Shown: positions 1 through 64,000 of the stretch, piece after piece
Layout of the letters: each line of letters opens with the position of its first letter
How positions within the stretch are numbered: the first letter of the stretch is position 1
Source of the DNA: a virus
Taxonomy: Duplodnaviria; Heunggongvirae; Uroviricota; Caudoviricetes
Direction: 5' to 3' (one strand)
IMG/VR virus record: IMGVR_UViG_3300028388_003891
Coordinates: 5,513 to 69,512 of that record
DNA length: 64,000 nucleotides
Notes under the pieces: generated by a model
Told to the model about the DNA's origin: nothing
Databases searched by the model: none
The model's input: the letters and a program-made list of their open reading frames with translations, nothing else
Position numbers and translations under genes: made by a program

Positions 1-1
1 T

Positions 2-337
2 CCAGATAGTCAGACCATCATCGAACTATCAACATTCATTGCAAAAAATAATTCGTACGAAGCTTCACCTGGTAATCATGATGACACCGTGATGGCATTG
101 GTGCTCTTTGGTTACTACGCCACCAGCCCTATGTTTGAGCGTGAGTTCGAGAAAGACACCAAAACAATGATGTTTGGGGAAGAAGTTCGCAAGATGATTG
201 AAAAGGAGAAAGATTTAGAGCCACCTGAATTAGTGATCGATGCCGGTCACCGTGATTATAACACTTTCGATCGTCCAATTGATGATGTCGACGAATGGTT
301 CGGCGAGCAATCACGACTATACGTTGAACCGTGGTGA
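2..337 (+). CDS. large terminase subunit (gp17-like), C-terminal fragment; gene continues upstream of window
   Basis: reading frame is open from the window edge to TGA 335-337 (ORF track lists only the internal Met at 89); sits directly upstream of the sheath gene as gp17 does in T4; ...GNHDDTVMAL... resembles the C-terminal acidic motif of large terminase nuclease domains. Confidence 0.45.
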   Translation, partial: PDSQTIIELSTFIAKNNSYEASPGNHDDTVMALVLFGYYATSPMFEREFEKDTKTMMFGEEVRKMIEKEKDLEPPELVIDAGHRDYNTFDRPIDDVDEWFGEQSRLYVEPW

Positions 338-349
338 TCTTGCGCGTTT

Positions 350-357
350 TATAAATA
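350..357 (+). promoter_or_regulatory. T4-type late promoter TATAAATA (sheath gene)
   Basis: exact TATAAATA 56 nt upstream of ATG 413; phage encodes gp55. Confidence 0.7.
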
Positions 358-412
358 CCTTCCATGTGAATTACTTGCAATGATCTCTTAATAAAACGAA
401 AGGTATGAAATT

Positions 413-2185
413 ATGTCACTGACAGGCGCATCTTTGTCACCTGCCATTACAGTTCGCGAGATTGATCTGACGGGTGTTGCACCCAACGTTCCATCTTCAC
501 TCACTGGTATGGTTGGCGATTTTCAGTGGGGTCCTGTCGAAGAGCCAGTACGCGTTTCTAATGAAGGCGAGCTAGCTAGCAAATTCGGCACCCCAACAGC
601 TTCTAGCGCGGTTGACTATATGTCAGCTGCTCAATTCCTGCGTTACAGCGATGGTTTGATCCTCGTTCGTGCGGCTGACAGTGCTGCAGCCAACGCAAGT
701 ATGGATAGTGCTTCATCTATCACTATCAACAATCGTTCGGATTATGAATCTCAAAAAGCCACTCTGAGTGCAGGTGGCAACGGTCGCTGGATCGCAAAAT
801 ATCCTGGCGCTCTAGGTAACAGTCTAGCCGTTTCCATCTTCGCTATTGAAGACGGCGACAGCGCAAGTTCCGCCACGACTCTTTCTAACTGGAATAGTTG
901 GACCTACAAAGATCAATTTATTGGCATCCCCGGCACCAGTACGTGGGCTGCGAACACAACAGGAACTAACACCAACGACGAGATTCATGTAGCTGTAATT
1001 GATGAAGAAGGCTTGATCTCTGGCACTAAAGGAGCCGTTCTTGAAACCTTCGGATTCGTGTCAACAGCCGTTGGCGCTAAAACAGTTGATGGTGGCCGTA
1101 ATTATGTAGCAGACGTTATTAATAACGGATCTTCATATCTGTGGTTTGGTGGTCATGACGACTCGGCAAGTGTAGCGGGTACAAACTGGGGCACAGCGCC
1201 GGATGGTACAGTTAAGGACTACGCTACTGGCGTTTCATGGACCAATGCTACATCTGTTGAATCGTTGGGTGGTGGTGCAAACAGCGGAGTCCTCGGTACA
1301 TCAGAGTACGCACTAGCCTTCGATCAGTTTGAAAACAAAGATCAAATTGACGTACAAATCCTCGTAGCACCCGGACTAGACGCTGCTGCAGATCAAGTGA
1401 CGGTCGTGTCAGATGTTGTTAGCATTGCTGAAGACATCCGCAAGGACTGTGTCGTGGTGGCTTCACCTAACCGTAATGCAGTTGTTAACAACGCTAACCC
1501 TGTTGCGAGCACATTGACTACTACTAATCAGTATCCTGGTTCTAGCTACTTGGTAGTCGACAATAACTACTTGCAGGTGTTTGACAAGTACAACGACCAA
1601 AACATCTACATCCCTGCTGCATCAACCGTTGCTGGTCTGATGGCTGCTACGGACGCCAATTACGCGCCATGGTACAGCCCTGCTGGCGAACGTCGTGGTT
1701 TGATTTCTGGTGCTTCGGGTGTTTCATACTCTCCAACAAAAGCTGAAAGAGACGATCTGTACCGAGCCGGTGTCAACCCAATTGTTCAGTTTGCGGGCCG
1801 TGGCATTCTTTTGTTTGGCGATAAGACAAAACTGGATCGTCCATCAGCATTTGACCGCATTAACGTGCGTCGTCTGTTCCTCGCACTCGAGAAATCCATC
1901 TCGATCGCTGCTCGCAACGTGATGTTCGAGTTCAACGACGAATTTACACGTTCTGAATTTGTCAGTGTGATCGAGCCGATTCTTCGTGAGGTACAAGGCC
2001 GTCGAGGTATTACGGATTTCCGTGTGGTGTGTGATGAAACAAACAACACCCCTGCCGTCGTCGATCGCAACGAGTTGATCTGCACGATCTTCATTAAGCC
2101 CGCTCGGTCAATCAACTTCGTCACTCTCAACTTCGTCGCTGTACGTACTGGCGTCGATTTTGAAGAGGTTGTTGGAACGGTTTAA
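413..2185 (+). CDS. tail sheath protein (T4 gp18-like)
   Basis: 590 aa ORF; C-terminal ...NELICTIFIKPARSINFVTLNFVAV... resembles the conserved gp18 C-terminus; TATAAATA late promoter at 350-357; followed by tube and portal genes. Confidence 0.85.
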   Translation: MSLTGASLSPAITVREIDLTGVAPNVPSSLTGMVGDFQWGPVEEPVRVSNEGELASKFGTPTASSAVDYMSAAQFLRYSDGLILVRAADSAAANASMDSASSITINNRSDYESQKATLSAGGNGRWIAKYPGALGNSLAVSIFAIEDGDSASSATTLSNWNSWTYKDQFIGIPGTSTWAANTTGTNTNDEIHVAVIDEEGLISGTKGAVLETFGFVSTAVGAKTVDGGRNYVADVINNGSSYLWFGGHDDSASVAGTNWGTAPDGTVKDYATGVSWTNATSVESLGGGANSGVLGTSEYALAFDQFENKDQIDVQILVAPGLDAAADQVTVVSDVVSIAEDIRKDCVVVASPNRNAVVNNANPVASTLTTTNQYPGSSYLVVDNNYLQVFDKYNDQNIYIPAASTVAGLMAATDANYAPWYSPAGERRGLISGASGVSYSPTKAERDDLYRAGVNPIVQFAGRGILLFGDKTKLDRPSAFDRINVRRLFLALEKSISIAARNVMFEFNDEFTRSEFVSVIEPILREVQGRRGITDFRVVCDETNNTPAVVDRNELICTIFIKPARSINFVTLNFVAVRTGVDFEEVVGTV

Positions 2186-2190
2186 GTCGT

Positions 2191-2209
2191 GGGGGATTTG
2201 AAATCCCCC
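2191..2209 (+). terminator. hairpin GGGGGATTT/AAATCCCCC after sheath gene
   Basis: perfect 9-bp stem directly followed by late promoter. Confidence 0.6.
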
Positions 2210-2210
2210 T

Positions 2211-2218
2211 TATAAATA
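2211..2218 (+). promoter_or_regulatory. late promoter TATAAATA (tube gene)
   Basis: exact match 28 nt upstream of ATG 2246. Confidence 0.7.
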
Positions 2219-2245
2219 CGACATAGCAATAAAGGAACAATACTA

Positions 2246-2782
2246 ATGGCTATTCTCGCAGTTGACGCGTTCAAAGAATCGCTTGTTGGAGGTGGTGCAC
2301 GTGCTAATATGTTTGAAGCCCGTGTCAGCAGCCCCGCAGCAGGTGGTGTAAGCATTCCAACTCCTCTGTTTACGTTTATGTGCCGTGCGGCTTCAATCCC
2401 AGGGCAAAACGTAGCACCAGTGCCGGTCATGTTTAAAGGCCGCGAAATCAAGGTTGCTGGCGATCGCGTTTTTGATCCGTGGACAATCACCGTGTATAAC
2501 GACACCAACTTTCAGATCCGCAATGAGTTCGAAAAGTGGTCGAACGCACTAAACTCTCACGCTGGAAACGTTGGTCAAGTAACCCCTGTCAGTTACATGG
2601 CTGACATGGAAGTAGATCAACTTGACCAAGATGGTACAGTGCTGCAAACGTACAAGTTTGTCAGTGCATGGCCTTCGGAGATATCACCAATTGAGCTGAC
2701 ATACGATCAGCAAGGTGCAATCGAAGAGTTTCAGGTTGTGATGCAGTACCAATACTGGACACATGAAGGAACCACATCCTAA
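2246..2782 (+). CDS. tail tube protein (T4 gp19-like)
   Basis: 178 aa ORF directly after sheath gene; TATAAATA at 2211-2218; size and position match gp19. Confidence 0.75.
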   Translation: MAILAVDAFKESLVGGGARANMFEARVSSPAAGGVSIPTPLFTFMCRAASIPGQNVAPVPVMFKGREIKVAGDRVFDPWTITVYNDTNFQIRNEFEKWSNALNSHAGNVGQVTPVSYMADMEVDQLDQDGTVLQTYKFVSAWPSEISPIELTYDQQGAIEEFQVVMQYQYWTHEGTTS

Positions 2783-2809
2783 TCGTTCTGGCGATTAATG
2801 GAGTAAATT

Positions 2810-4471
2810 ATGGCTGATACTCGCGACGTCGCACCAGGCGGACTGCGTTTATTCGGGTTTGAAATCAAACGTGCTGGAGCACGTAAAAGAAAAGAGGACA
2901 ACCTTAAATCGGTTGTCCCTCCAACCGACCCTGACGGTGCGGGATACGTAACTACTTCGGGCAATTACTACGGTCACTACGTCGATATTGACGGCGGTGG
3001 CGTAAGTAGTAAAGATAACCGTACGTTAATTCTTACGTATCGCCGCATCGCTCACCATCCCGAGGTTGATATGGCGATTGAAGAGATCGTCAATGAAGCT
3101 ATCGTTACTGGTGACAACAAATCTCCTCTCGAGCTTAATCTTCAGCAAGCTGACATCTCTGATGGCATTAAGAAGAAGATGGAAACTGAGTTTTCAGCTA
3201 TCCTTCGTATGCTTAATGTTAATGAAGCAATTCACGACCTATTTAAGGCATGGTACATCGATGGGCGTTTGTTTCATCATCTAGTTGTGGACTCAAAAAA
3301 CCTCAAAGCTGGCATCCAGCAAATTAGGTATATTGACAGCTCGAAAATTAGGAAAATTCGCAACGTCAAGCGTGACAAGCACGACGCAACGGGTGTTGTA
3401 CTTATTGGCGATGTAGAAGAGTTCTATGTTTTTGAAGAGAAGGCTGGAAACCAATCGTCGCAAGTAAAGCTAGCTCCTGATAGTGTTAGCTACGTTACCT
3501 CTGGACAGCTTGATGAAAATCGCCGCAATGTGGTTTCATACCTTCATAAAGCGATAAAACCAGTCAACCAGCTTAGCATGATGGAAGACTCATTGGTCAT
3601 CTATCGTCTCGCTCGTGCGCCCGAACGCCGCATCTTTTATATTGATGTTGGAACCCTTGGCAAAGCACGCGCTGAGCAGTACATGCAAGGTATTATGTCA
3701 AAATATCGCAACAAGTTGGTGTATGATTCACAAACCGGCTTGATACGCGATGACCGCAAACATATGACAATGTTGGAAGACTTCTGGCTGCCGCGTCGTG
3801 AAGGTGGAAAAGGCACCGAAATATCAACATTGCCAGGTGGGGACAACCTCGGTCAAATCGACGACATCATATACTTCCAAAAGCGGCTTTATAAGGCTCT
3901 CAACGTTCCATTAAACCGGTTGGAACAAGAAGCTCAATTTTCATTGGGTCGTTCGAGTGAAATTACGCGCGACGAAGTGAAATTTCAAAAGTTTATCGAT
4001 CGCCTGCGTCTACGCTTTTCCTATTTGTTCCTTGATATTCTAAAACGCCAACTGCTGTTAAAGCAGGTTATGACAGAAGAAGAATGGGAAGCGATTGAAA
4101 CCAATCTTTTTGTTGATTATCAAAAAGATAACCACTTTTCTGAACTCAAAGATGCAGAAATCCTAAGAGAGAAGCTGCAAACATTAGATGCAGTTGCCCC
4201 GTATGTTGGCCAGTACGTGTCAAGAGAGTGGGTGTGGAAAAACGTCATGTTATTTGACGAAGACCAAATAGAAGAACTTGTTGCTCAGATTGAAGATGAC
4301 CAGAAAGAAATGGTCGTTCAGGGACAAGAACCTCACACAGGTGGTGTATCTGAACCGCCAGAACCCGAGCCACCTGAACAGGCAAATCAACAAGAGGAAA
4401 CCAACCCCCTCGAACAAGCTGAACTTGAGTTATACGAAACTCTTCAAGATTATGTAACAAAATTGAAGTGA
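2810..4471 (+). CDS. portal vertex protein (T4 gp20-like)
   Basis: 553 aa ORF following tube gene, acidic C-terminus; order gp18-gp19-gp20 as in T4. Confidence 0.75.
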
Positions 4472-4475
4472 ACAA

Positions 4476-5483
4476 ATGTCCAACAAACTTGATCCTAAGG
4501 GTCTAGCATTTGCCATTGTTCTGATTAAAGAGCAAATCGCCAAGCTGTCAACAAAGTTTGATAGTCGCCTTGAAGAAGTAACTTTGACGCCTGGCCCTAA
4601 AGGGGAAAGAGGCGAACGAGGCCCCCGTGGTGAACAAGGACTGCAGGGTGAACGAGGTGCACGTGGTCGTCGTGGCGAAAAGGGCGACCAAGGACCCCAA
4701 GGGTTACAGGGGTTGCCTGGCAGTAAAGGAGACAGCGGCGAGCAAGGCCCTAAAGGCGAGCAAGGCCCTAAAGGCCCTAAAGGCGAGCAAGGCCCTCAAG
4801 GCCCTAAAGGCCCTAAAGGCGACAAAGGGGATCAAGGACCACAAGGCCCTAAAGGCCCTAAAGGCGAGCAAGGTGACCGTGGTCTAAAAGGAACTAGTGG
4901 CGACCAAGGCCCTAAAGGCGACAAAGGTGACCGAGGACCACATGGCCCTAAGGGCGACAAAGGTGACCGAGGACCACAAGGCCCTAAAGGCGACAAAGGA
5001 GATCAAGGACCGCCCGGCGAAACACCTGATATCACTGAGTTCATGTCCAAAGCTCAGGGACAGATCACGGCGTGGGAATCAAAGGCTAATAGAGCTCTAG
5101 CAACGTCCACGGCTGGCGGTGGTTCGTTTAAACTACTCGATAACAGCGACGTTGTTCGCAAGCAACTAAGCGAAGTTACTGACAAAGCAATCCTGATATA
5201 TGACGTAAATAAGGGTAAATTTGTAGTTAGTGACATTGAGGAAATTATACTTTCTCTTGGTCTTGGAGCCACACAGGTGCAGTACACACGTCTAATCGAC
5301 GCCGATGGCAATGACACATATATCGGCGAAGCAGTCCCCGGCAGTGATCCTAGTGCTGCAGTATGGCGCATCAAACGGGTGACAGAAGATCCTGTTACCG
5401 AAGACATTACCATTTTATGGGCTGATGGTTCTGCTGAGTTCACTTTCATCTGGGATGACCGACTGTCGTTCAATTATTCATAA
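4476..5483 (+). CDS. collagen-like (Gly-X-Y repeat) protein, probable virion decoration/fibre
   Basis: 335 aa; about 47 consecutive G-X-Y triplets ([19 protein letters not shown]...) from aa ~38-180, globular C-terminal domain; underlying DNA is a 9-nt periodic repeat. Confidence 0.8.
4560..5030 (+). repeat. tandem 9-bp periodic repeats (GGCCCTAAAGGCGAGCAA-type) encoding the collagen-like tract
   Basis: direct visual repetition of ggccctaaaggc / ggcgacaaaggtgaccgaggacca units. Confidence 0.8.
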
Positions 5484-5486
5484 ATA
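5479..5486 (+). promoter_or_regulatory. late-promoter-like CATAAATA
   Basis: 7/8 match upstream of ORF 5529. Confidence 0.4.
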
Positions 5487-5528
5487 CACCATAACTACAA
5501 AGCTAGTCGGCAACGGAGATAATAAAAA

Positions 5529-7328
5529 ATGCCAACCATCACAGATCCGGATCTGTTGAATGATTCCGCTGTAAACACTGGGAGCAATGAAGTATTCATT
5601 GACCCGGCGTTACGCACGATTCGCCTTAACAACGGTTCCAATAACTTAGATGAAACGGGCGTAACAGGTCAGGCTCTTTACTCCTTTCTCAAAGAAGAAT
5701 GGAAAGATGATACCAAAGGCAAGAACCTAATCGCGTATCCGTTCCCCCTTGTCGCAATTACCCCAGAGCAATTTGAATTTCGATCTGGTTGGCAGCCTGC
5801 CAACGACAGCTCACGCAACTTGATTCGCAATGCTGGCTGGAGAGAATTTGCCACTAACAACACCACTCTGAACCGAGAGTACATTGGTACAATTTCGCTC
5901 GGTTCAATCGACGGCGACCAATCTCAAACGGGAGGCGGCGATCAGGATTTTGCGTACTACGCGTTCTTCGATACAAGTGGTGCACCAGTTGCTGGTCCTT
6001 TCAACTTTGATTTCCCAGGACCAGTCAACCAGCCTGTACAAACGTACGACAGTTCCTCTTACGACTACCGTACCAACATTCTAACGATGTTCATCCGTCA
6101 ACCTGGAAAAACGTATGATCAGCAATCTACGGTTCAGATTGGTATTCCAGCTGGTGCAACACTACCGTATAACACCCAGCGTTTCCCTCTACAGGAAGCT
6201 GTTGATCTGAACGTAACTGTGTCAGATGCCACGATTGTAGCTAATGAAGGCGCTGGTGAAAAATACGACAGTAGCGATGTAAACGGCCCCACAATACAGT
6301 ACCTCAGCGACTCCGAGCTTTCTAATACGTTCGGCTATACGCAGGATCTTGTGGATGGTCCACACGGCTTTGGTATCAAGATCTCTGCAGAAGATGGAAC
6401 GGGTGGCTCTCTATCGCTGCAAGAGCTATATTCTTGGGTACAATACAAACTACGTCAAGAAGTTAATATCGAAGACAGCGCTGGATCTACCAAAGTTGGT
6501 AAACTGCAGGACCGCTTGCTACAGTTCGTTGGTCCTACCCTTGAAACCTTGAACGCTACAAACCTTGATGGTGGTGGCACCGGCACAGCAATTATCAACT
6601 TCTCAAACACCGACATCAACAACATTGGGCTTCGGGACAACACAGAAACTCTTCGTCCGTTCCCAATTCTGTCTTCTGGTACTCTTTCATTTTCTGATGA
6701 AATCGTACTTGACAGCGCCAATGCTTCGTACTTTGTTTTCTTTGAGTACACCAAATCTACAAGCGTTTCTGATTTGACAATTTCAGGTGTTGGTCCTTCA
6801 GCTGGCGATCCAGCTGTTGACAGTGCTGAATTTTCTTCATCAGCAACAGAACTGCCCCTACTTGCAGCTGATGATTATTTCCGTGTAACAGGTGCTTCCG
6901 ATCCAAACAACAACCAAGTGTGGCAAGTATCAGTATACCGTGACTCCAGCTCGTTCTCTGCTGTGACTTACGACGATCTTCCCGCAGCAAACGAAGGTCC
7001 GTTTGCCGGCACCATTCGAGAGCACCCAATCAATTCACCTGGAGCCTTGTTGGTAGACAGTGCAGGTACAACAACACCAAATACAGGCGGAATCACCGGC
7101 ACGTTGACTGGCGGTATTTCATCTGTGGCATTCTCCTATGACTATACTAACAACAGTCAAGGGGGTCGACCAAGTGGTGTTAACGCAGACACGGTTAACA
7201 TCTTGATCCGTGCTATTGGCTTGGATAATGGATCGTTTGTGGAACTGGCAGGTCAGACAATTACTGATCAAGCACAGACGTACTCAATTATCTCGGCTAT
7301 TGAGCGTAACTACGACAACCCAGCGTAA
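5529..7328 (+). CDS. hypothetical virion protein (599 aa)
   Basis: long ORF in head/tail late region, near-consensus late promoter CATAAATA at 5479-5486, Ser/Thr/Gly-rich. Confidence 0.5.
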   Translation: MPTITDPDLLNDSAVNTGSNEVFIDPALRTIRLNNGSNNLDETGVTGQALYSFLKEEWKDDTKGKNLIAYPFPLVAITPEQFEFRSGWQPANDSSRNLIRNAGWREFATNNTTLNREYIGTISLGSIDGDQSQTGGGDQDFAYYAFFDTSGAPVAGPFNFDFPGPVNQPVQTYDSSSYDYRTNILTMFIRQPGKTYDQQSTVQIGIPAGATLPYNTQRFPLQEAVDLNVTVSDATIVANEGAGEKYDSSDVNGPTIQYLSDSELSNTFGYTQDLVDGPHGFGIKISAEDGTGGSLSLQELYSWVQYKLRQEVNIEDSAGSTKVGKLQDRLLQFVGPTLETLNATNLDGGGTGTAIINFSNTDINNIGLRDNTETLRPFPILSSGTLSFSDEIVLDSANASYFVFFEYTKSTSVSDLTISGVGPSAGDPAVDSAEFSSSATELPLLAADDYFRVTGASDPNNNQVWQVSVYRDSSSFSAVTYDDLPAANEGPFAGTIREHPINSPGALLVDSAGTTTPNTGGITGTLTGGISSVAFSYDYTNNSQGGRPSGVNADTVNILIRAIGLDNGSFVELAGQTITDQAQTYSIISAIERNYDNPA

Positions 7329-7342
7329 TGGCTGGATTTGAT

Positions 7343-7369
7343 GGGGCTGCATAGCAGCCCCCTATTTTA
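7343..7369 (+). terminator. rho-independent terminator-like hairpin
   Basis: GGGGCTGC-ATA-GCAGCCCC followed by CTATTTT. Confidence 0.5.
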
Positions 7370-7379
7370 GGAGTATACT

Positions 7380-7589
7380 ATGAGCACATACCTTACTGTT
7401 GAACAAGCAGCAGCGATAGTTGGATGCACACCTGATGAGCTGCTGTTCTATGCCCAGCAAGGTCGTCTGCGTCGCAGTCTTAATGAAACCGACACCACCA
7501 TCGACTGGCAATTCGTCTTTGAAGATGTGATAGCACTTAAAGATGCTCTTGAGCAGCAATCCACAGAAACGCAACTGCTCGAGGAATGA
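7380..7589 (+). CDS. hypothetical protein (69 aa)
   Basis: ORF with GGAG RBS (taggagtatactATG). Confidence 0.4.
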   Translation: MSTYLTVEQAAAIVGCTPDELLFYAQQGRLRRSLNETDTTIDWQFVFEDVIALKDALEQQSTETQLLEE

Positions 7590-7592
7590 GTT

Positions 7593-8054
7593 GTGGAATG
7601 TGGTGGCTGCACCGCATGTTGTGATGCGCTAGAAGTCAAGGACATCATTCTCGTCAAGCCAGCTGGCATCAAGTGTCCGCACTCTTGTGATATCGGCTGT
7701 AGCATATATGACAATCGACCACAAGGTTGTCGAGGCTTTGATTGTGTGTATCTTTTGGAACAGGATAGCCCATTAGAGCTTCGTCCTGACAAAACTGGAG
7801 TCATTTTCGAAAAAGTTACCACAAAAATATTCCTAGCACTAATTAAAGCAGAAAGCCTTGAAACGTGGGACACACCACTAATACGTCAATACATCAAACA
7901 ATTAAACAACAAGGGGATCTCCGTCGTTGTCAGCTCGTATGACAAGGGTTTGATGGAGGTGCACACAGCAGCTGCTCACACCCCTGACAAAGTTGTGCAA
8001 ATAACAATGAGATTGGCCAATCAATGGCAGCACCATCGTACTCAACAGACCTAG
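7593..8054 (+). CDS. cysteine-cluster protein (CxxCxxxCC, YkgJ/UPF0153-like metal-binding)
   Basis: N-terminal ECGGCTACCD... plus further Cys pairs (CPHSCDIGCS, CRGFDC). Confidence 0.45.
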   Translation: MECGGCTACCDALEVKDIILVKPAGIKCPHSCDIGCSIYDNRPQGCRGFDCVYLLEQDSPLELRPDKTGVIFEKVTTKIFLALIKAESLETWDTPLIRQYIKQLNNKGISVVVSSYDKGLMEVHTAAAHTPDKVVQITMRLANQWQHHRTQQT

Positions 8055-10000
8055 CCATACACGACGACGCTACAAGCGCAGCTAACTTTAGCGAACCAAC
8101 GGGCATGACAGATCTCGATGGATCTGGCGTCGATGATACTGACCTTGCAATTTATGGAACGCAGTGCGTGTCAGAATCCATGCGTAAGACTGCGCTTGGA
8201 GCGCTTGTGACAGGACCTGCCGCGCGCACACTAGGCACTAATGAAGCGTTTTTTGTATGGTTTAAGTGGTTCGCCCCAAACTCCCTTGCCAACAAAGCAA
8301 ATGGAGGCATCCGAGTACTGATTGGCAACACAACCGCTAACTACTACGGATGGTATGTCGATGGCGCCGACACTTACCAGTACGGTGGTTGGAAAAACTA
8401 CTGTGTTGATCCTCGATTTACAAACGACGCACAACAACAGCAAGGCACCCCCAATACCACCTACCAGCAAGTAGGTATTGGCGTCAACTGCCCTATAGAC
8501 ACACCTCAAAAAGGTAACTCGTACACGATCGATATCATTCGATATGGTCGAGGACAGTTGCTAATTACGGATGGGGATGGCACACTTGGCTATGCGAACT
8601 TTGACAGTGCTGCTCTATTCAATGACTCTGTCAATGGTCGTTATGGCTTGTTCCAGGATCAGGGTGGCTCGTATCTGTGGAAAGGGCTGCTGTCGTTAGG
8701 TTCTTCGACAACCGCTGTTGATTTTAGAGATCAAAACGTCACGATCAATATCGACAATACAGAGTACGTTGACAGCGATTTCAACCGAATCGAGATCAGC
8801 AACGCTGGTTCAAATGTTGAGTGGACTGGCATTTCCATATCATCACTAAGCGCCCGTGCACGCGGTAACCTGCAAATGGTCGATGGTGCTGCCGTATCAA
8901 TGAACGGTTGTAATTTCAACGATATGGGGTACTTCAATTATAACCGCATATCCAACGTTGTCAACGTATCATCGACGTCATTTCGTCGATGTAATGTAGT
9001 ACGTCAAGGAGGGGCCACATTCACGGATTGTGTTTTTGAAGACACAAACGACTCTGCATATGCGTTGCATGTCAGCGATTCTGGAAATGATTTAAGTCTA
9101 ATAAGTGGTTGCACATTCACGGCCCGCGATCAAGGCCTTGGGGCCAATCACGCTATACGCCTTGGTCCCGTCAACCAAACTAAGACTATCTCTCTAGATA
9201 ATGTGACCTTGGAGGGGTACACAGCAGGAGCTACTGGAACTTTTAACGGCGTGACTGGTGGTGACAGTGCTGCTATTGAGGTTGGCGTAACTACCGGCAA
9301 CACGTTAACGATCAATGTGGTTAATGGATCGACGACGCCATCGATACAGAATACGGACACTGGCACTGTCGTCGTGCAAGCAGCGGTGACTGTATCCATT
9401 ACTGGGCTGTTGGGTAACAGCGAAATCAAAGTCCTGCCTACTGCAGGATCGCCTTACTCAGGTAACTCGCTCAATGATACATTAGATATCTCTACAGAAA
9501 ATGTGAGCGCCGACACTTTTATCGGTAATGGTACCGACTACATCTCCTACAACACTGGTGGCTCCAACGTATCCATCGATACCACTAACCTAGCTTTCTC
9601 TGGTGTCCTTAACGATGGTGACATCGCTGCCACAGCTTTAACAGCTGGTGATATCATCCGTGTAACTATTCGCGATAATGATGACAATTCGTCTCTACAG
9701 CTTTTTGATCAGTTTGAAGTATCAGGTACACCCACATCAACTAGTATAGCAACAACGACACTGTCCTCAGGGTTTGTGTCAGTGTTTGGAACGGCACTGA
9801 CAGGCTCTAATAGCAAAACGGTCACTGTGGAAAAGGTCAATGCGTCGTATCAATTCAGTGTATCGTCTGGCACCGAGATTGATTTCCTTGTATTCCGCAC
9901 CGGTTCAATTCCTATCCAAACCACACAGCAGACGATTACTGCTGATAACCGAACCTTTCCGTTATCGCAAAGTGGCGACCGTAACTTCGATAATCCGTGA
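8024..10000 (+). CDS. repeat-rich protein with parallel beta-helix-like repeats (tail fibre/spike-like)
   Basis: 658 aa; repeated N-x-S/T, GxxF and VxNxS strands (NVVNVSSTSFRRCNVV..., LISGCTFTARDQG...) typical of right-handed beta-helix proteins. Confidence 0.5.
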   Translation: MAAPSYSTDLAIHDDATSAANFSEPTGMTDLDGSGVDDTDLAIYGTQCVSESMRKTALGALVTGPAARTLGTNEAFFVWFKWFAPNSLANKANGGIRVLIGNTTANYYGWYVDGADTYQYGGWKNYCVDPRFTNDAQQQQGTPNTTYQQVGIGVNCPIDTPQKGNSYTIDIIRYGRGQLLITDGDGTLGYANFDSAALFNDSVNGRYGLFQDQGGSYLWKGLLSLGSSTTAVDFRDQNVTINIDNTEYVDSDFNRIEISNAGSNVEWTGISISSLSARARGNLQMVDGAAVSMNGCNFNDMGYFNYNRISNVVNVSSTSFRRCNVVRQGGATFTDCVFEDTNDSAYALHVSDSGNDLSLISGCTFTARDQGLGANHAIRLGPVNQTKTISLDNVTLEGYTAGATGTFNGVTGGDSAAIEVGVTTGNTLTINVVNGSTTPSIQNTDTGTVVVQAAVTVSITGLLGNSEIKVLPTAGSPYSGNSLNDTLDISTENVSADTFIGNGTDYISYNTGGSNVSIDTTNLAFSGVLNDGDIAATALTAGDIIRVTIRDNDDNSSLQLFDQFEVSGTPTSTSIATTTLSSGFVSVFGTALTGSNSKTVTVEKVNASYQFSVSSGTEIDFLVFRTGSIPIQTTQQTITADNRTFPLSQSGDRNFDNP

Positions 10001-10005
10001 CGTAT

Positions 10006-10013
10006 GATAAATA
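10006..10013 (+). promoter_or_regulatory. late-promoter-like GATAAATA
   Basis: 7/8 match upstream of ORF 10044. Confidence 0.4.
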
Positions 10014-10043
10014 CTGCCAATAACTGTTTTTGGAAAACAAGCA

Positions 10044-11414
10044 ATGTCTGATTTTGTACGTGTACCAGCTGATGGTGCAGGTAAACGTGTCACAACAAAA
10101 GTATACGCTGATAGCGCTGGCGATCTTTATACGCAAGTGGTGCATGTTGGTGACCGTTCTGACCCCACTCGTCTACAGACAATCGCGGCCGATGGGTCTG
10201 CTCTTGTAGAATTTAGTTCAGGGGTCCCGCAATTTAACGCCTTTAACAGACTTTTGACAACGCAGGATGATCTATTATCCGCATTTAAGTTCTATGAAGG
10301 TCCCAAAGCTGTAGCAACTAAAATTGATGCACAAACTACCGGCTCTGCTTCGGTCTTCTTCAATAGCGCTAACCAATCATACACTTTGCGATGCCCATCA
10401 GGAACAGGCCAAAAGGCGACGTTATCTTCGCACCGACGATTCAGCTATAAACCCGGCGCGTCAATAACGATGTTCTTTGTTGTTTCAGGCAACGCTACGT
10501 CGCAGCCTAACAACATTCGCCGCGCTGGTTTGTTCGACGAGAATGATGGCTTGTTTTTAGAGCTCGAAGATGGAGTTATTAATGTCGTCATCCGCAAAGG
10601 CGGCGTTGATACAAAAGTGCCCCAATCCGCGTGGAACAACGATCGTGTAGATGGAGCCGCCGGCGACTTTAATCGTTCAAGTGCTCGGTTAAATCCCGGC
10701 ACAATGAACATTTTCTTCATCACTTACCAATATCTTTCCGCTGGCGCAGTTACCTTTGGTCATTACGTTGGTGGCACACCTACTGTATTACACCGTGTTA
10801 GCAATTACGGCGAGTTGACCTCTCCATATATGGAAAACACGTATTTGCCACATCGGTTTGAATGTGAAAACACCGGTATTGGCCAGACGGGCGATACGGA
10901 TTTGTATACGTTTTGTTCTGCGACAGTGGCTGAGGGGTACACAGACCTTTTGCGTACACCGCTTGCCTTCGAAGCTACGAAAACTCTTTCCACAGATTCT
11001 GATGTGCCTATCATCACATTTCGCCCCAAACAAACTTACCAAGGCGATGATAACAGATATCGTTATCTACTCCAGTATGTTTCGGCGTACACCCACAATC
11101 AGCCAGTTGTCTTGACATTGTGGGCAACGACGACACCCTCCGGAGCTACGTACGAAGATAGCGCTCTTGGTCTAGAAATAGATACCGCCGCAACCGGAGT
11201 TGCTGGAGGGCTTCCTTACGGCAAATTAATGCTTGCTGCTAATCAAACAGGCGACATCAATTTAACACTAACTGGCGGCGACAATTCGACGGATGGGCTA
11301 TTTCGTAATAACGACATCACACAAAGCGACGTATGGTCTATAACCGGACGACGTTTGACAGATAGTGGAGATGCTGTAGTAACTGTGGGCGGATCCTTTT
11401 TCCAGGTGGAATGA
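10044..11414 (+). CDS. hypothetical virion protein (456 aa)
   Basis: ORF with GATAAATA late-promoter-like box at 10006-10013. Confidence 0.5.
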   Translation: MSDFVRVPADGAGKRVTTKVYADSAGDLYTQVVHVGDRSDPTRLQTIAADGSALVEFSSGVPQFNAFNRLLTTQDDLLSAFKFYEGPKAVATKIDAQTTGSASVFFNSANQSYTLRCPSGTGQKATLSSHRRFSYKPGASITMFFVVSGNATSQPNNIRRAGLFDENDGLFLELEDGVINVVIRKGGVDTKVPQSAWNNDRVDGAAGDFNRSSARLNPGTMNIFFITYQYLSAGAVTFGHYVGGTPTVLHRVSNYGELTSPYMENTYLPHRFECENTGIGQTGDTDLYTFCSATVAEGYTDLLRTPLAFEATKTLSTDSDVPIITFRPKQTYQGDDNRYRYLLQYVSAYTHNQPVVLTLWATTTPSGATYEDSALGLEIDTAATGVAGGLPYGKLMLAANQTGDINLTLTGGDNSTDGLFRNNDITQSDVWSITGRRLTDSGDAVVTVGGSFFQVE

Positions 11415-11914
11415 TGCTTGCAACGATGTGGGGAGGCTTCTGGGCCGACTGGGAGCTATATCATAAAGTTACATTCGATGGTCCCAATAGGCTAATTATT
11501 GTAAACCCTGGCGTCAATAACCTTGACATCAAGACCGACGTATATTCAGATTGGAAAGAGTGGGTGGGGGTTTCACCGGATAATGCTAGATGGCCTCAAG
11601 CTATACGTACGATTGGTGGTGACCCTACTGTAGGTTCATTGCGAGCTGGTGATATCTACTTTTTGGTCAATCGATGGAAACTGATTATTGACGTCGAAAC
11701 GGTTCGTGTGACCGGCGCTTTGTTCTCAGATGATTTTGAATCAGCGTATTACAAGAACGTTAACACGCCAGTATTTCCTGCGCAGGTTTCACAGCTTGTT
11801 CAGGCGATCGAAACCCGCGCGGCATTAACAGACGAACAAGCACAACAGCTAGAAGATGGCTACTTAGCCATTTTGAAAGCACTGACAACAAGAAAATACT
11901 TAGCACTTTCTTAG
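11411..11914 (+). CDS. hypothetical protein (167 aa)
   Basis: translationally coupled (ATGA overlap) to upstream ORF. Confidence 0.45.
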   Translation: MMLATMWGGFWADWELYHKVTFDGPNRLIIVNPGVNNLDIKTDVYSDWKEWVGVSPDNARWPQAIRTIGGDPTVGSLRAGDIYFLVNRWKLIIDVETVRVTGALFSDDFESAYYKNVNTPVFPAQVSQLVQAIETRAALTDEQAQQLEDGYLAILKALTTRKYLALS

Positions 11915-11923
11915 GAGTGAATT

Positions 11924-12145
11924 ATGAACGATGAAAACGATGTGCAGCAAGACCTCACCAACGAAATCGAAGGCCTGATCGATGCTGCACTGCAAAAAGA
12001 TTATGTCCAAGCCGAAAAGCATTTTAGCGCCGCAATTGGCGACAAAGTACTCGACGCTCTTGATGCTCAACGAGTGAATGTAGCCGACACTGTTTGGAAT
12101 AATAAAGCCGCATATGATGCGGAAGAGTCCGAGAGTGAAAACTAA
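11924..12145 (+). CDS. small acidic protein (73 aa)
   Basis: ORF with AGGAG RBS. Confidence 0.4.
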   Translation: MNDENDVQQDLTNEIEGLIDAALQKDYVQAEKHFSAAIGDKVLDALDAQRVNVADTVWNNKAAYDAEESESEN

Positions 12146-12172
12146 CTGGTGCCCCCGCGAATTCAGAGCTTG

Positions 12173-12180
12173 TATAAATA
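12173..12180 (+). promoter_or_regulatory. late promoter TATAAATA
   Basis: exact match 7 nt upstream region of ORF 12187. Confidence 0.65.
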
Positions 12181-12186
12181 AAACCC

Positions 12187-12393
12187 ATGAAAACTCTTGC
12201 GGACATCCGGATGATGCTCGAAGTAGCTAAACACACTACATACCGTACACATGGTGTAGATGTGGTTATTACAAGAGTAGGAAACAAGTACCAGGCCTCG
12301 ATAGACGGCGAGGTACTTGACACGTACAACACCGAGGACCAAGCAAGACAAATGGCAGTCGCTTTTGCAAAGCAGTATTCGAGTAGAAAATGA
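12187..12393 (+). CDS. hypothetical protein (68 aa)
   Basis: TATAAATA late promoter at 12173-12180 immediately upstream. Confidence 0.45.
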   Translation: MKTLADIRMMLEVAKHTTYRTHGVDVVITRVGNKYQASIDGEVLDTYNTEDQARQMAVAFAKQYSSRK

Positions 12394-13040
12394 CGATGAA
12401 GTTAATCACTGAATACACGACCGACTTTGAAGTAGTCTGTGAAGCTACTGAAAGCGGCAAAAAATATGCTATCGAAGGTGTATTTGCACAAGCAGAAGCT
12501 AAAAACCGCAACGGTCGCATCTATCCAAAAAGAGTGATGGAGCAGGCTGTTAACAAATACAAAACCGAACAGGTTGATACGGGACGAGCTGTTGGTGAGT
12601 TAAATCATCCAAAAACGCCGACAGTTAATCTCGACAGAGTTTCTCACCTCATCACTGACCTTCGCTTTGAAGGTAACGATGTGGTTGGAAAAGCGTCTAT
12701 TCTTGAAACACCTATGGGTCACATCGTAAAAGGTTTGCTCGAAGGTGGTGTCAAATTAGGCGTATCTACACGTGGTATGGGAAGCCTTGAGCAGCGCGGC
12801 GGAGTAAACTTCGTCGGCAACGACTTCATGTTGAACACAGTGGACATCGTCCAAGATCCATCAGCACCAGGAGCTTTTGTGAATGGTATTCTTGAAGGGG
12901 TTGATTGGGTATTGAACAACGAAGGAGTTTTTGAGCCTCAAGCACTTGAGCAGCTAGAGACAGAAATTAGCAGGGCACCACGCGGCAAACGCGACTATGT
13001 CGCCGCCGCAGCGTTTCGCAATTTCCTCTCGTCCTTATAA
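12390..13040 (+). CDS. prohead core protease (T4 gp21-like)
   Basis: 216 aa; ...LNHPKTPTVNLDRVSH...GVSTRGMGS... resembles gp21 family; precedes scaffold and major capsid genes. Confidence 0.75.
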   Translation: MTMKLITEYTTDFEVVCEATESGKKYAIEGVFAQAEAKNRNGRIYPKRVMEQAVNKYKTEQVDTGRAVGELNHPKTPTVNLDRVSHLITDLRFEGNDVVGKASILETPMGHIVKGLLEGGVKLGVSTRGMGSLEQRGGVNFVGNDFMLNTVDIVQDPSAPGAFVNGILEGVDWVLNNEGVFEPQALEQLETEISRAPRGKRDYVAAAAFRNFLSSL

Positions 13041-13065
13041 CGTCTCTCACACATAGGAGTGTAAG

Positions 13066-13749
13066 ATGAGCGATAACAAAAATCGCCACGATGACGGGAA
13101 AGAAATCGTGGACGAAATGAAGCATGACCCCGCAGCCGCTGAGCAACAATCAGTTGCTTCTGTTGCTAAAACTGACGACAACGTCAAGCGTGCACCTGCA
13201 CGTAAAGGCGACAAGAGAAACAGTGAGCCAATGACTAAAGCTGGAAAGATGAATGCCGTAAATCAGGCGATGAAAGAGATGACGAAAGAAAATTTCGACG
13301 TTCTTTACAACGCTGTAATTAACGGCGAACTGCCTGTTGCAGAAGGTGCAAAAGTTGAGTACGACTACCGTGCTGATCTTTACGACCTGATCGACGAAGA
13401 TGATTCACTTGACGAATCATTCAAAGTACAGGCTGGAACCATCTTTGAAACTGCAGTCAATCAGAAAGTTTCCACCGCACTCGAAAGCCTCGAGGAGCAG
13501 TATCAAGCCGATCTCGATGGGCAAGTAGAATCAATCCGCACAGAGATGGTTGAAGGCATCGATCGCTACTTGACTAATGCGGTAGAGAAGTGGTTGGAAG
13601 AAAATCGCGTTGCTATCGATACTGGCTTGCGTAACGAAATTGCCGAAGGGTTCATGGCGAACCTCAAGGACATCTTCGAGCAACACTATATCGATGCAAC
13701 GAGCAGACCGACGAAAACATTGAGCTTGCTAACGTTGCTGAGCATCTAA
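13066..13749 (+). CDS. prohead scaffold protein (gp22-like)
   Basis: 227 aa very acidic, helical, located between protease and major capsid genes. Confidence 0.6.
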   Translation: MSDNKNRHDDGKEIVDEMKHDPAAAEQQSVASVAKTDDNVKRAPARKGDKRNSEPMTKAGKMNAVNQAMKEMTKENFDVLYNAVINGELPVAEGAKVEYDYRADLYDLIDEDDSLDESFKVQAGTIFETAVNQKVSTALESLEEQYQADLDGQVESIRTEMVEGIDRYLTNAVEKWLEENRVAIDTGLRNEIAEGFMANLKDIFEQHYIDATSRPTKTLSLLTLLSI

Positions 13750-13811
13750 GCCGAGAGCTCGTTGTACGTGAACTCAGCGAAGGCCTAACCGACACGCAGG
13801 CTGAAAGGCTG

Positions 13812-14018
13812 ATGAGTCTCACTGAGAACGTTGAGTACGAGGACGTCGATGCATTTGCTGAAAAAGTGCAAAACATCCGTGAGTCGTACTTCTCTGGCAA
13901 GCAGTCTGAAGCTGATACACAGCTAACGGAAGGCGTGCTCACAGAAGAAGACGAGGCGGAAGACATCGATGATGTCATGGCAAGCTACGTCGAAACCATT
14001 CGTCGAGCAAAATCCTAA
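13812..14018 (+). CDS. small acidic protein (68 aa)
   Basis: ORF between scaffold and capsid genes. Confidence 0.35.
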   Translation: MSLTENVEYEDVDAFAEKVQNIRESYFSGKQSEADTQLTEGVLTEEDEAEDIDDVMASYVETIRRAKS

Positions 14019-14047
14019 TCCCATTTTTCCACGGAGAAAAATAACAA

Positions 14048-15394
14048 ATGCAAAATCTAGTAAACTACAGCGCTCTTACTAAGAAGTGGGCGCCTGTTCT
14101 CGACGAGGAGTCTGTCGGCTCTATTACCGACCGTCACCGTCGTAACGTAACCGCTGCTGTTCTGGAGAACACGCAAGATGCTCTTACTTCAGAGCGTGAG
14201 CAAATCCAATCCTTGATGGAGGCAGCTCCTGCTAACAACACTGGCAATGTTGGCAACTGGGATCCCGTTCTGATCTCTCTCGTACGCCGTGCAATGCCTA
14301 ACCTGATCGCTTACGACGTTTGTGGCGTTCAGCCAATGACTGGTCCTACTGGCCTGATCTTCGCTATGAAGTCTCGCTACCAGTCAACCAAAGCTGGCGC
14401 TACTGCTGGTGACGAAGCTCTGTTCCAAGAAGCTCTCGTTGGCTACTCAGGCGATTCTTCAACACAAGGCAACGGTAGCGACGGTCCTTCTGGCCTCGCT
14501 GGTCTTACTGACTCTAACGGTGACAGCAGCCTCGATAACGACCGTACTGGTCCTTACACTGGTGATGCCTACACGACTCAAGAGGCGGAAGCCTTGGGTG
14601 ACGGCGTAGGTGAAGCTTTTGCTGAGATGGGATTCACCATCGAAAAATCAACTGTGACTGCGAAGTCACGTGCGTTGAAAGCAGAGTACACCATTGAGAT
14701 GGCACAGGATCTGAAAGCGATCCACGGTCTTGACGCCGAAACCGAGCTTGCAAACGTCCTTTCCACGGAAGTGCTTGCTGAAATCAATCGCGAAGTAATC
14801 CGCACCATCAACTCTCAGGCAAAGACTGGATGTCTCCAGGCGAACGTAACTACGAAAGGTATTTTCAACCTTTCAACGGACGCTGATGGTCGTTGGTCTG
14901 CAGAGAAGTTCAAGGGTATGCTTGTACAGCTCGACCGCGAAGCTAACGTAATCGCGAAAGAAACTCGTCGCGGTAAGGGTAACGTTGTTGTGTGTTCTTC
15001 GGATGTCGCAACCGCTCTTGTTGCAACAGGTATGCTGGACTATGCTCCTGCTATCTCCGCAAACTTGCAAGTTGACGATACTGGTAACACCTTTGCTGGA
15101 GTTCTCAACGGACGTACTCGCGTGTACATCGATCCTTACGCAGTTGCTGACTACGTAACGGTTGGTTTCCGTGGTAACAATCCTTTTGATGCTGGCGTCT
15201 TCTACTGCCCATACGTACCGCTGATGATGATGCGTGCTGTTGGGGAAGGTAACTTCCAGCCAAAGATCGGCTTCAAGACCCGATACGGAATGGCTTCAAA
15301 CCCATTCGTAGGTGCGACTCCTGCTAACGGCCTAGCTGCAGCTAAGACTAACCAGTACTACAGAATTTTCAGAGTAGATGGAATTCTGCAATAA
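14048..15394 (+). CDS. major capsid protein (T4 gp23-like)
   Basis: 448 aa ORF after protease/scaffold; followed by strong terminator. Confidence 0.8.
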   Translation: MQNLVNYSALTKKWAPVLDEESVGSITDRHRRNVTAAVLENTQDALTSEREQIQSLMEAAPANNTGNVGNWDPVLISLVRRAMPNLIAYDVCGVQPMTGPTGLIFAMKSRYQSTKAGATAGDEALFQEALVGYSGDSSTQGNGSDGPSGLAGLTDSNGDSSLDNDRTGPYTGDAYTTQEAEALGDGVGEAFAEMGFTIEKSTVTAKSRALKAEYTIEMAQDLKAIHGLDAETELANVLSTEVLAEINREVIRTINSQAKTGCLQANVTTKGIFNLSTDADGRWSAEKFKGMLVQLDREANVIAKETRRGKGNVVVCSSDVATALVATGMLDYAPAISANLQVDDTGNTFAGVLNGRTRVYIDPYAVADYVTVGFRGNNPFDAGVFYCPYVPLMMMRAVGEGNFQPKIGFKTRYGMASNPFVGATPANGLAAAKTNQYYRIFRVDGILQ

Positions 15395-15424
15395 GAACTA
15401 GATTCCTTATAAGGAACTATTTCA

Positions 15425-15447
15425 AGGGGCTTCGGCCCCTTTTTTAT
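15425..15447 (+). terminator. rho-independent terminator after capsid gene
   Basis: AGGGGC-TTCG-GCCCCT then TTTTTT. Confidence 0.8.
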
Positions 15448-15706
15448 TACGAAGGGTTAACCGTCTTATTCAGCTTGTGAGTCCTTGGATAATTGGGGGC
15501 CTTATACTCGACGGCCTTAATCACACTATTCATGAATTGCTTGCTCCACGCACTCTAGTAGTTCTTCCCCGAGCTTATAGATACGTTGGTCTCTAGTTAC
15601 GGGATCTTTATCCTGCGCCTCTTCCAGAGGAATATCCACTGTGATTCGCAGCAAGGGCGTCAACGTTTGCTCATCCATGGCAAACTCATTCCAATATAAT
15701 CTCATA

Positions 15707-15970
15707 TCAGTACATCGGCTGATGACGAGACTTCCAGAGACCATAAATCTCAAGCTCTTCAACGATCTTTTCAACTTGCCGTTCGTCAAATGGTCCTAGT
15801 TCTGGATACACGTTAGAACTAGGAGGCGTAATACACGCTGTACTAGTTTCTAGTGTGGGGTGGTCTGTGTTGACCCACAACTGCAATTGCTCACACTCTT
15901 CGAAAGAGGGGGTCTGAATTGCAATTGCAGGTGTACCTAGAAAAAAGATGAGCAGGAATGTCTTTATCAT
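15707..15970 (-). CDS. small secreted protein (signal peptide MIKTFLLIFFLGTPAIA)
   Basis: internal Met of ORF 15707..16096 gives a typical signal peptide; weak. Confidence 0.3.
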   Translation of the reverse strand: MIKTFLLIFFLGTPAIAIQTPSFEECEQLQLWVNTDHPTLETSTACITPPSSNVYPELGPFDERQVEKIVEELEIYGLWKSRHQPMY

Positions 15971-16164
15971 TTGGTTAGCACCATTAGTAGCCACACGAAT
16001 GTTGGTATAGACGCTACACAAAGCACTCGTGGTGTGTGTAAAGGATCCCAGAACGCCGGTGTAAAACGCTTCACAAATAATGCTGACAGCACACATATTA
16101 TGACTGTCAGTATCAATGCTATTAATCGAACGTCCATAGCAAAACCGGCACTAGGCCGGTTTAC

Positions 16165-17607
16165 TCATGCAACCGCATAACGATCGCTCATGATTGTGTC
16201 AAGCATTACAGAATGCGGTGTCAACGTGCCTCCTAGCAACCCTTTAACGACTGCAGGACTTGCACCGCTGACGAGTGCTGCTCCGCTTTCATGCATCGTC
16301 ACAGGAATGTTATTGCCACGATCACACACATTCCACCATACAAGCTGAGGAACCTCGTATCCAGCTTTGCTGAACATCTCACGAGCCATTTCCTGTGCGG
16401 TAAAGTTAGTGCCTCGCCGTTGCACAAAGGGATGATCAAACTGCATATCGCTGATCACCAACAGATGCGTTGGCATGTCCTCTTGCGACAGATTAGCACG
16501 CTTTGCTGCAGTCAGTACTGCCTTAAATGTTTTCTGCAAATCGGTGTTCGCACCCCAGCCTGCAGATTCAACACTCTGCCAGCGCTGTTTCAGCGTTTTG
16601 CCTTTGATTACTTGCATTTGCGGACGCTCACTAAACGTAATGAACTGATCCTTAAAGATCGAAGTATTACGCTCGGCAAGGTACATTGCCAGAGACGTCG
16701 ACACGTCCATCGCTGTAACCGTTCCCGACCCCAGCGTTTGATTCATCGAGCACGACACGTCACAAACAACCATAAATCGAGCGTTGCTGTCGCCAATGTA
16801 ATCAGGCAGCGCTTTCCACTGTGCATCAGCCACTTGTGCATCACCGAGACGCAGTGATTTAACGATGTCGTATGGAAACACAGCACTTGCATTGACCTTG
16901 ACATCAGCATCCCCACGAGACAACTTTGCGCGGTACGAAGCATAGCCATCAGGATCGTGGCGGTAGAACGCTGCCTGGTAACGGGCTGCCGCAACCGACG
17001 GCACATGGCTGTAGGTGATCTGCGACCATTCATTGGCACACATACGCTGCTCGACAGTGTCGGACAGCGGCACAATCAATCTGCGCCACGCTTTTTCGTT
17101 GCGAACACCTGCTGCCTTAATAAGCGGCCGGGCCCCTTTCTTCACTTTACGTGGGGCCCACTTAGCCGCAAGACCATTGCCTTGCTCGATTGCTGTAACC
17201 CACAGCTCTGCTGCAAATGACTCGAGTGGTGTACCGAACGCCGCTTGAAGGTCGTCCCAGCGGCCAACTTCCGGAAGACGCTGTATTAGCGTCTGCGCTA
17301 CCTCTCGTAGCTCGGGGTTTGGTGCACCAGCAAGACCATTGATAATAAGGCGAACCGTTTCACGCTCGCCAGCACCACCACGAATGTCGCGGCCCCACAG
17401 CACAATACGCATTGCGTATTCTGGATTTTCCTGATACGCAGCCATAAACTGCCCAATCAGGTCTTTTCCCCGAGAAGAGCCTATCTGAAAAAACAGATCA
17501 ACGCAATCATTTAGCGAGCTGTGGAACGCTTCCATCCCATTCTCGGTGATCGTTGTGTTGGTCATTTGTGCCGCAAGTTTGCTTACTTGTGTCATAATAA
17601 TCTCCAA
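16165..17607 (-). CDS. vWA-domain protein, possibly Ro60/TROVE-like
   Basis: 480 aa; MIDAS motif VVCDVSCSMNQ close to Ro60 LLAIDVSASMNQ, C-terminal LLVISDMQFDHP strand, helical N-terminal ~300 aa; only long minus-strand gene in this region. Confidence 0.55.
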   Translation of the reverse strand: MEIIMTQVSKLAAQMTNTTITENGMEAFHSSLNDCVDLFFQIGSSRGKDLIGQFMAAYQENPEYAMRIVLWGRDIRGGAGERETVRLIINGLAGAPNPELREVAQTLIQRLPEVGRWDDLQAAFGTPLESFAAELWVTAIEQGNGLAAKWAPRKVKKGARPLIKAAGVRNEKAWRRLIVPLSDTVEQRMCANEWSQITYSHVPSVAAARYQAAFYRHDPDGYASYRAKLSRGDADVKVNASAVFPYDIVKSLRLGDAQVADAQWKALPDYIGDSNARFMVVCDVSCSMNQTLGSGTVTAMDVSTSLAMYLAERNTSIFKDQFITFSERPQMQVIKGKTLKQRWQSVESAGWGANTDLQKTFKAVLTAAKRANLSQEDMPTHLLVISDMQFDHPFVQRRGTNFTAQEMAREMFSKAGYEVPQLVWWNVCDRGNNIPVTMHESGAALVSGASPAVVKGLLGGTLTPHSVMLDTIMSDRYAVA

Positions 17608-17972
17608 AACAGACTGTACACTATCGCTACCATTTTAAATTTGCTGCAGACAGTCTTTGCTAGTAACGGAATGATTTTTCCTAGCGTTTGTTTGAGGACA
17701 AACCTTTCGATTGGTTGCTGTAATCATTCCTAAATTCTACTCAGCGAATAACGGGTCGCCTTGCTCATCAACGAGGTTGTCGTTGCGTACGATTTGAACG
17801 ACACCTCGATTTCCTCGCCGCGAAATTCCGTCAAAGGGGAGCAGTACGTACGTATACTCCCCACTGCTTATGATCGGGAAAACCCTTTGCTTGGTTTTCT
17901 TAATCCGTGTAGTTTTTAACATTCGAGTATCTTCCTTCGATCAAAAGCAATTGTCAACAGATAAATATCTGT

Positions 17973-18476
17973 ATGTCAACATGCATCGACAACCTTAGCT
18001 ATTTCCAACCAACCGGGTTTCGCATTATCGTCGATCGTACCCATTATCCTGCCTTTCAATTCTTTGCTCAACAGGTTACATTGCCGCAAGTAATCGTCGA
18101 ACCAGCGCCGCAAGGCGCGTCTAGGATCAACAGCATCCCTCATACAGGAGACGCCATTACCTTTGGTGAGTTGAATGTCTCCATGATTTTGGACGAAGAT
18201 TTCATTGGGTACACGGAGATATTAAACTGGATGATTCGACAAGTCAACACCAATCGTTATGGACAGCGAACACCACGCGACCAGCAGCGCCCGCCGTTGC
18301 AAGCTGACATTAAGGTAGAGGCACTTACGAGTCATAACAACAAAAACATTACCTTCACCTATCAAGGCGCTTTCCCCGTTTCACTTGGAGAGATATCGTT
18401 ACAATCGTCTGTTGCTGACGTCGAATACATCACCGTGCCAGTTGGATTCCGCTATACTCAATTCGATATAAGTTAA
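17973..18476 (+). CDS. hypothetical protein (167 aa)
   Basis: ORF. Confidence 0.45.
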   Translation: MSTCIDNLSYFQPTGFRIIVDRTHYPAFQFFAQQVTLPQVIVEPAPQGASRINSIPHTGDAITFGELNVSMILDEDFIGYTEILNWMIRQVNTNRYGQRTPRDQQRPPLQADIKVEALTSHNNKNITFTYQGAFPVSLGEISLQSSVADVEYITVPVGFRYTQFDIS

Positions 18477-18504
18477 TCTTTAACATACATTATGAGGTAT
18501 CGAT

Positions 18505-18957
18505 ATGGCTGAACATCTGACGATCGACGGCATCTACGATATGTGGAACGCAGAGTGTCAAATTGGGATTGACCTCGCCGAAGAATCCAGAAAAACGCCT
18601 ATTTTGCATTCCAAATACAGTCAGCTGCTGTCAACAGCCACATTACTGAAGCGCCGCGCTGAGAATCGATTAGATTCGCTCCTACAGACGAAATATCTGT
18701 ACTACAACGGAAAGCTAGACCCTAAAACTATCAGGCAACACGGATGGAACATTGATCCCTTCAATGGCGTCAAAATAATGAAGGGCGACCTCAATTATTG
18801 GTATAACGCTGACGTCGACATCCAGCAAGCTAAAGACCGCGTCGAATACTACAAGACGATGATCGACGCACTCAAGCAGATTTGTGATGCTCTAAAATGG
18901 CGTCACCAAACTATTCGAAATACACTCGAATTTATGAAATTTCAAGCAGGTGGTTAA
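18505..18957 (+). CDS. hypothetical protein (150 aa)
   Basis: ORF with RBS. Confidence 0.45.
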   Translation: MAEHLTIDGIYDMWNAECQIGIDLAEESRKTPILHSKYSQLLSTATLLKRRAENRLDSLLQTKYLYYNGKLDPKTIRQHGWNIDPFNGVKIMKGDLNYWYNADVDIQQAKDRVEYYKTMIDALKQICDALKWRHQTIRNTLEFMKFQAGG

Positions 18958-20459
18958 TGTCGCACATACAAGCACAGCTGATCGATCACTGTGATGTACT
19001 ATTGTTCAGCAAAGACGGTGGAATCTACAACGACCTTAACAACCATCTCTCGTTCTTAGCCCCAAATTACAAATACAATCCCAAATATAAAAAGGGGGTG
19101 TGGGATGGCTACATTCGCCTGGTAACGAAGGGACGTGTCGGTGTTGGTCTATGGCCACGTGTCCAAGAAATTTGCAAGACGTACGGTCATACGCTAGAAG
19201 TTGTACCAAGTCCTGTGCACGGATGCCCCCTTGACAAAGACTCAGTTCACCCTAGCGCTTTCGTTGACTTCATAAAGACCCTCAGTTTACCTCATGTACC
19301 TCATGATTTTCAGTACAAAACAGCCCTTGATTCAATACGCGATCGTAGAAAATTAATAATTTCGCCGACAGGCTCTGGCAAGTCGTTGATCGCTTATATG
19401 CTTACTAGGTGGGTCGTTGACAAACAGCACGGTAAGGTGTTGGTGGTCGTTCCTTCGATTAATCTGTTAAACCAGATTGTCAATGATTTTGCTGAGTATG
19501 GTTACGATATTGGCAACCATGTACTAAAGATTCATGATGAAAACGACAGCCACACCGTTGAGTATGCAGATGTCGTGGTTACAACTTGGCAAAGTGTGTA
19601 TAGACGACCACAGGAGTGGTTCGCACCCTTTACGTGTGTGATTGGGGATGAAGCGCATTCATTCCAAGCAAAGAGTTTGCATACCCTGATGAGCAAATGC
19701 GGCAATGCCATGTATAGATTTGGTCTGACAGGAACACTTGATGGCACTAAAGTTCATCAGCTTGTGCTTGAGTCTATGTTTGGTCCTGTCACTCATACGT
19801 CTTCAACTAAAGAGCTGCAAGACCGAAGTATCTTGGCGCCATGCGAGATTAAGGTACTGCTTGTTCATCACACCGATGAGCACAAACGTCAATGTGAAAA
19901 CATGATTCGCATGCAAAAACTAGAGCACACTAAAGCGAAGGCTTATAGACTGCAGCTTGAGTTTATTGCACAGATTGAGGCACGTAACAAATTGATTGCC
20001 AATCTCGCCAACGATATTAGCGGCAAAACAATTATTCTGTTTAGGTTCAAGCAGCATGGCAAAACAATTCGACAATTACTAGAGGATACTACAGACCGTA
20101 ACGTGTACTATTTCGATGGCACTGTTGAATCGAGCAAAAGGGAAAGCATGCGCCAACAGATCGAAGCTGATCCTACAGCATTAGTTGTAGCGTCATATGG
20201 AACATTCTCTGCGGGGATCAACATTAAAACAATCGACTCTGTAATTTTTGCCTCGCCATACAAAAGCACCATCAAAGTCCTTCAATCGATAGGTCGTGCA
20301 TTGCGCTATGTTGAGGGTAAGTCGGCTACTGTATACGACATTGTTGATGATTTGAGTAATGATGATCAATCAAATTACGCTATCCAGCACGGCATTAGTA
20401 GAAACCAAATTTACAATAAACAACAATTCCCAGTAACGCATTACGAGGTTAACCTTTAA
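18957..20459 (+). CDS. uvsW: UvsW-like DNA helicase (SF2, DEAH)
   Basis: Walker A SPTGSGKSL, DEAH box IGDEAHSF, N-terminal NPKYKKGVWDGYIRL resembles T4 UvsW; start taken at ATG 18957 (ORF track extends to 18897). Confidence 0.8.
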   Translation: MSHIQAQLIDHCDVLLFSKDGGIYNDLNNHLSFLAPNYKYNPKYKKGVWDGYIRLVTKGRVGVGLWPRVQEICKTYGHTLEVVPSPVHGCPLDKDSVHPSAFVDFIKTLSLPHVPHDFQYKTALDSIRDRRKLIISPTGSGKSLIAYMLTRWVVDKQHGKVLVVVPSINLLNQIVNDFAEYGYDIGNHVLKIHDENDSHTVEYADVVVTTWQSVYRRPQEWFAPFTCVIGDEAHSFQAKSLHTLMSKCGNAMYRFGLTGTLDGTKVHQLVLESMFGPVTHTSSTKELQDRSILAPCEIKVLLVHHTDEHKRQCENMIRMQKLEHTKAKAYRLQLEFIAQIEARNKLIANLANDISGKTIILFRFKQHGKTIRQLLEDTTDRNVYYFDGTVESSKRESMRQQIEADPTALVVASYGTFSAGINIKTIDSVIFASPYKSTIKVLQSIGRALRYVEGKSATVYDIVDDLSNDDQSNYAIQHGISRNQIYNKQQFPVTHYEVNL

Positions 20460-20902
20460 TGACAACAGACCAACAAGAACAGCAAAGAGATATCAAACAA
20501 TACAAATTAGTATCGGGGGAAGAAATTATCGTGTCTATTGAAGGACACGACCCATCAACAGGAGCTGTCATTGTTTATGCTCCACTTGTGATTACTGCAA
20601 TAGGCGACAACTTGATTTCGAGTGATGGCGGTTCTTCAATACACTCGGGTTATGCATTGAGGCCGTGGATAACATATGCTGATACACTTATGCAGCCTGT
20701 TGCATTAGCTAGTAACAGCATCATCGGCGCTAGTGTACCTGGTGAGATGATGAAAGCGCAATACGACTTGGCGTGCGCCAACATTGAAATGGCGTTGACA
20801 GAACTTGCTGTAAGCATGGCTGAAGAAGGACTCACAACCAATGATAGCGATACGCCTCGTGGTGGGACTGTGATTAACTTTAATAATCGCACCAAGCACT
20901 AA
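20459..20902 (+). CDS. hypothetical protein (147 aa)
   Basis: ATGA-coupled to uvsW. Confidence 0.45.
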   Translation: MTTDQQEQQRDIKQYKLVSGEEIIVSIEGHDPSTGAVIVYAPLVITAIGDNLISSDGGSSIHSGYALRPWITYADTLMQPVALASNSIIGASVPGEMMKAQYDLACANIEMALTELAVSMAEEGLTTNDSDTPRGGTVINFNNRTKH

Positions 20903-21060
20903 GCGGGTATCTAACCCCCCCATCGGCGGCTGCCTTTATGTATAAAGGATAGTCGCCAAAAACACCTTTTTTTAATTTTTTTTTGTCGTTGTGGAGTTAC
21001 CTAATAACAGGTGACCTTTGTCTGTATTCAACAGATAGTGTTCCAATTCTGGAGATTATT

Positions 21061-21693
21061 ATGAGTGAAAGTTTAACGAAACGTGAACAAGCACGCAAAA
21101 AGCCACACTATGTCAGCAATAGTGAATTCACTGACGCGGTCGTCGAGTATGTTAAACAATGCCAATCAGCTGAAAAGCGAGGACATTCTCTACCAACTGT
21201 TCCCACATACATTGCTGAGTGCTTCATAAAAATATCACAGGGGGTGTCACACCGACCGAATTTTGTTCGGTATACCTATCGTGACGATATGGTAATGGAT
21301 GGCGTAGAAAACTGCTTACGTGCGATTCGCAATTACGATATCAATGCTGCAACTCGTTCAGGGCGGCCCAATGCATTTGCGTATTTCACACAAATAGTGT
21401 GGTTTGCGTTTTTACGACGTATCAACAAAGAGAAGCATCAACATAATATCAAGGTCAAATATTTGACGCACGGCGTTTTAGATCAGTATCTCGTCGATGC
21501 TGGTGACGATGTTTACGCGTCTGAAACGATACGTGCATTTGTCGAAGAGTTACGCAGCAAAGTGTCTGTTGCAGAAGATGATCGAACCAAGTATTATGAC
21601 ATGCTAACCGACAGCGACATTGCAGTAACTGCAAGTGTTGCCAGCTCTAAAATTGAAATAGAAGACCCTGATGAAAGCAGCCATTCTAACTGA
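21061..21693 (+). CDS. late-transcription sigma factor (T4 gp55-like)
   Basis: MSESLTKREQARKKPHYVSNSEF...NAFAYFTQIVWFAFLRRINKEKH aligns with T4 gp55; start at second in-frame ATG. Confidence 0.8.
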   Translation: MSESLTKREQARKKPHYVSNSEFTDAVVEYVKQCQSAEKRGHSLPTVPTYIAECFIKISQGVSHRPNFVRYTYRDDMVMDGVENCLRAIRNYDINAATRSGRPNAFAYFTQIVWFAFLRRINKEKHQHNIKVKYLTHGVLDQYLVDAGDDVYASETIRAFVEELRSKVSVAEDDRTKYYDMLTDSDIAVTASVASSKIEIEDPDESSHSN

Positions 21694-22729
21694 CACGCAC
21701 GTTGGAATACGCAACAACTCCGACATCTTCATCGACTACCAAAGACGGTTCTACGAAGAAGTGTTCTTTCCTTATTGCGTTGAAAACGACATCAATGAAA
21801 TTATTCACCTCGGCGATTACTACGACAATAGGAAAAGCGTAAACTTAAAGGCACTGAACGCTAACCGACTTTGTTTCCTTGAGAAACTGCGTGAATATGG
21901 GATGCACATGACTATTATCCCTGGTAATCACGATGTATATTGGCGAAACACCAACGAACTATGTTCTCTTAATGAGCTAATGGGACACTACCTTAGTGAA
22001 GTAACAATTGTTGATACAGCTCAAGATTATCAGCTGGGCGATATGACGATTGGACTGATACCATGGATCACTGAGAGTAACTGGGAACACACCAAGCACT
22101 ACATCGAAAAGACTTCATGCACGATAGTAGGCGCACATCTTGAACTCGCTGGGTTTGAAATGCAGCGTGGCGTTGAGTGTCATGGTGGAATGGAAGCAGA
22201 CCTTTTCTCCAAGTTTGATTTGGTGCTAACAGGCCATTTCCACACCTGTTCTCATAAAGCAAACATTCGTTATCTTGGCTCGTCCATGGAATTTTTTTGG
22301 AGTGATGCACACGACGACAAATTCTTTCACGTACTGGATACGACGACCCAACAAATAGAAGCTATTCGCAATCCGCTGACGCTCTTTGCTCGTATTGGCT
22401 ACGATGACACCAAGTATGATTATGATAAAGCCGACCTAACAGGTTTCGATGATATCTTTGTCAAGATCACCGTGCGCCGTAAAACTGATATGGAAATGTT
22501 CAATCGGTTGATTGATCGACTACAACAGCGTAATTTACACGACCTAAAAATCATCGAAGATCAGACAGCAATCGCTGCAAATTCTATTGACCAGCAAATT
22601 GACGTCAAAGACACAGACGAGATCATCCAAATGTATATTAACAGCATGGATACCGACCTCGATCGCAATCGCCTTACACGCATGCTGTATGACCTTAAAC
22701 AAGAAGCGTACCAATTGCAGGTCGTATGA
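21671..22729 (+). CDS. recombination endonuclease subunit (gp47, Mre11/SbcD-like)
   Basis: calcineurin-like phosphoesterase motifs (DTHVG, GDYYD, GNHD). Confidence 0.85.
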   Translation: MKAAILTDTHVGIRNNSDIFIDYQRRFYEEVFFPYCVENDINEIIHLGDYYDNRKSVNLKALNANRLCFLEKLREYGMHMTIIPGNHDVYWRNTNELCSLNELMGHYLSEVTIVDTAQDYQLGDMTIGLIPWITESNWEHTKHYIEKTSCTIVGAHLELAGFEMQRGVECHGGMEADLFSKFDLVLTGHFHTCSHKANIRYLGSSMEFFWSDAHDDKFFHVLDTTTQQIEAIRNPLTLFARIGYDDTKYDYDKADLTGFDDIFVKITVRRKTDMEMFNRLIDRLQQRNLHDLKIIEDQTAIAANSIDQQIDVKDTDEIIQMYINSMDTDLDRNRLTRMLYDLKQEAYQLQVV

Positions 22730-24473
22730 GGATAACGTCATAATCACCTTCGAGAAAATACGATACAAAAATCTTTTGTCTGCTGGCAATCAGTGGATAG
22801 AGGTTGATCTGTCCGCACGCGCAACCACCTTGATCATAGGTGAGAATGGCGCTGGCAAGTCGACGATGCTCGACGCGCTGTCGTTTGCCTTATTCGGTAA
22901 GCCTCATCGCAACATCAATAAGCCAATGCTGATCAACAGTATCAATCAGCGCGAGTGCGAAGCGGAAGTCGAATTTACTGTCCACAATTCGAAGTACAAA
23001 ATTGTACGTGGTATGAAACCGACCAGATTTGAAATCTGGCGTGATGGCGAAAGAGTCAACCAAGACAGCAATAGCGCAGACGATCAGAAAATGGTCGAGT
23101 CGACAATTCTCGGTATGAATCACAAGACGTTTCATCAAGTTGTGGTGCTTGGATCGTCGACGTTTACTCCTTTTCTCCAATTATCTACTGCCCAACGACG
23201 TGTAGTAATTGAACAGCTGCTCGACATTTCAATTTTTGGTTCAATGAATCAAGTGGTCAAGCACCATATAAGCGATCTTAAAAGACAATATCAGGAGCAA
23301 ACTGTACACAATAATGCACTGCGTGACGCGATAAAAAGCGAGCAGCGTCATCGCGAGAATCTTGCATCTATCGTGGCACAAAACGAAGATGCCATTCAAC
23401 AACAAGTCGATCACCACAACGATGAAATTGCTAAACTGCGCGCAGCAAATCAAGCAATCAACGAACAATATGGTGGTGATTTGCAAGAAAGTGTTCTAAT
23501 AGCACTCGATGAACGGATCAAGCACTGTGATAAAATTAGCAGCTTGGTGCTCAAGCTACAATCGCAACGTAGCACGTTGGCCAAAGAGCGCACAGTGTTT
23601 GAGCGTGAGGGGCCATGCCCGACCTGCCATCAAGTGATGGATCATGAGACACGCGAAGCCAAACTTGGCGAAATAAGCAACCGCATTCCTGAGATTGAAA
23701 CGGCTCTGGAACAGTTGGTATCTAAACAACGAAAAGCACAGCAAGACGTTGGCGATCTTAGAACGCAGCTTGATCAGATCACTGCGCACCTCAAAGAGAT
23801 CGATGTCAATAATCTACAGATTGACAGCCATCAGCAATCGATCTCTAAGTTGCAGACTAACAAAGGTGGTTCTCATGACCAAGAGCTAAAAACGATTGAC
23901 GCCACAATTGCACGTAAAAGTGGCGAGCTAGTAAAGTGTATGGAGCAAGTAAACGACACGTTTACAACAATGCAGTATTACGACGTAATACAAGAGCTAC
24001 TTAAAGACACAGGAATCAAGGCGAAAGTAATCGATCAGTACTTGCCCGTAATCAATCAGCAGGTCAACAAATACCTGCAAGCTCTTGATTTGTTTGTTGA
24101 TTTTGAACTCGATAATGTTTTTACCGACACTATTCGTGCTCGCCACCGTGATGAAATGTCTTACCCTTCATTCAGCGAAGGTGAAAAAACGCGAATCGAT
24201 GTCGCGCTTCTTTTTGCGTGGCGCGAGGTGGCTAGACTAAAAAATAGTATAAGTACCAACCTACTGATCCTCGATGAAACATTCGACGCCTCACTCGACG
24301 GTGCAGGTGTTGATAACCTATTAGACGTTCTTTATGATACACGTCAATCAACGAACGTGTTCGTAATATCTCATAAGGCACGTCTTCAGGACAGGTTCGA
24401 TGCCACGATGCAGTTTACAAAACCATCGCTTTTTTCTTCATACACTATACTAGAGAATAATGAGTCAAACTAA
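22689..24473 (+). CDS. recombination endonuclease subunit (gp46, Rad50/SbcC-like ATPase)
   Basis: Walker A GENGAGKST, coiled-coil with CPTC zinc hook, signature SEGEKTRIDVALLF, Walker B LILDE; first in-frame ATG is 22689 but homology to T4 gp46 begins near 22737. Confidence 0.8.
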   Translation: MTLNKKRTNCRSYEDNVIITFEKIRYKNLLSAGNQWIEVDLSARATTLIIGENGAGKSTMLDALSFALFGKPHRNINKPMLINSINQRECEAEVEFTVHNSKYKIVRGMKPTRFEIWRDGERVNQDSNSADDQKMVESTILGMNHKTFHQVVVLGSSTFTPFLQLSTAQRRVVIEQLLDISIFGSMNQVVKHHISDLKRQYQEQTVHNNALRDAIKSEQRHRENLASIVAQNEDAIQQQVDHHNDEIAKLRAANQAINEQYGGDLQESVLIALDERIKHCDKISSLVLKLQSQRSTLAKERTVFEREGPCPTCHQVMDHETREAKLGEISNRIPEIETALEQLVSKQRKAQQDVGDLRTQLDQITAHLKEIDVNNLQIDSHQQSISKLQTNKGGSHDQELKTIDATIARKSGELVKCMEQVNDTFTTMQYYDVIQELLKDTGIKAKVIDQYLPVINQQVNKYLQALDLFVDFELDNVFTDTIRARHRDEMSYPSFSEGEKTRIDVALLFAWREVARLKNSISTNLLILDETFDASLDGAGVDNLLDVLYDTRQSTNVFVISHKARLQDRFDATMQFTKPSLFSSYTILENNESN

Positions 24474-25353
24474 AGAGAAAACGATCAGGTACACAGAGAT
24501 CTTTTACTCCCCTCAAGGCGAGGGGGAGCATACGGGCAAGATGACAGCATGGGTAAGGCTATTCAGTTGCAACCTTGAGTGCCGAGGGTTTGGACAACCG
24601 GACCCAGCAGATCCTAAAACGTATCACCCCGTCGGCAATGAACTCGATTTGTCAGATATCACTTCTCTTGAGCAACTGCAAGTTTTCCCTGTTGGGTGCG
24701 ACAGCGCCTACAGTGTTGCTAAACGATTTCGTCATCTAGCACATCAAGCCACAGCCAGCGAGATTGCTCAACAGCTAGTTGATCTGATACCTAATAACAG
24801 TTGGACAAATCAGCCTACTGGTAATGATATTCACTTAGCGTTCACAGGCGGAGAGCCTATGATGCAGCAGCGTGCCATCGCCGACATCATTGACGCTTTA
24901 ATCAGTCTCGGCCAGTGCCCTCTTAACGTCACAATCGAGACTAACGGAACCATGCCTACCACTGATCAGATTCGGCATGCGGTGCGAGCGATAGAGTCGC
25001 GTGGTGGTTCATGGTTCTGGTCTTTATCTCCTAAGCTACACAACACAGCTGGCGAGCCTACTGAAAAGGCGATCAAGCCTGATGTGGTGCATGAGTATCA
25101 AAAGCTGTCAGATAAAGGTCAGCTCAAGTTTGTCGTTAACGGGTCTAAAGCATCGTGGGATGAGCTTGATTCTACCTTAATTAAGTTTAGACAAAATGAC
25201 GTATTGTTTTCCGCGTGGGTGATGGGTGTCGGTGGTACTATCGAAAATCTCAGGCTGACCGAAGCTGACATTGCCGTGGAAGCAATTAAACGGGGTTATC
25301 ATTACTCGTCGAGAGTACACGCACATCTCTTTGGAAATGAATTAGGGACATAA
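24460..25353 (+). CDS. QueE-like radical-SAM enzyme (7-carboxy-7-deazaguanine synthase family, divergent)
   Basis: N-terminal EIFYSPQGEGEHTGKMTAWVRLFSCNLECRGFG matches QueE substrate/cluster region with variant Cys motif. Confidence 0.55.
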   Translation: MSQTKEKTIRYTEIFYSPQGEGEHTGKMTAWVRLFSCNLECRGFGQPDPADPKTYHPVGNELDLSDITSLEQLQVFPVGCDSAYSVAKRFRHLAHQATASEIAQQLVDLIPNNSWTNQPTGNDIHLAFTGGEPMMQQRAIADIIDALISLGQCPLNVTIETNGTMPTTDQIRHAVRAIESRGGSWFWSLSPKLHNTAGEPTEKAIKPDVVHEYQKLSDKGQLKFVVNGSKASWDELDSTLIKFRQNDVLFSAWVMGVGGTIENLRLTEADIAVEAIKRGYHYSSRVHAHLFGNELGT

Positions 25354-25354
25354 T

Positions 25355-25660
25355 ATGAATTTTTACAAACCCTTCACGGGACAAATTGTAGTATTGATGA
25401 CACCGATTGGCGAAATCGTTGGGCGATTTAAGACGGGGTCTGAGAACTGGGTCGAGCTAAAGGATCCGCGACTGTTCTTTGCATCAGGAGAGGGTCAAGG
25501 TGGTTTTACACCAGGGGTTTCACAAATCGGTGTTAGTGAACCAGATTCCTCACCTTTTTCTACTAGCCAGATCATCACCATCCAGATTGCACGAGATGAG
25601 GTTGCGCAAGCGTGGCAACAAGTAACAACTGGTTTGGTGGTACCGCAAGGAGCGTTGTAA
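25355..25660 (+). CDS. hypothetical protein (101 aa)
   Basis: ORF inside deazapurine cluster. Confidence 0.4.
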   Translation: MNFYKPFTGQIVVLMTPIGEIVGRFKTGSENWVELKDPRLFFASGEGQGGFTPGVSQIGVSEPDSSPFSTSQIITIQIARDEVAQAWQQVTTGLVVPQGAL

Positions 25661-26154
25661 TGCAACCTGTATCATACAAATTCGTGAGCACTAAAGAATA
25701 TATCGATGCCTTTCCTTGTGCCTATAGACAACACCGTGCCGACTCTCACTGTAATCTGATACACGGATATAGCTTTTCAATGAAGTTCTGGTTTGGCAGT
25801 GATGACCTTGATGTGCGCAATTGGGTAGCAGATTATGGCGGCCTTAAAGAGCTGAAAACCGTTTTACAGGAACAGTTCGATCACACTCTCCTCGTTGCGG
25901 AGGACGATCCTAAGATCCAAGTGTTCAAATTGCTCGAGCAACGCAATCTTGCACGGTTAACAATTCTACCTCGCCTTGGATGTGAAGGGCTAGCAGACAT
26001 GCTGTATAAATATGTGAACGGCGTCTACATCCCTGATTACTGGGGTCCTTCCGAAGCAGAGCGACTGTGGTGTTTTCGTGTTGAGGTACGGGAAACGCAA
26101 AGCAACATGGCCTACCGTGAAGGGCATCGCGAATGGAATGAAGAGCTGTTCTAA
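25660..26154 (+). CDS. queD: QueD (6-carboxy-5,6,7,8-tetrahydropterin synthase, T-fold)
   Basis: CAYRQH...CNLIHGYSF (Cx5HGH)...FDHTLL motifs; start ATG overlapping upstream stop (TAATG). Confidence 0.7.
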   Translation: MQPVSYKFVSTKEYIDAFPCAYRQHRADSHCNLIHGYSFSMKFWFGSDDLDVRNWVADYGGLKELKTVLQEQFDHTLLVAEDDPKIQVFKLLEQRNLARLTILPRLGCEGLADMLYKYVNGVYIPDYWGPSEAERLWCFRVEVRETQSNMAYREGHREWNEELF

Positions 26155-26265
26155 ACAACGAGTTTTCTATCTGTTGTTCCACGCAATGTGGGTTTTAGAT
26201 AGCCAAGGTACAGTCCGCCCTTGCTTCTTTCTACGGACGTTAAGCTAAACCCGAAAGGAGATTAC

Positions 26266-26934
26266 ATGTCTAAATCAAATCCCGACCTCGGTCGGCAAGT
26301 AAACGAGCACCTCGTGCAACTTGGAATTCATACCCCCGTTACCGATATGGTGATGGAAGATCGTGAAACCAAAATTGCAAAGGTCGCAGAACTCACTAGA
26401 GAAATGTTGGAGGTACTTGGTCTCGATCTCTCAGACGACAGCTTGGAAGAAACTCCAATGCGCGTTGCGAAGATGTACGTCGATGAGACTTTTGCCGGTC
26501 TTCGTTATGATACTTTTCCTAAATGCACCACAGTAGAAAACAAGTTCTGCCACGGTGATGAATTTGTCCTCGAGAAGAACATAACGCTATACAGCGACTG
26601 CGAACATCACCTTCGTCCTATTATTGGCAAAGCGCACATTGCGTACATACCAAAGGATAAAGTGATGGGGCTGTCAAAGTTGAATCGCATCACACAATAC
26701 TTCGCCAGGCGCCCGCAAGTGCAAGAGCGTCTTAATCAGCAAATTGCTCACTCAATCGCATTCATCACTGAAAGTGAAGATGTGATGGTAGTGATCGAAG
26801 CTGAACACACCTGTGTGTCCCAACGCGGTATTAAAGACACTTCAAGCTCAACTGTCACGGCTTGTTGCCTTGGTCAGTTTGGCATTCACAACAGCGAGCT
26901 GCGTAAAGAGGTTATGGCCAATATCAATAGGTAA
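26266..26934 (+). CDS. folE: GTP cyclohydrolase I (FolE)
   Basis: ETPMRVAKMY, CEHHLRP, GLSKLNRI, FARRPQVQERL, IEAEHTC motifs; GGAG RBS before ATG 26266. Confidence 0.85.
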   Translation: MSKSNPDLGRQVNEHLVQLGIHTPVTDMVMEDRETKIAKVAELTREMLEVLGLDLSDDSLEETPMRVAKMYVDETFAGLRYDTFPKCTTVENKFCHGDEFVLEKNITLYSDCEHHLRPIIGKAHIAYIPKDKVMGLSKLNRITQYFARRPQVQERLNQQIAHSIAFITESEDVMVVIEAEHTCVSQRGIKDTSSSTVTACCLGQFGIHNSELRKEVMANINR

Positions 26935-27350
26935 TGAATCAGCCATACAAGTTTTATATCGCCAAGGCAACAAATAACAAACACCCAATACCAGAAAACA
27001 AGCAGTTCTTGAAATTTGGCATTACGCACCATATGGATGCCGCCAAACGGTTTGACCCAACACAGGATGATGGGTACGACAAGAAGTATGAGGACTGGGA
27101 CTTTCGAATTATGTTCTCTTTGGTTTGCAAAACGCGAGAGCAGGCAGAACTGATCGAGTCGTATTGGCTCGGCGAAGTGTTTCCAGCTGACGGGCCCACT
27201 AAAGTGTGGGTTGAAAGTTATCTGGGGCTTGAAGATGATCAGTACTATTCGGATATGTCTGGTATAACGGAACTGCGCCTACTCAGCCAGAAACAGGCTG
27301 GGTGGGCGATTCGTAAGGCATATGAGCTGTACAAACCAAATCAAGGTTAA
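26934..27350 (+). CDS. GIY-YIG-like nuclease-domain protein
   Basis: YKFYIAK...FLKFGITH...R...KTREQAELIESYWL pattern (GIY / YIG / Arg / Glu helix). Confidence 0.4.
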   Translation: MNQPYKFYIAKATNNKHPIPENKQFLKFGITHHMDAAKRFDPTQDDGYDKKYEDWDFRIMFSLVCKTREQAELIESYWLGEVFPADGPTKVWVESYLGLEDDQYYSDMSGITELRLLSQKQAGWAIRKAYELYKPNQG

Positions 27351-27356
27351 TACATT

Positions 27357-27770
27357 ATGAATCAGCAAATGGGTACTGTTACATCGTACATTACTGTACG
27401 AACCGACTTTGAGGGGTATCACCGCTACAAGGGAGCAAGTGAAATCGACCCTCGACTAGAGTTTCTCGAGCATCGTCATCGACACAAGTTTTATGTCACA
27501 GTGACAATTTCCGTCACCCACGACGATCGCGAGCTTGAGTTTTTCTTGGTTAAGTGGGACCTGCGGGATTTCATCGACAGTCGCTTGATTAAGGGTCGCC
27601 AAAATGACACGATGATTGAGTCATGTGAAATGATTGCTAGATGCATCCTTGACGAGCATTTAATTCCAGCATACGGAACTGACAGAAGTTACTTCATCGT
27701 CGTGTCGGAAGATGGTGAAAACGATGGCGCCATCCACTACATTCCCCCTGCCACGGAGGTCCAACCATGA
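27357..27770 (+). CDS. second T-fold (QueD/PTPS-like) paralog
   Basis: DFEGYHRYKG ... LEHRHRHKFYVTVT resembles FEAAHR / HGH motifs of PTPS/QueD. Confidence 0.4.
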   Translation: MNQQMGTVTSYITVRTDFEGYHRYKGASEIDPRLEFLEHRHRHKFYVTVTISVTHDDRELEFFLVKWDLRDFIDSRLIKGRQNDTMIESCEMIARCILDEHLIPAYGTDRSYFIVVSEDGENDGAIHYIPPATEVQP

Positions 27771-28618
27771 GCCTCAGAAAGATTGATTTCTGTTACATTA
27801 TGCCAACGGCCCTACTGCCTAAATTCGGAAATCTTAGCAAGTCGCATCTTGTGTTAGCCCATCTTGTTGAGCAGGATGATACATACACCGAGTATTTCGC
27901 ACAGAGCGAAAAGTTCAAGATAATGGATAACAGCGCGTTTGAGATGTTTAAACAAGGGCGCGAGATGTATCCCTCTGACAAGCTGATCGAGATGGCGACT
28001 AGGTGCAAAGCTGATATGATCGTTATGTCAGACTATCCTAATGAACCTGCTAAAAAGACGATCGATGCTGCGAAGCGCCTTGCGTTCGAGTACAAAGAAG
28101 CTGGGTTTGAAACCTTCTTTGTGCCACAGAGCGTAGCTGGCGACAAGGATGGATACCTCAATTCAATTAGGTGGGGCCTTGAGTACTCTGACTTGATTGA
28201 TCGTATTGGACTGTCTATCCTCGGCGCTCCCAACGCGTATGGCGTGCTTCGCAACCCATTGCAGCGTACACTAGCTCGGTGGCGCGTACTTCACGAGCTA
28301 GATGTAGCAGGGGATCTAGTGTCACGCAACAAGCAGTTTCATTGTCTTGGTATGCTCGATGGACCCAACGAAATTTTGTTGCTCAAAGATTATGTCGCTA
28401 AGATTGCTTCGTGGGACACCTCGGCGCCTGTGTGGGCTGGATTGCATGGCATTACGTTTGATGAAACGCCGACTGGCTTAAAAGAAGGCAAGTTCGAGCG
28501 CGAGGTCGATTTTGACTACGGTAAGAATAGCCCAATCACCGACACCCAGCGACAATGTATCATGACCAACTGCAAGATGATACAAAACAACCTAAAGCAT
28601 GTGGAATACACACCATGA
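27767..28618 (+). CDS. DpdA/TGT-like (tRNA-guanine transglycosylase superfamily) DNA 7-deazaguanine transglycosylase candidate
   Basis: 283 aa in operon with folE/queD/queE; assignment by context and size rather than by a motif I can verify. Confidence 0.45.
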   Translation: MSLRKIDFCYIMPTALLPKFGNLSKSHLVLAHLVEQDDTYTEYFAQSEKFKIMDNSAFEMFKQGREMYPSDKLIEMATRCKADMIVMSDYPNEPAKKTIDAAKRLAFEYKEAGFETFFVPQSVAGDKDGYLNSIRWGLEYSDLIDRIGLSILGAPNAYGVLRNPLQRTLARWRVLHELDVAGDLVSRNKQFHCLGMLDGPNEILLLKDYVAKIASWDTSAPVWAGLHGITFDETPTGLKEGKFEREVDFDYGKNSPITDTQRQCIMTNCKMIQNNLKHVEYTP

Positions 28619-28947
28619 CCGACCAAAAAGAATTACGAGTTAAACGTGGAGAGTTAAAGATCATTGACGAGCTTCGTGATTATGTAATCGCGACGTACAA
28701 CCAGCACTATCGTACAGAAAATGAAGATGGTGATGAGATCCAAGTACTGGATATTTGGGAAGCACTCGATATGGATATTGCGGCGATGCATTCTAACATC
28801 GTCAAGTATGCCTTTCGTTACGGTCGCAAAAACGGGTACAATCGAAAAGATCTTTTCAAAATACTCCATTACACCGTGCTGTTGATCCACTACAGCGAAC
28901 AACGTGGGTTATTCACTGTAGTGGATCCACAGCTGGAGAGTGTGTAA
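28615..28947 (+). CDS. hypothetical protein (110 aa)
   Basis: ATGA-coupled ORF (internal Met of ORF 28555). Confidence 0.4.
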   Translation: MTDQKELRVKRGELKIIDELRDYVIATYNQHYRTENEDGDEIQVLDIWEALDMDIAAMHSNIVKYAFRYGRKNGYNRKDLFKILHYTVLLIHYSEQRGLFTVVDPQLESV

Positions 28948-29468
28948 TGAGTCTGCGTAATATAGCCCTTTCCACCAATCCAGCAGAGTTGTCTCATACT
29001 GAAGAGGATGATGTTCAGCCAAATGCTGTCGACATACGTCTCGATAAAGTGTGGCAAATTTCCAACGAGACGTTTACCCTCAGTGATAGTCACAAGGGGC
29101 ATCGTGGGTCCGAAGAGCTGTCGTTTACCCGTCATTTCCCCGACCATGAAGGCGAATGGATCGATCTATATCCAGGCAGCTATGAGTTTACCGCTAGAGG
29201 TACTGTGCTAGTTCCGCCTGGGTTCGCTGGGTGGGTAGTTACTCGAAGCACACTGAACCGTAATGGTGTCTTCATAACATCCGGCCTGTACGATAGCGGC
29301 TATCATGGAGTAATGGCCGGCGTAATACATGTATCTTGCGGTCCCTTTCTGGTTCAGCGAGGAACACGCATTGGTCAGTTTATACTTGTCGACGCTGAAA
29401 CATCTCATCAGTACGATGGCGATTACGGTTTGGGTAAAAAGCACGATGATAAGTACACGACTGCGTAG
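28947..29468 (+). CDS. dCTP deaminase/dUTPase-fold protein
   Basis: AVDIRLDKVW...VLVPPGFAGWVVTRSTLNRNGVFITSGLYDSGYHG...IGQFIL matches Dcd/dUTPase fold pattern. Confidence 0.6.
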   Translation: MSLRNIALSTNPAELSHTEEDDVQPNAVDIRLDKVWQISNETFTLSDSHKGHRGSEELSFTRHFPDHEGEWIDLYPGSYEFTARGTVLVPPGFAGWVVTRSTLNRNGVFITSGLYDSGYHGVMAGVIHVSCGPFLVQRGTRIGQFILVDAETSHQYDGDYGLGKKHDDKYTTA

Positions 29469-29576
29469 CACAATCTGGTAGTGCGCTGAACTCTAAATTC
29501 ATGAGATAACGGTTCAAATCCGTTCGCAGTCACCATATATACACCGCAATGACTAATGACTTTAAGGGAAACAAAC

Positions 29577-30173
29577 ATGATTGATTTAGTATGTGTTCTG
29601 GACCGTTCAGGTTCAATGTATGCTGACGCTGCAAAGGTGATCAGCTCGTTCAATGAGTTTATCGCGATGCAGCGCGGACGGATGCTAACACGCCCCGACC
29701 TTATGCGTGTTACGCTAGTGCTGTTCGATAATCAATACGAGGTGGTGTACAAAAGCATTCCCATTGATGCTGTCCCCGAACTGACATCAGCTGTGTACAA
29801 CACACGAGGTATGACCGCACTCAATGATGCCGTTGGCAAGACGATTAACGAGCTACGTGACAACGAGAACGTCTTTATGTACATCGAGACCGACGGCCAC
29901 GAAAATAGTTCCAAAGAGTTTAATGGCGACCAAATCAAAACCATGATTAGGGATGCGGAACGCCGTGGATGGGAGTTTATGTTCACCGGTGCCGATTTAA
30001 CCAAACAACAAACACTCGACATGGCCAGCTCGTACGGGATCAAATCGTCGAACACCATCTCGATCAATAAAACGTCGGATGGGTACGCCACTCGCAACGC
30101 CCTGTTCTCTACTGCTGTATCTTCGTATGTGGACGATGTTACTAGCAAGTCGAGTTCTACAGAGACAATCTAA
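29577..30173 (+). CDS. vWA-domain protein
   Basis: MIDAS LVCVLDRSGSM, ...ETDGHEN...; start at ATG with AAGGGA RBS (ORF track starts 29556). Confidence 0.55.
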   Translation: MIDLVCVLDRSGSMYADAAKVISSFNEFIAMQRGRMLTRPDLMRVTLVLFDNQYEVVYKSIPIDAVPELTSAVYNTRGMTALNDAVGKTINELRDNENVFMYIETDGHENSSKEFNGDQIKTMIRDAERRGWEFMFTGADLTKQQTLDMASSYGIKSSNTISINKTSDGYATRNALFSTAVSSYVDDVTSKSSSTETI

Positions 30174-30289
30174 AGTCGGAGACAAAAATGTCCACTGAAG
30201 GCATGTAGGTATTCAAACCTCCATAACAGTAACTCTTTTACGGCACACTAACATAACAATGTTTACTGTTTCAAAAGAGAGTTACTATT

Positions 30290-30799
30290 ATGAAAACCAA
30301 CCTAATCAAACTGAAAGTCAAGTCAAAGAGTCTTGCCGAAGAGGCTCGTATAATTCGCAAAGAGGAACGCAAGGCGCTTAATCGCTTTAACAACGTCCAT
30401 GCAACTAAAGAGCCAAACCGCGACTATTGGGAATGGACGACACAAGAGCAGCAGGCTTACAACGCTTACGCCTCATTGCACACACACCGCACAGATGACG
30501 TAAGACGTGAATCACGTGCAACCCATCTGGCGATAGCGTTCCTTAAAGGTAGAACATACCGGTCTGTAGAACGCAATTCTAAAGACGATTACGACAAACA
30601 GAGAGCCTTGCTGCGTGCAGCGAAGATTGCGTTCAAGTACATATGGAACGACCATCCTAGCTACCAGCTATTTAAACAGCAACATGCGAGGCAAATGCAA
30701 GCGGTGCCTCGTACGCCAAGAGAAGAGTACGCACGCAAAAATATCAGAGTAACTGCAAATTTACAATATGAGATCTTCCGGAAATGGTCGGAAGAATAA
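30290..30799 (+). CDS. hypothetical basic protein (169 aa)
   Basis: ORF with GAGA RBS. Confidence 0.45.
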   Translation: MKTNLIKLKVKSKSLAEEARIIRKEERKALNRFNNVHATKEPNRDYWEWTTQEQQAYNAYASLHTHRTDDVRRESRATHLAIAFLKGRTYRSVERNSKDDYDKQRALLRAAKIAFKYIWNDHPSYQLFKQQHARQMQAVPRTPREEYARKNIRVTANLQYEIFRKWSEE

Positions 30800-31104
30800 A
30801 TACGAGCAGTTGAACAACTACCCACCTCGATTTTAGACATTGGAACCAGAGTCCCAATGACGGACAAACCAGTCGCGGCACAGGCGATCAATATTGTTGT
30901 AGAACTGCGTGAAGCTCGAGATCATGAACTGAAACGATTGACTCGTCGCCAGTTGCAAAGTATCATTGATAAAGAAACTGCCCGACAAACACAGCGGAGG
31001 ACTACATCTGATGGCTATTGGCGAAGATCGTGATCCAATCTATGGAATAGTGTACGCATCTTGTACGCTAGTGATTGGCGGCCCGATTCTTGCATTTGCT
31101 GGTG

Positions 31105-31452
31105 GGGCGTTCCATTAACGAAATTCGATGAAGCACAACGAACGGTGCTAAGGACGGGGGTTCGATTCCCCCCACCTCCACCAAAAAGCATACTCTTCCC
31201 GCGAAAGCGGTGCGATGGAAGTCGTCATAATCAACCAAGGGAGTATGCTTTTTGATGGGGGTGCACTGGCTTCGACTTGGACTTAATAGCTTGTGTGGAG
31301 AATAGGTGCGGAAGCTACCTTAAACGCAACAAAGTAAAAAAGTGACGCAGCTAATGATGCTGTGTATGATGTGGCTCTAGCAGCCTGATCATACTGGGGA
31401 TTGACTATCCTTATTATCCAATAAGTCCGGGCAGGTTAAACCTGCCCGTTTT
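31105..31452 (+). ncRNA. ssrA: two-piece (circularly permuted) tmRNA gene (ssrA): acceptor piece ending CCA at 31183, excised stem-loop 31184-31256, coding piece from 31257 with tag ORF 31347-31388, terminator 31429-31452
   Basis: GGGGG-TTCGATT-CCCCC T-arm + CACCTCC-A-CCA; perfect 12-bp inverted repeat AAAAGCATACTC/GAGTATGCTTTT; GGGGGTG...GGCTTCGAC 5' piece with G3 opposite U70; tag GCAGCTAATGATGCTGTGTATGATGTGGCTCTAGCAGCCTGA = AANDAVYDVALAA; 5' boundary approximate. Confidence 0.75.
31429..31452 (+). terminator. rho-independent terminator ending tmRNA coding piece
   Basis: GGGCAGG-TTAAA-CCTGCCC + GTTTT. Confidence 0.75.
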
Positions 31453-31553
31453 AGTTTTCTAATTGTAAACGGCCCCTTCTGTTGAATTACGTTTGATAGA
31501 TACGTGACTGTATGGTTGCTGAAAAACAGCAATCCTTTGAAATGGAGATCATT

Positions 31554-32504
31554 ATGAAACAAGTGTTTCGCTCAATTGCGATAGCTACCGCAATCGCATT
31601 AACCGCCGCGTGTGGTGCCAAGGTGGAAGTGCCGCCTGCTCACGTTGGCAAAGTCCTTACCCGAAACGGCTTTGCGCCGGAAACTCTCGCCCCAAGCAAA
31701 TTCCGCCTCGAGCCGTGCATAGCGTACTGTGACAAGCTAGTTTTGCTGCAGGCTAATGACGCGCCATTCCATGAGAAAATGGAAGTGTTCATGCCTGAAG
31801 ACAAACTGAATCTTAGTGTTGAGGTTCGTGGCACGATGTCGATCATGTCGAATAACAGCCGTACAATCGATTCACTATATGATCGCATTACTGCTGTGCC
31901 AACGGACGACAATGATGTCAATGTCATAACCGCAGAATTGATATATCGTACATACGGGCAACCGACCCTACGTGGTGTTGTGCGCAATAAGATTGCGGAA
32001 TACACAATTGCTGATGTGATGGCCAACCGTGAAGCGCTTGCTCAGACTATTCACGACGCCATTGTTGATAGGATGGAAGCTACCAGCACTCCATTAATGT
32101 TTTCGCGCTTTGAGCTTGCTGACATCCAGCCGCCTCTAGTGATTATCGAGGCACAAGTTACCGCGAAAAAACGTGAGATCGACATCATGACGGCCAACGC
32201 CGACGCCGAGGTCAAAATGGTGGAAGCAGAGCGCGACCTCGAGATAGCTCAGAAACGACGTCTTGTAGAGCGTGAAAAAGCAGAGGCAATTGCTGAGCAA
32301 AACCAGATCGCGGCCGCTTCAATTACCCCACAGCTACTCGAATATCGACGTCTCGAAGTACAAGAGCGCGTGTTTACACAACTTGCTAACGGTACCAACG
32401 AAGGTCTAATGATCGTGCCGATTGACACTAACAGCATCAACTCGACCACTGAGGGTGCTGTGTTTGGACGTGTCGCTGGCAAGCAAATCGCTAGCGCTAA
32501 GTAA
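31554..32504 (+). CDS. SPFH/band-7 (HflK/flotillin-like) lipoprotein
   Basis: signal peptide with lipobox-like LTAAC, SPFH core then coiled-coil EAERDLEIAQKRRLVEREKAEAIAEQ; start at ATG with GGAGA RBS. Confidence 0.6.
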   Translation: MKQVFRSIAIATAIALTAACGAKVEVPPAHVGKVLTRNGFAPETLAPSKFRLEPCIAYCDKLVLLQANDAPFHEKMEVFMPEDKLNLSVEVRGTMSIMSNNSRTIDSLYDRITAVPTDDNDVNVITAELIYRTYGQPTLRGVVRNKIAEYTIADVMANREALAQTIHDAIVDRMEATSTPLMFSRFELADIQPPLVIIEAQVTAKKREIDIMTANADAEVKMVEAERDLEIAQKRRLVEREKAEAIAEQNQIAAASITPQLLEYRRLEVQERVFTQLANGTNEGLMIVPIDTNSINSTTEGAVFGRVAGKQIASAK

Positions 32505-32515
32505 CGGAGGCAGCT

Positions 32516-32920
32516 ATGAACTGGGACCTTAATTTTGGCAACATCGCGTTTGGACTGATACCTTGGGTATCGCTGGTAGCGTCAGCTACGATCGCTCACT
32601 TGATGTTTGTAGGTTTTTGCAAGCACACAAAATTCGTTGACGATGAATCGTTTTTGGTTTATCACAAATTGATAACGAAAATAGCACCTGTGTTTTTTAT
32701 TGGCACACTTGCGATTGCAGTGCTGCTGTCTGTTCAAACGTACGGTCCCAGAGCAACCCTTAATGCAGTACCATACAACTACAATCCCGAGCCAGCAGAG
32801 ATAGTTCCATCCGAGAACTCGATCACAGGTCGCAGAGATGATGCACCAGATTGGCGTGGTAGGTTTGAAGACAGGCTTGCTGAGCCACCTGTAACAATCA
32901 AAAAGCAAGACGACCAGTAG
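32516..32920 (+). CDS. small membrane protein
   Basis: two predicted TM helices. Confidence 0.45.
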   Translation: MNWDLNFGNIAFGLIPWVSLVASATIAHLMFVGFCKHTKFVDDESFLVYHKLITKIAPVFFIGTLAIAVLLSVQTYGPRATLNAVPYNYNPEPAEIVPSENSITGRRDDAPDWRGRFEDRLAEPPVTIKKQDDQ

Positions 32921-32928
32921 GATAAAGC

Positions 32929-33600
32929 ATGCAACTAACCGATCAGGATATTAAAATTCTAACTAACTTTGCATCGATCCAGCCCAATATTGTATTGGGG
33001 CCTGGATCGTCTGTTTTAACGCTTGCAGAAGGTCACCATATAGCAGCGGCAGCTGAACTGAGCCAAGAGATACCTCGTGAGTCGCCTATATACGACCTCG
33101 GGGAATTCCTGCAAGCTGTGTCGCTGCTCGAAGAGCCTTCATTTCGATTCACCGACAAAGCTATAGTGATGAGTGGTGGAGGTAGTCAGGTTCGATATTT
33201 CCTCACAGACAAAGAGATGCTGACATTTCCTCCAAGGGAACCACTAGTTGCGCCAACAGACGGTGTGTTGATCCACTTGTCTGATGAGACTCTGACGGCA
33301 ATCAGAAAAGCATGCTCAGCCTTGAAACATGATGTGATGACGATCGCCAGTCAGGACCAACGTGCTGTTATAACAGTTAGCGATCCAACGATCGATACTA
33401 GCAATGCGTGGGCCACACAGGTAGATATCGAGCGGAACAGCTTTAGTTCTTTTTCAGCGGTGTTCTCCGTTGCAAACATGAAACTGATTCGTGGAAGCTA
33501 TGACGTTCAAATAACACCACACATCTACAAATTCACTAATACCCAAGAGCCGGTGCGCTATTACATGGCACCACATCGACTGTCCACCTTTACGGAGTAA
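32929..33600 (+). CDS. sliding clamp (T4 gp45-like)
   Basis: ILTNFASIQ..., IYDLGEFLQAVSLL, SVANMKLIRGSYDV align with T4 gp45. Confidence 0.8.
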   Translation: MQLTDQDIKILTNFASIQPNIVLGPGSSVLTLAEGHHIAAAAELSQEIPRESPIYDLGEFLQAVSLLEEPSFRFTDKAIVMSGGGSQVRYFLTDKEMLTFPPREPLVAPTDGVLIHLSDETLTAIRKACSALKHDVMTIASQDQRAVITVSDPTIDTSNAWATQVDIERNSFSSFSAVFSVANMKLIRGSYDVQITPHIYKFTNTQEPVRYYMAPHRLSTFTE

Positions 33601-33603
33601 ATT

Positions 33604-33831
33604 ATGGACCAATCAACACAGCAACAGCTAGTGCAGCTGTCCACCAAAGTAGCACGTACATCACAAGCGGTGATCGACACTCTTGCACGCCGCGGTGGCT
33701 TTGCGGGGGAAGAACTGTTTTCCGTCGGAGACCTACGCAACTCTTGCGTACAGCTGATTCAGATGCTTGAGCAGATTGAAAGCGAAGCTGCAGCATCTCA
33801 AGCATCCGCTAAGAGCAAGGACAGCAAGTAG
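33604..33831 (+). CDS. hypothetical protein (75 aa)
   Basis: ORF between gp45 and gp44. Confidence 0.4.
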   Translation: MDQSTQQQLVQLSTKVARTSQAVIDTLARRGGFAGEELFSVGDLRNSCVQLIQMLEQIESEAAASQASAKSKDSK

Positions 33832-33842
33832 CGGAGGTTGAT

Positions 33843-34052
33843 ATGAAGCACATCATATCGTTTGATAATCAAGAACAGCTTGTTTTGTTCATGCTCCAGC
33901 AGGGGCATGAAGTACCAATCCCCATGATCAAAAGCATGGGGGTTCGCAACCCAAGGGCAGTTGTGTTTCGCTTACGGACTCGAGGGTACAACATCCGTCT
34001 CAGATCAAAACACGACGGTGCCCGTTCGTATCGTATGGTGGGTGCGCACTAA
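33843..34052 (+). CDS. hypothetical protein (69 aa)
   Basis: ORF. Confidence 0.35.
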   Translation: MKHIISFDNQEQLVLFMLQQGHEVPIPMIKSMGVRNPRAVVFRLRTRGYNIRLRSKHDGARSYRMVGAH

Positions 34053-34987
34053 TGGATCTACTGTGTGAGAAGTATCGGCCTAAAAACATCGACAGCTTGA
34101 TAGCACCGCCCGAACTGATAGGACAGCTAACCAGTGTGGTTGAGAGTGGGAATATTCCCAACATGCTGTTTTACGGTTCGTCAGGGGTTGGTAAGACCAG
34201 TGCTGCTCGAGCAATCTGCGATCAGATTAACGCAAGCGTAATGATGATTAATGGTTCCGATGAGCGCAATATCGATGTCCTGCGAGGCAAGATAACGCAA
34301 TTTGCAACCACTGTGTCTCTTGATGGGTCGCAGAAAGTGGTGATTATCGACGAGGCTGACTACCTCAACGCACAGAGCACCCAGCCTGCTCTTCGCAACT
34401 TCATGGAAGAGTATAGCGGCAACTGTCGTTTCATAATGACGTGCAACTTTCCAAAGCGAATCATCGAATCGCTGCATTCGCGTTGTAGCACATATGACTT
34501 CGGGATTGCCAACAAGGATCTGCAAGCGCTGTGTGCTCAAATGCTTAAGCGGTGCAAATGGATCCTAGAACAAGAGGGCGTGACGTACGACGTACAAGAC
34601 GTCGCTCACATTATCCTCAAGCAGGCACCCGATTGGCGTCGTATACTCAACACAATCCAAAAGCACGTATCTATTGGACAACTGATCGTACCAGAAAAAC
34701 TTGATGACGACGGTGGCGTAGTTGCTGATCTAATCAAGTTTATCAAGGCCGATGACTTTTCCAAAGTACGTGGATGGATTGCACGCAACACAGACATTGA
34801 TAATGCAGCTGTATTCCGAGCTCTATACGAGCATCTCGCGCCACAGGCCGTTGATGAACCCAACCTTGCACAGATGATCTTGATACTTGCTGACTACGGC
34901 TACAAAGACGCGTTTGTTGTTGATCGGGAAGTTAATCTTGCTGCTTGTGCCGTTCAGATAATGTCACAGATCAAGTTTAAATCATGA
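34052..34987 (+). CDS. clamp loader large subunit (gp44, AAA+)
   Basis: Walker A GSSGVGKTS, Walker B VVIIDEAD, SRC motif. Confidence 0.8.
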   Translation: MDLLCEKYRPKNIDSLIAPPELIGQLTSVVESGNIPNMLFYGSSGVGKTSAARAICDQINASVMMINGSDERNIDVLRGKITQFATTVSLDGSQKVVIIDEADYLNAQSTQPALRNFMEEYSGNCRFIMTCNFPKRIIESLHSRCSTYDFGIANKDLQALCAQMLKRCKWILEQEGVTYDVQDVAHIILKQAPDWRRILNTIQKHVSIGQLIVPEKLDDDGGVVADLIKFIKADDFSKVRGWIARNTDIDNAAVFRALYEHLAPQAVDEPNLAQMILILADYGYKDAFVVDREVNLAACAVQIMSQIKFKS

Positions 34988-35388
34988 CGGACAAGATCAC
35001 GCCGTTTACATTCGTTAACTCGATATCAAGCAGCTCCCGGCCTCTTGAGATCAATGACGACAATCGCAAACACTATGTGCCATTTGTGATCAATCGTGCT
35101 TTGTCTTATCGCCGCGATGCAGTTCGTGTCGCTAACGAAATTAATCGGTTTAGTGATCTTGACGTCGACATGCAGTACAGGTTTCTCAAAGGCGTTGTCC
35201 CCAACTCACGGCAGTTTAGTAAGTGGGGCAAGAAGCAACAGGACAAACAGGACGCAATAGACGCTATTGCTCGACTGTATAAGTGCAGCAAGCGAGAAGC
35301 AGCCCAGTATTTGAGTGTACTTGACCGACAATCCGTGGACGCCATCGTTGAGCGTGCTTCGCTTGGAGGAACGAAATCTACTAAATAA
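34984..35388 (+). CDS. clamp loader small subunit (gp62-like)
   Basis: ATGA-coupled to gp44, position as in T4. Confidence 0.55.
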   Translation: MTDKITPFTFVNSISSSSRPLEINDDNRKHYVPFVINRALSYRRDAVRVANEINRFSDLDVDMQYRFLKGVVPNSRQFSKWGKKQQDKQDAIDAIARLYKCSKREAAQYLSVLDRQSVDAIVERASLGGTKSTK

Positions 35389-35417
35389 CCGTAGTATAAT
35401 TCAAACAATTAAACACT

Positions 35418-35825
35418 ATGGATCAAGCGATAGTAGATTGGACCATCAATTCGATGGTCGAAGTGACTCTGGAACATCCAGACGATTTCCTCAAGGTTCG
35501 CGAGACGTTGACACGAATCGGTGTAGCGTCCCGCACAGAAAACAAGCTGTACCAGTCGTGCCATATTCTGCATAAGCAGGGTAGGTATTTCATCGTCAGC
35601 TTTAAAGAACTGTTCTTGTTGGATGGGAAGAAATCGACATTAATGGAAAACGACGTACGTCGTCGCAACACAATAGCCACGTTGCTCAGCGATTGGGGAC
35701 TGGTAGACATTGTGGATAAAGACAAGGTACGTGACTGTGCGCCTATGCGCCAAATAAAGATTATCCCCCATCGTGACAAAGACCAGTGGGAGCTAGTGCC
35801 GAAGTATAAGATCGGCAACGGCTAA
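35418..35825 (+). CDS. regA: translational repressor RegA
   Basis: EHPDDFLKVRETLTRIGVAS...LYQSCHILHKQGRYFIVSFKE...VPKYKIGNG aligns along full length with T4 RegA. Confidence 0.85.
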   Translation: MDQAIVDWTINSMVEVTLEHPDDFLKVRETLTRIGVASRTENKLYQSCHILHKQGRYFIVSFKELFLLDGKKSTLMENDVRRRNTIATLLSDWGLVDIVDKDKVRDCAPMRQIKIIPHRDKDQWELVPKYKIGNG

Positions 35826-35884
35826 ACAGCCCGCGGAGTATTTCCGGGGCATAATATTCTTGCTTAGTTTTAAGGAGAAGACCC

Positions 35885-36316
35885 ATGTCTATATTTCCAT
35901 CTTCTTTTATTGGTTTCGACGACTTGCTCAGCCATGCAGCAGCGTTACCTAGAAGCGATAACTCTTTTCCCCCATACGATGTACGTCAGCTAGACGAGTC
36001 GATGTACGAACTACGTATGGCCGTTGCTGGATATAAAGAGCAGGATCTCGAAGTCCTACTACGCGATGTTCATCTCACTATCACAGGTAAGGTGGACGTT
36101 GAACGTAGCAATTTCCTTCATAAGGGCATTTCCACGCGTAAGTTTCACCGCAATTTCCGATTAGCGGAAGGTGTCGAGGTTAGCAGCGTTGTTTTGGAGG
36201 ACGGCATCTTGACGATTACTCTTAATCGCTCAGTGCCAGAAGCATTGCAAACCAAGCGCTTAGAGATCGGCTATCGAAGTAGTCAACGAGGCGATCCACA
36301 GCTTCTGGAAGAATAA
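35885..36316 (+). CDS. small heat-shock protein (Hsp20/alpha-crystallin, IbpA-like)
   Basis: PPYDVRQLDESMYELRMAVAGYKEQDLEV...GILTITLNR alpha-crystallin domain. Confidence 0.75.
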   Translation: MSIFPSSFIGFDDLLSHAAALPRSDNSFPPYDVRQLDESMYELRMAVAGYKEQDLEVLLRDVHLTITGKVDVERSNFLHKGISTRKFHRNFRLAEGVEVSSVVLEDGILTITLNRSVPEALQTKRLEIGYRSSQRGDPQLLEE

Positions 36317-36319
36317 ACA

Positions 36320-36347
36320 GGAACCCGCTTCGGCGGGTTCCCTTTTG
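36320..36347 (+). terminator. rho-independent terminator after hsp20
   Basis: GGAACCCGC-TTCG-GCGGGTTCC + CTTTT. Confidence 0.8.
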
Positions 36348-36390
36348 TTGCATAATGGTGTAGAGTAGATCTTTACAGTTGGAGAATCAT

Positions 36391-38913
36391 ATGTATTGTG
36401 ACGTAACACGTATCAAAGACGATATTTGCGTACGTGGGTACACCCCCAGCGGTGAACGATACCAACGCCGCGTTCCATTTAAGCCAACGATGTACCTCCC
36501 ATCGTCCGATCCCACAGATTGGCGCACATTAGGTGGTGTACACGTAGCTCCTGTTATATGCGACTCAATGAGCGACGCAAGTCGTATGGTCAAAGAGTAT
36601 GAAGGCGTTGCACGCCTTGCAGTGTTTGGAATGGACAACTACGTCACGCAGTTCGTTGAGCAAGCATTCCCCGGTGATTTTAAATATGATATAACAAGCG
36701 TCAATGTTGTGTCGTTTGACATTGAGGTATACAGTCCCGATGGTTTTCCACACGCAAGTGAAGCTCAATATCCCGTTGTCTCCATCGCAGCTCATAGCTC
36801 TAAATTTGATCAGTATATTTTATGGGCGACAAAGGACTTCACGCCAACACAAGAGACTCCAACCAACCTGACTTTTGTTCGCTGTGATGATGAACACGAT
36901 TTGCTCAGCAAGTTTCTGAGCTGGTGGGAAGGCAGTGATACAAGTCCCGATGTTGTGACAGGGTGGAATGTCAAGCTGTTTGATATTCCGTACCTCGTTA
37001 ACCGCATACGACAAACAATGGGGGAAGCGCCAGCAAGACGTCTATCGCCATGGGGCTTTATTCGCGAACACGCAGTACAAATTGGCAATCGCTCCAACCA
37101 AGCGTTTGTATTAGCTGGCATTCAGATTCTCGATTACATCGAATTGTACCGCAAGTTTGCAGTGCTAACACTAGGCGTTCCCGAGTCGTACAAGCTCGAC
37201 CACATTGCGTCCCTCGTTCTCGGCCGTAAAAAGTTGTCATACGACGAGCATCGATCTCTGCACTCTCTATATGATAAAGATCCCAATCGCTTCTTCGATT
37301 ACAACATTCGCGACACGGAACTGATCGTTGAAATGGACCGTAAGCTCCAGTTGATCACGTTGGCTATAACAATCGCCTACAAAGCAGGGGCTCAATATAC
37401 AGACGCGTTCGGAACTACGGCTGTTTGGGATGCTTTAATATACAGGTCTCTCAATCAGCGCGGCATCGTCGTTCCCCCTAAGATAGTAGGAGCAAAACAG
37501 AATCTTGATGGCGCGTATGTTAAGACACCACAGTTAGGGCGACACAAGTGGGTCGCATCATTTGACCTCAATAGCCTGTACCCAATGACGATGATTCAGT
37601 ACAACATGTCTCCTGAAACAATCGTCGATACGTACAGCGATTTAACGCCCGAAAAGATTCTCGAGACGGATGGCCAAGCAGCTATTGATAGTTCGGTACC
37701 TAATTGCACCACCGCTGCAAACGGGATCCACTACACCACAAATCAGAAGGGGATCATTCCAGAGTTGATCGATAAGCTGTACAGCGATCGATCTCAGGCT
37801 AAGAAGGCAAAGATTGAACTAGACAAAAAGGTTCAACGAGCTCGTAATCCTGAAACAAAAGCTAAATTGGAAAAAGAGCGTGATCAGTTGGACAGCGCGC
37901 AGATGGCATTTAAGATTTTGATGAACAGCTGTTACGGAGCTCACGGCAGTCCGTACTTCCGCTATTTTGACATGCGAACAGCCAACGCAATTACTTCTTG
38001 TGGAAGACTGACGATTCGCTGGGCCGAGAAGGCTATCAACGAGCTACTGAACAAGATCCTTAAAACAGACAACGTCGACTATGTGATTGCAGCTGACACG
38101 GACTCGCTGTATATAAACATGGGTCCTCTTGTCGATATGATGGGCATCGGTGATCGTCCGGAAGACGAAGTTGTCACTATCATTGATCAAATATGCAACG
38201 ACAAGTTTGAACCGCACCTCGACCAAGCGTACGTTAAACTTGGAGAGGTGATGAGTGCATTTTCTCTGCGAATGAAGATGAAGCGCGAAGTGATTGCAAG
38301 TGGTGGAATATGGGTGGCTAAAAAGAGGTACACTCTTTTGGTGCATGATGATGAAGGAGTTCGATACGAAACACCGAAGCTCAAGATCATGGGCATTGAG
38401 GCTGTCAAATCGAGCACACCACAAGTGTGTCGCGACAAACTCAAAGAGGTGTTTCGTTTGCTGGTCAAAGGCAAGTTCGACGAAGCCATGGAGTTCTGTG
38501 AACAGTTTCGTGAGGATTTTAGGCAGCTAGAGCCACATGAGGTCGCCTCGCCTCGTTCTGCGAACAATATAAGCAAGTGGCAGGATTCACAAACGATATA
38601 CGGTAAAGGAACGCCGATACACATCAAAGGATCACTGCTATACAACAATTTCATCGAACAGGTTGATGAGACAGGTAATCAGTTTCCTCGTATTGGTGAT
38701 GGTGAAAAGATTAAGTTTATACCTCTGTTAAAGCCAAATCCAATTCGCGATACAGTGATATCCTTTCCAGACTATCTGCCTGAGGAGTTGAATCTTCACA
38801 AGTACCTTGACTACAATAGCCAATTCGAAAAGACCTTTATGTCCGTCGTCGATCACATGATCGAAGCGGCTGGTTGGTCTCGTCATCCCACCCTCGATGC
38901 TTTTTTTACATGA
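36391..38913 (+). CDS. DNA polymerase (family B, T4 gp43-like)
   Basis: exo motifs FDIEV, pol motifs SLYPS, KILMNSCYG, IAADTDSLYI, KKRYT; start at ATG 36391 with GGAGA RBS (ORF track uses TTG 36379). Confidence 0.9.
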   Translation: MYCDVTRIKDDICVRGYTPSGERYQRRVPFKPTMYLPSSDPTDWRTLGGVHVAPVICDSMSDASRMVKEYEGVARLAVFGMDNYVTQFVEQAFPGDFKYDITSVNVVSFDIEVYSPDGFPHASEAQYPVVSIAAHSSKFDQYILWATKDFTPTQETPTNLTFVRCDDEHDLLSKFLSWWEGSDTSPDVVTGWNVKLFDIPYLVNRIRQTMGEAPARRLSPWGFIREHAVQIGNRSNQAFVLAGIQILDYIELYRKFAVLTLGVPESYKLDHIASLVLGRKKLSYDEHRSLHSLYDKDPNRFFDYNIRDTELIVEMDRKLQLITLAITIAYKAGAQYTDAFGTTAVWDALIYRSLNQRGIVVPPKIVGAKQNLDGAYVKTPQLGRHKWVASFDLNSLYPMTMIQYNMSPETIVDTYSDLTPEKILETDGQAAIDSSVPNCTTAANGIHYTTNQKGIIPELIDKLYSDRSQAKKAKIELDKKVQRARNPETKAKLEKERDQLDSAQMAFKILMNSCYGAHGSPYFRYFDMRTANAITSCGRLTIRWAEKAINELLNKILKTDNVDYVIAADTDSLYINMGPLVDMMGIGDRPEDEVVTIIDQICNDKFEPHLDQAYVKLGEVMSAFSLRMKMKREVIASGGIWVAKKRYTLLVHDDEGVRYETPKLKIMGIEAVKSSTPQVCRDKLKEVFRLLVKGKFDEAMEFCEQFREDFRQLEPHEVASPRSANNISKWQDSQTIYGKGTPIHIKGSLLYNNFIEQVDETGNQFPRIGDGEKIKFIPLLKPNPIRDTVISFPDYLPEELNLHKYLDYNSQFEKTFMSVVDHMIEAAGWSRHPTLDAFFT

Positions 38914-39854
38914 TTGAACTGACCGTTTTCGCTTCACAGTACGACAACAGGACAAATCGCCGTGTAAAATTCGACGATTGGGGCTCGTTTGTGTCAACGC
39001 TAAAAGCGTCATCGCGATGTCGCTTCGCTTCAAAAAAAGCCGCGGAGCTTATATCGCCGGCTATATACAAACCTAACACGACCAGAGCTATCAACAACGT
39101 TGAAAAGTGGGCTGGATGGCTGGCATTGGACATCGATAGTATGGACATAACTTCCAGCACGATGCACATCGCTTTTGAGCAATTTAATTCATATCAGTAC
39201 GTGTGCTACAGCACAGCAAGCTCCAGTCATGAACAGCCGAAGTTTCGCTTAGTGCTTCCGTTAAGCCGAGACGCTAACGGCCCTACTGAAATCCAACGAC
39301 TGTGGTACGCTACTAACCGAGAGCTAGGAGACGTCGCAGACCCACAAACTAAAGACGTTACCCGAATGTTTTACGTGCCGGGCAATTACGCTTCAGCTGA
39401 ATACCAATTCTTTATCGACAATCGCCACGGGCAGGTACTTGATGTTGATGAGCTACTAGCCAAATGGCCGTATCAGCCCCCGAAAGATCATACATCGGTT
39501 TATTCGGCGTTGCCAGAATATTTGCAGCAAGCTGTGAGAGAATATCGTCAGAATAGAGCGAGCAACATTGATGCGACATGGACAGACTACACCGATTGTC
39601 CGTTCGTTCCGCAATCATTAATTGAACAATATAAGAACATTTCCGATGGCGGCTGGTACCGCATGTTATATCGAATCATGGTAGCCACCGCTATTAACGC
39701 CATAGAAGCAGACTACCCAATTACTGAGGAGCAAATTGAGCAAATAGCTCGCGACATTGATCGCGATAACGGGTTATGGTACAAAAAAAGGCCATTCAAA
39801 AGAGAGGCTGCGAACGCGTTAGCATACGCGTATCAACATGCCATGATAGGATAG
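38910..39854 (+). CDS. hypothetical protein (314 aa), possibly primase/VirE-N-like
   Basis: ATGA-coupled to polymerase stop; weak motif YSTASSSH...KFRLVLPL. Confidence 0.45.
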   Translation: MIELTVFASQYDNRTNRRVKFDDWGSFVSTLKASSRCRFASKKAAELISPAIYKPNTTRAINNVEKWAGWLALDIDSMDITSSTMHIAFEQFNSYQYVCYSTASSSHEQPKFRLVLPLSRDANGPTEIQRLWYATNRELGDVADPQTKDVTRMFYVPGNYASAEYQFFIDNRHGQVLDVDELLAKWPYQPPKDHTSVYSALPEYLQQAVREYRQNRASNIDATWTDYTDCPFVPQSLIEQYKNISDGGWYRMLYRIMVATAINAIEADYPITEEQIEQIARDIDRDNGLWYKKRPFKREAANALAYAYQHAMIG

Positions 39855-39863
39855 GAGAGATAT

Positions 39864-40916
39864 ATGTCGATAATGGATCGGCTAAAGAAAAACACAAAAC
39901 TCAAACACACTAGTGTAATGAGCGAAAGCACTATGTTTGGTAAGCGTGACATGGTGCCCACAGATGTACCAATGCTCAACGTTGCTTTATCAGGCGATGT
40001 CAACGGCGGGTTGACATCCGGCGTCACAATTGTGGCTGGACCAAGTCGCCATTTTAAAACAGCATACAGTCTTCTAATGGCTGCTGCGTACCTTAAAGCC
40101 AAACCACAGGCTGTCTTGTTGTTCTACGATAGTGAGTTTGGCTCGCCTCAAGCGTATTTTGAGACGTGGAACATCGACACTAGCCGTGTCCTCCACACAC
40201 CAATTACGAACGTTGAAGAACTGAAGCACGACCTTGTCAATCAACTACAGCAAATTGAACAGGGTGATGATGTCATAATCGTGATAGACTCGATTGGAAA
40301 TTTGGCGTCGATGAAAGAAGTGGAAGATGCTGTCGACGGAAAACAAGTGGCAGACATGACACGTGCGAAAGCGATGAAGAGTCTTTTTCGTATGATCACG
40401 CCAATGGTCAACCTCAAAGACATTCCTTTAATTGCTATCGCTCACACCTATAAAACAATGGAGATCTATTCCAAGGACGTTGTGAGCGGTGGAACGGGAT
40501 TGATGTATAGCGCTGACACAGTGTGGATTGTTGGACGTCGACAAAACAAAAACGGCACTGAGGTAGAAGGGTATGATTTCATCATTAATGTCGAAAAATC
40601 GCGATTTGTTCGCGAAAAATCTAAGATTCCTATTACGGTGTCTTGGGATGGTGGTATCGATCGCTATAGTGGTGTGGTGGACCTTGCTTGTGCCGGTGGG
40701 TTTATTGCTTGCCCTAGTAGGGGGTGGTTTAGCCGTATTAATCTCGATACGGGAGAAGTTAGTGAAGCTAAGTGCCGCGCCAAAGACATTGACGAACAGT
40801 GGATAACCGAGATTCTTGAGAGTCCAAAATTCCAGCAATATGTTGCCAATTTGTATCAAATTGGCAAGTATAGTGCAAATCCCATTGATTTTGAGGAGGC
40901 GCCAGGCGATGAATAA
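39864..40916 (+). CDS. uvsX: UvsX recombinase (RecA/Rad51-like)
   Basis: near full-length alignment with T4 UvsX (PMLNVALSGD, VAGPSRHFKT, LFYDSEFG, IDSIGNLAS, TRAKAMKSLFR). Confidence 0.9.
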   Translation: MSIMDRLKKNTKLKHTSVMSESTMFGKRDMVPTDVPMLNVALSGDVNGGLTSGVTIVAGPSRHFKTAYSLLMAAAYLKAKPQAVLLFYDSEFGSPQAYFETWNIDTSRVLHTPITNVEELKHDLVNQLQQIEQGDDVIIVIDSIGNLASMKEVEDAVDGKQVADMTRAKAMKSLFRMITPMVNLKDIPLIAIAHTYKTMEIYSKDVVSGGTGLMYSADTVWIVGRRQNKNGTEVEGYDFIINVEKSRFVREKSKIPITVSWDGGIDRYSGVVDLACAGGFIACPSRGWFSRINLDTGEVSEAKCRAKDIDEQWITEILESPKFQQYVANLYQIGKYSANPIDFEEAPGDE

Positions 40917-41229
40917 CATTGAGTACGACATTGTTCAACTTAACAACTACGTCGATCCGTCGATCGATCGCCCAGCGTCTCTTGGTATAAAGATACACGA
41001 CTCAACGTACGGCAAAGAAACAATCGCTATACACGATGTATTGGTCAAGGGTTTAGATACAGAAGATCCGGCGTTTGAGGTGTTTTGGTCGATTGTTGAC
41101 TCGCCAGAACACCCATTTATTCACGATAAAGAGCTGCGACGAATAGTCGGCAACATCGTGACCATAGAGATTGCCAAACAACTTGAAGTCGTTCTAGCCG
41201 AACATGGCGTGTTGAGGATCAATAAGTGA
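40909..41229 (+). CDS. hypothetical protein (106 aa)
   Basis: ATG overlapping uvsX stop. Confidence 0.45.
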   Translation: MNNIEYDIVQLNNYVDPSIDRPASLGIKIHDSTYGKETIAIHDVLVKGLDTEDPAFEVFWSIVDSPEHPFIHDKELRRIVGNIVTIEIAKQLEVVLAEHGVLRINK

Positions 41230-41513
41230 CCATTCCTTCATTCGAGATGACGCAGGCAATTTATCCACCAAGAGAAGGGGAGCAAGAGGTATCGCTTGGG
41301 GCAAAAATCACTATAAAAGATGGGCCGTTTGAGGGGTACACCATACTGGTGACCGAGGTGTTTGATGATGGCAGTCCGTATAGTCTCGGTCTGAAATATA
41401 ATGCAGTAGCCCCATCAAACGAAACAGATGAGATTGATTATGACGCGTTGGACCCCGTGGTGGGTGCAATAATTGAAAAAGCTGTGGAGAGCTCGTTAAA
41501 TGACTATGAATAA
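41226..41513 (+). CDS. hypothetical protein (95 aa)
   Basis: coupled ORF. Confidence 0.4.
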   Translation: MTIPSFEMTQAIYPPREGEQEVSLGAKITIKDGPFEGYTILVTEVFDDGSPYSLGLKYNAVAPSNETDEIDYDALDPVVGAIIEKAVESSLNDYE

Positions 41514-42870
41514 CGATATCGAGCATATCATTGTTTCATCCCTTTTCACTAAAGAGCAATTTTTGCGTAAAGTGGTTCCATTTATGGAACTCGAGTATTT
41601 TACGCCGCCATATCAGGATCTGTTCAGAGTATTTGTGACATACGTTGCACAATACAATAAATCGCCGTCTCCACAAGAGTTGCTTGTGGAGCTCGACAAA
41701 TACAGAGATAAATTCCCACCAGAGCGTTACACAAACGCTGTAACGACAGCACCTCAAATGTTTATTGAGCCAGATGTTGACGATGACTGGCTGATCGACG
41801 TCACAGAAACGTGGTGCAAAGAGCGAGCTATTCATAATGCTCTAATGCGGTCGATATCGATCTTAGATGATAAAGACAAGTCCTTGTCAAAAGACGGTAT
41901 TCCTGGTCTTTTGCAGGACGCTCTTGCTGTGTCATTCGACGTTAATGTGGGACATGACTACATCGATAATGCTGAGCAGCGCTATGAATTTTATACGACG
42001 AAAGAATCACGCATAGTGCTCGACCTCGACATCCTTAATGAGATAACACAAGGAGGTCTTACCAATAAATCAATGGCAGTGATAATAGCGCCGACTGGCG
42101 TTGGTAAGAGTCTCGTGATGTGCCATATGGCTGCGGGCGCAGTAAGAAATGGGTATAACGTGCTTTACATAACAGCCGAAATGGCTGAATATCGTATAGC
42201 CGAAAGAATAGATGCGAATCTGTTTGATGTTCCTATCGATCAGCTTTCGACGATGTCGAAAGACATGTTTATGAAACAAGTCGAAAAGGTGTCGGGGCAG
42301 CAGTTTGGCCGTCTGGTGGTTAAAGAATACCCAACGGGTCAAGCACACAGTGGTCATTTTCGTGCTTTATTGAACGAGTTAAAGCTCAAGAAAAAATTTA
42401 AGCCACACATCATATTTGTGGACTATCTCAATATCTGTGCCAGCGCCAAGTTGAAAGGAATTGGTGGATCGGTTAACTCTTACACATACGTCAAAACAAT
42501 TGCTGAAGAGCTTAGAGGTCTTGCTGTTGAACAAGATCTTCCAATCGTCACTGCAACGCAAACTAATCGTGCGGGGTACAACAACACTGACCCCGATCTC
42601 GACGCCACTTCTGAATCATATGGTCTGCCATCGACTGCAGATCTGATGCTAGCCCTTATCTCAACCGAGGAGCTTGAGCAACAGCAAATGCTAATGTGGA
42701 AGCAATTGAAAAACCGCTATCGTAATCCATCTCATTATCGGCGTTTTGTCACGGGGATTGACCGTTCAAAAATGCAGCTCAAAAATATTGAACAAATCGA
42801 TTTGACACAAGATCCAGATATAAGTAGCCACAACCAACCAGCTCCAGTGAGTGCCGACTATGAGTGGTAA
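41500..42870 (+). CDS. replicative DNA helicase (gp41, DnaB-like)
   Basis: Walker A IIAPTGVGKS, DnaB C-terminal motifs. Confidence 0.85.
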   Translation: MTMNNDIEHIIVSSLFTKEQFLRKVVPFMELEYFTPPYQDLFRVFVTYVAQYNKSPSPQELLVELDKYRDKFPPERYTNAVTTAPQMFIEPDVDDDWLIDVTETWCKERAIHNALMRSISILDDKDKSLSKDGIPGLLQDALAVSFDVNVGHDYIDNAEQRYEFYTTKESRIVLDLDILNEITQGGLTNKSMAVIIAPTGVGKSLVMCHMAAGAVRNGYNVLYITAEMAEYRIAERIDANLFDVPIDQLSTMSKDMFMKQVEKVSGQQFGRLVVKEYPTGQAHSGHFRALLNELKLKKKFKPHIIFVDYLNICASAKLKGIGGSVNSYTYVKTIAEELRGLAVEQDLPIVTATQTNRAGYNNTDPDLDATSESYGLPSTADLMLALISTEELEQQQMLMWKQLKNRYRNPSHYRRFVTGIDRSKMQLKNIEQIDLTQDPDISSHNQPAPVSADYEW

Positions 42871-43039
42871 AGGTAGTAATCCAAGACCAATGAATGTCGA
42901 TCGTTCGACGTTTGAATCCAATTGGGACGCTATATTTAAGCCTAAGCCTCCGTCACAGTCGGTGCCTACACCACAAGGAAAACCAAGCATTGAGGACGCC
43001 AGCACTGTACAACGTCAAACGCTACAAAAAGAAGCATAG
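42859..43039 (+). CDS. small hypothetical protein (60 aa)
   Basis: ATG overlapping gp41 end. Confidence 0.3.
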
Positions 43040-43053
43040 AATCGTTTTAGCGG

Positions 43054-43235
43054 CATTGGGGACAATGTGTATCATCATATTAATGTCTGCATGCTCGCAC
43101 ACTATTAGCAATACAGGCAGCCGAATAAAAGGACGACCTGTTACTGGATCATCTGAAGCTTACGTTGAAATGTGTAAGCGAGAGTTGATAGACAACCCCG
43201 ACACACCTCTTTGTCCGAAAAGTGTAGAACGATGA
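43054..43235 (+). CDS. putative small lipoprotein
   Basis: MCIIILMSAC lipobox-like; start uncertain. Confidence 0.3.
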
Positions 43236-43645
43236 ATGAACAACAGCAATTAGAAGCCGTGCAAGCCCTACATCGTACGATGTGGGGGCTATTCGATTAT
43301 CAGCACGACGAACGCACGTACCAACAGATAGAGCACTGGCGATCACATGCAGATGCTGTGTTGCACAACGAGCGGTTTACAGATGATTGTGACGGATACG
43401 CATGGACGGCTTGTGAGATATTGTTAGAAGAGGGGTTCAGCCCATCAAATGTGTTGTTTATCGTATGCAAAACAGAATTGAATGAGGGACACGCAGTATG
43501 TGGTGTCAACATTGGCGCTGACACATACATTGTTGATAACCGTTTCAAACACGTATACAAATGGACGGAACGAGAAGATTACCAGTGGGATTTCAAAATG
43601 AGCCTTGACCAGCCCGGTCAATGGTACGTGGTTACAAATGGCTGA
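43232..43645 (+). CDS. putative Cys-His-Asp peptidase-like protein
   Basis: DDCDGYAWTACEILLEEGF ... NEGHAVCGV suggests papain/transglutaminase-like triad. Confidence 0.35.
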   Translation: MNEQQQLEAVQALHRTMWGLFDYQHDERTYQQIEHWRSHADAVLHNERFTDDCDGYAWTACEILLEEGFSPSNVLFIVCKTELNEGHAVCGVNIGADTYIVDNRFKHVYKWTEREDYQWDFKMSLDQPGQWYVVTNG

Positions 43646-43904
43646 ATTTAATGATTTTGGGTTTACTGCTGTTGACGACACAGAACTAGAACCCGTTGTC
43701 ACAACATCAACACAGCTGAGCGAGGCGTACAGTGCCTTGCGACAGATACGCATGCGTATTGATCGGTTGCTAACAAACTTACAAGCTAACCCTGAGAAAG
43801 ACTATCTGTACTGGCCCAATCGCGTTGAGCACGTGGAGGCGTTTCGTCGTGAACTCGACGCAATAGCCATCGAAAGCGACGACGAACCGAACTTCGCTGA
43901 TTAG
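43605..43904 (+). CDS. hypothetical protein (99 aa)
   Basis: ORF. Confidence 0.35.
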   Translation: MTSPVNGTWLQMAEFNDFGFTAVDDTELEPVVTTSTQLSEAYSALRQIRMRIDRLLTNLQANPEKDYLYWPNRVEHVEAFRRELDAIAIESDDEPNFAD

Positions 43905-43969
43905 CTACCCGTTGTGCTTCAAGCCGCAATTGGGGATAATGTCCCTGTTGGCAAAAAAGGAGCAACGAC

Positions 43970-44323
43970 ATGACACGACGCAACAGCACTTCTTCTGGTC
44001 ATCCCATTCCGCAAGACGCTGAAGAGTGGACTACTGAGTGGCGTAAAGAAGGTGGCGCGATCGTTCCGGTTGCAGTACCTATCGCCGAGTACAACGCTAA
44101 GCGTGATACGATGGCAAAGCGTAAGCTCAATGGCGATACTTCCGCCAACAACAACGTGATCGAAAAGCCTAAGCGTGCAAAGCGCAGCAAGGCTGATACT
44201 GCAGAGCGCAAAGCTCGTGCACATGAGATGTTCCGCAACGGCTCATCTGTTAGTGACGTTGCCAAAGAGTTAGACATCTCTTATGGCAACGCTCACTACT
44301 TCCACAGGACCTTCAAATCGTGA
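43970..44323 (+). CDS. HTH-domain protein
   Basis: C-terminal SVSDVAKELDISYGNAHYFHRTFK helix-turn-helix. Confidence 0.45.
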   Translation: MTRRNSTSSGHPIPQDAEEWTTEWRKEGGAIVPVAVPIAEYNAKRDTMAKRKLNGDTSANNNVIEKPKRAKRSKADTAERKARAHEMFRNGSSVSDVAKELDISYGNAHYFHRTFKS

Positions 44324-44517
44324 TCTTCAACGTACAAGAAATCACCGCCCTGATCGACAACGCGACAACGCGTCGGTCGCTTTACGATAGCGATGGTGAA
44401 GAGCACTGGGTTCCGTTTGTCGATCGTGTGGCTGTGTACAACGAACTGGTGTACAATCATAACCTGAGCCGTTTGCAAGCGGACGCAGTAATGAAAAAAT
44501 ACGAGCACTTGATGTAG
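44320..44517 (+). CDS. hypothetical protein (65 aa)
   Basis: coupled ORF. Confidence 0.35.
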   Translation: MIFNVQEITALIDNATTRRSLYDSDGEEHWVPFVDRVAVYNELVYNHNLSRLQADAVMKKYEHLM

Positions 44518-45020
44518 TGATGACACGGATCGAACAAGCTGAGTTATTTGCGGTTGAGGCCCACCAAGGGCAGGTTCGCAAGTACACAGGTCTACCGTAC
44601 GTCACGCATCCATTCGCGGTTGCGGAGATCGTAAAGACCGTCGACCACACTGAAGAAATGATCATCGCTTCTCTTCTACATGACACTGTGGAAGACACGG
44701 ATGTGTATCTGTTCCAGATTGCTCGCTTGTTCGGCGTTGATGTGTCAGTCCTCGTTTACTACACATCTGAGGTCAGCCAGAAGCATCACGGCAATCGAGC
44801 CGTTCGCAAAGCGATGGACAGGGAGCACTACGCTCGAGGTCCTGCTGACTCTCAGACCATCAAAGTCGCTGACTTGATCCATAACGCCGGATCGATCAAG
44901 AAATACGATCCCAAGTTTTGGAAAGTGTTTCGTGAAGAGAAAAGGGCGTTGTTAAACGCCCTTGTCCTTGCCGACCCAAAGCTGGTACAATTAGCATATA
45001 GGATCATTGAGGAGGAATGA
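44517..45020 (+). CDS. HD-domain (p)ppGpp hydrolase (small alarmone hydrolase, SpoT/Mesh1-like)
   Basis: AHQGQVRKYTGLPYVTHPFAVAEIV...ASLLHDTVEDT matches RelA/SpoT hydrolase HD motif. Confidence 0.7.
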   Translation: MMTRIEQAELFAVEAHQGQVRKYTGLPYVTHPFAVAEIVKTVDHTEEMIIASLLHDTVEDTDVYLFQIARLFGVDVSVLVYYTSEVSQKHHGNRAVRKAMDREHYARGPADSQTIKVADLIHNAGSIKKYDPKFWKVFREEKRALLNALVLADPKLVQLAYRIIEEE

Positions 45021-45022
45021 CG

Positions 45023-46135
45023 ATGAAAATGGATATTTTGTATAGTCGCGATGCTAAGGGTCGCGAGATCCAATGGCAGGGTGAAGTGATTGACAATCGG
45101 TACCGTACGATCAATGGTCTGGTTGGCGGCAACCTCAAGACGTCTGAGTGGACCGAGTGTGGTTACAAGAACTACGGCAAGAGCAACGAAGTGCCGCCCG
45201 AAGAGCAGGCGATTAAAGAGATGGAAGCCATGTACGCTAAGAAACTGCGTACTAAGTACTCCGTGGAGCGTGGCGCTATCCATGAAACGATCAAGCCAAT
45301 GCTTGCAGTGCCGTGGAAGAAAATGATCGACCGCATCGACTACCACAAGGGCGTGTTCGTTCAGCCCAAGCTTGATGGTATCCGCTGCCTCGCTACTAAG
45401 GACGGACTGTTCAGCCGCACAGGCAAAGAGATCGTTGCTGTCCCTCACGTGTTTGAGTCGCTGCGGCCATTTTTCGAAGAGAACCCTGACACTATTTTGG
45501 ATGGTGAGCTGTACAATCACGACCTACGTGACAACTTCAACGAGATCACCAGCATCGTACGCAAGCAGAAGGTCACGCAGCAGGACATCGTCCGTGCACG
45601 TGAAGGTATCCAATACCATATGTACGACTGCATCGTTAGCAAATTTCCAGACCTTGATTTCGAAAGTCGCTTTCACAGACTGATCACCGCGGAGCTGGCT
45701 GCCAGAGAACCTCACATCGTTACGGTCGATACCACGACGGCCAACAGCCTCGAGGCTGTCAACGATCTGTACTCCTCCTACATCGGTCAGGGATACGAGG
45801 GTGGCATCGTTCGCGTCAACGGTCGTTACGAGAACAAGCGGTCCAATCTGCTGATCAAGCGCAAGGACTTCTTCGACGAGGAGTTCGACGTGATCTCGAT
45901 TGAAGAGGGCACAGGCAATTGGGCTGGCCTTGCCAAGCGAGTGGTGCTGCGTCACCCCAATGGTAACGAATTCGGTGCTGGTATGATGGGCTCCAAGGAT
46001 TACGCTAAATACATCCTCGACAATGCACAAAAGTTCATTGGCAAGCAAGCGACGGTTCAGTACTTCGAGTTGACACCTGGTGGCGTTCCTCGCCACGGCA
46101 CCGTCAAACAGTTCCATGAACAGCCGAGGTGGTAA
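45023..46135 (+). CDS. ATP-dependent DNA ligase
   Basis: adenylation motif QPKLDGIRC (KxDG), OB-fold C-terminus; start at ATG 45023 with GAGGAGG RBS. Confidence 0.85.
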   Translation: MKMDILYSRDAKGREIQWQGEVIDNRYRTINGLVGGNLKTSEWTECGYKNYGKSNEVPPEEQAIKEMEAMYAKKLRTKYSVERGAIHETIKPMLAVPWKKMIDRIDYHKGVFVQPKLDGIRCLATKDGLFSRTGKEIVAVPHVFESLRPFFEENPDTILDGELYNHDLRDNFNEITSIVRKQKVTQQDIVRAREGIQYHMYDCIVSKFPDLDFESRFHRLITAELAAREPHIVTVDTTTANSLEAVNDLYSSYIGQGYEGGIVRVNGRYENKRSNLLIKRKDFFDEEFDVISIEEGTGNWAGLAKRVVLRHPNGNEFGAGMMGSKDYAKYILDNAQKFIGKQATVQYFELTPGGVPRHGTVKQFHEQPRW

Positions 46136-46939
46136 TTGGTTTGGATCACGTACGCAATGAGCGTAGCGATAGCGGCGGTAGCTGCTTGGTACAGCATCAC
46201 AGGGTTAACAGCGATCTTTGCGGGGGCGAAGATCGCTATCGTTGTTATGGGGTGTGTACTCGAAGCAGGCAAACTGGTTGCCGTAAGCTGGCTACAACGA
46301 AATTGGCACGCAGCACCTCTTGCAATCAAGAGCTATCTGACAGCTGCAGTCGCCGTGCTGATGGTGATTACCTCGCTCGGCATTTTCGGTTTCTTGTCTA
46401 AAGCACACATTGAGCACACTACGCTTGTAGGAACAGATAATGATATCACAATGGAGGTCGTCGAGACCCGTATCGCCATTCACCAACGATCGATCGAAGA
46501 CGCTCGTACTGCTCTCTCCCAACTCGACGACGCGGTGGACGTTCTCATCTCGTACGATCGTATTAGAGGTCCCGATGGAGCGTTACAGGTTCGTGCCTCG
46601 CAACAAGATGAAAGGGATGCACTCAACGAAACGGTCAATCAAGCGCTACGTGAACTTGAAGTACTGCAGCAAGAGAAAGCGCAGATCCAACGAAAAAAGG
46701 CCGAAGTTGAAGTGGAGGTTGGACCAATTAGGTACGTGGCTGCACTCATTGGAGACGACGAGACAGACCTCGGACGAGCCGTCCGTGTGGTAACGCTATT
46801 GCTGGTGTTCGTTTTCGATCCACTGGCCGTAGCATTACTAATGGCTGCAAATGCAGCGTGGAGTAATAAAGCAGCTCGAGCGTCAAAGAACACTCTTATC
46901 ATTCCAAAATCACAAGTTGCAAAATATGACAATGATTGA
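46136..46939 (+). CDS. membrane protein with central coiled-coil
   Basis: N-terminal TM helices, coiled coil, C-terminal TM helix. Confidence 0.45.
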   Translation: MVWITYAMSVAIAAVAAWYSITGLTAIFAGAKIAIVVMGCVLEAGKLVAVSWLQRNWHAAPLAIKSYLTAAVAVLMVITSLGIFGFLSKAHIEHTTLVGTDNDITMEVVETRIAIHQRSIEDARTALSQLDDAVDVLISYDRIRGPDGALQVRASQQDERDALNETVNQALRELEVLQQEKAQIQRKKAEVEVEVGPIRYVAALIGDDETDLGRAVRVVTLLLVFVFDPLAVALLMAANAAWSNKAARASKNTLIIPKSQVAKYDND

Positions 46940-47171
46940 ACATGACAGTGATGTAGGTGAAGGCGTAACGGGTGTGATCACAATCACACAAACGCCCGAA
47001 GCAGATAAATGGTTTTCAGAACTACACCCCGACCAGCAAATAGTCATAGCCGACCTCGAGCAACGGTTAGCTCAAGCTAGAGCTGCTGGCGACACGCAAA
47101 CGACAAAGGAGCTGTCCGAAGAGCTGGGCCGTTTGCTTGGCTCTTTACTTTGTGACACACTAGGTTTATAA
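46851..47171 (+). CDS. hypothetical protein (106 aa), overlaps previous
   Basis: ORF in alternate frame; uncertain. Confidence 0.3.
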   Translation: MQRGVIKQLERQRTLLSFQNHKLQNMTMIEHDSDVGEGVTGVITITQTPEADKWFSELHPDQQIVIADLEQRLAQARAAGDTQTTKELSEELGRLLGSLLCDTLGL

Positions 47172-47839
47172 TGACATTCAATCTTGACTTGATACAGGGC
47201 ATTCCCGAGAGCGAGCGCATTGAGATAGATGGCGTTCGACACTACGTACTAGAGGACGGGTGCCACAAACCTTATCCTTCTGTGACGACAGTTGTCGAAA
47301 CTGATCCTGGTAAACAACGAAGTTTATTAGCATGGCGTCAGCGAGTAGGCGACAAAAACGCTGACCATATTTCCGATCAAGCAGCCGACACGGGTAGCAA
47401 GGCGCACAAGTTGATCGAAAACTATATACGAGGGGATGAGCTTGATTTTTCACAATGCGGTTTAGTGGCCCAAGATATGTTTCACCGCTTACAACAGACA
47501 GCGGACGAACATATAAACAACGTGCGAATGATCGAGCAGCAGATGGTTTCGCATCATCTTCGCGTAGCTGGTACAGTAGACCTAGTGGCTGAGTGGGATC
47601 AGCAGCTCGCAATTATTGATTGGAAAACTTCACGAAAACAAAAACGTGTTGAATATATCGACGGCTATTTTATGCAAGAGTCTGCGTACGCCGTAATGGT
47701 CGAGGAGATGACGGGAATTCCGATAACCAAGCTAGTGACAGTAATCGCAACGCTCGATGGTCATTTGCAGGTGTTTGAAAGTGAAAGAGATCAGTGGATC
47801 GACAAATTCATTGCGTTACGCAGCCGCATGGCTGATTGA
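47171..47839 (+). CDS. PD-(D/E)XK nuclease (RecB/Cas4-like fold)
   Basis: VDLVAEW...LAIIDWKTSRK core motif. Confidence 0.55.
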   Translation: MTFNLDLIQGIPESERIEIDGVRHYVLEDGCHKPYPSVTTVVETDPGKQRSLLAWRQRVGDKNADHISDQAADTGSKAHKLIENYIRGDELDFSQCGLVAQDMFHRLQQTADEHINNVRMIEQQMVSHHLRVAGTVDLVAEWDQQLAIIDWKTSRKQKRVEYIDGYFMQESAYAVMVEEMTGIPITKLVTVIATLDGHLQVFESERDQWIDKFIALRSRMAD

Positions 47840-48032
47840 GGGTACATTATGCTCCGCAGAATAGGACTGATGAGTCAATTTACATTGTGGTTGAGGCTAT
47901 TTTGGGCTAAAGCGCGTGGATGCCCATATCCAGGTGCCACATACGATGCCACTCTGCACAAGTACATTGTGCATGATTTCCGTTTGTATCAGTTTGCTCG
48001 CTTACATGGGTACGCAGAGTACCGCGATGATT

Positions 48033-48203
48033 GATATGTTGACGCCATGTGTGAGAATGTGTGGCGTCAACGATGAGGGACGCTGTCAAGGTTGCGGCCG
48101 TACAGAGCAACAGCTAAGGGAATGGCGCTACTATAGTGATGATCAGAAGCGATCTATTATCACACGTTTAACGCAGCAACAGCAGAACCAACGTCGCCAG
48201 TAG
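48033..48203 (+). CDS. DUF1289-like Cys-rich protein
   Basis: CVRMCGVNDEGRCQGCGRTEQQLREW pattern; start chosen at internal Met of ORF 47916. Confidence 0.35.
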   Translation, partial: DMLTPCVRMCGVNDEGRCQGCGRTEQQLREWRYYSDDQKRSIITRLTQQQQNQRRQ

Positions 48204-48402
48204 GTGCTAAGATTGTCGTTTTGTTGCCATGACGGACAGCTACAACATTCTTTCCATTAGCACGAGCCCGTAGGTTAGGAGGTAGCTCGGCAACAGTGAC
48301 CCCCCGTTTCCCCTCTAACGCGCTCTGTACGCTGGGCGGCAAATCATTGTAGTCAATGACCTCAGTGTTAATTGGGGTGAATGGCTTGCGGCGAGTGGCC
48401 AT
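48160..48402 (-). CDS. hypothetical protein (80 aa)
   Basis: minus-strand ORF with GGAG RBS 6 nt upstream of ATG. Confidence 0.35.
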   Translation of the reverse strand: MATRRKPFTPINTEVIDYNDLPPSVQSALEGKRGVTVAELPPNLRARANGKNVVAVRHGNKTTILAPTGDVGSAVAALNV

Positions 48403-48430
48403 AACAACTCCATGATAGTTTTCAGTTATT

Positions 48431-48438
48431 TATAAATA
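48431..48438 (+). promoter_or_regulatory. late promoter TATAAATA
   Basis: exact match upstream of basic-protein gene cluster 48557-49957. Confidence 0.55.
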
Positions 48439-48556
48439 CAAGAAACACATCCAATGGGGCCCCTATGAATCAGACAAAGACATCGACAATGATGGCGATG
48501 CCGATTCGACCGATCGATACTTACACAATCGCCGCAAGACCGTTACCAAAGCTGTA

Positions 48557-48943
48557 ATGCACGACGGTAAAACCGTTAAAGAAAGCGACTGCAACAAGCG
48601 TAAAATGAGGGGTAGGTCGTTTAGTAGTATGACGACCGACGAAATTGGCAACCTGCCAAAAAACAAAACTGCTTTAGGTCATCAACAATCGTCAGACAAG
48701 TCTGCAGCACATCAGCAAATTAAAGACCTGTATGCGCGCCGTGCTCAGACAAGCGGACATGGCAAACGTGCTAAAATCACAGCTCGGATTGACGCTCTCA
48801 AAAAGCAGCACGGCATCAAAGAAGATGGTGAGGACATGATTGTTGAGGGTTATGGATCCGTATTCAACAACATAGATAGCGACAATGACAAGATAGTGCC
48901 AGGCGCGTTCCAGCGATCACTTAAAAAGCGTAAACTACGCTGA
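48557..48943 (+). CDS. basic Lys/Arg-rich protein (internal/DNA-binding protein candidate)
   Basis: ORF downstream of TATAAATA 48431-48438. Confidence 0.4.
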   Translation: MHDGKTVKESDCNKRKMRGRSFSSMTTDEIGNLPKNKTALGHQQSSDKSAAHQQIKDLYARRAQTSGHGKRAKITARIDALKKQHGIKEDGEDMIVEGYGSVFNNIDSDNDKIVPGAFQRSLKKRKLR

Positions 48944-48956
48944 ACGAGATACACAT

Positions 48957-49388
48957 ATGCACGGTCTGCGTCATAGAGGCTACAAGGACAACAGCCCCCT
49001 TATGAAGGCCTACGACCAGGCGCAGAAACGTCGAATGAGTGGCCTAACTCGTGCGCATAAGCGTCTCAACAAAGAAAACGCTGAGCATCTTGATGAGCTG
49101 CGTAAATCCACGTATGCTAAGTACATTAGCAAAGCAGCTCGTTCTTCTTCGTACAACATGAAGGATGCAGAGACGTCAGACCAAGATGCCGATTACCACA
49201 ATGCGCGTGGCAACGAGTACCACCCAAACAATATGACGCCTGGCAACACATTGAAAAGTGAGCCTACTGCCAAAATGCACTACAAGATGGCTGATAAGCA
49301 TCGTGCCGCTGCAGGTAAGTCTCGCGCTAAGATGCTCAAGCGTCACAAGGGCGTTGACCGTGCTTTGCGACTGATGATGCAAAAGTAA
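48957..49388 (+). CDS. basic Lys-rich protein
   Basis: ORF. Confidence 0.45.
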   Translation: MHGLRHRGYKDNSPLMKAYDQAQKRRMSGLTRAHKRLNKENAEHLDELRKSTYAKYISKAARSSSYNMKDAETSDQDADYHNARGNEYHPNNMTPGNTLKSEPTAKMHYKMADKHRAAAGKSRAKMLKRHKGVDRALRLMMQK

Positions 49389-49957
49389 TGGAAAAGTACA
49401 AGCCGAGCAAGCACGAATGGGGCAAACCAGCTTCCACTCGTCTTGCAAAGAAAATCACACCTAATGAGAAGGTAAAAATGGAATCGTTCGAGTCATTCAT
49501 TTGTGAGATCAGCCAAAGTACCAAAGACCGTTACCTGCGTCGAGCGACTGGTGATGCGACTATGGCCAACTTTGCAAAACGTAGCACGTCTGGCAAAGAG
49601 CAAGAGTACTGGGCACGCAAAGAGAAGAATCGCAAGAAGGGTATCGCGCGAGCTCTTCCAAAAAGAAACTACACTGCTGAATCGAGCAAGCCCAAGCCGA
49701 TTGCGAGTGTGAGTTCTACTTCCGGGTCGAACACGCATTACATCCATCACTGGGACAATGGCGAGATCACATCCCACGGTGGCCGCAGCAAAACATCTCT
49801 GGCGCTCTCTAACCACGCCTTCAATCATCGAGGTGGAACCAAAGCAGCGGCGAAGGCAGTGACTGATGTTGTAAAGAGCGCAAAGAACAGCGATGATCTT
49901 GCCAATAAGTTGAACAGCAGTCGCCTTGGCTCAACTAACTGGAAACCAGTAAAATAA
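49388..49957 (+). CDS. basic Lys/Ser-rich protein
   Basis: ORF. Confidence 0.45.
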   Translation: MEKYKPSKHEWGKPASTRLAKKITPNEKVKMESFESFICEISQSTKDRYLRRATGDATMANFAKRSTSGKEQEYWARKEKNRKKGIARALPKRNYTAESSKPKPIASVSSTSGSNTHYIHHWDNGEITSHGGRSKTSLALSNHAFNHRGGTKAAAKAVTDVVKSAKNSDDLANKLNSSRLGSTNWKPVK

Positions 49958-50113
49958 TTTTCGATTGCCTGGTTGATAAACGACACTAACGGACTATATA
50001 CTATCACTATGTTGACGAATTTACATACAACAATACTCCCCCAAAGTAATCGCCCACTGATTGGCGGTTGGGGATCGTATTGTGTGGCGTTTGAGCGCAA
50101 AGATCCCAACATA

Positions 50114-50169
50114 GTCCCCCTGATGAGTCTTATCGGAGACGAAACGCAAAGCTAAAGTAGCGTCGGGGA
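50114..50169 (+). ncRNA. type I hammerhead ribozyme motif (HHR-1)
   Basis: GUCCCC(stem I 3')-CUGAUGA-GUCU/UAUCGG/AGAC(stem II)-GAAA-CGC...GCG(stem III)-UC^-GGGGA(stem I 5'); predicted cleavage after C50164. Confidence 0.6.
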
Positions 50170-50275
50170 AGAGAGAAGAAAATCTTCCCCCAGCTACCAC
50201 GAACTGTGAGCGTGGGAATCGCGGAGGGCAACAAGTCTCTTGTGACGGAAACCGATGCGACTTATCACAAATTAA

Positions 50276-50361
50276 CGCGGGATATACAAGCGGTCAACGT
50301 GATAGGGCTCATAACCCTATACCTTAGTGTTTCGTGGGTTCGAATCCCACTCCCGCAACCA
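50276..50361 (+). tRNA. initiator tRNA-fMet-like (CAU), atypical 14-nt variable region
   Basis: acceptor CGCGGGA/TCCCGCA with C1-A72 mismatch, anticodon stem-loop GGG-CTCATAA-CCC, 3' end CCCGCAACCA identical to E. coli tRNAfMet; T-arm GTGGG-TTCGAAT-CCCAC. Confidence 0.55.
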
Positions 50362-50734
50362 AATTAACAGGCTGCCTTTCACATAGCCTGTTTTGACCGG
50401 CCCCTGTTTTTCCTCCTCCTTTTCGCAGGGGCCGGTCACCCTCTCCCCCGTTGCCCTCAATCTGACATTAAGAGATAATGTCTATGTTGAATTGAGGAGG
50501 CACCAATGAGCAAATACATTGTTTTCCAAATCGAAGTGACCCGCGCCATGGCCGACAAGATCGAGGTGTGATCGACATCAGAGAGTCGATAATGCCGACC
50601 CACGTCACACTGGCGATTGAAGACGGCCGCCTGATGGTCGTCGACGGCAGTGGGTATGACTTCATCATTGAGGAAGAAGATGAAACACAATCCAGTAGCT
50701 AAACACGCACACAAGTTCAACAAATGCGCCAAGC

Positions 50735-50992
50735 ATGTTGACCGTAAGGCGCGTTCTAAGCGAGGATATCGCAAACACAGGAGAATTGATAATGGGTGTT
50801 GAGAACACAAATGTGGATACCAAAGAGCTCATGGTCGAGATTGATCTTGAACTTGGATCACTTGCGGCGCGGATCGCAACCGGCCTAACGTACAGCGAAA
50901 TCGTCGCGTTCGTTGAAATGATTGATAGCGAGGTATCCGACACCGAGTTTACGGACCAACTGATTAACGCCGTCCTACGCCTCAATGATTAA
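50735..50992 (+). CDS. hypothetical protein (85 aa)
   Basis: ORF inside tRNA array. Confidence 0.3.
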   Translation: MLTVRRVLSEDIANTGELIMGVENTNVDTKELMVEIDLELGSLAARIATGLTYSEIVAFVEMIDSEVSDTEFTDQLINAVLRLND

Positions 50993-51044
50993 CTGCCCTG
51001 ATGAGTCTTACAGGAGACGAAACGCGCTGATAGCGCGTCGGCAG
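50993..51044 (+). ncRNA. type I hammerhead ribozyme (HHR-2) whose cleavage site is the 5' end of the downstream tRNA
   Basis: CUGCC-CUGAUGA-GUCU/UACAGG/AGAC-GAAA-CGCGC/UGAUA/GCGCG-UC^-GGCAG; cleavage after C51039. Confidence 0.75.
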
Positions 51045-51121
51045 AGTACACCCGTAACTGGTAGCGGCCCGCACTGTAACTGCGCATAACGTTGGGGGTT
51101 CGAATCCCTCCTCTGCCACCA
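51040..51121 (+). tRNA. tRNA with GUA anticodon (Tyr-type), 8-nt variable region, irregular D region
   Basis: acceptor GGCAGAG/CTCTGCC, anticodon stem CGCA/TGCG loop CTGTAAC, T-arm GGGGG-TTCGAAT-CCCTC, A73, CCA. Confidence 0.5.
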
Positions 51122-51136
51122 AATTGAAAGGAGTTT

Positions 51137-51499
51137 GTGATGAATAAACGCTTCACGATTATCGCTGCGATAGTGATAGGCATCGGTAGTTTGTTTACTC
51201 TTTACGAAGGGGTCAAAGCTATCCGGCAGTATGCGTGGAACCATGAGGTTGTTGACGCTCGTCCCGTCGGTCCCGTTCGCACTGAGCAACGATTGATCGA
51301 ATGTGAGTATACAGGAATATGCTCTCGCTTTGATCCGCTGAACGGCGAGATGAGAACGGGGTTATCATCCTTTTGTCGCGGTCACCGTCCGGTCGTTGCT
51401 CGCATACAAGATGTGCAAGAGACGCTTCGTAACGGCGAGCAACGAATTCGAGAAGAGATAATGAGTCGCACAATCGTCGAGGGCGTAGCATGCAGATGA
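51137..51499 (+). CDS. membrane-anchored protein (120 aa)
   Basis: N-terminal TM helix. Confidence 0.4.
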   Translation: MMNKRFTIIAAIVIGIGSLFTLYEGVKAIRQYAWNHEVVDARPVGPVRTEQRLIECEYTGICSRFDPLNGEMRTGLSSFCRGHRPVVARIQDVQETLRNGEQRIREEIMSRTIVEGVACR

Positions 51500-51533
51500 G
51501 CAAAGACGTAACCAAAGAGATTCTCAAAACGAA

Positions 51534-51607
51534 AGGGGATTAGCATAACGGTAGTGCGTCGGACTCTGACTCCGAATGTGGTGGTTCAATTCCACCATCC
51601 CCCGCCA
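51534..51607 (+). tRNA. tRNA-Gln (CUG)
   Basis: acceptor aGGGGAT/ATCCCCC, anticodon stem TCGGA/TCCGA loop CTCTGAC, T-arm GGTGG-TTCAATT-CCACC, G73, CCA. Confidence 0.65.
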
Positions 51608-51612
51608 ACAAA

Positions 51613-51688
51613 GCAGCTTTAGCAATGATGGTTCATGCGCTGGCCTGAAGTCCCAGATATCTCGGTTCGATCCCGAGGAGCTGCACCA
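51613..51688 (+). tRNA. tRNA-Phe (GAA)
   Basis: acceptor GCAGCTT/GAGCTGC, loop CTGAAGT, T-arm CTCGG-TTCGATC-CCGAG, A73, CCA. Confidence 0.65.
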
Positions 51689-51708
51689 AACAACAAAGGC
51701 GATGAGCA

Positions 51709-51969
51709 ATGTATGCAGTTCCCGAACGGTTTGATGTCCAGGCGCTTGGACGCACGATTACAGTGGTCTCCACGGCGAAGCCAGAAGATGGCGTGTATCA
51801 ATTGTGCGTAGAGATAGATGGCGAAATGGTACAGCTCGATACCTCGGTGCGAATAGAAGGACAGGAACTCTCATATATGATTCACGAGGAGGGGTATCAC
51901 GACATCTTGTTCCGTCTGGTTGCAGACGCAATTGAAGAACAGATGGGCCGTTCAGAAGCAAACAGCTAA
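51709..51969 (+). CDS. hypothetical protein (86 aa)
   Basis: ORF in tRNA array. Confidence 0.4.
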   Translation: MYAVPERFDVQALGRTITVVSTAKPEDGVYQLCVEIDGEMVQLDTSVRIEGQELSYMIHEEGYHDILFRLVADAIEEQMGRSEANS

Positions 51970-51970
51970 A

Positions 51971-52048
51971 GCGCCTGTAGCCCAATCAGGTAGAGGCAGC
52001 GGCTTTAAACCCCGTTCAGTGTGGGTTCGATCCCCTCCAGGCGCACCA
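51971..52048 (+). tRNA. class-I tRNA with UAA anticodon (Leu-type anticodon, 5-nt variable loop)
   Basis: acceptor GCGCCTG/CAGGCGC, anticodon stem GCGGC/CCCGT (1 mismatch) loop TTTAAAC, T-arm GTGGG-TTCGATC-CCCTC, A73, CCA. Confidence 0.5.
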
Positions 52049-52082
52049 ACATCGGTTGACGACAACACGCTGGTAAGGGACA

Positions 52083-52301
52083 ATGAGTCTTTTGGAGGAT
52101 AAAACAATGGGTGAACGAACAATTCCTGCTCCAACAGAGCATCACTTCAGCTTTGCGACGGCAGTGGTCGATAATATGGTTCGCAACTGTGGAATCACAA
52201 GCTCCGGCGAAGACATCGATAAACTTAAAGACGCGATGGTTTCGTGCATTGCCCACCGTGACGCAGAGATCCTGTGGCTGCGCAAACTGGTGCATCCGTG
52301 A
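52083..52301 (+). CDS. hypothetical protein (72 aa)
   Basis: ORF. Confidence 0.3.
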   Translation: MSLLEDKTMGERTIPAPTEHHFSFATAVVDNMVRNCGITSSGEDIDKLKDAMVSCIAHRDAEILWLRKLVHP

Positions 52302-52603
52302 TGTTGTACACTCCAGATAGATGGGTGTTGCTGGAAATCGAGCCGTACAAGTTGTACAAAGTGCTGGCGGGGTGGAATGGTGGTTATCTTTCGGCGGACG
52401 AATGGCGGATCAACTCCGGCATTAAAAGTCTGACCGATGAAGGCCAATATTTCACAGCAACAGGACACAGCGGCAGTGAATACCGTTTGTACAAGGATGC
52501 AGAGGGGTTCAATAAGATCAGCGCAGATGTGCTGTACAACCTCCAGAATGCTTATCCCCATATCGTCACTGTTTCTGCTGAACAATATTTTACGCGGGTG
52601 TAG
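52274..52603 (+). CDS. hypothetical protein (109 aa)
   Basis: ORF; 3' end overlaps tRNA-Gly start. Confidence 0.4.
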   Translation: MAAQTGASVMLYTPDRWVLLEIEPYKLYKVLAGWNGGYLSADEWRINSGIKSLTDEGQYFTATGHSGSEYRLYKDAEGFNKISADVLYNLQNAYPHIVTVSAEQYFTRV

Positions 52604-52669
52604 CTCAGTTGGTAGAGCATCTGGTTGCCAATCAGAAGGCCGTGGGATCGTGACCCATCACCCGCTCCA
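52594..52669 (+). tRNA. tRNA-Gly (GCC)
   Basis: acceptor GCGGGTG/CACCCGC, D-arm GCTCAGTTGGTAGAGC, loop TTGCCAA, T-loop ATCGTGA, CCA. Confidence 0.75.
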
Positions 52670-52803
52670 AATTCTTGAATATGGAATGAGGAGAACTTAG
52701 TGAACAAACTTCGTAATCCGTACGATTCAAGGCAAGCGCCATCTGGGCGCGAATCTAAACAAAACGAACAACCCAGCCCATACGACGCGAGTGGTGTTCG
52801 TCG

Positions 52804-53100
52804 TTGGCTCGAACGGAAAACGAGGCGAAAACATCAAAAGTGAGATTGCTAATTTTTGCAGCGGTGCTGCTTTGTACAGCCTGCTCGACTACGCCGCCAG
52901 GAGTGACAAAACAGTGCGTACGTTACGAGTACAACAACGACTGGGAAATTGTTCAAATGGGCGGCTTCTACAGAGTAAAAGCGCCTCAGATGATATGCCG
53001 AAAATGGATGTATTATGAAAGTAGCAGTGACCGGTACGCGCCACGGAATGACTCGTCCACAAAGACAAATGGTGATGTCGACGATCCACCAGTAGACTGA
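52804..53100 (+). CDS. putative secreted protein/lipoprotein (98 aa)
   Basis: signal-peptide-like N-terminus ...LLIFAAVLLCTAC. Confidence 0.4.
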   Translation: MARTENEAKTSKVRLLIFAAVLLCTACSTTPPGVTKQCVRYEYNNDWEIVQMGGFYRVKAPQMICRKWMYYESSSDRYAPRNDSSTKTNGDVDDPPVD

Positions 53101-53101
53101 G

Positions 53102-53470
53102 TTGCATCAAGGATGCTGCAAAGGCGTTGATCGCGAATGCTACCTAATGGCAGCAGACAATCCAGACTACGACATAACGATTTACTCGTACCCACCAATT
53201 AATGATCACTATGCGATCAAGTGCCTCGGTCATGTCAATTACAAGCCACAGCCGTTCCTTGTACGCGATCGTGCTCTGGTAGATGCGGCGGATATTCTGC
53301 TATCGATGCCACTTACTGATTACGAGACATTTCGCAGTGGTACATGGTACACTACACGCTATGCTCTGCAGCAGGACAAGCCTGTCGTACTGATTCAACC
53401 TAACGGCACTAGTGTGCCTGCTGATGAAATTGAGAGATACTTACTACCTGGAAAATGGGGTGAAAGGTAA
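53102..53470 (+). CDS. hypothetical protein (122 aa)
   Basis: ORF. Confidence 0.4.
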   Translation: MHQGCCKGVDRECYLMAADNPDYDITIYSYPPINDHYAIKCLGHVNYKPQPFLVRDRALVDAADILLSMPLTDYETFRSGTWYTTRYALQQDKPVVLIQPNGTSVPADEIERYLLPGKWGER

Positions 53471-54435
53471 TGGAATTCATCAAATACAGCTCGATTGAGA
53501 ATCACTACCGTGAGAAGGTTGTCGACTGGTATCGTGAAAATGGATTAGAAAACGTCGGATGGATCTTGACGGAGAAGATCCATGGCGCTAACTTTTCTTT
53601 CTGGTGCAACAGCAGCGAAGTCAAGGTCGCATCTCGTAACCAATGGGTCGACAGCACATTCTATAGCTGTCAGGACATCATCGACGCGTACACGCCCGTT
53701 GTGCTAGAGCTCGCTACTTTCTTCCCCAACAGCACTGTAGCTGTGTATGGGGAGCTGTACGGACCCGGTATTCAGAAGGGGGTCAATTACGGCGACAAAA
53801 AAGATTTCGTTGCCTTCGACATTCGAGTTGACGGATACTTCCTAGATCGTAATAAAGTACATGTGTACATCGCTGGTGCAAACCAGCTGACATTACAAAA
53901 GCACGGTCAGAGGTCCACCTTGATGGACGTTGTCCCTATTGTTGGCTCGACAGTGTCACTAACACAAGTGCTTGAGTTTGATAACGAGTTTGTATCTGTG
54001 CTTGGCCGTCTCAATGGTGTCGACGACGATGCCAACCTTGCTGAGGGATTCATTGCAACGCCAGTCGGCAAAGCGTACCAACGCATTGGCAGCGACCGTG
54101 TGATCCTCAAATCGAAAGGTGAAAAGTGGACAGAGAAAAGCAAGAAGGTAAAGACGCCTCGTGCTCCTGTTACTGAGCACCCACTGACATCAACGGTTGA
54201 GCAGTATGTCAACACCAACCGTGTCGATGCTGTCACAAGTAAGATGGGCCCGTTGACTCCAAAGGACTTTGGTCGGATCATTAGGGCTGTTTGTGATGAT
54301 GTCATTGATGACATGGTGAAGGACGGTGATGTTCGTAGCTGCTGGCGCGATGACGAAGAGACGAAAGACCTTGGCAAGGTTGTTAACAAAGTGGTAGTGC
54401 CTTTCCTCAAGAAAGAGCTGCTACCGACGTTGTAA
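53470..54435 (+). CDS. RNA ligase 2 (T4 Rnl2/gp24.1-like)
   Basis: KYSSIENHY and adenylation motif KIHGANFSF match T4 Rnl2 N-terminus; nucleotidyltransferase plus C-terminal domain size. Confidence 0.75.
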   Translation: MEFIKYSSIENHYREKVVDWYRENGLENVGWILTEKIHGANFSFWCNSSEVKVASRNQWVDSTFYSCQDIIDAYTPVVLELATFFPNSTVAVYGELYGPGIQKGVNYGDKKDFVAFDIRVDGYFLDRNKVHVYIAGANQLTLQKHGQRSTLMDVVPIVGSTVSLTQVLEFDNEFVSVLGRLNGVDDDANLAEGFIATPVGKAYQRIGSDRVILKSKGEKWTEKSKKVKTPRAPVTEHPLTSTVEQYVNTNRVDAVTSKMGPLTPKDFGRIIRAVCDDVIDDMVKDGDVRSCWRDDEETKDLGKVVNKVVVPFLKKELLPTL

Positions 54436-54451
54436 CACGCTTGGCAGTGTA

Positions 54452-54495
54452 GGCGGGTGAGGAACCACGAACTGGATCCAGTGACCCCGCCGTTT
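54452..54495 (+). terminator. terminator-like hairpin after RNA ligase
   Basis: GGCGGG...CCCGCC stem with long loop followed by GTTTTAT. Confidence 0.4.
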
Positions 54496-54505
54496 TATAA
54501 ATTAC

Positions 54506-54582
54506 GTCCCTATAGGTTAACAGGTTAGACCTTCAGGCTTTCAACCTGGCAGAGTGGGGTTCGAGTCCCCCTAGGGACACCA
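54506..54582 (+). tRNA. tRNA-Glu (UUC)
   Basis: acceptor GTCCCTA/TAGGGAC, stem TCAGG/CCTGG loop CTTTCAA, T-loop TTCGAGT, A73 CCA. Confidence 0.75.
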
Positions 54583-54585
54583 AAT

Positions 54586-54686
54586 TACGTGCTTGGTGTA
54601 ATGCGTAGCATACCAAGACCGAACTGCGCGAACGCAGATGTAGGCAATCAAAATGGGAGGTCCAGGTTCGAATCCTGGGGCACGTA
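54586..54686 (+). ncRNA. ~100-nt structured RNA with tRNA T-arm and 8-bp terminal helix but no anticodon arm (tRNA-like / Y-RNA-like candidate)
   Basis: terminal helix TTACGTGC/GCACGTAA, internal hairpins CTTGGT..ACCAAG and CTGCG-CGAA-CGCAG, 3' T-arm CCAGG-TTCGAAT-CCTGG. Confidence 0.3.
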
Positions 54687-54695
54687 ACTAATAAA

Positions 54696-54772
54696 CTGGG
54701 TATAGGGCAGTCTGGTAGCCTACCTCCCTTGGAAGGAGGATGTCGATGGTTCAAATCCATCTACCCAGACCA
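54696..54772 (+). tRNA. tRNA-Pro (UGG)
   Basis: acceptor CTGGGTA/TACCCAG (C1-G72), stem CCTCC/GGAGG loop CTTGGAA, T-arm GATGG-TTCAAAT-CCATC, CCA. Confidence 0.75.
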
Positions 54773-54924
54773 ATTTTGGCTTGTACGCAAGCGGTGACGG
54801 AAGCAGCTTGCAGAATGTGTTGAACGTCAGATGTGGGTAATACTAGAATCGCTATCTAGAACTAAGACATAGCCACGATGCCGGAGATCCGTGGGGTGCG
54901 TCGTGGCGGCCAAAATTCAACAGA

Positions 54925-55000
54925 GGTGCCGTAGCTTAACGGGGAAAGGCTCAGACTGTCAATCTGAGAGATACGGGTTCGAGACCCGTCGGTACCGCCA
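54925..55000 (+). tRNA. tRNA-Asp (GUC)
   Basis: acceptor GGTGCCG/CGGTACC, stem TCAGA/TCTGA loop CTGTCAA, T-arm ACGGG-TTCGAGA-CCCGT, G73 CCA. Confidence 0.75.
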
Positions 55001-55018
55001 AACTAAAAGGAGAAGAAA

Positions 55019-55267
55019 ATGGACGACAACCAGTTGTATTCCATCAGTTGTATTAGCTTCTTTTTTACGATATGCGTCATAGCGTTTACAATCGGATCTT
55101 GTAATACCAGAGAAGCAGAGCAGGAAACGGAGAGGTATCGAATCGAAATGGATCGATACGATCCTGGTTCGATTGACTATTTGGAAGCGCAGTGTATCGA
55201 GAAGTCGGGACTCCATGCTTCGATACTTCGGTTCTGTGAAGAAGCGCTGGAGAAAGCAAACGGATAA
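55019..55267 (+). CDS. putative lipoprotein (82 aa)
   Basis: hydrophobic N-terminus with lipobox-like TIGSC. Confidence 0.4.
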   Translation: MDDNQLYSISCISFFFTICVIAFTIGSCNTREAEQETERYRIEMDRYDPGSIDYLEAQCIEKSGLHASILRFCEEALEKANG

Positions 55268-55268
55268 T

Positions 55269-55345
55269 GCGCCCCTACGCAAATTGGCAAAGCGGCTGGC
55301 TTTAGAAGCCGGTGTTTCTCGGTTCGAGTCCGAGGGGGCGTACCA
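55269..55345 (+). tRNA. class-I tRNA with UAG anticodon (Leu-type anticodon)
   Basis: acceptor GCGCCCC/GGGGCGT, stem CTGGC/GCCGG loop TTTAGAA, var TGTTT, T-arm CTCGG-TTCGAGT-CCGAG, A73 CCA. Confidence 0.55.
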
Positions 55346-55351
55346 AACAAT

Positions 55352-55428
55352 GGGTCGTTAGCTTAATTGAGTAAAGCAGCAGGCTTTTAACCTGCCAGAT
55401 CTGAGTTCGAGTCTCAGGCGGCCTACCA
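55352..55428 (+). tRNA. tRNA-Lys (UUU)
   Basis: acceptor GGGTCGT/GCGGCCT (G-U rich), stem GCAGG/CCTGC loop CTTTTAA, T-arm CTGAG-TTCGAGT-CTCAG, A73 CCA. Confidence 0.7.
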
Positions 55429-55541
55429 AATCAATATGGCGCTAACTCGTGCCCCGACCACCAGATCGGACTACAATGCTGGTAGGCACCTAGGCCTATA
55501 CTCGCCCCAGTCGAGTGAACGTGTGACAGTTACGACGACAC

Positions 55542-55653
55542 GACCATAATGGAACTGGGACAAATTCTTGGCATGTAGCATTGAAGGTAATGCGCCGCAC
55601 TGTTAATGCGGAGGAATCCGGTTCGATCCCGGACGTGCCAGCCAATTATGGTC
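55542..55653 (+). repeat. 9-bp inverted repeat GACCATAAT / ATTATGGTC bracketing tRNA-Asn (putative precursor-processing stem)
   Basis: 55542-55550 and 55645-55653 are perfect reverse complements; the 3' arm starts right after CCA. Confidence 0.5.
55569..55644 (+). tRNA. tRNA-Asn (GUU)
   Basis: acceptor TGGCATG/CGTGCCA, stem CCGCA/TGCGG loop CTGTTAA, T-arm TCCGG-TTCGATC-CCGGA, G73 CCA. Confidence 0.75.
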
Positions 55654-55910
55654 CGTTGCATTGGGATGCATCCCTTTGCTGATAAACGAAGGGGAGTAAG
55701 TCGGGCACGCGACCGACCGGAAGCCGGATATAAAGCTGTCATCTGACATGGTGGCAGTCGGACCGCCATACAATGGGGCGAAGTGACGTAGACGCGCGTT
55801 AAGAACAGCCGATCTGAGCCCCACCATAAATAGGTCAACACACTACAGGTTGACAACATGATAGCTTTCAAGGACCATATTCAAGAATCAAGAACAGCTA
55901 AAGTTTTAAC

Positions 55911-55984
55911 GCCCGGTTAGCTCAATGGGAGAGCTACTGCCTTACAAGCAGAGGACGGTGGTTCGATTCCATCACTGGGTACCA
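55911..55984 (+). tRNA. tRNA-Val (UAC)
   Basis: acceptor GCCCGGT/ACTGGGT, D-arm GCTCAATGGGAGAGC, loop CTTACAA, T-arm GGTGG-TTCGATT-CCATC, A73 CCA. Confidence 0.6.
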
Positions 55985-56012
55985 AGAATAGTGGAGGGCT
56001 AATGCCCATCTG

Positions 56013-56082
56013 CGAGCTCCACAACGACTGGCAAATGGCGCTGGGGTGTCCCGGAACGGAGGTTCGATTCCTCCCAGTTCGT
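56013..56082 (+). other. tRNA-like element with T-arm and acceptor-like helix but a tetraloop hairpin in place of an anticodon arm (pseudo-tRNA or tRNA-like RNA)
   Basis: CGAGCTC ... CTGGG-GTGT-CCCGG ... GGAGG-TTCGATT-CCTCC-CAGTTCG; too short (70 nt) for a tRNA. Confidence 0.3.
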
Positions 56083-56245
56083 ACTACAACACCGGTTAGT
56101 GATACGAGTAACGATTAAGTTACAGTTGTGGAGCGGTACTATTAGGAATGGCTACAGCATCTAATTACTACGCAGCCAAAGAAAGCCATTCCGTAACAAT
56201 TAAGAGTGTTTGCAGCAACTAATCTTCCATGCTAAGGACGAGGCC

Positions 56246-56271
56246 GCAGGTTCGAATCCTGCTCCCCGCCA
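56246..56271 (+). other. orphan tRNA 3' half (T-arm + acceptor 3' strand) fused directly upstream of tRNA-Ala 5' strand
   Basis: GCAGG-TTCGAAT-CCTGC-TCCCCGCC then ATCGAC then GGTGGGGG; CCCCGCC/GGTGGGG can pair as a hairpin; no complementary 5' acceptor strand upstream. Confidence 0.3.
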
Positions 56272-56277
56272 TCGACG

Positions 56278-56400
56278 GTGGGGGTAGCTCAGCGGTAGAG
56301 CGCGTAGAAATACACTCTGTTTATTTTTGGGGGTGCCGTATGGGACGGACTTAGCCCTTGCAAGGCTGATGGTCGGGATCGTTACCCGATACCTCCACCA
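56278..56400 (+). tRNA. tRNA-Ala (UGC)-like gene with ~48-nt insertion or duplicated 5' half
   Basis: canonical 5' acceptor+D-arm GTGGGGG-TA-GCTCAGCGGTAGAGC (56278-56301), then 48 nt including a second possible 5' strand GGGGGTG (56329-56335, gives G3-U70), then anticodon arm TTAGCC-CTTGCAA-GGCTGA, T-arm TCGGG-ATCGTTA-CCCGA, 3' TACCTCCACCA. Confidence 0.4.
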
Positions 56401-56406
56401 AACATT

Positions 56407-56484
56407 CACCGTGTAGCTCAGTCTGGTCAGAGCGTTCGCTTTGGAAGCGTAGGGCCACTGGTTCGAATCCAGTCATGGTGACCA
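56407..56484 (+). tRNA. tRNA-Pro (UGG), second copy
   Basis: acceptor CACCGTG/CATGGTG (C1-G72), D-arm GCTCAGTCTGGTCAGAGC, loop TTTGGAA, T-arm ACTGG-TTCGAAT-CCAGT, A73 CCA. Confidence 0.6.
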
Positions 56485-56664
56485 AATTGGTTCGTGGACT
56501 ACCGTAAGACGCCTACGTTTAGGTGCCGCGACCCCACGAACAAGTCGTGGGACGACAAGCGCGAATGTGTTATATACTTCACACGGACGGTGGCGTCTGT
56601 TGTTGTGAAAGTCGTTAACTAGCGTTGAGCTGATCACTCTAGTCCCGCGGCGGCGCTATTAAAT

Positions 56665-56740
56665 GGGTCGTTAGCTTAACTGGCAAAGCTCCGGTCTCCA
56701 AAACCGGCAGATCGCGGTTCGAAGCCGTGGCGGCCCGCCA
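56665..56740 (+). tRNA. tRNA-Trp (CCA)
   Basis: acceptor GGGTCGT/GCGGCCC, stem CCGGT/ACCGG loop CTCCAAA, T-arm CGCGG-TTCGAAG-CCGTG, G73 CCA. Confidence 0.75.
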
Positions 56741-56817
56741 AACAGCTCATAAGGTGAGCAGTTGCGACTGGTACATATTCGCCGCCACGCCATATTTTCT
56801 CTTGCCGGAAGATAAAC

Positions 56818-56893
56818 GCTCCTAAAGCATTGCTGGCCGATGCACGGGTCTTGTAAGCCTGAGAACTCAGTTCGATTCTGAGTAGGAGCACCA
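56818..56893 (+). tRNA. tRNA-Thr (UGU)
   Basis: acceptor GCTCCTA/TAGGAGC, A8A9, D-arm GCAT..ATGC, stem CGGGT/GCCTG loop CTTGTAA, T-arm CTCAG-TTCGATT-CTGAG, A73 CCA. Confidence 0.7.
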
Positions 56894-56897
56894 ACAT

Positions 56898-56973
56898 GCC
56901 CTCAAAGCATTGCCGATTGATGCGCGAGTTTCGTAAACTTGATAACTGCGTTTGATTCGCAGTGAGGGCTCCA
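56898..56973 (+). tRNA. tRNA-Thr (CGU)
   Basis: acceptor GCCCTCA/TGAGGGC, paralogous to previous, stem CGAGT/ACTTG loop TTCGTAA, T-arm CTGCG-TTTGATT-CGCAG, U73 CCA. Confidence 0.7.
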
Positions 56974-57022
56974 ATTGAGCAACTGCAGAATGTCTGCGGT
57001 GATATACAGGTAGGACGCATAA

Positions 57023-57099
57023 GCCGCAGTGACCCAATTGGCAGAGGTGCCAGTTTCAAAAGCTGGATGTTGTCGGTTCGACTCCGACCTGCGGTACCA
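57023..57099 (+). tRNA. class-I tRNA with CAA anticodon (Leu-type anticodon)
   Basis: acceptor GCCGCAG/CTGCGGT, stem CCAGT/GCTGG loop TTCAAAA, var ATGTT, T-arm GTCGG-TTCGACT-CCGAC, A73 CCA. Confidence 0.55.
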
Positions 57100-57184
57100 A
57101 ACTACGACGTCGAGCTCAAGATAACACCGGGGACCGGCGTGTGGGAAGGCTATTTGGAATACGGACTGCTTATAAAATGGTTAT

Positions 57185-57259
57185 AGGGATGTAGCGCAAT
57201 TGGTAGAGCAGCGGAGTTTGATTCCGCAGATTCCGGTTCGAATCCGGACATCCCTTCCA
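57185..57259 (+). tRNA. tRNA-Gln (UUG)
   Basis: acceptor AGGGATG/CATCCCT, D-arm GCGCAATTGGTAGAGC, stem GCGGA/TCCGC loop GTTTGAT, T-arm TCCGG-TTCGAAT-CCGGA, U73 CCA. Confidence 0.7.
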
Positions 57260-57347
57260 AGGACAGTAAAATGAACGTACTACGAGAGTACGAACACCAC
57301 AACAAGCTGGTACTCAGTATTTTAATGGATGCTTTAGCTGATCCACC

Positions 57348-57422
57348 GGGCCGGTAGCTTAATGGTAGAGCAGTGCCCTCATAAGGCAACGGTTGTGGGT
57401 TCGATTCCCTCCCGGCCCACCA
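57348..57422 (+). tRNA. tRNA-Met (CAU; elongator Met or Ile2-type)
   Basis: acceptor GGGCCGG/CCGGCCC, D-arm GCTTAATGGTAGAGC, loop CTCATAA, T-arm GTGGG-TTCGATT-CCCTC, A73 CCA. Confidence 0.7.
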
Positions 57423-57517
57423 GTTACGTAACGCAGGCCGCCCCTGCGACACTTGGGTAGCGCCCAAAACCCCTCTCGAGGACTAGAGAGGCAAAACCAA
57501 AGGTCAACCAATTCAAT
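57423..57517 (+). other. spacer with three consecutive hairpins between tRNA genes
   Basis: CGCAGG-ccgccc-CTGCG, TTGGG-tagcg-CCCAA, CCTCTC-gaggacta-GAGAGG. Confidence 0.4.
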
Positions 57518-57593
57518 GCCCTCGTAGCTTAACGGATAGAGCGACTCGCTACGAACGAGTTAGGTGGGAGTTCAATTCTCTCCGAGGGTGCCA
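57518..57593 (+). tRNA. tRNA-Arg (ACG)
   Basis: acceptor GCCCTCG/CGAGGGT, stem ACTCG/CGAGT loop CTACGAA, T-arm GGGAG-TTCAATT-CTCTC, G73 CCA. Confidence 0.8.
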
Positions 57594-57739
57594 AACGTAG
57601 TTCGTGTGAGCAACCGGTTGTCTGCAGACACCAACGGGAAACGAACTGGCCGGGACAGTGAGATGCTCACACATCACTGATCCACCAATTATGGGGTGAG
57701 GGCGCGCGACTAAGGAATACCTGATCCCCACCATACAAC

Positions 57740-57815
57740 GACGCGATGGCTCGAGTGGTTAGGCCGCCGCCTGCAAAGCGGAAGAATGTCGGTTCGATTC
57801 CGACTCGCGTCTCCA
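57740..57815 (+). tRNA. tRNA-Cys (GCA)
   Basis: acceptor GACGCGA/TCGCGTC, loop CTGCAAA, T-arm GTCGG-TTCGATT-CCGAC, U73 CCA. Confidence 0.7.
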
Positions 57816-57821
57816 AACAAT

Positions 57822-57915
57822 GGAAGGTAATGCAGTGCCGATGGTGGCGCGACTGGCCTTGAAAACCAGGTCCCGGCTAAAACCGGGTGGGGTTCGACTC
57901 CTCTGCCTTCCGCCA
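57822..57915 (+). tRNA. tRNA-Ser (UGA), class II
   Basis: acceptor GGAAGGT/GCCTTCC, loop CTTGAAA, long variable arm hairpin CCCGG-CTAAAA-CCGGG, T-loop TTCGACT, G73 CCA. Confidence 0.7.
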
Positions 57916-57932
57916 ACATAGGAGATGGCAAC

Positions 57933-58190
57933 ATGGAAAAGTTTGCAGTGCTTGCCATTACGGCAGGCTTAATCGGTTTGGGGCTAATCCTCATCGCCCT
58001 TGCAATGTCGAAAATTTCAATCCCAGAATGGTTCTTCCGCACACAGGATGGTGTGCGTATTGGAGTGCGTACAGACGTGTTGGGCAACACGAAAGTGCGA
58101 GTTGACTTTGCTGACAAAACAACACGCGCGCTGATCTACAAACGAGCCAAAGCTGTTAACGACCGTGTGACTATGAGTGCACTGCGTTGA
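57933..58190 (+). CDS. small membrane protein (85 aa)
   Basis: AGGAGA RBS; one TM helix. Confidence 0.45.
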   Translation: MEKFAVLAITAGLIGLGLILIALAMSKISIPEWFFRTQDGVRIGVRTDVLGNTKVRVDFADKTTRALIYKRAKAVNDRVTMSALR

Positions 58191-58340
58191 CCTGACAGCC
58201 GGGATTGGAGACAATAAGTACTGATTTGGGCCATTTCGAAAATTGCTGAATTGCTATGTGTGGCCCCGTTTTGCGGCTATATAGAAAGAAGACCGAGGAG
58301 CATAAGCGTAAAATCGCTGAATCTCTACGGAATAGAAAAC

Positions 58341-58417
58341 GCAGGACTGGTGTTTAACGGCTAGCATCTCTGGCTTCCAACCAGAAGGTAGGAGTTCGAG
58401 TCTCCTGTTCTGCTCCA
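58341..58417 (+). tRNA. tRNA-Gly (UCC)
   Basis: acceptor GCAGGAC/GTTCTGC, stem TCTGG/CCAGA loop CTTCCAA, T-arm AGGAG-TTCGAGT-CTCCT, U73 CCA. Confidence 0.8.
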
Positions 58418-58437
58418 AATAATGTCGAGGACAGATC

Positions 58438-58776
58438 GTGGATAATCTGGTTGGAAACCGTTACAATCTGTATGGTGTGTGGGACGACCACATCAAACTG
58501 AACGATACCGTGTACCGTATCGACGTAGACCCGTTTGATGGCTATCGATCCTACCTCAATGGGGTTACGGCGGTACTGCAGACGCCAGAGATGGTGTTTT
58601 CGACGTTGCCCATAGCTGAAATCGTGGTGCACGAAGATCGCACGGAGTGCAAAAACGGATACATCTTGAAAGACGACCTAGGTCACGTGTGGCTTGAGCT
58701 CGGTACCGATCACCACGACAGTTGGTATCCGTATGTGTACATGCGGTATAATCCCAAAGAACCAGATAACGTATGA
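58438..58776 (+). CDS. hypothetical protein (112 aa, GTG start)
   Basis: ORF with GAGGA RBS inside tRNA array. Confidence 0.45.
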   Translation: MDNLVGNRYNLYGVWDDHIKLNDTVYRIDVDPFDGYRSYLNGVTAVLQTPEMVFSTLPIAEIVVHEDRTECKNGYILKDDLGHVWLELGTDHHDSWYPYVYMRYNPKEPDNV

Positions 58777-58777
58777 T

Positions 58778-58855
58778 GGTGGTCGTAGCTCAATTGGTTA
58801 GAGCGTCGGTTTGTGACACCGAAGGCCGAGGGTTCGATCCCCTCCGATCACCCCA
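58778..58855 (+). tRNA. tRNA-His (GUG) with encoded G-1
   Basis: G-1 + GTGGTCG/CGATCAC + C73, D-arm GCTCAATTGGTTAGAGC, loop TTGTGAC, T-arm GAGGG-TTCGATC-CCCTC, CCA. Confidence 0.75.
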
Positions 58856-58931
58856 AATTAACGACGACTGCAGCCCGATATACAGAGAAGAATAAATACT
58901 GTCCCACAATTCAATTTATTAACACCGATGA

Positions 58932-59008
58932 GCCCTCGTAGCTTAACTGGATAGAGCAACGGAATTCTACTCCGTTTGATGTGGGTTCGAATCCTACCGA
59001 GGGTGCCA
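58932..59008 (+). tRNA. tRNA-Arg (UCU)
   Basis: acceptor GCCCTCG/CGAGGGT, stem ACGGA/TCCGT loop ATTCTAC, T-arm GTGGG-TTCGAAT-CCTAC, G73 CCA. Confidence 0.75.
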
Positions 59009-59010
59009 AT

Positions 59011-59298
59011 TTGAAATACGATCTGCCAGCATTATATGATGAGCTGAGCCCAAAACAAAGACGAGACGTCCGCCTACAATATGTTGAGCAACAACAAGGC
59101 AAGTGCTATTGGTGCAACCATGACCTCAACCAGGATCCTCCAATTTCGATACTTAATGAATGGATCAACTGGGACCTATTTCCCGACGGGTTCCGAAAAC
59201 ATCCGATCCATCTGCAGCACGACCACGATACGGGACTGACGGAGGGCGCCGTGCATATGAGATGTAATGCCTATATGTGGCAGTATCGTGGACGGTAA
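59011..59298 (+). CDS. endonuclease VII-like (T4 gp49 family) nuclease
   Basis: GKCYWCNHDLN...HLQHDHDTGLTEGAVHMRCNAYM aligns with T4 endo VII GKCLICQREL...HLDHDHELNG...CNLCNAAEG; start uncertain (TTG 59011 right after tRNA; ORF track GTG 58981 lies inside the tRNA). Confidence 0.65.
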   Translation: MKYDLPALYDELSPKQRRDVRLQYVEQQQGKCYWCNHDLNQDPPISILNEWINWDLFPDGFRKHPIHLQHDHDTGLTEGAVHMRCNAYMWQYRGR

Positions 59299-59305
59299 TA
59301 TATCT

Positions 59306-59345
59306 GTATAGTAGAATTTGGGCTAATATACCGATATAGTAGAAT
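59306..59345 (+). repeat. two direct copies of TATAGTAGAATT (promoter-like)
   Basis: 59306-59317 and 59334-59345, just upstream of a tRNA trio. Confidence 0.5.
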
Positions 59346-59347
59346 TA

Positions 59348-59422
59348 TGGCTTCATAGCTCAATGGCAAGAGCACTCGGCCGATAACCGGGAGATCTAAG
59401 TTCGATTCTTAGTGAAGCTACC
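59348..59422 (+). tRNA. tRNA-Ile (GAU)
   Basis: acceptor GGCTTCA/TGAAGCT, stem CTCGG/CCGGG loop CCGATAA, T-arm CTAAG-TTCGATT-CTTAG, A73 CCA. Confidence 0.7.
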
Positions 59423-59427
59423 AAACA

Positions 59428-59502
59428 CGCCCCTGTAGTACAACCGGTAGTACACCACCTTGGTAAGGTGGAGAACGTGGGTCGGGACCACGCTGGGGCA
59501 CC
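59428..59502 (+). tRNA. tRNA-Thr (GGU), atypical T-loop
   Basis: acceptor GCCCCTG/CTGGGGC (one U-U), D-stem GTAC/GTAC, stem CCACC/GGTGG loop TTGGTAA, T-arm CGTGG-GTCGGGA-CCACG, A73 CCA. Confidence 0.6.
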
Positions 59503-59509
59503 AAACTAA

Positions 59510-59587
59510 AGCCTGAGTACCCCAATTGGCAGAGGGGCGAGATCGAGAATCTCGTTAGGTGTGGGTTCGAGTCCCACCTCAGGTACC
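59510..59587 (+). tRNA. class-I tRNA with GAG anticodon (Leu-type), C at position 33
   Basis: acceptor GCCTGAG/CTCAGGT, D-stem CCCC/GGGG, stem CGAGA/TCTCG loop TCGAGAA, T-arm GTGGG-TTCGAGT-CCCAC, A73 CCA. Confidence 0.45.
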
Positions 59588-59869
59588 AACGCGTGCAACC
59601 TGTGTTACGTTGCAAACGTGCACACGGTCATCCACCTTGATGCGCAATTGCGCTCCGACGTTGATCTGCTGGTCATTCGTATCGAGCTCGACGTCACTAT
59701 TTGGACGCAGCTTTAACGTGCAATCAGATTCGACGACCCAGTCGCCTCGTCGGTCAGTCTGAACGAGTACGACTGACGGGGCAAACCACACTGAGCGAAT
59801 CTCCGTTGGGTGTGGTGCGGCAAAGGCCGCTGTTGACAAAAGTGCTAATGCTAGTAGAAGGTATTTCAC
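59579..59869 (-). CDS. small secreted protein (signal peptide MKYLLLALALLSTAAFA)
   Basis: clear signal peptide with AFA cleavage site; minus strand; 3' end overlaps tRNA end. Confidence 0.4.
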   Translation of the reverse strand: MKYLLLALALLSTAAFAAPHPTEIRSVWFAPSVVLVQTDRRGDWVVESDCTLKLRPNSDVELDTNDQQINVGAQLRIKVDDRVHVCNVTQVARVGT

Positions 59870-59930
59870 AATAGGCTCCTATGAGTGTATATAAGGTATA
59901 TATGCTCTATACATCTTCTCGGAATACATT

Positions 59931-60080
59931 ATGAGTAAAAAGGCGAAAGATTCACAGCTCCTCATCAAAGTTAACAAAGAGGACAAGAAAGCCTTCATTG
60001 AAATATGTGAATCGCAAGACACGACTGCAAGTCGTGAGATCCGCAGATTCATTTCACGCACTATCAAAAAACATGGGTGA
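59931..60080 (+). CDS. ribbon-helix-helix (CopG/Arc-like) DNA-binding protein, 49 aa (below ORF-track cutoff)
   Basis: MSKKAKDSQLLIKVNKEDKKAFIEICESQDTTASREIRRFI: beta-strand LLIKV + two helices typical of RHH. Confidence 0.5.
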   Translation: MSKKAKDSQLLIKVNKEDKKAFIEICESQDTTASREIRRFISRTIKKHG

Positions 60081-60086
60081 TGTATT

Positions 60087-60383
60087 ATGACGAACATTAA
60101 GCGGGACGACGTGCAACAGTCCTTTACGAACCGCCGTAACGAAATCGCGAACAGGCTTGAGGCATCTCTCTTTGGGGCACGTAACGAAGACATTACGATG
60201 AGCCCTCGCGCCCTTGAAGCGGTTGAGGTGTGCGCGGAGGGGATCGATACGATGGGCAAGTACATTGACTATTTGGAAGCTGCCCTACATAAGGCGCGCA
60301 CACGTGTAAAGGACCTCGAGCGCATCACAGCATCACCACAAGACGTCACTGTTGTCAAAGATGGCGCGCAGGTGCGACTATAG
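60087..60383 (+). CDS. hypothetical protein (98 aa)
   Basis: ORF. Confidence 0.4.
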   Translation: MTNIKRDDVQQSFTNRRNEIANRLEASLFGARNEDITMSPRALEAVEVCAEGIDTMGKYIDYLEAALHKARTRVKDLERITASPQDVTVVKDGAQVRL

Positions 60384-60390
60384 CTATATT

Positions 60391-60482
60391 GGAAGGTTGC
60401 CAGAGAGGTCGATTGGGGCTCCCTGCTAAGGAGTTGACCCTCTTATGAGGGTCCGAGAGTTCGAATCTCTCACCTTCCGCCA
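60391..60482 (+). tRNA. tRNA-Ser (GCU), class II
   Basis: acceptor GGAAGGT/ACCTTCC, stem CTCC/GGAG loop CTGCTAA, variable arm ACCCTC-TTATG-AGGGT, T-arm GAGAG-TTCGAAT-CTCTC, G73 CCA. Confidence 0.75.
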
Positions 60483-60499
60483 ACACGAGGAGGAATGTA

Positions 60500-60775
60500 A
60501 TGGTCAAAGAGCGTATTGGTAATGCTCTGTACTGGTTTAGGGATGACGACATACGTGAACGAGCTCTTCGTCTCTATGCGTGCAGGTCAATGCCAATGAC
60601 ATATCGTGAAGCCTTGTGTGACAGTAGCCTGACTCAAATGGCTGAGGTAGTGATCGACATGGAGAGACAGGTATTGATCAAGTGCCGACCGGTATTGCTG
60701 GAGGATTTAATCGATCACTACCTTGAGGTAGGACCGAGCGAGCAGTATCGAGCCACAGCTCAGTTGTCCGGCTGA
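60500..60775 (+). CDS. hypothetical protein (91 aa)
   Basis: GAGGAGG RBS. Confidence 0.45.
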   Translation: MVKERIGNALYWFRDDDIRERALRLYACRSMPMTYREALCDSSLTQMAEVVIDMERQVLIKCRPVLLEDLIDHYLEVGPSEQYRATAQLSG

Positions 60776-60782
60776 ATAACCG

Positions 60783-60807
60783 ACCCCGCTACGGCGGGGT
60801 TTTTTTT
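60783..60807 (+). terminator. rho-independent terminator
   Basis: ACCCCGC-TACG-GCGGGGT + TTTTTTT. Confidence 0.85.
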
Positions 60808-60828
60808 GTGCAAATTAAGGAGAATGTG

Positions 60829-61011
60829 ATGGAAACTGTAATTAAGGCTGTTACGACTCTGGTGGTTGCAGTGGTGATTGGTTTCCTGTTCAGCTATCCG
60901 CTAATGCTACTGTGGAACGGCTGTTTGGTGTCGGCTATCGATGGTGTGCGCGAAATATCGTGGCTGCAAACGTGGGGTATCGCAGTTTTGTTTCATTTTC
61001 TGTTCAAGTAG
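60829..61011 (+). CDS. small two-TM membrane protein (60 aa)
   Basis: AAGGAG RBS; METVIKAVTTLVVAVVIGFLF... Confidence 0.4.
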   Translation: METVIKAVTTLVVAVVIGFLFSYPLMLLWNGCLVSAIDGVREISWLQTWGIAVLFHFLFK

Positions 61012-61081
61012 CACTGTTGTCCTCCTCCGTGTAATTTGAGATAATGTCCCTGTTGAGTTAATAACCACACGGAGATATCAC

Positions 61082-61429
61082 ATGGCTATCGTAACCAAGG
61101 ATTTCATCGAAAACTTTATCGCGACCCACAGCGAGAAAGAGGTTGCTCACTTCATCGGTCGTGCACTGGTCGTGATCTTTAACAACCAGACTGAAGACGA
61201 GAAGCGCGACAACGAGACTCGTGTTTACAACAACATCGGGTTTACTGGTGCCGACGGTCGTGTCGGTGCTCTTGGCGCCAAGTCGTTCCTCAAGAACGGC
61301 ACGCTGCTTGACTGGCAGGTTGATCAGTGGACCAAGCGTAACAAGCAAGGTACGATGCGGATCGCCAAATACTGGCGTCAGCTCAACAAAGCCGCTGAGC
61401 GCAAAGCTCAGCGGAAGGAGGCAGCATGA
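61082..61429 (+). CDS. hypothetical protein (115 aa)
   Basis: ORF. Confidence 0.45.
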   Translation: MAIVTKDFIENFIATHSEKEVAHFIGRALVVIFNNQTEDEKRDNETRVYNNIGFTGADGRVGALGAKSFLKNGTLLDWQVDQWTKRNKQGTMRIAKYWRQLNKAAERKAQRKEAA

Positions 61430-61602
61430 GAGAGACTGTACAGCAGTTCTTGCAACGTGGAGGGCGCATCACCAAGTGCCCAAGTTCGGCTGATCGTGAC
61501 ACTACATGGCGTCGTGGTTATAAGCGAGATGCAGTGCTACACCGCCTCGGTGGTTCATTCGGCGACATGATGCCCTTCGCGCGCAAGCCGGGCAAGCAAT
61601 AG

Positions 61603-62196
61603 TCACCCGGTCCGCTCAATTACTAAGCACCCAGCTTTGCCGCGATCATAATCGATCGCGGTTTTCCACGTATCCGGCTGTACGGTGGTAGTGAATTTCA
61701 TTACAGCTTTGAACAGCGCACGATTGTTTTGGTTGACATCATGGAACGCGATGTACTTGGAAACTGAGCTCGCGTGCACATTGAGCTCATTGAGAAGATG
61801 TCCAGCATTGTGGAGAGAGTCGATATGTAGCATGTCACATGGAGACACGGTGCTTGGGTCGGTGGATGACCTACGTATAATATCAACACGCTTGCCAGTT
61901 TGCTCGCAGTACACATCAACCAGCCGACGAAGAGAGTCGTCGTACAGCTGAGTAGAGATGTCCACACCGATGTAATGCTCGACGGAAGGTTGCAGCAACA
62001 TCTTGATCAATGACGCTCCTTGATAAACGCCGAGCTCTTTGATGACCCGACAACGACCAGCGTACTCGCGTAGTATGTTGTCGCGGTCGAACTCAGGTAG
62101 ATACTTGTGGTCTGGATCGTACTGTAACAACCAATCGTGGTGCTCGACTGCTTGCGTCATCGTGTTACATCGTGTGAAGTCTACTAGTCGGCCCAT
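61603..62196 (-). CDS. class I SAM-dependent methyltransferase-like protein
   Basis: VIKELGVYQGASLIKML (motif I-like) ... YIGVDIS ... MLHIDSLHN. Confidence 0.45.
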   Translation of the reverse strand: MGRLVDFTRCNTMTQAVEHHDWLLQYDPDHKYLPEFDRDNILREYAGRCRVIKELGVYQGASLIKMLLQPSVEHYIGVDISTQLYDDSLRRLVDVYCEQTGKRVDIIRRSSTDPSTVSPCDMLHIDSLHNAGHLLNELNVHASSVSKYIAFHDVNQNNRALFKAVMKFTTTVQPDTWKTAIDYDRGKAGCLVIERTG

Positions 62197-62256
62197 GTTG
62201 TCATCTTCGATGTGAGAGTGTAAGGTGTGGTTGTCATTAACAAAAGGAGATATGAC

Positions 62257-62502
62257 ATGAAAAAGTTACTTATCGCAACTCTGGCTGCGATTACGCTGTC
62301 TGCCTGTACGAACGAAGGCAAAACTTACGACGTACTGCGTAAAGCAGGTTATACCGACATCAAGGTCGGCGGATGGGCGCCGTTTTCATGCAGTGAAGAC
62401 GACGTGTTTAAAACCAAGTTTACAGCAACTAACCCCACGGGCCAGACCGTCGAAGGCGTCGTATGTGCGGGCTGGTTCAAGGGCGGAACGATAAGGCTTT
62501 GA
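62257..62502 (+). CDS. lipoprotein (81 aa)
   Basis: MKKLLIATLAAITLSAC lipobox; start at internal Met of ORF 62227. Confidence 0.5.
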   Translation: MKKLLIATLAAITLSACTNEGKTYDVLRKAGYTDIKVGGWAPFSCSEDDVFKTKFTATNPTGQTVEGVVCAGWFKGGTIRL

Positions 62503-62771
62503 CATGGCGCACGTAACCAGAGAGTTTATTATCGCGAACAAGTGCGTCGGGCGTATAAAGCATGGGAGAATGACGCACAGTCCGGTGACACAGGTATTTC
62601 AGATCTCGAGATGGAACGAGTCGAGGTGCGTAAGATCGTGATAGTTCACAATGAGTACACAGCAGACCCAGATTATTGGCCTTGATCGGTTGACATTACA
62701 ACCACAGTAGAGGAATATGTAGTTTCTGTCGCTGAGGCGACGTTCTCAAAAAAATCAAAAGGAGTTACATT

Positions 62772-63728
62772 ATGGTAGCAGCAGTAGAAAGTATGGCATA
62801 CGCAGGTGAAGTGCCTTGGCATAACCTTGGAACTAAGGTACCCGCTGACCTGGCACCAATCCAGATGATGAAACAGGCTGGTCTCGACTGGCGCGTCGAA
62901 GAAGTACCGGCGATGATCGAGTGGAAGGGTCAAACCGTGCCCACCGGCCAGAAGGCTCTGGTTCGTGAAACCGATGGCAAGATTCTTACGTCAGTCGGTG
63001 CTGGGTGGAATCCCGTCCAGAACGAGCAGGCGTTCGAATTTTTTCACGATTTCTGTGCCGCAGGTGACATGGAGATGCACACCGCGGGGTCACTGAACGG
63101 TGGCAAGAACGTGTGGGTGCTCGCTAAGGTTAACGAGTCATTCGATATCCTGGATGGTGATCAGGTTGATAGCTACCTGCTGTTCTCCAACCCCCATCAG
63201 TACGGTCGCAGCATCGAGATTCGGTTCACGCCGATCCGCGTTGTGTGCAATAACACACTGACGATGTCTCTCAACCTGGACGCCGCCAACTCGGTCAAGC
63301 TCAACCACCGCACGGCCTTCAATGGCGATATCGTCAAAGAGACGCTTGGCATCGCTCACGATAAGCTCGCCAAGTACCGTGACACCGCCGAGTTCCTCGC
63401 CGGCAAGCAGTTCTCGATGGACAACCTGATCCAGTACTACAATGAGGTGTTCCCTCACACGTACGCTGGGTCCAAGAACAAGGAAATCAAGACTGCCGAC
63501 GATCTCACCAAGACTGGTAAACGTGCTCTCGAGCTGATTGAAGTGCAGCCTGGTGCTAACTACGGTGAAGGCTCATGGTGGCAGGCGTTCAACAGCGTCA
63601 CGTACCTTGCAGACCACGAGATGGGTCGTAGTGACGAGTCACGCCTGTCGAGCGCATGGTTCGGCCAGAACCAGCGCCGCAAGGTCAAGGCCCTGTCCAA
63701 GGCGATCGAGTACGCTGAGGCTGCATAA
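62772..63728 (+). CDS. DUF932-like phage/plasmid protein (318 aa)
   Basis: LLFSNPHQYGRSIEIRFTPIRVVCNNTL region resembles DUF932 family. Confidence 0.5.
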   Translation: MVAAVESMAYAGEVPWHNLGTKVPADLAPIQMMKQAGLDWRVEEVPAMIEWKGQTVPTGQKALVRETDGKILTSVGAGWNPVQNEQAFEFFHDFCAAGDMEMHTAGSLNGGKNVWVLAKVNESFDILDGDQVDSYLLFSNPHQYGRSIEIRFTPIRVVCNNTLTMSLNLDAANSVKLNHRTAFNGDIVKETLGIAHDKLAKYRDTAEFLAGKQFSMDNLIQYYNEVFPHTYAGSKNKEIKTADDLTKTGKRALELIEVQPGANYGEGSWWQAFNSVTYLADHEMGRSDESRLSSAWFGQNQRRKVKALSKAIEYAEAA

Positions 63729-63946
63729 TGCGATGGACTGGTATTAAGACGCAGAGGGCACGTAAACGTGCCCTTCGCTGTTTGTGGCACTCTTGGTTTG
63801 CTTGGTACCCGATCGCTATAAAAGATCCGATTGGTGACCACGAGATGACAGTGTGGATGGAGTGGGTTCAACGCCGTCGGGTACTCTCAACCACGGGGCC
63901 CCGCACCGGTTGGCATTGGGAGTACAGGGAGAACCCAAATGGATAA
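63728..63946 (+). CDS. hypothetical protein (72 aa)
   Basis: ATGA-coupled ORF. Confidence 0.3.
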   Translation: MRWTGIKTQRARKRALRCLWHSWFAWYPIAIKDPIGDHEMTVWMEWVQRRRVLSTTGPRTGWHWEYRENPNG

Positions 63947-64000
63947 AAGAAGCGATACTTTGGCGCAAGTGAACGAAGACTTCGGTACTTGGTGGACCAA

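Follow-up and report, generated by a model that had tools for sequence, protein, structure and literature searches.

Positions 50,993 to 51,121 of the window (the whole stretch of 64,000 nucleotides of phage DNA that was analysed) probably carry a natural fusion of a ribozyme to a tRNA, in which the 5' leader of a phage tRNA-Tyr is a near-minimal type I hammerhead that would release the tRNA by its own cleavage. A complete type I hammerhead was read directly from the sequence at 50993-51039, and its stem I is closed by nucleotides 51040-51044, which belong to the tRNA. All features for which window coordinates are given below lie on the plus strand.

Identification of the hammerhead

Stem I is formed by the 5' strand CUGCC (50993-50997), which is identical in sequence to tRNA positions 68-72, and by GGCAG (51040-51044). 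There follow the catalytic core CUGAUGA (C3 U4 G5 A6 U7 G8 A9; 50998-51004), the stem II hairpin GUCU-UACAGG-AGAC (51005-51018), the core nucleotides G12 A13 A14 (51019-51021), the stem III hairpin A15.1-CGCGC-UGAUA-GCGCG-U16.1 (51022-51038) and C17 (51039; H17, not G), which is 5' of the predicted scissile bond. Both core segments were invariant among 16 aligned relatives, as were the A15.1-U16.1 pair and C17; the fourth pair of stem II covaries (U-A to C-G), as do four of the five pairs of stem III. A first-pass annotation of this DNA had stated that all core nucleotides of a type I hammerhead are present, and every element was confirmed at its coordinates. The sequence CUGCC that it gave for one strand of stem I also held, but its label as the 3' strand did not, as CUGCC is the 5'-proximal strand in the transcript (a trivial swap).

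The minimum-energy fold of 50990-51046 was a three-way junction (-21.1 kcal/mol, z = -3.2), with three helices surrounding the core, stems II and III being closed and stem I open. With hammerhead numbering, the predicted scissile bond is C17 (51039)/G1.1 (51040), and after cleavage the ribozyme would end in a 2',3'-cyclic phosphate, while tRNA nucleotide 1 would carry a 5'-OH. The chemistry of hammerhead cleavage is established knowledge and is summarised in PMC6765202.

The element was also scored with Infernal against the Rfam hammerhead models, a check proposed in the first-pass annotation for RF00163 and RF00008, and on its face the check would look like a failure, since RF00163 gave 18.3 bits where its threshold is 34 and RF03152 gave 19.4 where its threshold is 56.3. 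No Rfam hammerhead family reached its threshold on the window element, nor on 17 related loci. This was not taken as absence of a hammerhead, as the make-up of the Rfam seed alignments accounts for the low scores: a covariance model of the subfamily (R1), which was built from 15 hammerheads of other contigs and contained no sequence from the window, gave 65.5 bits (E~5e-18) at 50990-51048. Exactly two hammerheads were identified by R1 in the 64 kb, the next match, which was not a hammerhead, scoring 10.4 bits. A loose hammerhead pattern was matched twice in the window, against 1.5 matches expected from shuffled sequences, which is not significant. Judged by its core and predicted fold, the element belongs to the hammerhead class despite failing the Rfam score threshold.

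Loop II reads U-A-N-N-R-G in most members of the family, and tRNA nucleotides 6-9 read AGUA or AGCG. A tertiary contact between stem I and stem II was sought, and no covarying contact that could be separated from shared ancestry was found. Minimal hammerheads are slow at cellular Mg2+ concentrations; as stem I is only 5 bp long and a stem I/II contact was not found, the intrinsic rate of this ribozyme may be low. Pairing of loop II (UACAG) with the anticodon loop (CUGUA), which are complementary in the window, failed in the relatives and was rejected.

The fused tRNA-Tyr

The tRNA was identified as tRNA-Tyr(GUA) at 51040-51121, with the anticodon at 51076-51078 in the loop CUGUAAC, a G1-C72 pair, A73 at 51118 and an encoded CCA at 51119-51121. 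The Rfam tRNA model RF00005 called it at exactly 51040-51118 with 40.4 bits (threshold 29), and the start of this call matches the prediction of the first-pass annotation that cleavage after C51039 falls on the first nucleotide of the tRNA. The acceptor stem, GGCAGAG (51040-51046) with CUCUGCC (51111-51117), has all seven pairs, the first being G51040-C51117; it had been described in this form, followed by A73 and CCA, and the sequence bore this out. GGCAG (51040-51044) takes part in both pairings, so that a stem I strand does double as the acceptor 5' strand, as had been proposed. The identity of the tRNA as tRNA-Tyr was absent from that annotation, as were the second hammerhead at 50115-50164 and the restriction to tRNA-Tyr, both described below.

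ARAGORN made no call for the tRNA at 51040-51121, probably because three extra nucleotides separate position 9 from the D stem. The connector that joins the acceptor and D stems is an atypical 5 nt. The variable region is also unusual, with 8 nt (51086-51093) and no stem, and is not the long arm of bacterial class II tRNAs; a long variable arm is kept in the hammerhead-fused subfamilies of loci L019, L040, L042, L063, L081 and L116. A consensus cloverleaf built from 10 relatives had compensatory changes in 13 of its 20 pairs. No other tRNA-Tyr was found by ARAGORN in the tRNA island of the window, which holds about 30 genes.

Covariation and register of the cut

A first alignment of the full hammerhead and tRNA with MAFFT (A1) misaligned stem III and was replaced by a loop-trimmed pseudo-alignment of 16 members (A2) and a hammerhead-only alignment (A3). 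In A2, changes on both sides were found in 10 of the 14 hammerhead pairs, with all three stems represented, and the covariation score was 0.682, compared to 0.234 for shuffled sequences and 0.06-0.12 for slid pairings. Pairing was maintained in 99.6% of the cells in hammerhead stems, a percentage that is partly guaranteed by the pairing-based filter used to select the sequences; that filter does not impose the covariation, the range of pair types or the fixed register of the cut.

Four of the five pairs of stem I had changes on both sides across the 16 sequences, the variants including CUGCC/GGCAG, UCCGC/GCGGG, CUACC/GGUAG, CCUGC/GCAGG, CUCCC/GGGAG, CCAGC/GCUGG and UUGCC/GGCAA, among others. 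These changes occurred in step with those of the acceptor 3' strand (51111-51117 in the window), with six of the seven acceptor pairs covarying, and the strand upstream of the core therefore effectively duplicates tRNA positions 68-72.

The register of the cut was also informative at tRNA-His, which needs an extra nucleotide at -1 and has a characteristic acceptor stem of 8 bp. In L023 and L153, where the tRNA is tRNA-His, cleavage was predicted at -1, with an eighth pair of G-1:C73 and U-1:A73, respectively, so the predicted site tracks the mature end and does not lie at a constant distance. The register and compensatory changes conserved in the 19-20 independent phage sequences listed, together with the shift at tRNA-His, form the pattern anticipated for a ribozyme that determines the mature tRNA 5' end, and these comparisons of sequence support such a role.

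Distribution of the fusion in other sequences

IMG/VR, metagenomes and 185,579 prokaryotic species (one genome each) were scanned with patterns that made no demand beyond CUGAUGA(G), CGAAA and a generic T-loop, the anticodon being left free. A structural filter gave at least 16 distinct type I hammerheads with the cut at tRNA nucleotide 1 and six or seven of the seven acceptor pairs formed. A census with R1 over all fetched loci raised the family to at least 48 distinct hammerheads, of which at least 19 of the 48 listed have the cut exactly at tRNA nucleotide 1 (20 when L064, whose register was set by eye, is included).

Every one of these 19-20 exact fusions, among the matches listed, was to tRNA-Tyr(GUA). 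On the 18 contigs that carry them, again among the matches listed, 20 of 22 tRNA-Tyr genes were fused to a hammerhead, compared to none of 194 genes for other tRNAs. The fused tRNA-Tyr genes in these matches fall into four divergent subfamilies, which range from genes of 77-79 nt with a short variable loop, similar to that of the window, to genes of 82-87 nt with a normal long arm, and some lack an encoded CCA; as the subfamilies are distinct, the association is not that of a single, recently spread cassette. The closest relative of the window element among the matches listed was on a metagenome contig of 1 kb (L123). ARAGORN missed 8 of the 20 hammerhead-linked tRNA-Tyr genes, and phage tRNA-Tyr genes are therefore under-annotated.

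Several loci had more than one tRNA-Tyr gene: two tandem hammerhead-tRNA-Tyr units were present in L001, and four genes lay within 1.8 kb in L104. Genes for tRNA-Tyr that are free of a hammerhead were also found, two in L104 and two in L006. The exact fusion was not found in the 185,579 prokaryotic species representatives scanned. When four hammerhead-tRNA sequences were searched by BLAST against INPHARED, matches were confined to the tRNA parts, and there was no hammerhead at the similar tRNA-Tyr genes of the isolate phages Racecar, Alone3, Blueeyedbeauty and MarvelLand.

The family extends beyond exact fusions. No tRNA was present within 40 nt for 20 of the at least 48 members listed, and others lie 1-20 nt upstream of tRNAs for Gly, Asp, Cys, Arg and His, or before a YrlA-like RNA or ORFs; the family is therefore not solely a maker of tRNA ends. 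From these positions, the family as a whole is best described as a general phage module for RNA processing, of which the exact tRNA fusion is a putative specialisation. Three kinds of match were set aside: an element with CTGATGAC...CGAAAAGCATA upstream of tRNA-Thr (L016, L028, L035 and L039) and pattern matches that overlap the T-loop (L009, L013 and others) are outside this hammerhead family, and L163 is a type III permutation ahead of an ORF.

A second hammerhead and the genomic context

The second hammerhead in the window, at 50115-50164, belongs to the same family (RF00163 26.8 bits; R1 64.3 bits at 50112-50173, E~1e-17). It reads UCCCC / CUGAUGA / GUCU-UAUCGG-AGAC / GAAA / CGC-AAAGCUAAAGUA-GCG / UC, with a core and stem II nearly identical to those of the element at 50993, and its predicted cut is after C50164. 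The predicted 3' product (50165-50199) is a hairpin, GGGGAAGA-(10 nt)-UCUUCCCC, followed by CAGCUACCA, and no tRNA was called there by ARAGORN or Rfam. The hairpin strands GGGGAAGA and UCUUCCCC are equal to the acceptor stem (GGGGAAG/CUUCCCC) of the hammerhead-fused tRNA-Tyr of L044. Judging by this match, 50165-50199 probably derives from another hammerhead-tRNA-Tyr unit whose tRNA body has been lost; otherwise it may be a functional minihelix RNA. A decayed duplicate at 50115-50199 agrees with the tandem duplicates seen at other loci.

The phage is a T4-like myovirus, with a gp20 portal protein, gp23 capsid protein, sheath protein, UvsW, clamp loader, family B polymerase and UvsX. The window also has a permuted tmRNA, and its tRNA island of about 30 tRNAs contains a gene for a T4 Rnl2-like RNA ligase (53470-54435; PF09414, 1.2e-17; PF18043, 2.9e-13). 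The ligase is mentioned only as genomic context and not as a partner of the predicted 5'-OH end; no polynucleotide kinase was found among the window ORFs scanned. A search through the Rnl2-like ligase gave no syntenic relatives in viral contigs, and there was no close relative of the window among isolate phages.

Immediately upstream of the ribozyme is an ORF of 85 amino acids with no Pfam match (50735-50992), whose TAA stop codon (50990-50992) abuts the hammerhead. An ORF ends 0-14 nt ahead of the hammerhead at five loci (the window, L063, L081, L116 and L123), and no similarity between loci was found among the flanking ORFs at E < 1e-3. A conserved flanking gene or a mobile cassette was considered and rejected, as the flanking ORFs are unrelated between loci.

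Proposed mechanism

The two pairings of the tRNA 5' end are mutually exclusive: G1-G5 pair with the upstream strand in stem I, and G1-G7 pair with the acceptor 3' strand in the tRNA, so that 50993-50997 competes with tRNA positions 68-72 for the same five nucleotides. In the minimum-energy fold of the full precursor the 7-bp acceptor stem, with 51111-51117 as its 3' strand, replaces stem I, and stems II and III are kept. Since the tRNA fold is preferred at equilibrium, cleavage would have to take place either in a short interval of transcription or through breathing of the structure, and the most economical reading is that it occurs during transcription, before the 3' acceptor strand exists.

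We infer the following course, in which the cleavage and the moment at which it happens, the 5'-OH end in infected cells and the independence from RNase P are all predictions. As tRNA nucleotides 1-5 emerge from the polymerase, they would pair with the five nucleotides upstream of the core to form stem I and the active junction. The hammerhead would then cleave after C17, so that the tRNA would begin with a 5'-OH on G1 and the RNA upstream would end in a 2',3'-cyclic phosphate; a cleaved upstream mRNA would retain the hammerhead as its 3' end. Some 70 nt later the 3' acceptor strand would be made, and the 7-bp acceptor stem would displace the 5-bp stem I, which would free the ribozyme, prevent re-ligation and make the cut irreversible. 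The tRNA-Tyr, with its encoded CCA end, would then need trimming at the 3' side only. We propose that it has no need of RNase P, because it is leaderless after the cut; the ribozyme could be redundant, because RNase P would cut the same phosphate.

Possible reason for the restriction to tyrosine

It is known that tRNA-Tyr is the tRNA cut by the Septu/PtuAB and retron-Eco7 defence systems, at a site in the variable loop, and that phages escape through strong expression of their own tRNA-Tyr, amplification of the gene or a variant loop (PMC11555353, PMC13096335). A hypothesis for the hammerhead cassette, for which the case is circumstantial, is that it is linked to evasion of defences that cleave tRNA-Tyr: a self-processing cassette would supply a tRNA-Tyr with an altered variable loop rapidly and independently of the host. 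That 5' maturation catalysed in cis, without RNase P, is reserved for tRNA-Tyr because this tRNA is the target of such tRNA-cleaving immunity (Septu/PtuAB, retron-Eco7) is put forward tentatively, as a possibility that we would not favour over its negation. An altered tRNA that RNase P processes poorly would also be in keeping with such an arms race between phage and host. The multiple tRNA-Tyr copies in L001 and L104 would fit selection for dosage.

If the link to defence were real, the phage would obtain a defence-resistant tRNA-Tyr with a 5'-OH end immediately, in a fixed ratio and from whatever transcript carries the cassette, mRNAs included. Either the 5'-OH end or the changed tRNA core could then help in escaping host nucleases or contribute to poor recognition by RNase P. 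More generally, the restriction to tRNA-Tyr points to a specific selection on one tRNA.

Alternative explanations

The hammerhead could instead be a general transcript-processing element, which separates or stabilises the upstream mRNA and uses the tRNA merely as a handy strand for stem I, RNase P maturing the tRNA as usual. Phage hammerheads that flank genes are well documented (PMC3088659), the 20 family members with no tRNA nearby and the several that lie 4-20 nt upstream of one fit such a function, and at the five loci where an ORF ends just before the hammerhead the ribozyme would stay on the 3' end of the mRNA. This explanation is nevertheless judged unlikely for the exact fusions, since it leaves unexplained why all of the 19-20 cuts listed at nucleotide 1 are on tRNA-Tyr and none on the 194 other tRNAs, as well as the shift to -1 at tRNA-His; in addition, as the flanking ORFs are not conserved, no particular mRNA is served.

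A regulated switch, in which stem I and the acceptor stem compete and so gate the supply of tRNA-Tyr, for example in response to Mg2+, the speed of transcription, temperature or a bound factor, would draw on the exclusive pairings and on the preference of the uncleaved full-length RNA for the tRNA fold, and for slow phage hammerheads a regulation of cleavage has been suggested (PMC3088659). It is regarded as improbable, as the element has no extra domain that is conserved or aptamer-like, the loops of stems II and III vary in sequence and length, and such a gate would leak, because RNase P could still act on precursor that is uncleaved but has its acceptor stem folded.

A last possibility is that the element is a relic that no longer cleaves, or that it resembles a hammerhead only by chance. 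This might be argued from the sub-threshold scores of every Rfam hammerhead model, the lack of enrichment of the loose pattern in the window and the second copy, which seems to precede a decayed tRNA, but it is scarcely credible given the score of 65.5 bits from an independent covariance model and an invariant core with compensatory changes in three stems over about 20 divergent sequences.

Comparison with known systems

To our knowledge, RNase P is considered to make nearly all tRNA 5' ends. Whether RNA-based or protein-only, it acts in trans and by hydrolysis, and leaves a 5'-phosphate at the mature 5' end. Natural 5' maturation without RNase P occurs in Nanoarchaeum equitans, whose leaderless tRNAs are transcribed from +1. 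The self-releasing hammerhead-tRNA-Tyr would arrive at the same product boundary as these systems, but by acting in cis through transesterification, leaving a 5'-OH. If a ribozyme built into the precursor does the job of RNase P, this would be a new, natural and conserved exception. No description of a natural hammerhead fused to the 5' end of a tRNA, or of a restriction to tRNA-Tyr, was found in the full-text literature searched, which comprised few subscription journals.

With the type I hammerheads (RF00163; Perreault et al. 2011, PMC3088659) the window element shares the core, the three-way junction, the open stem I, the GUC/GUA triplet and the phage setting. It differs in that its stem I is only 5 bp long with a 3' strand that is also the acceptor strand of a tRNA, in that no loop-loop contact is evident, and in scoring below every Rfam threshold. 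The phage hammerheads described previously flank protein genes (PMC3088659), whereas the window element defines a predicted tRNA end. A whole subfamily of hammerheads is thus invisible at Rfam thresholds.

The tRNA-Tyr genes that counter Septu/PtuAB and retron-Eco7 are, like that of the window, borne by phages and have an unusual variable loop (PMC11555353, PMC13096335). Unlike the window tRNA-Tyr, those of T5 and T6 have no reported ribozyme.

The theta ribozymes (Kienbeck et al. 2024, PMC10879173) are likewise small, cis-acting, self-cleaving RNAs beside phage tRNAs that have been proposed to make one tRNA end without a host RNase. They are minimal HDV-like ribozymes, with a nested double-pseudoknot fold, on the 3' side of tRNAs of gut Caudoviricetes, where they are associated with trailer removal, suppressor tRNAs and recoding (PMC10879173), and hammerheads are not mentioned in that paper. 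The window element would act in a similar way but is not a member of this group: it has a hammerhead fold, lies 5' of the tRNA, would do the job of RNase P and is of a type restricted, among the matches listed, to tRNA-Tyr. The hammerhead-tRNA-Tyr fusion would be the 5' counterpart of the theta ribozymes at the 3' ends of phage tRNAs.

A close parallel in design is man-made. A synthetic 'transzyme', a hammerhead-tRNA fusion for in vitro transcription, was reportedly introduced by Fechter et al. in 1998. Its layout is near-identical to that of the window element, with a leader, a stem I of 5-6 bp in which the first nucleotides of the tRNA take part, CUGAUGA, a stem II that is short, GAAA, a hairpin as stem III and GUC directly before tRNA nucleotide 1. 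The transzyme serves to circumvent the constraints of the T7 promoter, whereas the window element is natural and evolutionarily conserved. The 5'-OH tRNA released from a transzyme was aminoacylated and used for translation in an E. coli extract (PMC3675464), and a 5'-OH end is therefore compatible with function. The natural cassettes could in turn serve as ready-made 'transzymes', tuned by evolution, for the expression of tRNAs from any promoter.

A second hammerhead and tRNA-Tyr copy number

The hammerhead family that precedes the window tRNA-Tyr has a second member at window positions 50115-50199 (predicted product included), scoring 64.3 bits with R1, the covariance model built from 15 hammerheads of other contigs. 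At the start of its predicted product, GGGGAAGA and UCUUCCCC, 10 nt apart, form a minihelix, after which comes CAGCUACCA; the whole looks like a duplicate of the hammerhead-tRNA-Tyr unit from which the tRNA body has been lost. A tRNA(CAU) at 50276-50361 lies 111 nt 3' of the predicted cut of this hammerhead. Its C1xA72 mismatch and the three G-C pairs closing the lower anticodon stem are features that mark bacterial initiator tRNAs, but its variable region, at about 13 nt, is unusually long.

Multiple copies of tRNA-Tyr were also observed on other contigs. Four tRNA-Tyr genes are located within 1.8 kb on L104 (769-1474), where those starting at 821 and 1140 are fused to a hammerhead (the predicted cut falling exactly at tRNA nucleotide 1) and those at 1000 and 1390 are without one, while L001 carries two hammerhead-tRNA-Tyr units in tandem (6525 and 6674). 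The copy numbers on these two contigs suggest that tRNA-Tyr dosage is under selection.

In an alignment of the short-form phage tRNA-Tyr (window 51047-51067 and relatives), five nucleotides separate the acceptor stem from the D stem, compared to the usual two, and the D stem consists of 4 bp which covary. Of the 20 tRNA-Tyr genes fused to a hammerhead, 8 were missed by ARAGORN, probably because of this five-nucleotide spacing.

Hammerheads beside other RNAs

Type I hammerheads were identified before tRNA-His at two loci, L023 (12257, minus strand) and L153 (1701, plus strand). The predicted cut at each keeps one additional 5' nucleotide on the tRNA, paired with N73 (G-1:C73 and U-1:A73), and cleavage as predicted would make the special tRNA-His end.

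At L014 (6029-6224; on one contig with L084), a hammerhead with its predicted cut at 6085 accompanies a YrlA RNA, a Y RNA-like molecule with a tRNA-like domain (RF02553, 69.7 bits), which lies 11 nt 3' of the cut. The arrangement at L007, L077 and L038 is similar, and further tRNA-like phage RNAs may be processed by hammerheads. At L088 (1847-2348, minus strand) a hammerhead lies directly 3' of a GOLLD RNA (RF02032, 160.9 bits), the pair being situated inside a phage tRNA cluster.

Weak matches to R1 (21-38 bits) were obtained on L132 (710-758 and 982-1029) and L178 (5446-5487, 5868-5912 and 6845-6890). The core and stem II of these matches are normal, with GAAACAGAA where the stem III hairpin is expected, and one of the L132 matches directly adjoins a tRNA-Tyr; they may represent a hammerhead variant in which stem III is minimal or formed in trans. 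A conserved element, UUAUUGCUUAUC-CUGAUGAC-(N11)-CCGAAAAGCAUA, immediately adjoins the tRNA 5' end at L016, L028, L035 and L039 (e.g. L035 4818-4911, where the tRNA is a Thr with anticodon UGU); no hammerhead was recognised in it by either the structural filter or R1.

Other RNAs and an RNA ligase of the window

The window encodes a permuted (two-piece) tmRNA at 31123-31388 (RF04321, 95.2 bits; ARAGORN 31091-31479) whose tag peptide is DAANDAVYDVALAA. Its presence is a clue to the phage host, since tmRNAs in two pieces typically occur in Alphaproteobacteria, some Betaproteobacteria and cyanobacteria; the window tRNAs found their best matches in phages of Ruegeria, Sinorhizobium and Synechococcus. 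The tRNA at 29459-29535, labelled Pyl by ARAGORN, has the anticodon CUA and is a candidate amber suppressor.

A T4 Rnl2-like RNA ligase gene is located inside the tRNA island (53470-54435). No relatives were found in the viral contigs searched; in Streptomyces phage Alone3 an RNA ligase likewise adjoins tRNA-Tyr.

What the first reader, a model, noticed from the sequence alone, without database searches (positions are those of the whole stretch)
51040..59587. Leu-type and Tyr-type anticodons are carried by class-I (short variable arm) tRNAs
Four tRNAs with anticodons UAA (51971), UAG (55269), CAA (57023) and GAG (59510) fold by eye as canonical cloverleaves with 4-6 nt variable loops and A73. 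The GUA tRNA (51040) has an 8-nt variable region. No long-arm tRNA-Leu or tRNA-Tyr was found in the array, whereas both tRNA-Ser genes have normal long variable arms. Bacterial Leu and Tyr tRNAs are normally class II. Either this phage uses structurally unusual Leu/Tyr tRNAs (A73 is the main E. coli LeuRS determinant), or these tRNAs are charged by something else (decoding manipulation), or some are pseudogenes. The GAG tRNA also has C instead of U at position 33.
Basis: seen in the sequence. Interest (0 to 1): 0.55.

Follow-up and report, generated by a model that had tools for sequence, protein, structure and literature searches.

The report
Short-arm leucine tRNAs in a phage
This T4-like phage carries four leucine tRNAs that lack the usual long extra arm; they are real and look functional, but the type is common in phages and already described in one bacterium, so this is an under-appreciated ordinary feature, not a new decoding trick.

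Summary
ARAGORN and the Rfam tRNA model both call tRNA-Leu UAA (51971-52048), UAG (55269-55345), CAA (57023-57099) and GAG (59511-59588). Each has a 74-75 nt core plus an encoded CCA, a 5-6 nt variable loop and A73. tRNA-Tyr(GUA) at 51040-51121 has an unpaired 8-9 nt variable region. No long-arm Leu or Tyr gene exists in the window, and both Ser tRNAs keep long arms.

The four Leu tRNAs are not anomalies. They keep a bacterial tRNA-Leu core: 3-bp D stem, D loop NAAUUGGYARA (one base longer in UAA), U8, A14, A15:U48, G18G19, A20a, A73. Only the arm is missing.

The same type is widespread:
- One D-arm motif pulled out 78 tRNAs from IMG/VR; all are Leu and nearly all are short.
- In a sample chosen without regard to Leu, 15 of 50 phage tRNA-Leu are short, against 1 of 34 Ser.
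- Cultured Shigella phage Sf13 has three, annotated by tRNAscan-SE.
- Many Actinomycetota carry solitary chromosomal copies.
- Type I tRNALeu is published for Streptomyces coelicolor.

Across 141 unique sequences the stems are 98% paired with abundant compensatory changes. The most likely reading is functional leucine acceptors charged by host LeuRS; charging is inferred, not shown. Recoding and pseudogene readings are not supported.

A hammerhead ribozyme ends exactly at the tRNA-Tyr 5' end.

The parts
51971..52048 (+). tRNA-Leu(UAA), class I: 75-nt core plus CCA, 12-nt D loop CAAUCAGGUAGA, variable loop UCAGU, A73, G1-C72. Mismatches C31xC39 and U50xU64.
   Evidence: ARAGORN; Rfam 49.0 bits; parsing.
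55269..55345 (+). tRNA-Leu(UAG), class I: 74-nt core plus CCA, D arm CGC-AAAUUGGCAAA-GCG, variable loop UGUUU, A73, G1.U72.
   Evidence: ARAGORN; Rfam 53.9 bits.
57023..57099 (+). tRNA-Leu(CAA), class I: 74-nt core plus CCA, D arm ACC-CAAUUGGCAGA-GGU, variable loop AUGUU, A73, G1.U72.
   Evidence: ARAGORN; Rfam 54.7 bits. It finds 62 GenBank phage records; those listed are mostly annotated tRNA-Leu.
59511..59588 (+). tRNA-Leu(GAG), class I: 75-nt core plus CCA, D arm CCC-CAAUUGGCAGA-GGG, variable loop UUAGGU, A73, G1.U72, anticodon loop U32-C33-GAG-A-A.
   Evidence: ARAGORN; Rfam 48.5 bits. C33 recurs in 3 of 7 class-I Leu(GAG) in the 74-nt set.
51040..51121 (+). tRNA-Tyr(GUA) with the variable region reduced to 8-9 unpaired nt: 79-nt core plus CCA, G1-C72, A73, 3-4 bp D stem preceded by a 5-nt linker.
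   Evidence: Rfam 40.4 bits with alignment; ARAGORN at relaxed threshold; the MFE structure is a cloverleaf. Homolog L243 has the same D arm but a 13-nt arm.
50993..51039 (+). Type I hammerhead ribozyme motif in the tRNA-Tyr leader. The core is CUGAUGA...GAAA...GUC, with predicted cleavage after C51039, exactly at the tRNA 5' end. Stem I pairs CUGCC with G1-G5 of the tRNA (51040-51044).
   Evidence: Regex scan. Sub-threshold Rfam Hammerhead_1 (18.3 bits) and RAGATH-1 (19.4 bits) alignments. The MFE structure is a three-stem junction, z = -2.98.
57822..57915 (+). tRNA-Ser(UGA) with a normal long variable arm (comparator).
   Evidence: ARAGORN at relaxed threshold; Rfam tRNA-Sec model 41.1 bits.
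60391..60482 (+). tRNA-Ser(GCU) with a normal long variable arm (comparator).
   Evidence: ARAGORN.
53470..54435 (+). Rnl2-type RNA ligase gene inside the tRNA array (context only).
   Evidence: Pfam RNA_ligase 1.2e-17 and T4_Rnl2_C 2.9e-13.

Best explanation
The four genes are functional phage-encoded leucine tRNAs of the class-I (type I) tRNA-Leu kind. They have a bacterial tRNA-Leu body in which a 5-6 nt loop replaces the long variable arm. That body comprises U8-A14, a 3-bp D stem, an 11-12 nt D loop with A15, G18G19 and A20a, the A15:U48 Levitt pair, a standard T loop and A73.

The anticodons UAA, CAA, UAG and GAG together read all six Leu codons. They sit in an array that covers all 20 amino acids.

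The most likely mechanism is leucylation by the host LeuRS. In E. coli-type systems LeuRS reads A73 and the D/T elbow with A15:U48, not the anticodon or the arm. This step is inferred, not shown.

Arm loss is tolerated for Leu because the synthetase does not need the arm. It is only partly tolerated for Tyr and not tolerated for Ser.

The tRNA-Tyr belongs to a phage tRNA-Tyr family. Its arm has shrunk to 8-9 unpaired nt, but G1-C72, A73 and GUA are kept. A hammerhead in its leader is positioned to cut out its 5' end.
For: Gene calls and structures.

Family conservation: in 141 unique 74-nt class-I Leu sequences (87 viral, 52 from bacterial genomes, 2 from the window), U8, A14, A15, G18, U48 and A73 are 100% conserved and G19 and A20a 99%. 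The 29 sequences lacking the search motif show the same pattern.

Covariation: 98.4% of stem cells are standard pairs, against 65% in shuffles. Every one of the 20 pairs shows two or more pair types, and most show many compensatory changes.

Leu-specific D arm: the D-arm signature matches 26 of 35 long Leu and 9 of 15 short Leu, but about 5% of other tRNAs.

Prevalence: 78 of 78 motif-bearing IMG/VR tRNAs are Leu, and 76 of them have a 74-75 nt core. In the Leu-unbiased sample, 15 of 50 Leu are 77 nt or shorter, against 1 of 34 Ser.

Public annotation: Shigella phage Sf13 has three 78-79 nt tRNA-Leu called by tRNAscan-SE, beside an 88-nt Tyr and 88- and 93-nt Ser. Stenotrophomonas phage DLP_6 has a 74-nt Leu-CAA.

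Codon use: all six Leu codons are used, at 10-23% each.

Literature: E. coli leucine identity rests on A73, A15-U48, G18G19 and A20a, and arm-less minimal tRNA-Leu remain active (PMC9976931). Type I tRNALeu(CAA) is leucylated in S. coelicolor (PMC6614811).
Against: No charging data exist for any phage class-I tRNA-Leu.

In the only biochemical study, E. coli LeuRS did not leucylate the S. coelicolor type I tRNALeu(CAA). That ability mapped to the leucine-specific domain of the Streptomyces enzyme (PMC6614811). A proteobacterial host LeuRS therefore cannot be assumed to accept these tRNAs.

The host is unknown, and only 64 kb of the phage was seen, so a phage-encoded factor cannot be excluded.

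Leu-UAA has two stem mismatches and Leu-GAG has C33.

The tRNA-Tyr scores low and has an irregular D-arm region, so its function is less certain.

The motif-selected part of the family sample is biased for the D loop, though not for U48 or A73.
Confidence: 0.78

Rival explanations
1. Arm loss is an adaptive counter-defence. Phage tRNA-Leu lacking the arm, and a tRNA-Tyr with a stub, would escape host nucleases or toxins that recognise or cut the variable arm of class II tRNAs. The phage could then keep translating while host class II tRNAs are destroyed. This concerns why the tRNAs are arm-less and is compatible with the best explanation of what they are.
For: [quoted passage not shown] MenT3 depends on the tRNA-Ser variable loop (PMC11541572).

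Short Leu appear with at least two different D-arm types and with intermediate 77-78 nt forms. This suggests repeated independent loss.

The array also holds an Rnl2-type RNA ligase, a near-complete tRNA set, and C33 anticodon loops in Leu-GAG and Ile-GAU.
Against: No defence system known to me targets the tRNA-Leu variable arm specifically.

The pattern Leu > Tyr > Ser fits neutral loss equally well, wherever the synthetase does not need the arm.

Actinomycetota carry the same type as ordinary chromosomal genes. The nearest capsid relative, C48C1, has a class II Leu. All evidence here is circumstantial.
Confidence: 0.2
2. The tRNAs are not substrates of the host LeuRS. They would be charged by a phage-encoded or other enzyme, possibly with another amino acid, or would act as non-translational decoys.
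For: E. coli LeuRS failed on the S. coelicolor type I tRNALeu (PMC6614811). The window also has an amber-suppressor tRNA (29459-29535), and TAG is the rarest stop, at 4 of 48 ORFs. Some decoding oddity therefore exists in this phage.
Against: No aminoacyl-tRNA synthetase domain turned up among the 30 larger ORFs scanned.

None of the four has G3:U70 or a long arm, so AlaRS and SerRS are excluded on established identity rules. Other synthetases read anticodons that these tRNAs lack.

The Leu determinants are perfectly conserved across 141 sequences. The four are the only Leu tRNAs in an otherwise complete set.
Confidence: 0.07
3. Some or all of the five genes are decaying pseudogenes.
For: Leu-UAA has two stem mismatches. 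Leu-GAG has C33. Tyr scores only 40.4 bits, with an irregular D-arm region and a C27xC43 mismatch.
Against: All are above the Rfam gathering score, encode CCA and fold as cloverleaves.

C33 recurs in independent Leu(GAG) genes. A mismatch at 31-39 occurs in 16% of family members.

The tRNA-Tyr is the only Tyr tRNA in the array and has a precisely placed ribozyme.
Confidence: 0.04

Closest known systems
Type I tRNALeu(CAA) of Streptomyces coelicolor (Fan et al. 2019, PMC6614811), and the solitary short tRNA-Leu(UAA/CAA) genes of Actinomycetota
   Same: A short variable loop on a bacterial tRNA-Leu body. The actinomycete genes recovered here carry the same D-arm motif CCAAUUGGCAGAGG, U48 and A73. 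The S. coelicolor tRNA is shown to be leucylated by its LeuRS.
   Different: Those are single chromosomal genes that coexist with class II isoacceptors. Here all four isoacceptors are class I, they are phage-encoded, and the host is probably a proteobacterium. I could not read the S. coelicolor sequence itself, so its D-arm match is inferred from relatives.
Canonical bacterial class II tRNA-Leu (E. coli type)
   Same: 3-bp D stem; 11-nt D loop N13-A14-A15-U-U-G18-G19-Y-A20a-R-A; U8; U48; A73; G1.U72 in some members; Leu anticodons (PMC9976931).
   Different: The long helical variable arm is missing. Positions 9 and 13 are mostly A and C rather than G and G in the main short lineage.
Short tRNA-Leu genes annotated in cultured phages (Ounavirinae such as Shigella phage Sf13; Stenotrophomonas phage DLP_6; Rhodococcus phage Peregrin)
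   Same: The same class-I architecture, called tRNA-Leu by tRNAscan-SE. In Sf13 the Tyr and Ser genes remain long, as here.
   Different: Only 74-82% identical to the window genes. In Sf13 the tRNA-Tyr keeps a full arm (88 nt). DLP_6 mixes class I and class II Leu.
Animal mitochondrial tRNA-Leu (class I)
   Same: Leu anticodon, short variable loop, A73 and A14 as determinants (PMC9976931).
   Different: This rests on my own knowledge plus the review. Mitochondrial tRNAs have reduced, AT-rich D and T loops and a dedicated LeuRS. The phage tRNAs have fully canonical bacterial elbows. S. coelicolor LeuRS does not charge the human mitochondrial tRNA (PMC6614811).
Phage tRNA-Tyr with an altered variable loop that evades Retron-Eco7 PtuAB (T5/SP15)
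   Same: A phage-encoded tRNA-Tyr whose variable region differs from the host type (PMC12673091, PMC13096335).
   Different: There the loop is 5 nt longer than in E. coli, and deleting it abolished rescue. Here the loop is shortened to 8-9 unpaired nt. No functional data exist for this one.

Membership tests
Bacterial tRNA-Leu (LeuRS substrate, E. coli-type identity set) | Discriminator A73 | tested here: met
   All four window genes have A73. It is 100% conserved in 141 family members.
Bacterial tRNA-Leu (LeuRS substrate, E. coli-type identity set) | Tertiary core: U8-A14, A15:U48 Levitt pair, G18G19 placed in an 11-nt D loop on a 3-bp D stem, A20a, and a T loop with U54, U55, C56 and A58 | tested here: met
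   Present in all four. Leu-UAA has a 12-nt D loop with GG shifted by one base. Family conservation is 99-100%. The identity set is taken from PMC9976931.
Bacterial tRNA-Leu (LeuRS substrate, E. coli-type identity set) | Long variable arm (class II architecture) | tested here: not met
   Variable loops are 5-6 nt. According to PMC9976931 the arm is characteristic but is not an identity element for E. coli LeuRS.
Bacterial tRNA-Leu (LeuRS substrate, E. coli-type identity set) | Actual leucylation by a bacterial LeuRS | not testable with these tools
   This needs an in vitro aminoacylation assay or charged-tRNA sequencing. E. coli LeuRS failed on the S. coelicolor type I tRNA (PMC6614811).
Type I (class I) tRNA-Leu of bacteria and phages | Leu anticodon (NAG/NAA, A35) on a cloverleaf with a 4-6 nt variable loop and a core of about 74-75 nt | tested here: met
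   76 of 78 motif-bearing IMG/VR tRNAs, and 62 of 62 from genomes, have 74-76 nt cores.
Type I (class I) tRNA-Leu of bacteria and phages | Stems maintained by compensatory change across members (evidence of function) | tested here: met
   98.4% of stem cells are standard pairs against 65% in shuffles, with several pair types at every position.
Bacterial class II tRNA-Tyr | G1-C72, A73 and a GUA anticodon (U35) | tested here: met
   Sequence and Rfam alignment. The identity set is taken from PMC9976931.
Bacterial class II tRNA-Tyr | Long helical variable arm (13 nt or more) | tested here: not met
   8-9 unpaired nt. The closest homolog, L243, has 13 nt with a 3-bp stem. Other phage Tyr tRNAs with 9-11 nt exist in L015 and L063.
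Hammerhead ribozyme, type I | Conserved core CUGANGA / GAAA / a cleavage triplet NUH, with three helices | tested here: met
   Both copies match the core. The MFE structure of 50993-51044 is the three-way junction.
Hammerhead ribozyme, type I | Rfam gathering score, and self-cleavage activity | tested here: not met
   Hammerhead_1 scores 18.3 and 26.8 bits against a gathering score of 34. Activity is not testable here.

The most novel reading that the evidence does not exclude
Loss of the class II variable arm in phage tRNA-Leu, and its shortening in this tRNA-Tyr, is a recurrent adaptive escape from host defences that recognise or cleave the variable arm of class II tRNAs. On this reading the array is a defence-proofed translation kit. 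Its parts would be an all-class-I Leu set, a stub-arm Tyr with a ribozyme-made 5' end that does not depend on RNase P, C33 anticodon loops, and an RNA ligase for repair. A corollary is that proteobacterial LeuRS must charge arm-less tRNA-Leu, contrary to the single published test.
Probability: 0.2. Interest if true: 0.7.

Novelty: new member of a known kind. Interest (0 to 1): 0.35.

Why it matters
A 2023 reference review still states that tRNA-Leu carries a long variable arm everywhere except animal mitochondria (PMC9976931). The single bacterial exception in the literature I could search is treated there as special to Streptomyces.

The data here show that arm-less tRNA-Leu are common in phages: about 30% of tRNA-Leu genes in a Leu-unbiased sample. 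They occur in phages of enterobacteria, whose own Leu tRNAs are all class II.

Two questions become directly testable with available phages (Sf13, Felix O1-like phages) and enzymes:
- Does proteobacterial LeuRS charge these tRNAs?
- Does arm loss protect them from defence nucleases that target the variable arm?

For this window the practical outcome is an annotation: four tRNA-Leu and one tRNA-Tyr, with no recoding implied.

Tried and rejected
Looking for close relatives of this phage, to test conservation of the array:
- The search for related loci with the Rnl2-like protein found nothing in IMG/VR.
- The hammerhead pattern found nothing in IMG/VR and one unrelated contig in the metagenomes.
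- Megablast of the array against GenBank phages matched only one tRNA-Gly.

Missed long-arm Leu or Tyr:
- Relaxed ARAGORN gave candidates at 61468-61556 (CUA, 89 nt) and 55984-56084 (101 nt). Both have broken stems, and the first lies in coding sequence. Both were rejected.

An experimental handle:
- T5, whose tRNAs were studied biochemically, has an 85-nt class II tRNA-Leu in the 20-kb stretch examined, so it gives no charging evidence.
- The nearest capsid relative, C48C1, also has class II Leu (85 nt) and an 84-nt Tyr. The short form is therefore not a clade trait.

Other checks:
- A search of E. coli complete genomes with the Sf13 short Leu found nothing. The E-value bar for a 78-nt query in 28 Gb is high, so this is weak evidence.
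- A regex scan of 3.1 Mb of fetched loci found no other hammerhead abutting a tRNA.
- Eight literature searches found no paper on short-arm tRNA-Leu in phages or on natural hammerhead-tRNA fusions. The library is incomplete, so absence there is not proof.

Full report
**What is there.** The window is part of a T4-like myovirus. It encodes a gp20 portal, a gp23 capsid protein, a tail sheath, UvsW, UvsX and a family B polymerase. It has no close relative in GenBank phages. The best capsid match is Phage C48C1 at 64% identity, followed by Methylophilales, Stenotrophomonas, Pelagibacter and Sinorhizobium T4-like phages. A circularly permuted tmRNA points to an alphaproteobacterial, betaproteobacterial or cyanobacterial host; that inference rests on the known distribution of two-piece tmRNAs.

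Between about 50.2 and 60.5 kb lies an array of about 32 tRNA genes, all on the + strand. Every one whose 3' end I read encodes CCA, and the array covers all 20 amino acids.

**Check of the observation.** ARAGORN and the Rfam tRNA model agree on four tRNA-Leu genes:

| Anticodon | Coordinates | Rfam bits |
|---|---|---|
| UAA | 51971-52048 | 49.0 |
| UAG | 55269-55345 | 53.9 |
| CAA | 57023-57099 | 54.7 |
| GAG | 59511-59588 | 48.5 |

- Parsed by hand, the cores are 74-75 nt and the variable loops are UCAGU, UGUUU, AUGUU and UUAGGU.
- All four have A73, and three have G1.U72.
- The GUA tRNA at 51040-51121 scores 40.4 bits in Rfam, and ARAGORN finds it only at a relaxed threshold.
- Its variable region is 8-9 unpaired nt.
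- Both Ser tRNAs have long helical arms.
- Relaxed scans of both strands found no long-arm Leu or Tyr gene, and the two extra long candidates have broken stems.

**What the Leu tRNAs are.** Each has a 3-bp D stem. Three have an 11-nt D loop of the form N13-A14-A15-U-U-G18-G19-Y-A20a-R-A; Leu-UAA has one extra base. This is the D arm of ordinary bacterial class II tRNA-Leu. The class II Leu genes found in phage contigs read UG-GYG-GAAUUGGYAGA-CRC. In a control set, this D-arm signature matched 26 of 35 long Leu and 9 of 15 short Leu, but only about 5% of other tRNAs.

The last base of every variable loop is U, which gives the A15:U48 Levitt pair. According to the 2023 identity review, E. coli LeuRS depends on A73, A15-U48, G18G19 and A20a. 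It does not depend on the anticodon or the long arm, and tRNA-Leu variants lacking the arm stay active (PMC9976931). The four genes therefore keep every determinant known for that system and lack only the dispensable arm.

**How common this is.**
The 78 tRNAs that contain it are all tRNA-Leu, and 76 have a 74-75 nt core.
- That sample is biased, so I fetched 120 further IMG/VR loci with a generic D-arm motif unrelated to Leu.
- In this control sample, 15 of 50 tRNA-Leu are 77 nt or shorter, against 1 of 34 tRNA-Ser. Three of 15 tRNA-Tyr are short; these are 73 nt and sit in loci with few tRNAs.
- The window's Leu-CAA finds 62 GenBank phage records, and those listed are mostly annotated tRNA-Leu.
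- Shigella phage Sf13 (Ounavirinae) has three tRNA-Leu of 78-79 nt including CCA, predicted by tRNAscan-SE. Its Tyr is 88 nt and its Ser genes are 88 and 93 nt, which is the same pattern as here.
- Stenotrophomonas phage DLP_6 has one short and one long Leu.
- In bacterial genomes the motif marks 62 tRNAs, all Leu of 74-76 nt. Most are solitary genes, and among the loci whose titles were listed nearly all are Actinomycetota such as Nocardia, Rhodococcus, Gordonia, Mycobacterium and Arthrobacter relatives.
- One such tRNA, the type I tRNALeu(CAA) of Streptomyces coelicolor, has been characterised and is leucylated by its LeuRS (PMC6614811).

**Evidence of function.** I analysed 141 unique 74-nt members:
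- U8, A14, A15, G18, U48 and A73 are invariant.
- G19 and A20a are 99% conserved.
- The same holds in the 29 sequences that lack the search motif.
- 98.4% of stem cells are standard pairs, against 65% after shuffling partners.
- Every stem position shows several pair types.

This is purifying selection on a working tRNA. The phage uses all six Leu codons at 10-23% each. The four anticodons together read all of them, and they are the only Leu tRNAs in a complete set.

**Why Leu, and only partly Tyr.** Short forms are frequent for Leu, rare or partial for Tyr and almost absent for Ser. This ordering matches how much each synthetase relies on the arm:
- SerRS needs the arm.
- For TyrRS the review lists A73, U35 and the 1-72 pair. 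That bacterial TyrRS also contacts the arm is from my own knowledge.
- E. coli LeuRS does not need the arm (PMC9976931).

Short Leu genes come with at least two D-arm types. One carries A9 and C13. The other looks like class II, UG-RYG-GAAUUGGYAUA-CRY. Intermediates of 77-78 nt with a mini-hairpin also exist. This suggests repeated loss rather than a single origin; it is an inference, since no tree was built.

**The tRNA-Tyr.**
- It keeps G1-C72, A73 and GUA.
- Its D arm (CCG-UAACUGGUAG-CGG) matches a tRNA-Tyr in IMG/VR contig 3300045988_065173. That tRNA has a normal 13-nt arm, so the stub here is a derived state.
- Other phage tRNA-Tyr with 9-11 unpaired nt exist.
- Whether a bacterial TyrRS accepts it is open.

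**Caveat on charging.** In the only biochemical study, E. coli LeuRS did not leucylate the S. coelicolor type I tRNA. The ability to do so mapped to the leucine-specific domain of the Streptomyces enzyme (PMC6614811). Phages of Shigella, Salmonella and Erwinia nevertheless carry conserved class-I Leu genes. Either those tRNAs differ in a way that matters, or the published result does not generalise. This is the real open question, and it can be tested directly.

[quoted passage not shown] Arm loss could be an escape from such enzymes. The array also contains an Rnl2-type RNA ligase. C33 occurs in Leu-GAG and Ile-GAU, and it recurs in 3 of 7 other class-I Leu(GAG) and 4 of 23 Ile(GAU), against 24 of 741 tRNAs overall. 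All of this is circumstantial. Neutral loss where the synthetase allows it explains the data equally well, and Actinomycetota use the same type as ordinary genes.

**Side finding.** Two type I hammerhead motifs lie in the array.
- The one at 50993-51039 has a full consensus core. Its stem I is formed with the first five bases of the tRNA-Tyr, and its predicted cut falls after C51039, exactly at the tRNA 5' end.
- Its MFE structure is the three-way junction, with z = -2.98.
- Both copies are below Rfam's gathering score.
- No relative was found elsewhere.
- I found no paper describing a natural hammerhead that makes a tRNA 5' end.

**Verdict.** The feature is real and has an ordinary explanation: four functional class-I tRNA-Leu and one stub-arm tRNA-Tyr. 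The kind is already present in public annotations and has been characterised once in bacteria, so this is a new member of a known kind. The general pattern, that phages often drop the tRNA-Leu arm, seems under-reported and deserves a census and a charging test.

Noticed in passing
window 50993-51044: A type I hammerhead motif with a full consensus core lies in the tRNA-Tyr leader. Stem I pairs with tRNA bases 1-5. The predicted cut after C51039 would make the mature tRNA 5' end without RNase P. It is below the Rfam gathering score, but its MFE structure is the three-way junction (z = -2.98).
   Followed up: partly
window 50115-50199: A second hammerhead (Rfam 26.8 bits, gathering score 34) has a near-identical core and stem II. 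The predicted cut after C50164 would release an RNA starting GGGGAAGA...UCUUCCCC (an 8-bp hairpin) and ending CAGCUACCA. The function of the product is unknown.
   Followed up: partly
window 50276-50361: A tRNA(CAU) has initiator hallmarks: a C1xA72 mismatch and three G-C pairs closing the anticodon stem. It also has a 14-nt unpaired variable region and a 3-bp D stem, which is an odd class II-like Met or fMet tRNA.
   Followed up: no
window 29459-29535: An amber-suppressor tRNA (anticodon CUA, Rfam 65.8 bits) lies far from the main array. TAG is the rarest stop among 48 long ORFs (4, against 29 TAA and 15 TGA). Its amino-acid identity was not determined.
   Followed up: partly
window 31091-31479: A phage-encoded circularly permuted tmRNA (Rfam tmRNA_permuted, 95.2 bits) with the tag peptide DAANDAVYDVALAA. 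It hints at an alphaproteobacterial-type host.
   Followed up: no
window 56238-56306: A permuted tRNA-like element: T arm, acceptor 3' strand, a short loop, acceptor 5' strand, then D arm. It gives a weak match to the Y-RNA-like YrlA model (28.4 bits, gathering score 69). No Ro60 (TROVE) domain turned up among the 30 larger ORFs scanned against Pfam.
   Followed up: partly
window 56329-56400: tRNA-Ala(UGC) with G3:U70 but an aberrant T loop (AUCGUUA) and a 3-bp D stem. It is found only at a relaxed ARAGORN threshold and is missed by Rfam. It is the only Ala tRNA in the array.
   Followed up: no
window 54586-54688 and 55984-56084: Spacers between tRNAs contain further tRNA-like pieces, with good T arms and acceptor-like stems but long insertions. 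They recall the tRNA-like stable RNAs annotated in the phage T5 tRNA region.
   Followed up: no
window 59349-59423 and 59511-59588: Both tRNA-Ile(GAU) and tRNA-Leu(GAG) have C33 instead of the near-universal U33. In the fetched data C33 occurs in 4 of 23 Ile(GAU) and 3 of 7 class-I Leu(GAG), against 24 of 741 tRNAs overall, so it looks like a recurrent variant rather than damage.
   Followed up: partly
window 53470-54435: An Rnl2-type RNA ligase gene (Pfam RNA_ligase plus T4_Rnl2_C) sits inside the tRNA array. This suggests tRNA or RNA repair.
   Followed up: partly
window 25612-26934: QueD-like (PTPS) and GTP cyclohydrolase I genes lie side by side. They are the start of the 7-deazaguanine (preQ0/queuosine) pathway and could serve DNA or tRNA modification.
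   Followed up: no
loci L257, L319, L342 (IMG/VR): Some short tRNA-Leu carry a class II-style D arm (UG-RYG-GAAUUGGYAUA-CRY), and 77-78 nt forms keep a mini-hairpin (CUUCGG). This points to several independent arm losses.
   Followed up: partly

What the first reader, a model, noticed from the sequence alone, without database searches (positions are those of the whole stretch)
56246..56400. Anomalous tRNA-Ala locus: orphan T-arm/3' strand fused head-to-tail to a tRNA 5' half, plus a 48-nt insertion containing a second 5' strand
GCAGG-TTCGAAT-CCTGC-TCCCCGCC (a tRNA 3' half with no upstream partner) is followed after 6 nt by GGTGGGGG-TA-GCTCAGCGGTAGAGC, a perfect tRNA 5' acceptor strand plus D-arm. 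CCCCGCC and GGTGGGG can pair with each other, so the 3' half and 5' half are arranged as in a circularly permuted tRNA. Downstream, 48 nt (ending TTTATTTTT-GGGGGTG) separate the D-arm from the Ala anticodon arm (loop CTTGCAA), a T-arm and TACCTCCACCA. The GGGGGTG inside the insertion would give G3-U70 with that 3' strand. So there are two alternative 5' halves for one 3' half. Possibilities are an intron-containing or permuted tRNA, a recombination scar, or a regulatory decoy.
Basis: seen in the sequence. Interest (0 to 1): 0.5.

Follow-up and report, generated by a model that had tools for sequence, protein, structure and literature searches.

The report
Phage tRNA-mimic Y RNA beside tRNA-Ala
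The "broken tRNA-Ala" is two separate genes: a non-coding Y-type RNA that carries a circularly permuted tRNA look-alike and probably partners with the phage's own Ro60-like protein, followed directly by an odd but complete tRNA-Ala.

Summary
They belong to two genes, not one.

**Y RNA-like gene, 56199-56328 (+).** A closing stem P1 (AGAGTGT/ACACTCT) and a conserved CAGCAA motif enclose a complete, circularly permuted tRNA mimic. In order it has an anticodon-like hairpin, variable loop, T arm, an acceptor-like hairpin closed by a loop, U8A9 and a D arm. The Rfam YrlA model matches only this tRNA-like core (28 bits, below the family's cut-off).

**tRNA-Ala(UGC), 56329-56400.** It uses the "second" 5' strand GGGGGTG. 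It has G3·U70, A73 and an encoded CCA. It scores just under default detection thresholds and is the only tRNA-Ala in the array.

**Supporting evidence**
- I found at least 129 homologous elements in 86 viral contigs, and the proposed structure covaries strongly across them.
- In 20 of 20 loci where a DUF2828 gene was in reach, the RNA lies on the same strand as that gene, usually within about 1.3 kb.
- The window's DUF2828 protein (16165-17595, minus strand) is predicted to have a Ro60 fold.
- Two tRNA-less P1-CAGCAA modules sit directly upstream of that gene.

**Verdict.** This is a new variant of a known kind: a YrlA-class Y RNA with a different protein-binding module and a DUF2828 partner. 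Binding and function are inferred, not shown.

The parts
56199..56328 (+). Y RNA-like gene (YrlA-class tRNA mimic, CAGCAA type), whole unit including the GUUUAUUUUU tail
   Evidence: My covariance model R1 scores 115.2 bits, E=1.8e-20. Rfam YrlA matches the core 56238-56306 at 28.4 bits.
56203..56209 (+). P1 5' strand AGAGTGT, pairing with 56312-56318
   Evidence: All 7 P1 pairs show changes on both sides across 129 homologs, and 96.4% of cells are paired. RNAalifold on a plain MAFFT alignment recovers P1 independently.
56213..56218 (+). CAGCAA motif, the presumed recognition site for the Ro60-like protein
   Evidence: CAGCA is invariant in alignment A1. The motif is also present in the tRNA-less modules directly upstream of DUF2828 genes.
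56224..56240 (+). Anticodon-arm-like hairpin CUUCC-AUGCUAA-GGACG, in tRNA register (positions 27-43); 56238-40 can alternatively pair with 56303-05 (P2)
   Evidence: The same sequence pattern matches real tRNA-Thr(GGU) anticodon-plus-T arms in metagenomes. Family-wide, U33 is present in 75/84, A37 in 73/84 and A38 in 76/84.
56241..56262 (+). Variable loop AGGCC plus T arm GCAGG-UUCGAAU-CCUGC
   Evidence: Read from the sequence. Aligned to the YrlA and R1 models. Four of five T-stem pairs covary.
56263..56284 (+). Acceptor-like hairpin: UCCCCGC(C)-AUCGAC-(G)GUGGGGG, 7 pairs plus 1, closed by a loop, with no in-register CCA
   Evidence: All 8 pairs show changes on both sides across the family.
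56285..56305 (+). U8A9, D arm GCUC-AGCGGUA-GAGC, G26, then CGU (P2 3' strand)
   Evidence: The two inner P2 pairs covary strongly.
56312..56318 (+). P1 3' strand ACACTCT, followed by the conserved GUU
56329..56400 (+). tRNA-Ala(UGC), 72 nt including CCA: G3·U70, A73, 3-bp D stem, T loop AUCGUUA
   Evidence: Called by ARAGORN at 90% threshold and in mitochondrial mode. Relaxing the threshold over the whole window adds only this gene and one tRNA-Ser. Missed by default ARAGORN and by Rfam tRNA.
56144..56196 (+). tRNA-less P1-ACAGCAU module (GGAATGGCT/AGCCATTCC, tail GUAA), directly upstream of the main element
   Evidence: Read from the sequence. The stem appears in the minimum-energy fold. It resembles the module at 17660-17734(-), with compensatory stem changes. 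R1 did not score it on its own.
16165..17595 (-). Ro60-like protein gene (Pfam DUF2828 + DUF7788); the likely start is the ATG at 17595
   Evidence: Pfam. AlphaFold2 model with pLDDT 91.3. The top nine Foldseek PDB matches are Ro60; the best is 1YVR, E=7.6e-8, TM 0.64. A profile search hits the phiLo TROVE protein 9L5Y at E=7e-4.
17660..17734 (-). tRNA-less P1-ACAGCAA module (GGAATGATT/AATCATTCC, tail GUUA), upstream of the Ro60-like gene on the same strand
   Evidence: R1 scores 27.4 bits, E=0.009. Sequence.
17603..17658 (-). Second tRNA-less module (AGACTGT-CTG-CAGCAA...ACAGTCT-GUUU), ending at the GGAG ribosome-binding site of the Ro60-like gene
   Evidence: R1 scores 16.1 bits. Sequence. 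It resembles the P1/CAGCAA part of the main element, with one C-G to G-C swap.

Best explanation
Positions 56199-56328 encode a Y RNA-like non-coding RNA of the YrlA class.

**Shown here**
- Its 5' and 3' ends pair as P1.
- Next to P1 lies an internal loop carrying CAGCAA on the 5' side, an A-rich run on the 3' side, and GUU after P1'.
- The interior is a complete tRNA mimic in circularly permuted order. The chain enters within the 5' strand of the anticodon stem. It then runs through an anticodon-like loop, the variable loop, the T arm and the 3' acceptor strand.
- A 6-nt loop closes the acceptor-like stem. The chain continues through the 5' acceptor strand, U8A9 and the D arm, and returns through a 3-bp helix (P2) to P1.
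- The nucleotides needed for the tRNA elbow are present: G18 G19, UUCGAAU, A14, and G15/C48.

**Inferred**
- The P1-CAGCAA module is bound by the phage's Ro60-fold DUF2828 protein (16165-17595, minus strand).
- The tRNA-like head then either brings a tRNA-recognising host or phage factor to that ring protein, or acts as a decoy for such a factor. The known precedent is Ro60/Y RNA/PNPase in bacteria.
- The likely context is tRNA/RNA surveillance or counter-defence during infection.
- The RNA is probably made from the tRNA-array transcript. RNase P cutting at the 5' end of the adjacent tRNA-Ala (56329) would set its 3' end.

The tRNA-Ala at 56329-56400 is a separate, atypical but probably functional gene.
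For: **Architecture**
- Rfam YrlA aligns T arm, closed stem and D arm at 56238-56306.
- R1 scores 115 bits here; the next hits in the tRNA array score 16 bits or less.

**Structure conserved across the family**
- Across 129 homologs, 95.1% of cells are paired against 60.3% in shuffles.
- The covariation score is 0.847 against 0.200 (0 of 500 shuffles reach it) and at most 0.14 when partners are slid.
- Every helix shows compensatory changes.
- RNAalifold on an unfitted MAFFT alignment finds P1, T arm, acceptor-like stem and D arm, with 17 of 23 pairs compensated.

**Partner protein**
- The DUF2828 protein has a Ro60 fold.
- In 20 of 20 viral loci where a DUF2828 homolog was within the fetched stretch, the RNA is on the same strand. 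In 19 of 20 it lies 77-1315 nt away.
- The P1-CAGCAA module without the tRNA part sits directly upstream of the DUF2828 gene in this window. The same holds in its closest relatives L218 and L219 and in Aeromonas phage 4_4572.
- Modules within this genome differ by compensatory stem changes.

**Motif correlates with protein type**
- CAGCAA-type elements go with DUF2828.
- Elements lacking CAGCAA (GGUUACUUC type) sit next to Pfam TROVE proteins and align to the full YrlA model.

**tRNA mimicry**
- The de-permuted sequence is called a tRNA by default ARAGORN for the window and for 95 of 122 relatives.

**Literature**
- YrlA RNAs mimic tRNA and occur in phages that encode Ro60 (PMC4201824).
- The phiLo Ro60 homolog binds phage Y-like RNAs and PNPase (PMC12135203).
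- Bas63 gp130 is Ro60-like, counters the ppl defence, and lies upstream of tRNA genes (PMC11482910).
Against: - In this window the RNA is 39 kb from the DUF2828 gene and on the opposite strand. The adjacency argument therefore comes from relatives and from the shared CAGCAA module, not from this locus.
- The canonical YrlA motif GNCGAAN0-1G is absent, and the Rfam score is well below the family cut-off (28.4 against 69).
- The single-sequence fold is not unusually stable (z = -1.48).
- Alignment A2 was fitted to the model, and part of the family was collected with patterns that fix the T loop, the D arm and CAGCAA.
- No expression, binding or processing data exist.
- P2 and the closed form of the anticodon-like stem are mutually exclusive in this sequence.
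Confidence: 0.84

Rival explanations
1. It is a true circularly permuted tRNA gene. The transcript would be cut at the base of P1/P2, circularised (for example by the Rnl2-like ligase encoded at 53470-54435), and opened in the acceptor loop by RNase P and 3' processing. This would give a working tRNA.
For: - The de-permuted sequence is a valid cloverleaf.
- The acceptor-like stem has 7 bp.
- 23 of 129 relatives encode N-CCA exactly after the 3' acceptor strand, where about 2 are expected by chance.
- The anticodon-like loops keep U33, A37 and A38.
- An RNA ligase gene lies in the same array.
- M. smegmatis YrlA is cut by RNase P and receives CCA (PMC4201824).
Against: - The window copy has no in-register CCA.
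- Its "anticodon" GCU (Ser) sits on a short-variable-arm body, which lacks the long variable arm that seryl-tRNA synthetases normally require (established knowledge). A normal tRNA-Ser(GCU) exists at 60391-60482.
- Family-wide the anticodon stem is mostly split: a full stem on one chain occurs in only 16 of 124.
- The conserved CAGCAA motif, the link to a Ro60-like gene, and the tRNA-less modules all point to a ribonucleoprotein scaffold instead.
- No bacterial or phage pathway for tRNA circularisation is known (my knowledge).
Confidence: 0.04
2. It is a single tRNA-Ala gene with an intron or with two alternative 5' halves.
For: A well-formed 5' acceptor strand plus D arm lies 48 nt upstream of an Ala anticodon arm.
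Against: - GTGGGGG pairs only 5/7 with TACCTCC, whereas GGGGGTG pairs 7/7.
- ARAGORN in intron mode finds nothing, and 56329-56400 folds as a self-contained tRNA-Ala.
- The first 5' strand is fully accounted for by its 8-bp hairpin with TCCCCGCC, which is conserved in the family.
- Relatives are followed by many different tRNAs or by none, with no preference for Ala.
Confidence: 0.02
3. It is a decayed tandem tRNA duplication or recombination scar with no function.
For: Complementary acceptor strands are what two tandem copies of one tRNA would leave behind. The single-sequence fold energy is unremarkable.
Against: At least 129 homologs show compensatory substitutions in P1, P2, T arm and acceptor-like stem. 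The flanking motifs (CAGCAA, GUU) are conserved. The RNA is linked on the same strand to a conserved protein gene in 20 of 20 loci.
Confidence: 0.02
4. It is a structured RNA of the tRNA array that works without the Ro60-like protein, for example as a processing or punctuation element for RNase P/RNase E or a decoy for tRNA-targeting nucleases. On this view the CAGCAA modules upstream of the DUF2828 gene are only translational operators.
For: - Here the element is far from the DUF2828 gene and inside the tRNA array.
- About 20% of relatives abut tRNAs.
- One tRNA-less module ends at the ribosome-binding site of the gene.
Against: The same P1-CAGCAA-GUU module occurs in both places, with compensatory changes. 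The type of module tracks the type of Ro-like protein: CAGCAA with DUF2828, the YrlA-like module with TROVE. Both facts are most simply explained by protein recognition.
Confidence: 0.08

Closest known systems
YrlA, the bacterial tRNA-like Y RNA (Rfam RF02553; Chen et al. 2014, PMC4201824)
   Same: - A closing stem formed by the two ends.
- An interior with a V arm, T arm, closed acceptor-like stem and D arm, in that order.
- Conserved T-loop and D-loop nucleotides and the 15-48 pair.
- A genome that also encodes a Ro60-fold protein.
- Previously known in some phages (mycobacteriophages, CcrColossus, Bacillus phage G).
   Different: - The protein-side module is different: CAGCAA instead of GNCGAAN0-1G.
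- Only model positions 23-86 align, at 28 bits against a cut-off of 69.
- The partner is a DUF2828/DUF7788 paralog, not a Pfam TROVE protein.
- In this window the RNA lies 39 kb from that gene, on the other strand, inside a tRNA array.
- The "V arm" is a full anticodon-loop mimic in tRNA register.
M. smegmatis YrlA, which is cut by RNase P and receives CCA (PMC4201824)
   Same: A 7-bp acceptor-like stem, which that paper names as the determinant of RNase P cleavage. 18% of the phage family encode N-CCA in register.
   Different: The window copy has C-AUC, not N-CCA. Cleavage has not been tested.
Thermus phage phiLo Ro60 homolog with Yrl1/Yrl2 (PMC12135203; PDB 9KOP, 9L5Y)
   Same: A phage-encoded Ro60-fold protein with small RNAs encoded directly upstream of its gene. 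The window likewise has two small modules upstream of its gene.
   Different: The phiLo RNAs were picked by their CGAA motif, and that paper does not describe a tRNA-like domain in them. The protein is a TROVE family member.
Circularly permuted tRNA genes of Cyanidioschyzon merolae (from my own knowledge)
   Same: The 3' half is encoded upstream of the 5' half, and the two acceptor strands are joined by a short linker.
   Different: Those genes mature into real tRNAs through a circular intermediate made by the eukaryal/archaeal splicing machinery. Here the termini are extended into a conserved protein-binding stem, and the body and anticodon are mismatched.
Two-piece (permuted) tmRNA
   Same: A permuted tRNA-like domain. 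The same window encodes one at 31091-31479.
   Different: This element has no tag reading frame, no G3·U70 in its acceptor-like stem and no pseudoknots. The tmRNA_permuted model scores only 10.8 bits nearby.
Bas63 gp130 / Felix O1-like DUF2828 protein (PhageMaP preprint, PMC11482910)
   Same: - A Ro60-like fold.
- A gene next to a tRNA array.
- The authors guessed that some "tRNAs" there might be Y RNAs.
- I find a member of this RNA family in the related phage wV8 (L220:8358-8495, 57.7 bits).
   Different: That paper shows no RNA. I did not examine Bas63 itself.

Membership tests
YrlA / Y RNA-like (RF02553) | tRNA-like module in the order T arm, closed acceptor-like stem-loop, D arm, with conserved T- and D-loop residues | tested here: met
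   cmscan alignment to model positions 23-86. UUCGAAU, the GG in the D loop, U8, A14 and G15/C48 are read from the sequence.
YrlA / Y RNA-like (RF02553) | Stem formed by the 5' and 3' ends enclosing the module | tested here: met
   P1 is 56203-09 paired with 56312-18. All 7 pairs covary in 129 homologs, and RNAalifold recovers the stem.
YrlA / Y RNA-like (RF02553) | GNCGAAN0-1G motif (putative Rsr/Ro60 contact) in the 5' strand | tested here: not met
   No match in 56140-56330. A conserved CAGCAA occupies the corresponding place.
YrlA / Y RNA-like (RF02553) | Score at or above Rfam's gathering threshold (69 bits) | tested here: not met
   28.4 bits. Fourteen related DUF2828-linked loci also give no hit at the gathering threshold.
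YrlA / Y RNA-like (RF02553) | Encoded within about 4 kb of a Ro60 (TROVE) gene and on the same strand | tested here: not met
   In the window the gene is 39 kb away, on the opposite strand, and belongs to DUF2828. In relatives 20 of 20 are on the same strand and 19 of 20 lie within 1.3 kb of a DUF2828 gene.
YrlA / Y RNA-like (RF02553) | Bound by Ro60/Rsr; modified by TruB and DusA | not testable with these tools
   Needs immunoprecipitation and modification mapping.
   R1 scores 115.2 bits over all 136 model positions. The closest relatives are L123, L131 and L160.
Ro60 protein family (the partner) | HEAT-repeat ring plus a C-terminal von Willebrand A domain | tested here: met
   AlphaFold2 pLDDT 91.3. 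Foldseek ranks 1-9 are all Ro60; for eight of them TM is 0.61-0.64 and the alignment spans the full length.
Ro60 protein family (the partner) | Match to Pfam TROVE | tested here: not met
   Pfam gives DUF2828 + DUF7788 and only a weak vWA_Ro60 hit.
Canonical tRNA (56329-56400 as tRNA-Ala) | Cloverleaf with a 7-bp acceptor stem, anticodon loop CUUGCAA, G3·U70, A73 and CCA | tested here: met
   ARAGORN -ps90 and -mt. It is one of only two extra calls in 64 kb at that threshold.
Canonical tRNA (56329-56400 as tRNA-Ala) | Passes default ARAGORN / the Rfam tRNA gathering score | tested here: not met
   Not called. It has a short D arm and the T loop is AUCGUUA.
Intron-containing tRNA | The upstream 5' half pairs with the downstream 3' strand across an intron | tested here: not met
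   Only 5/7 pairs. ARAGORN -i finds none.
Circularly permuted tRNA gene | 3' half upstream of 5' half; the de-permuted sequence is a valid tRNA | tested here: met
   ARAGORN calls the de-permuted window sequence tRNA-Ser(gct), 75 nt. The same test succeeds for 95 of 122 relatives.
Circularly permuted tRNA gene | Body and anticodon consistent with one amino-acid identity, and maturation to a CCA-ended tRNA | tested here: inconclusive
   A Ser anticodon sits on a short-variable-arm body, and there is no in-register CCA in the window. Maturation cannot be tested here.
Permuted tmRNA | Tag reading frame and a match to the tmRNA model | tested here: not met
   tmRNA_permuted scores 10.8 bits nearby. 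The real one is at 31091-31479.

The most novel reading that the evidence does not exclude
DUF2828 proteins and CAGCAA-type RNAs form a distinct, phage-wide Ro/Y ribonucleoprotein family, absent from Rfam and from genome annotation. Its RNA heads are complete permuted tRNAs, with anticodon-loop mimics biased towards U36-A37-A38 (Thr, Lys, Asn, Ser and Arg-like loops). On this reading they serve as decoys or sensors for host tRNA-targeting defences. In the 18% of members that encode N-CCA, the RNA may be opened by RNase P into two-piece molecules ending in CCA.
Probability: 0.3. Interest if true: 0.8.

Novelty: new variant of a known kind. Interest (0 to 1): 0.6.

Why it matters
- **It corrects a likely mis-annotation.** What looks like a broken tRNA is a separate RNA gene, and the phage does have a tRNA-Ala.
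- **It pairs the Ro60-like DUF2828 proteins with an RNA family.** These proteins are widespread in phages: 711 GenBank phage records, including Felix O1-like, KVP40-like, Listeria, Staphylococcus and mycobacteriophages.
- **That family seems to be undescribed.** It is not captured by the Rfam YrlA model, is unannotated in phage wV8, and is not described in any paper I could find.
- **It gives a concrete test of an existing guess.** A 2024 preprint suggested that the Ro60-like anti-defence protein of Bas63 works with Y RNAs hidden among tRNA genes. There is now a sequence motif (P1-CAGCAA) to mutate.
- **It sharpens the view of tRNA mimicry in Y RNAs.** The mimic extends to the anticodon loop.

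Tried and rejected
**Searches for close relatives of this locus**
- Near and distant DNA search of 55900-56800 against GenBank phages found only tRNA hits.
- An exact 22-mer scan of viral contigs hit only an ordinary tRNA.
- The Rnl2-like protein used as an anchor found no relatives in IMG/VR.
- A scan for the odd tRNA-Ala (anticodon arm plus the ATCGTTA T loop) gave 0 hits.
- nhmmer with tRNA-Ala, with the 55985-56145 element and with the 56485-56664 gap against all fetched loci gave nothing significant.

**Searches that were uninformative or misleading**
- The metagenome scan with the V-plus-T-arm motif mostly returned ordinary tRNA-Thr(GGU) genes. It was useful only in showing that the V hairpin is an anticodon arm.
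- Single-sequence folding gave z = -1.48 for the element and z = -0.06 for tRNA-Ala.
- The promoter and terminator scan of 55400-57000 gave counts at chance level.
- A generic scan for "stem + CAGCA + stem" gave 31 hits against about 11 in shuffles. It is too loose without the GU(U/A) tail and an intergenic position.
- Vibrio phage ValKK3 gave no R1 hit within 6 kb of its DUF2828 gene.
- Sequence search of the protein against PDB gave nothing. The profile search gave only weak hits to the von Willebrand A domain. The Ro60 fold assignment rests on the predicted structure.

**Ideas rejected**
- tmRNA.
- An intron.
- A false positive from two adjacent tRNAs.
- A preference for tRNA-Ala downstream of the element. 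L113 also has one, but across the family there is no such preference.
Full report
**1. The observation**

- T arm GCAGG-TTCGAAT-CCTGC at 56246-56262.
- TCCCCGCC at 56263-70, ATCGAC at 56271-76, GGTGGGGG at 56277-84.
- TA, then D arm GCTC-AGCGGTA-GAGC, ending at 56301.
- 48 nt further on, the Ala anticodon arm.
- GGGGGTG at 56329-35, and TACCTCC-A-CCA ending at 56400.

The region lies in a 422-nt gap between tRNA-Val (55911-55984) and tRNA-Pro (56407-56484). These belong to a plus-strand tRNA array at 50.2-60.5 kb. Default ARAGORN and Rfam tRNA call nothing in the gap.

**2. The genomic setting**

The window comes from a T4-like phage with no close cultured relative.
- It encodes a sheath protein, a gp20-type portal, a gp23-type capsid protein and UvsW.
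- Its capsid protein is 64% identical to that of Phage C48C1, the best match.
- It also encodes a permuted tmRNA at 31091-31479 and an Rnl2-type RNA ligase inside the tRNA array.

**3. What the first half is**

A permissive Rfam scan gave one informative hit. RF02553 YrlA (Y RNA-like) matches 56238-56306 at 28.4 bits, E=7e-4 for the 801-nt stretch and 0.05 for the whole window.
- The alignment covers the T arm, a closed stem made of TCCCCG/TGGGG, the D arm, and a short outer helix ACG/CGT.
- None of the roughly 30 tRNA-tRNA junctions in the window gave such a hit.
- YrlA RNAs are bacterial Y RNAs. Their interior mimics a tRNA, with the acceptor stem closed by a loop. They are known next to Ro60 genes in bacteria and in 22 phages (PMC4201824).

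**4. Is there a Ro60?**

- The ORF at 16165-17607 (minus strand; the likely start is the ATG at 17595) matches Pfam DUF2828 + DUF7788, with a faint vWA_Ro60 hit.
- An AlphaFold2 model built on 46 homologs has pLDDT 91.3.
- Its nine best PDB matches are all Ro60. The best is 1YVR (E=7.6e-8, TM 0.64), and eight of the nine align over the full length at TM 0.61-0.64.
- A profile search hits the phiLo phage TROVE protein weakly.
- Homologs occur in 711 GenBank phage records. Some mycobacteriophage records annotate them "Ro-like RNA binding protein".

**5. Relatives of the RNA**

No close relative of the locus exists in GenBank phages or IMG/VR, so I searched by architecture. Two pattern scans of IMG/VR gave 252 T-loop-to-D-arm junctions.
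- Complementarity between the strand after the T arm and the strand before the D arm is bimodal: 88 junctions have 7/7 pairs, 26 have 6/7, and the rest have 0-5.
- Of the 94 distinct junctions with at least 6/7, 88 lie outside any ARAGORN tRNA.
- These share with the window a closing stem P1 whose sequence differs from case to case but stays complementary. They also share a (A)CAGCAA motif 1-3 nt after the P1 5' strand, an A-rich run before the P1 3' strand, and GUU after it.

A covariance model built from nine of them (R1) scores the window element at 115 bits. It finds 129 copies in 86 contigs plus the window, often 2-4 in tandem.

On that alignment:
- 95.1% of cells are paired, against 60.3% in shuffles.
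- The covariation score is 0.847 against 0.200 (0 of 500 shuffles reach it), and at most 0.14 when partners are slid by 1-3 columns.
- Pairs with changes on both sides: P1 7/7, acceptor-like stem 8/8, P2 3/3, T stem 4/5.

Because that alignment is fitted to the model, I also ran RNAalifold on the plain MAFFT alignment. It recovers P1, T arm, acceptor-like stem and D arm, with 17 of 23 pairs compensated.

**6. Link to the protein**

- tblastn with the window's DUF2828 protein finds a homolog in 20 of the 86 short loci. In all 20 the RNA is on the same strand, and in 19 it lies 77-1315 nt from the gene.
- R1 also found two tRNA-less versions of the P1-CAGCAA-GUU module immediately upstream of the window's own DUF2828 gene, on its strand. 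They are at 17660-17734 and 17603-17658, and the second ends at the ribosome-binding site.
- A third tRNA-less module lies at 56144-56196, directly before the main element.
- The two pairs of modules resemble each other and differ by compensatory changes. GGAATGATT/AATCATTCC corresponds to GGAATGGCT/AGCCATTCC, and AGACTGT/ACAGTCT corresponds to AGAGTGT/ACACTCT.
- The closest DUF2828 relatives (56% and 51% identity) each carry three such modules upstream of the gene. One of them also has a full tRNA-like copy 5 kb away.
- E. coli phage wV8 (Felix O1-like) has a full copy in its tRNA array about 1 kb downstream of the gene. It is unannotated and overlapped by a minus-strand hypothetical CDS.

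**7. Two classes**

- Elements without CAGCAA (they carry GGUUACUUC instead) sit next to Pfam TROVE proteins. They align to the whole YrlA model at 45-48 bits.
- CAGCAA-type elements, including the window's, align only to the tRNA-like core at 28-34 bits.
- None of 14 DUF2828-linked loci gives a YrlA hit at Rfam's gathering threshold, and the GNCGAA motif is absent here.
- The tRNA-like head is therefore shared, while the protein-side module tracks the type of Ro-like protein.

**8. How complete is the tRNA mimic?**

- A metagenome scan with the sequence upstream of the T arm mostly returned real tRNA-Thr(GGU) genes. This shows that the window's "V" hairpin (CUUCC-AUGCUAA-GGACG) plus AGGCC is an anticodon arm and variable loop in exact tRNA register.
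- Family-wide, 84 of 124 copies have at least 2 bp closing a 7-nt loop there. U33 is present in 75/84, A37 in 73/84 and A38 in 76/84.
- After computational de-permutation, default ARAGORN of 122 copies as tRNAs. The window copy comes out as a 75-nt "tRNA-Ser(GCU)" with a short variable arm.
- The outer two or three pairs of the anticodon stem are usually made in trans by the strand that follows the D arm (P2). The chain break therefore lies inside the 5' strand of the anticodon stem.
- 23 of 129 copies encode N-CCA exactly after the 3' acceptor strand, where about 2 are expected by chance. The window copy does not.

**9. The second half**

- ARAGORN at 90% threshold, and in mitochondrial mode, calls tRNA-Ala(UGC) at 56329-56400.
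- Its features are a 7-bp acceptor stem with G3·U70, A73, an encoded CCA like its neighbours, a 3-bp D stem and the T loop AUCGUUA.
- Lowering the threshold over the whole window adds only this gene and a tRNA-Ser(UGA) at 57822-57915. Both lie in array gaps on the array strand.
- It is the only tRNA-Ala in the array.
- I found no homolog of it elsewhere, so its function rests on its structure and identity elements alone.

**10. Mechanism**

- Shown: the architecture, its conservation, the Ro60 fold of the DUF2828 protein, and the genomic coupling in relatives.
- Inferred: that the protein binds P1-CAGCAA, that the tRNA-like head recruits or distracts a tRNA-recognising factor, and that RNase P cleavage at 56328/56329 sets the 3' end.
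- Precedents for the inferred steps are Ro60/Y RNA/PNPase complexes, TruB and DusA acting on YrlA (PMC4201824), and the phiLo complex (PMC12135203).
- The Bas63 Ro60-like protein counters the ppl defence (PMC11482910), which suggests a counter-defence role.

**11. Caveats**

- In this window the RNA and the gene are 39 kb apart and on opposite strands.
- The family was partly collected with fixed motifs.
- There are no expression or binding data.
- The single-sequence fold energy is unremarkable.
- I could not read the 2020 Annual Review on bacterial Ro60. The papers I could search do not describe DUF2828-linked Y RNAs, but that is not proof of absence.

Noticed in passing
window 56016-56134 (+): A 10-bp stem (GCTCCACAAC/GTTGTGGAGC) encloses a multi-branched fold. 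The fold contains a second T arm (GGAGG-TTCGATT-CCTCC, 56058-74) inside a small non-permuted tRNA-like unit (ACUG...CAGU). The region 55985-56200 folds at z = -3.66. It has no CAGCAA motif, and no homolog was found in the fetched loci.
   Followed up: partly
window 31091-31479 (+): Permuted (two-piece) tmRNA gene. Rfam tmRNA_permuted scores 95 bits, and ARAGORN gives the tag DAANDAVYDVALAA*. This may hint at an alpha- or beta-proteobacterial or cyanobacterial host.
   Followed up: no
window 29459-29535 (+): A tRNA with anticodon CUA (called tRNA-Pyl by ARAGORN), that is, an amber-suppressor-type tRNA. It lies far from the main array.
   Followed up: no
window 57822-57915 (+) and 51040-51118 (+): Two further tRNAs missed by default ARAGORN. 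One is a long-arm tRNA-Ser(UGA), seen by Rfam as tRNA-Sec-like at 41 bits and called by ARAGORN -ps90. The other is a tRNA seen only by Rfam (40.4 bits).
   Followed up: partly
window 53470-54435 (+): An Rnl2-type RNA ligase gene embedded in the tRNA array. RNA ligases also neighbour some related elements (L103, and Aeromonas phage 4_4572).
   Followed up: no
window 56485-56664 (+): A 180-nt gap between tRNA-Pro and tRNA-Trp with no tRNA, no Rfam hit and no ORF call. Its content is unexplained.
   Followed up: partly
L220:8358-8495 (NC_012749.1 about 26804-26941, E. coli phage wV8): An unannotated member of the same RNA family (57.7 bits) in the tRNA array just downstream of the DUF2828 gene gp47. 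The minus-strand hypothetical CDS gp048 overlaps it and may be a false gene call.
   Followed up: partly
alignment A2 (129 viral elements): The anticodon-position triplets of the mimic loops are dominated by UGU, UUU, GUU and GCU, and 52 of 84 have U36. These resemble loops of tRNAs that read ANN codons. 23 of 129 elements encode N-CCA in the acceptor-like loop.
   Followed up: partly
L046, L069, L033, L024: A second class of phage tRNA-like Y RNAs, with GGUUACUUC and no CAGCAA, lies directly upstream of Pfam TROVE genes. The window's anticodon-like hairpin is most similar to this class (L046, L088), so its element looks like a hybrid of the two.
   Followed up: partly
L325-L368 (genome collection): The CAGCAA-type family also occurs on MAG contigs assigned to many phyla (Akkermansia, Lachnospiraceae, Bacteroides, Patescibacteria and an archaeal bin), with 63 R1 hits. 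These may be phage or prophage contigs; I did not check.
   Followed up: no
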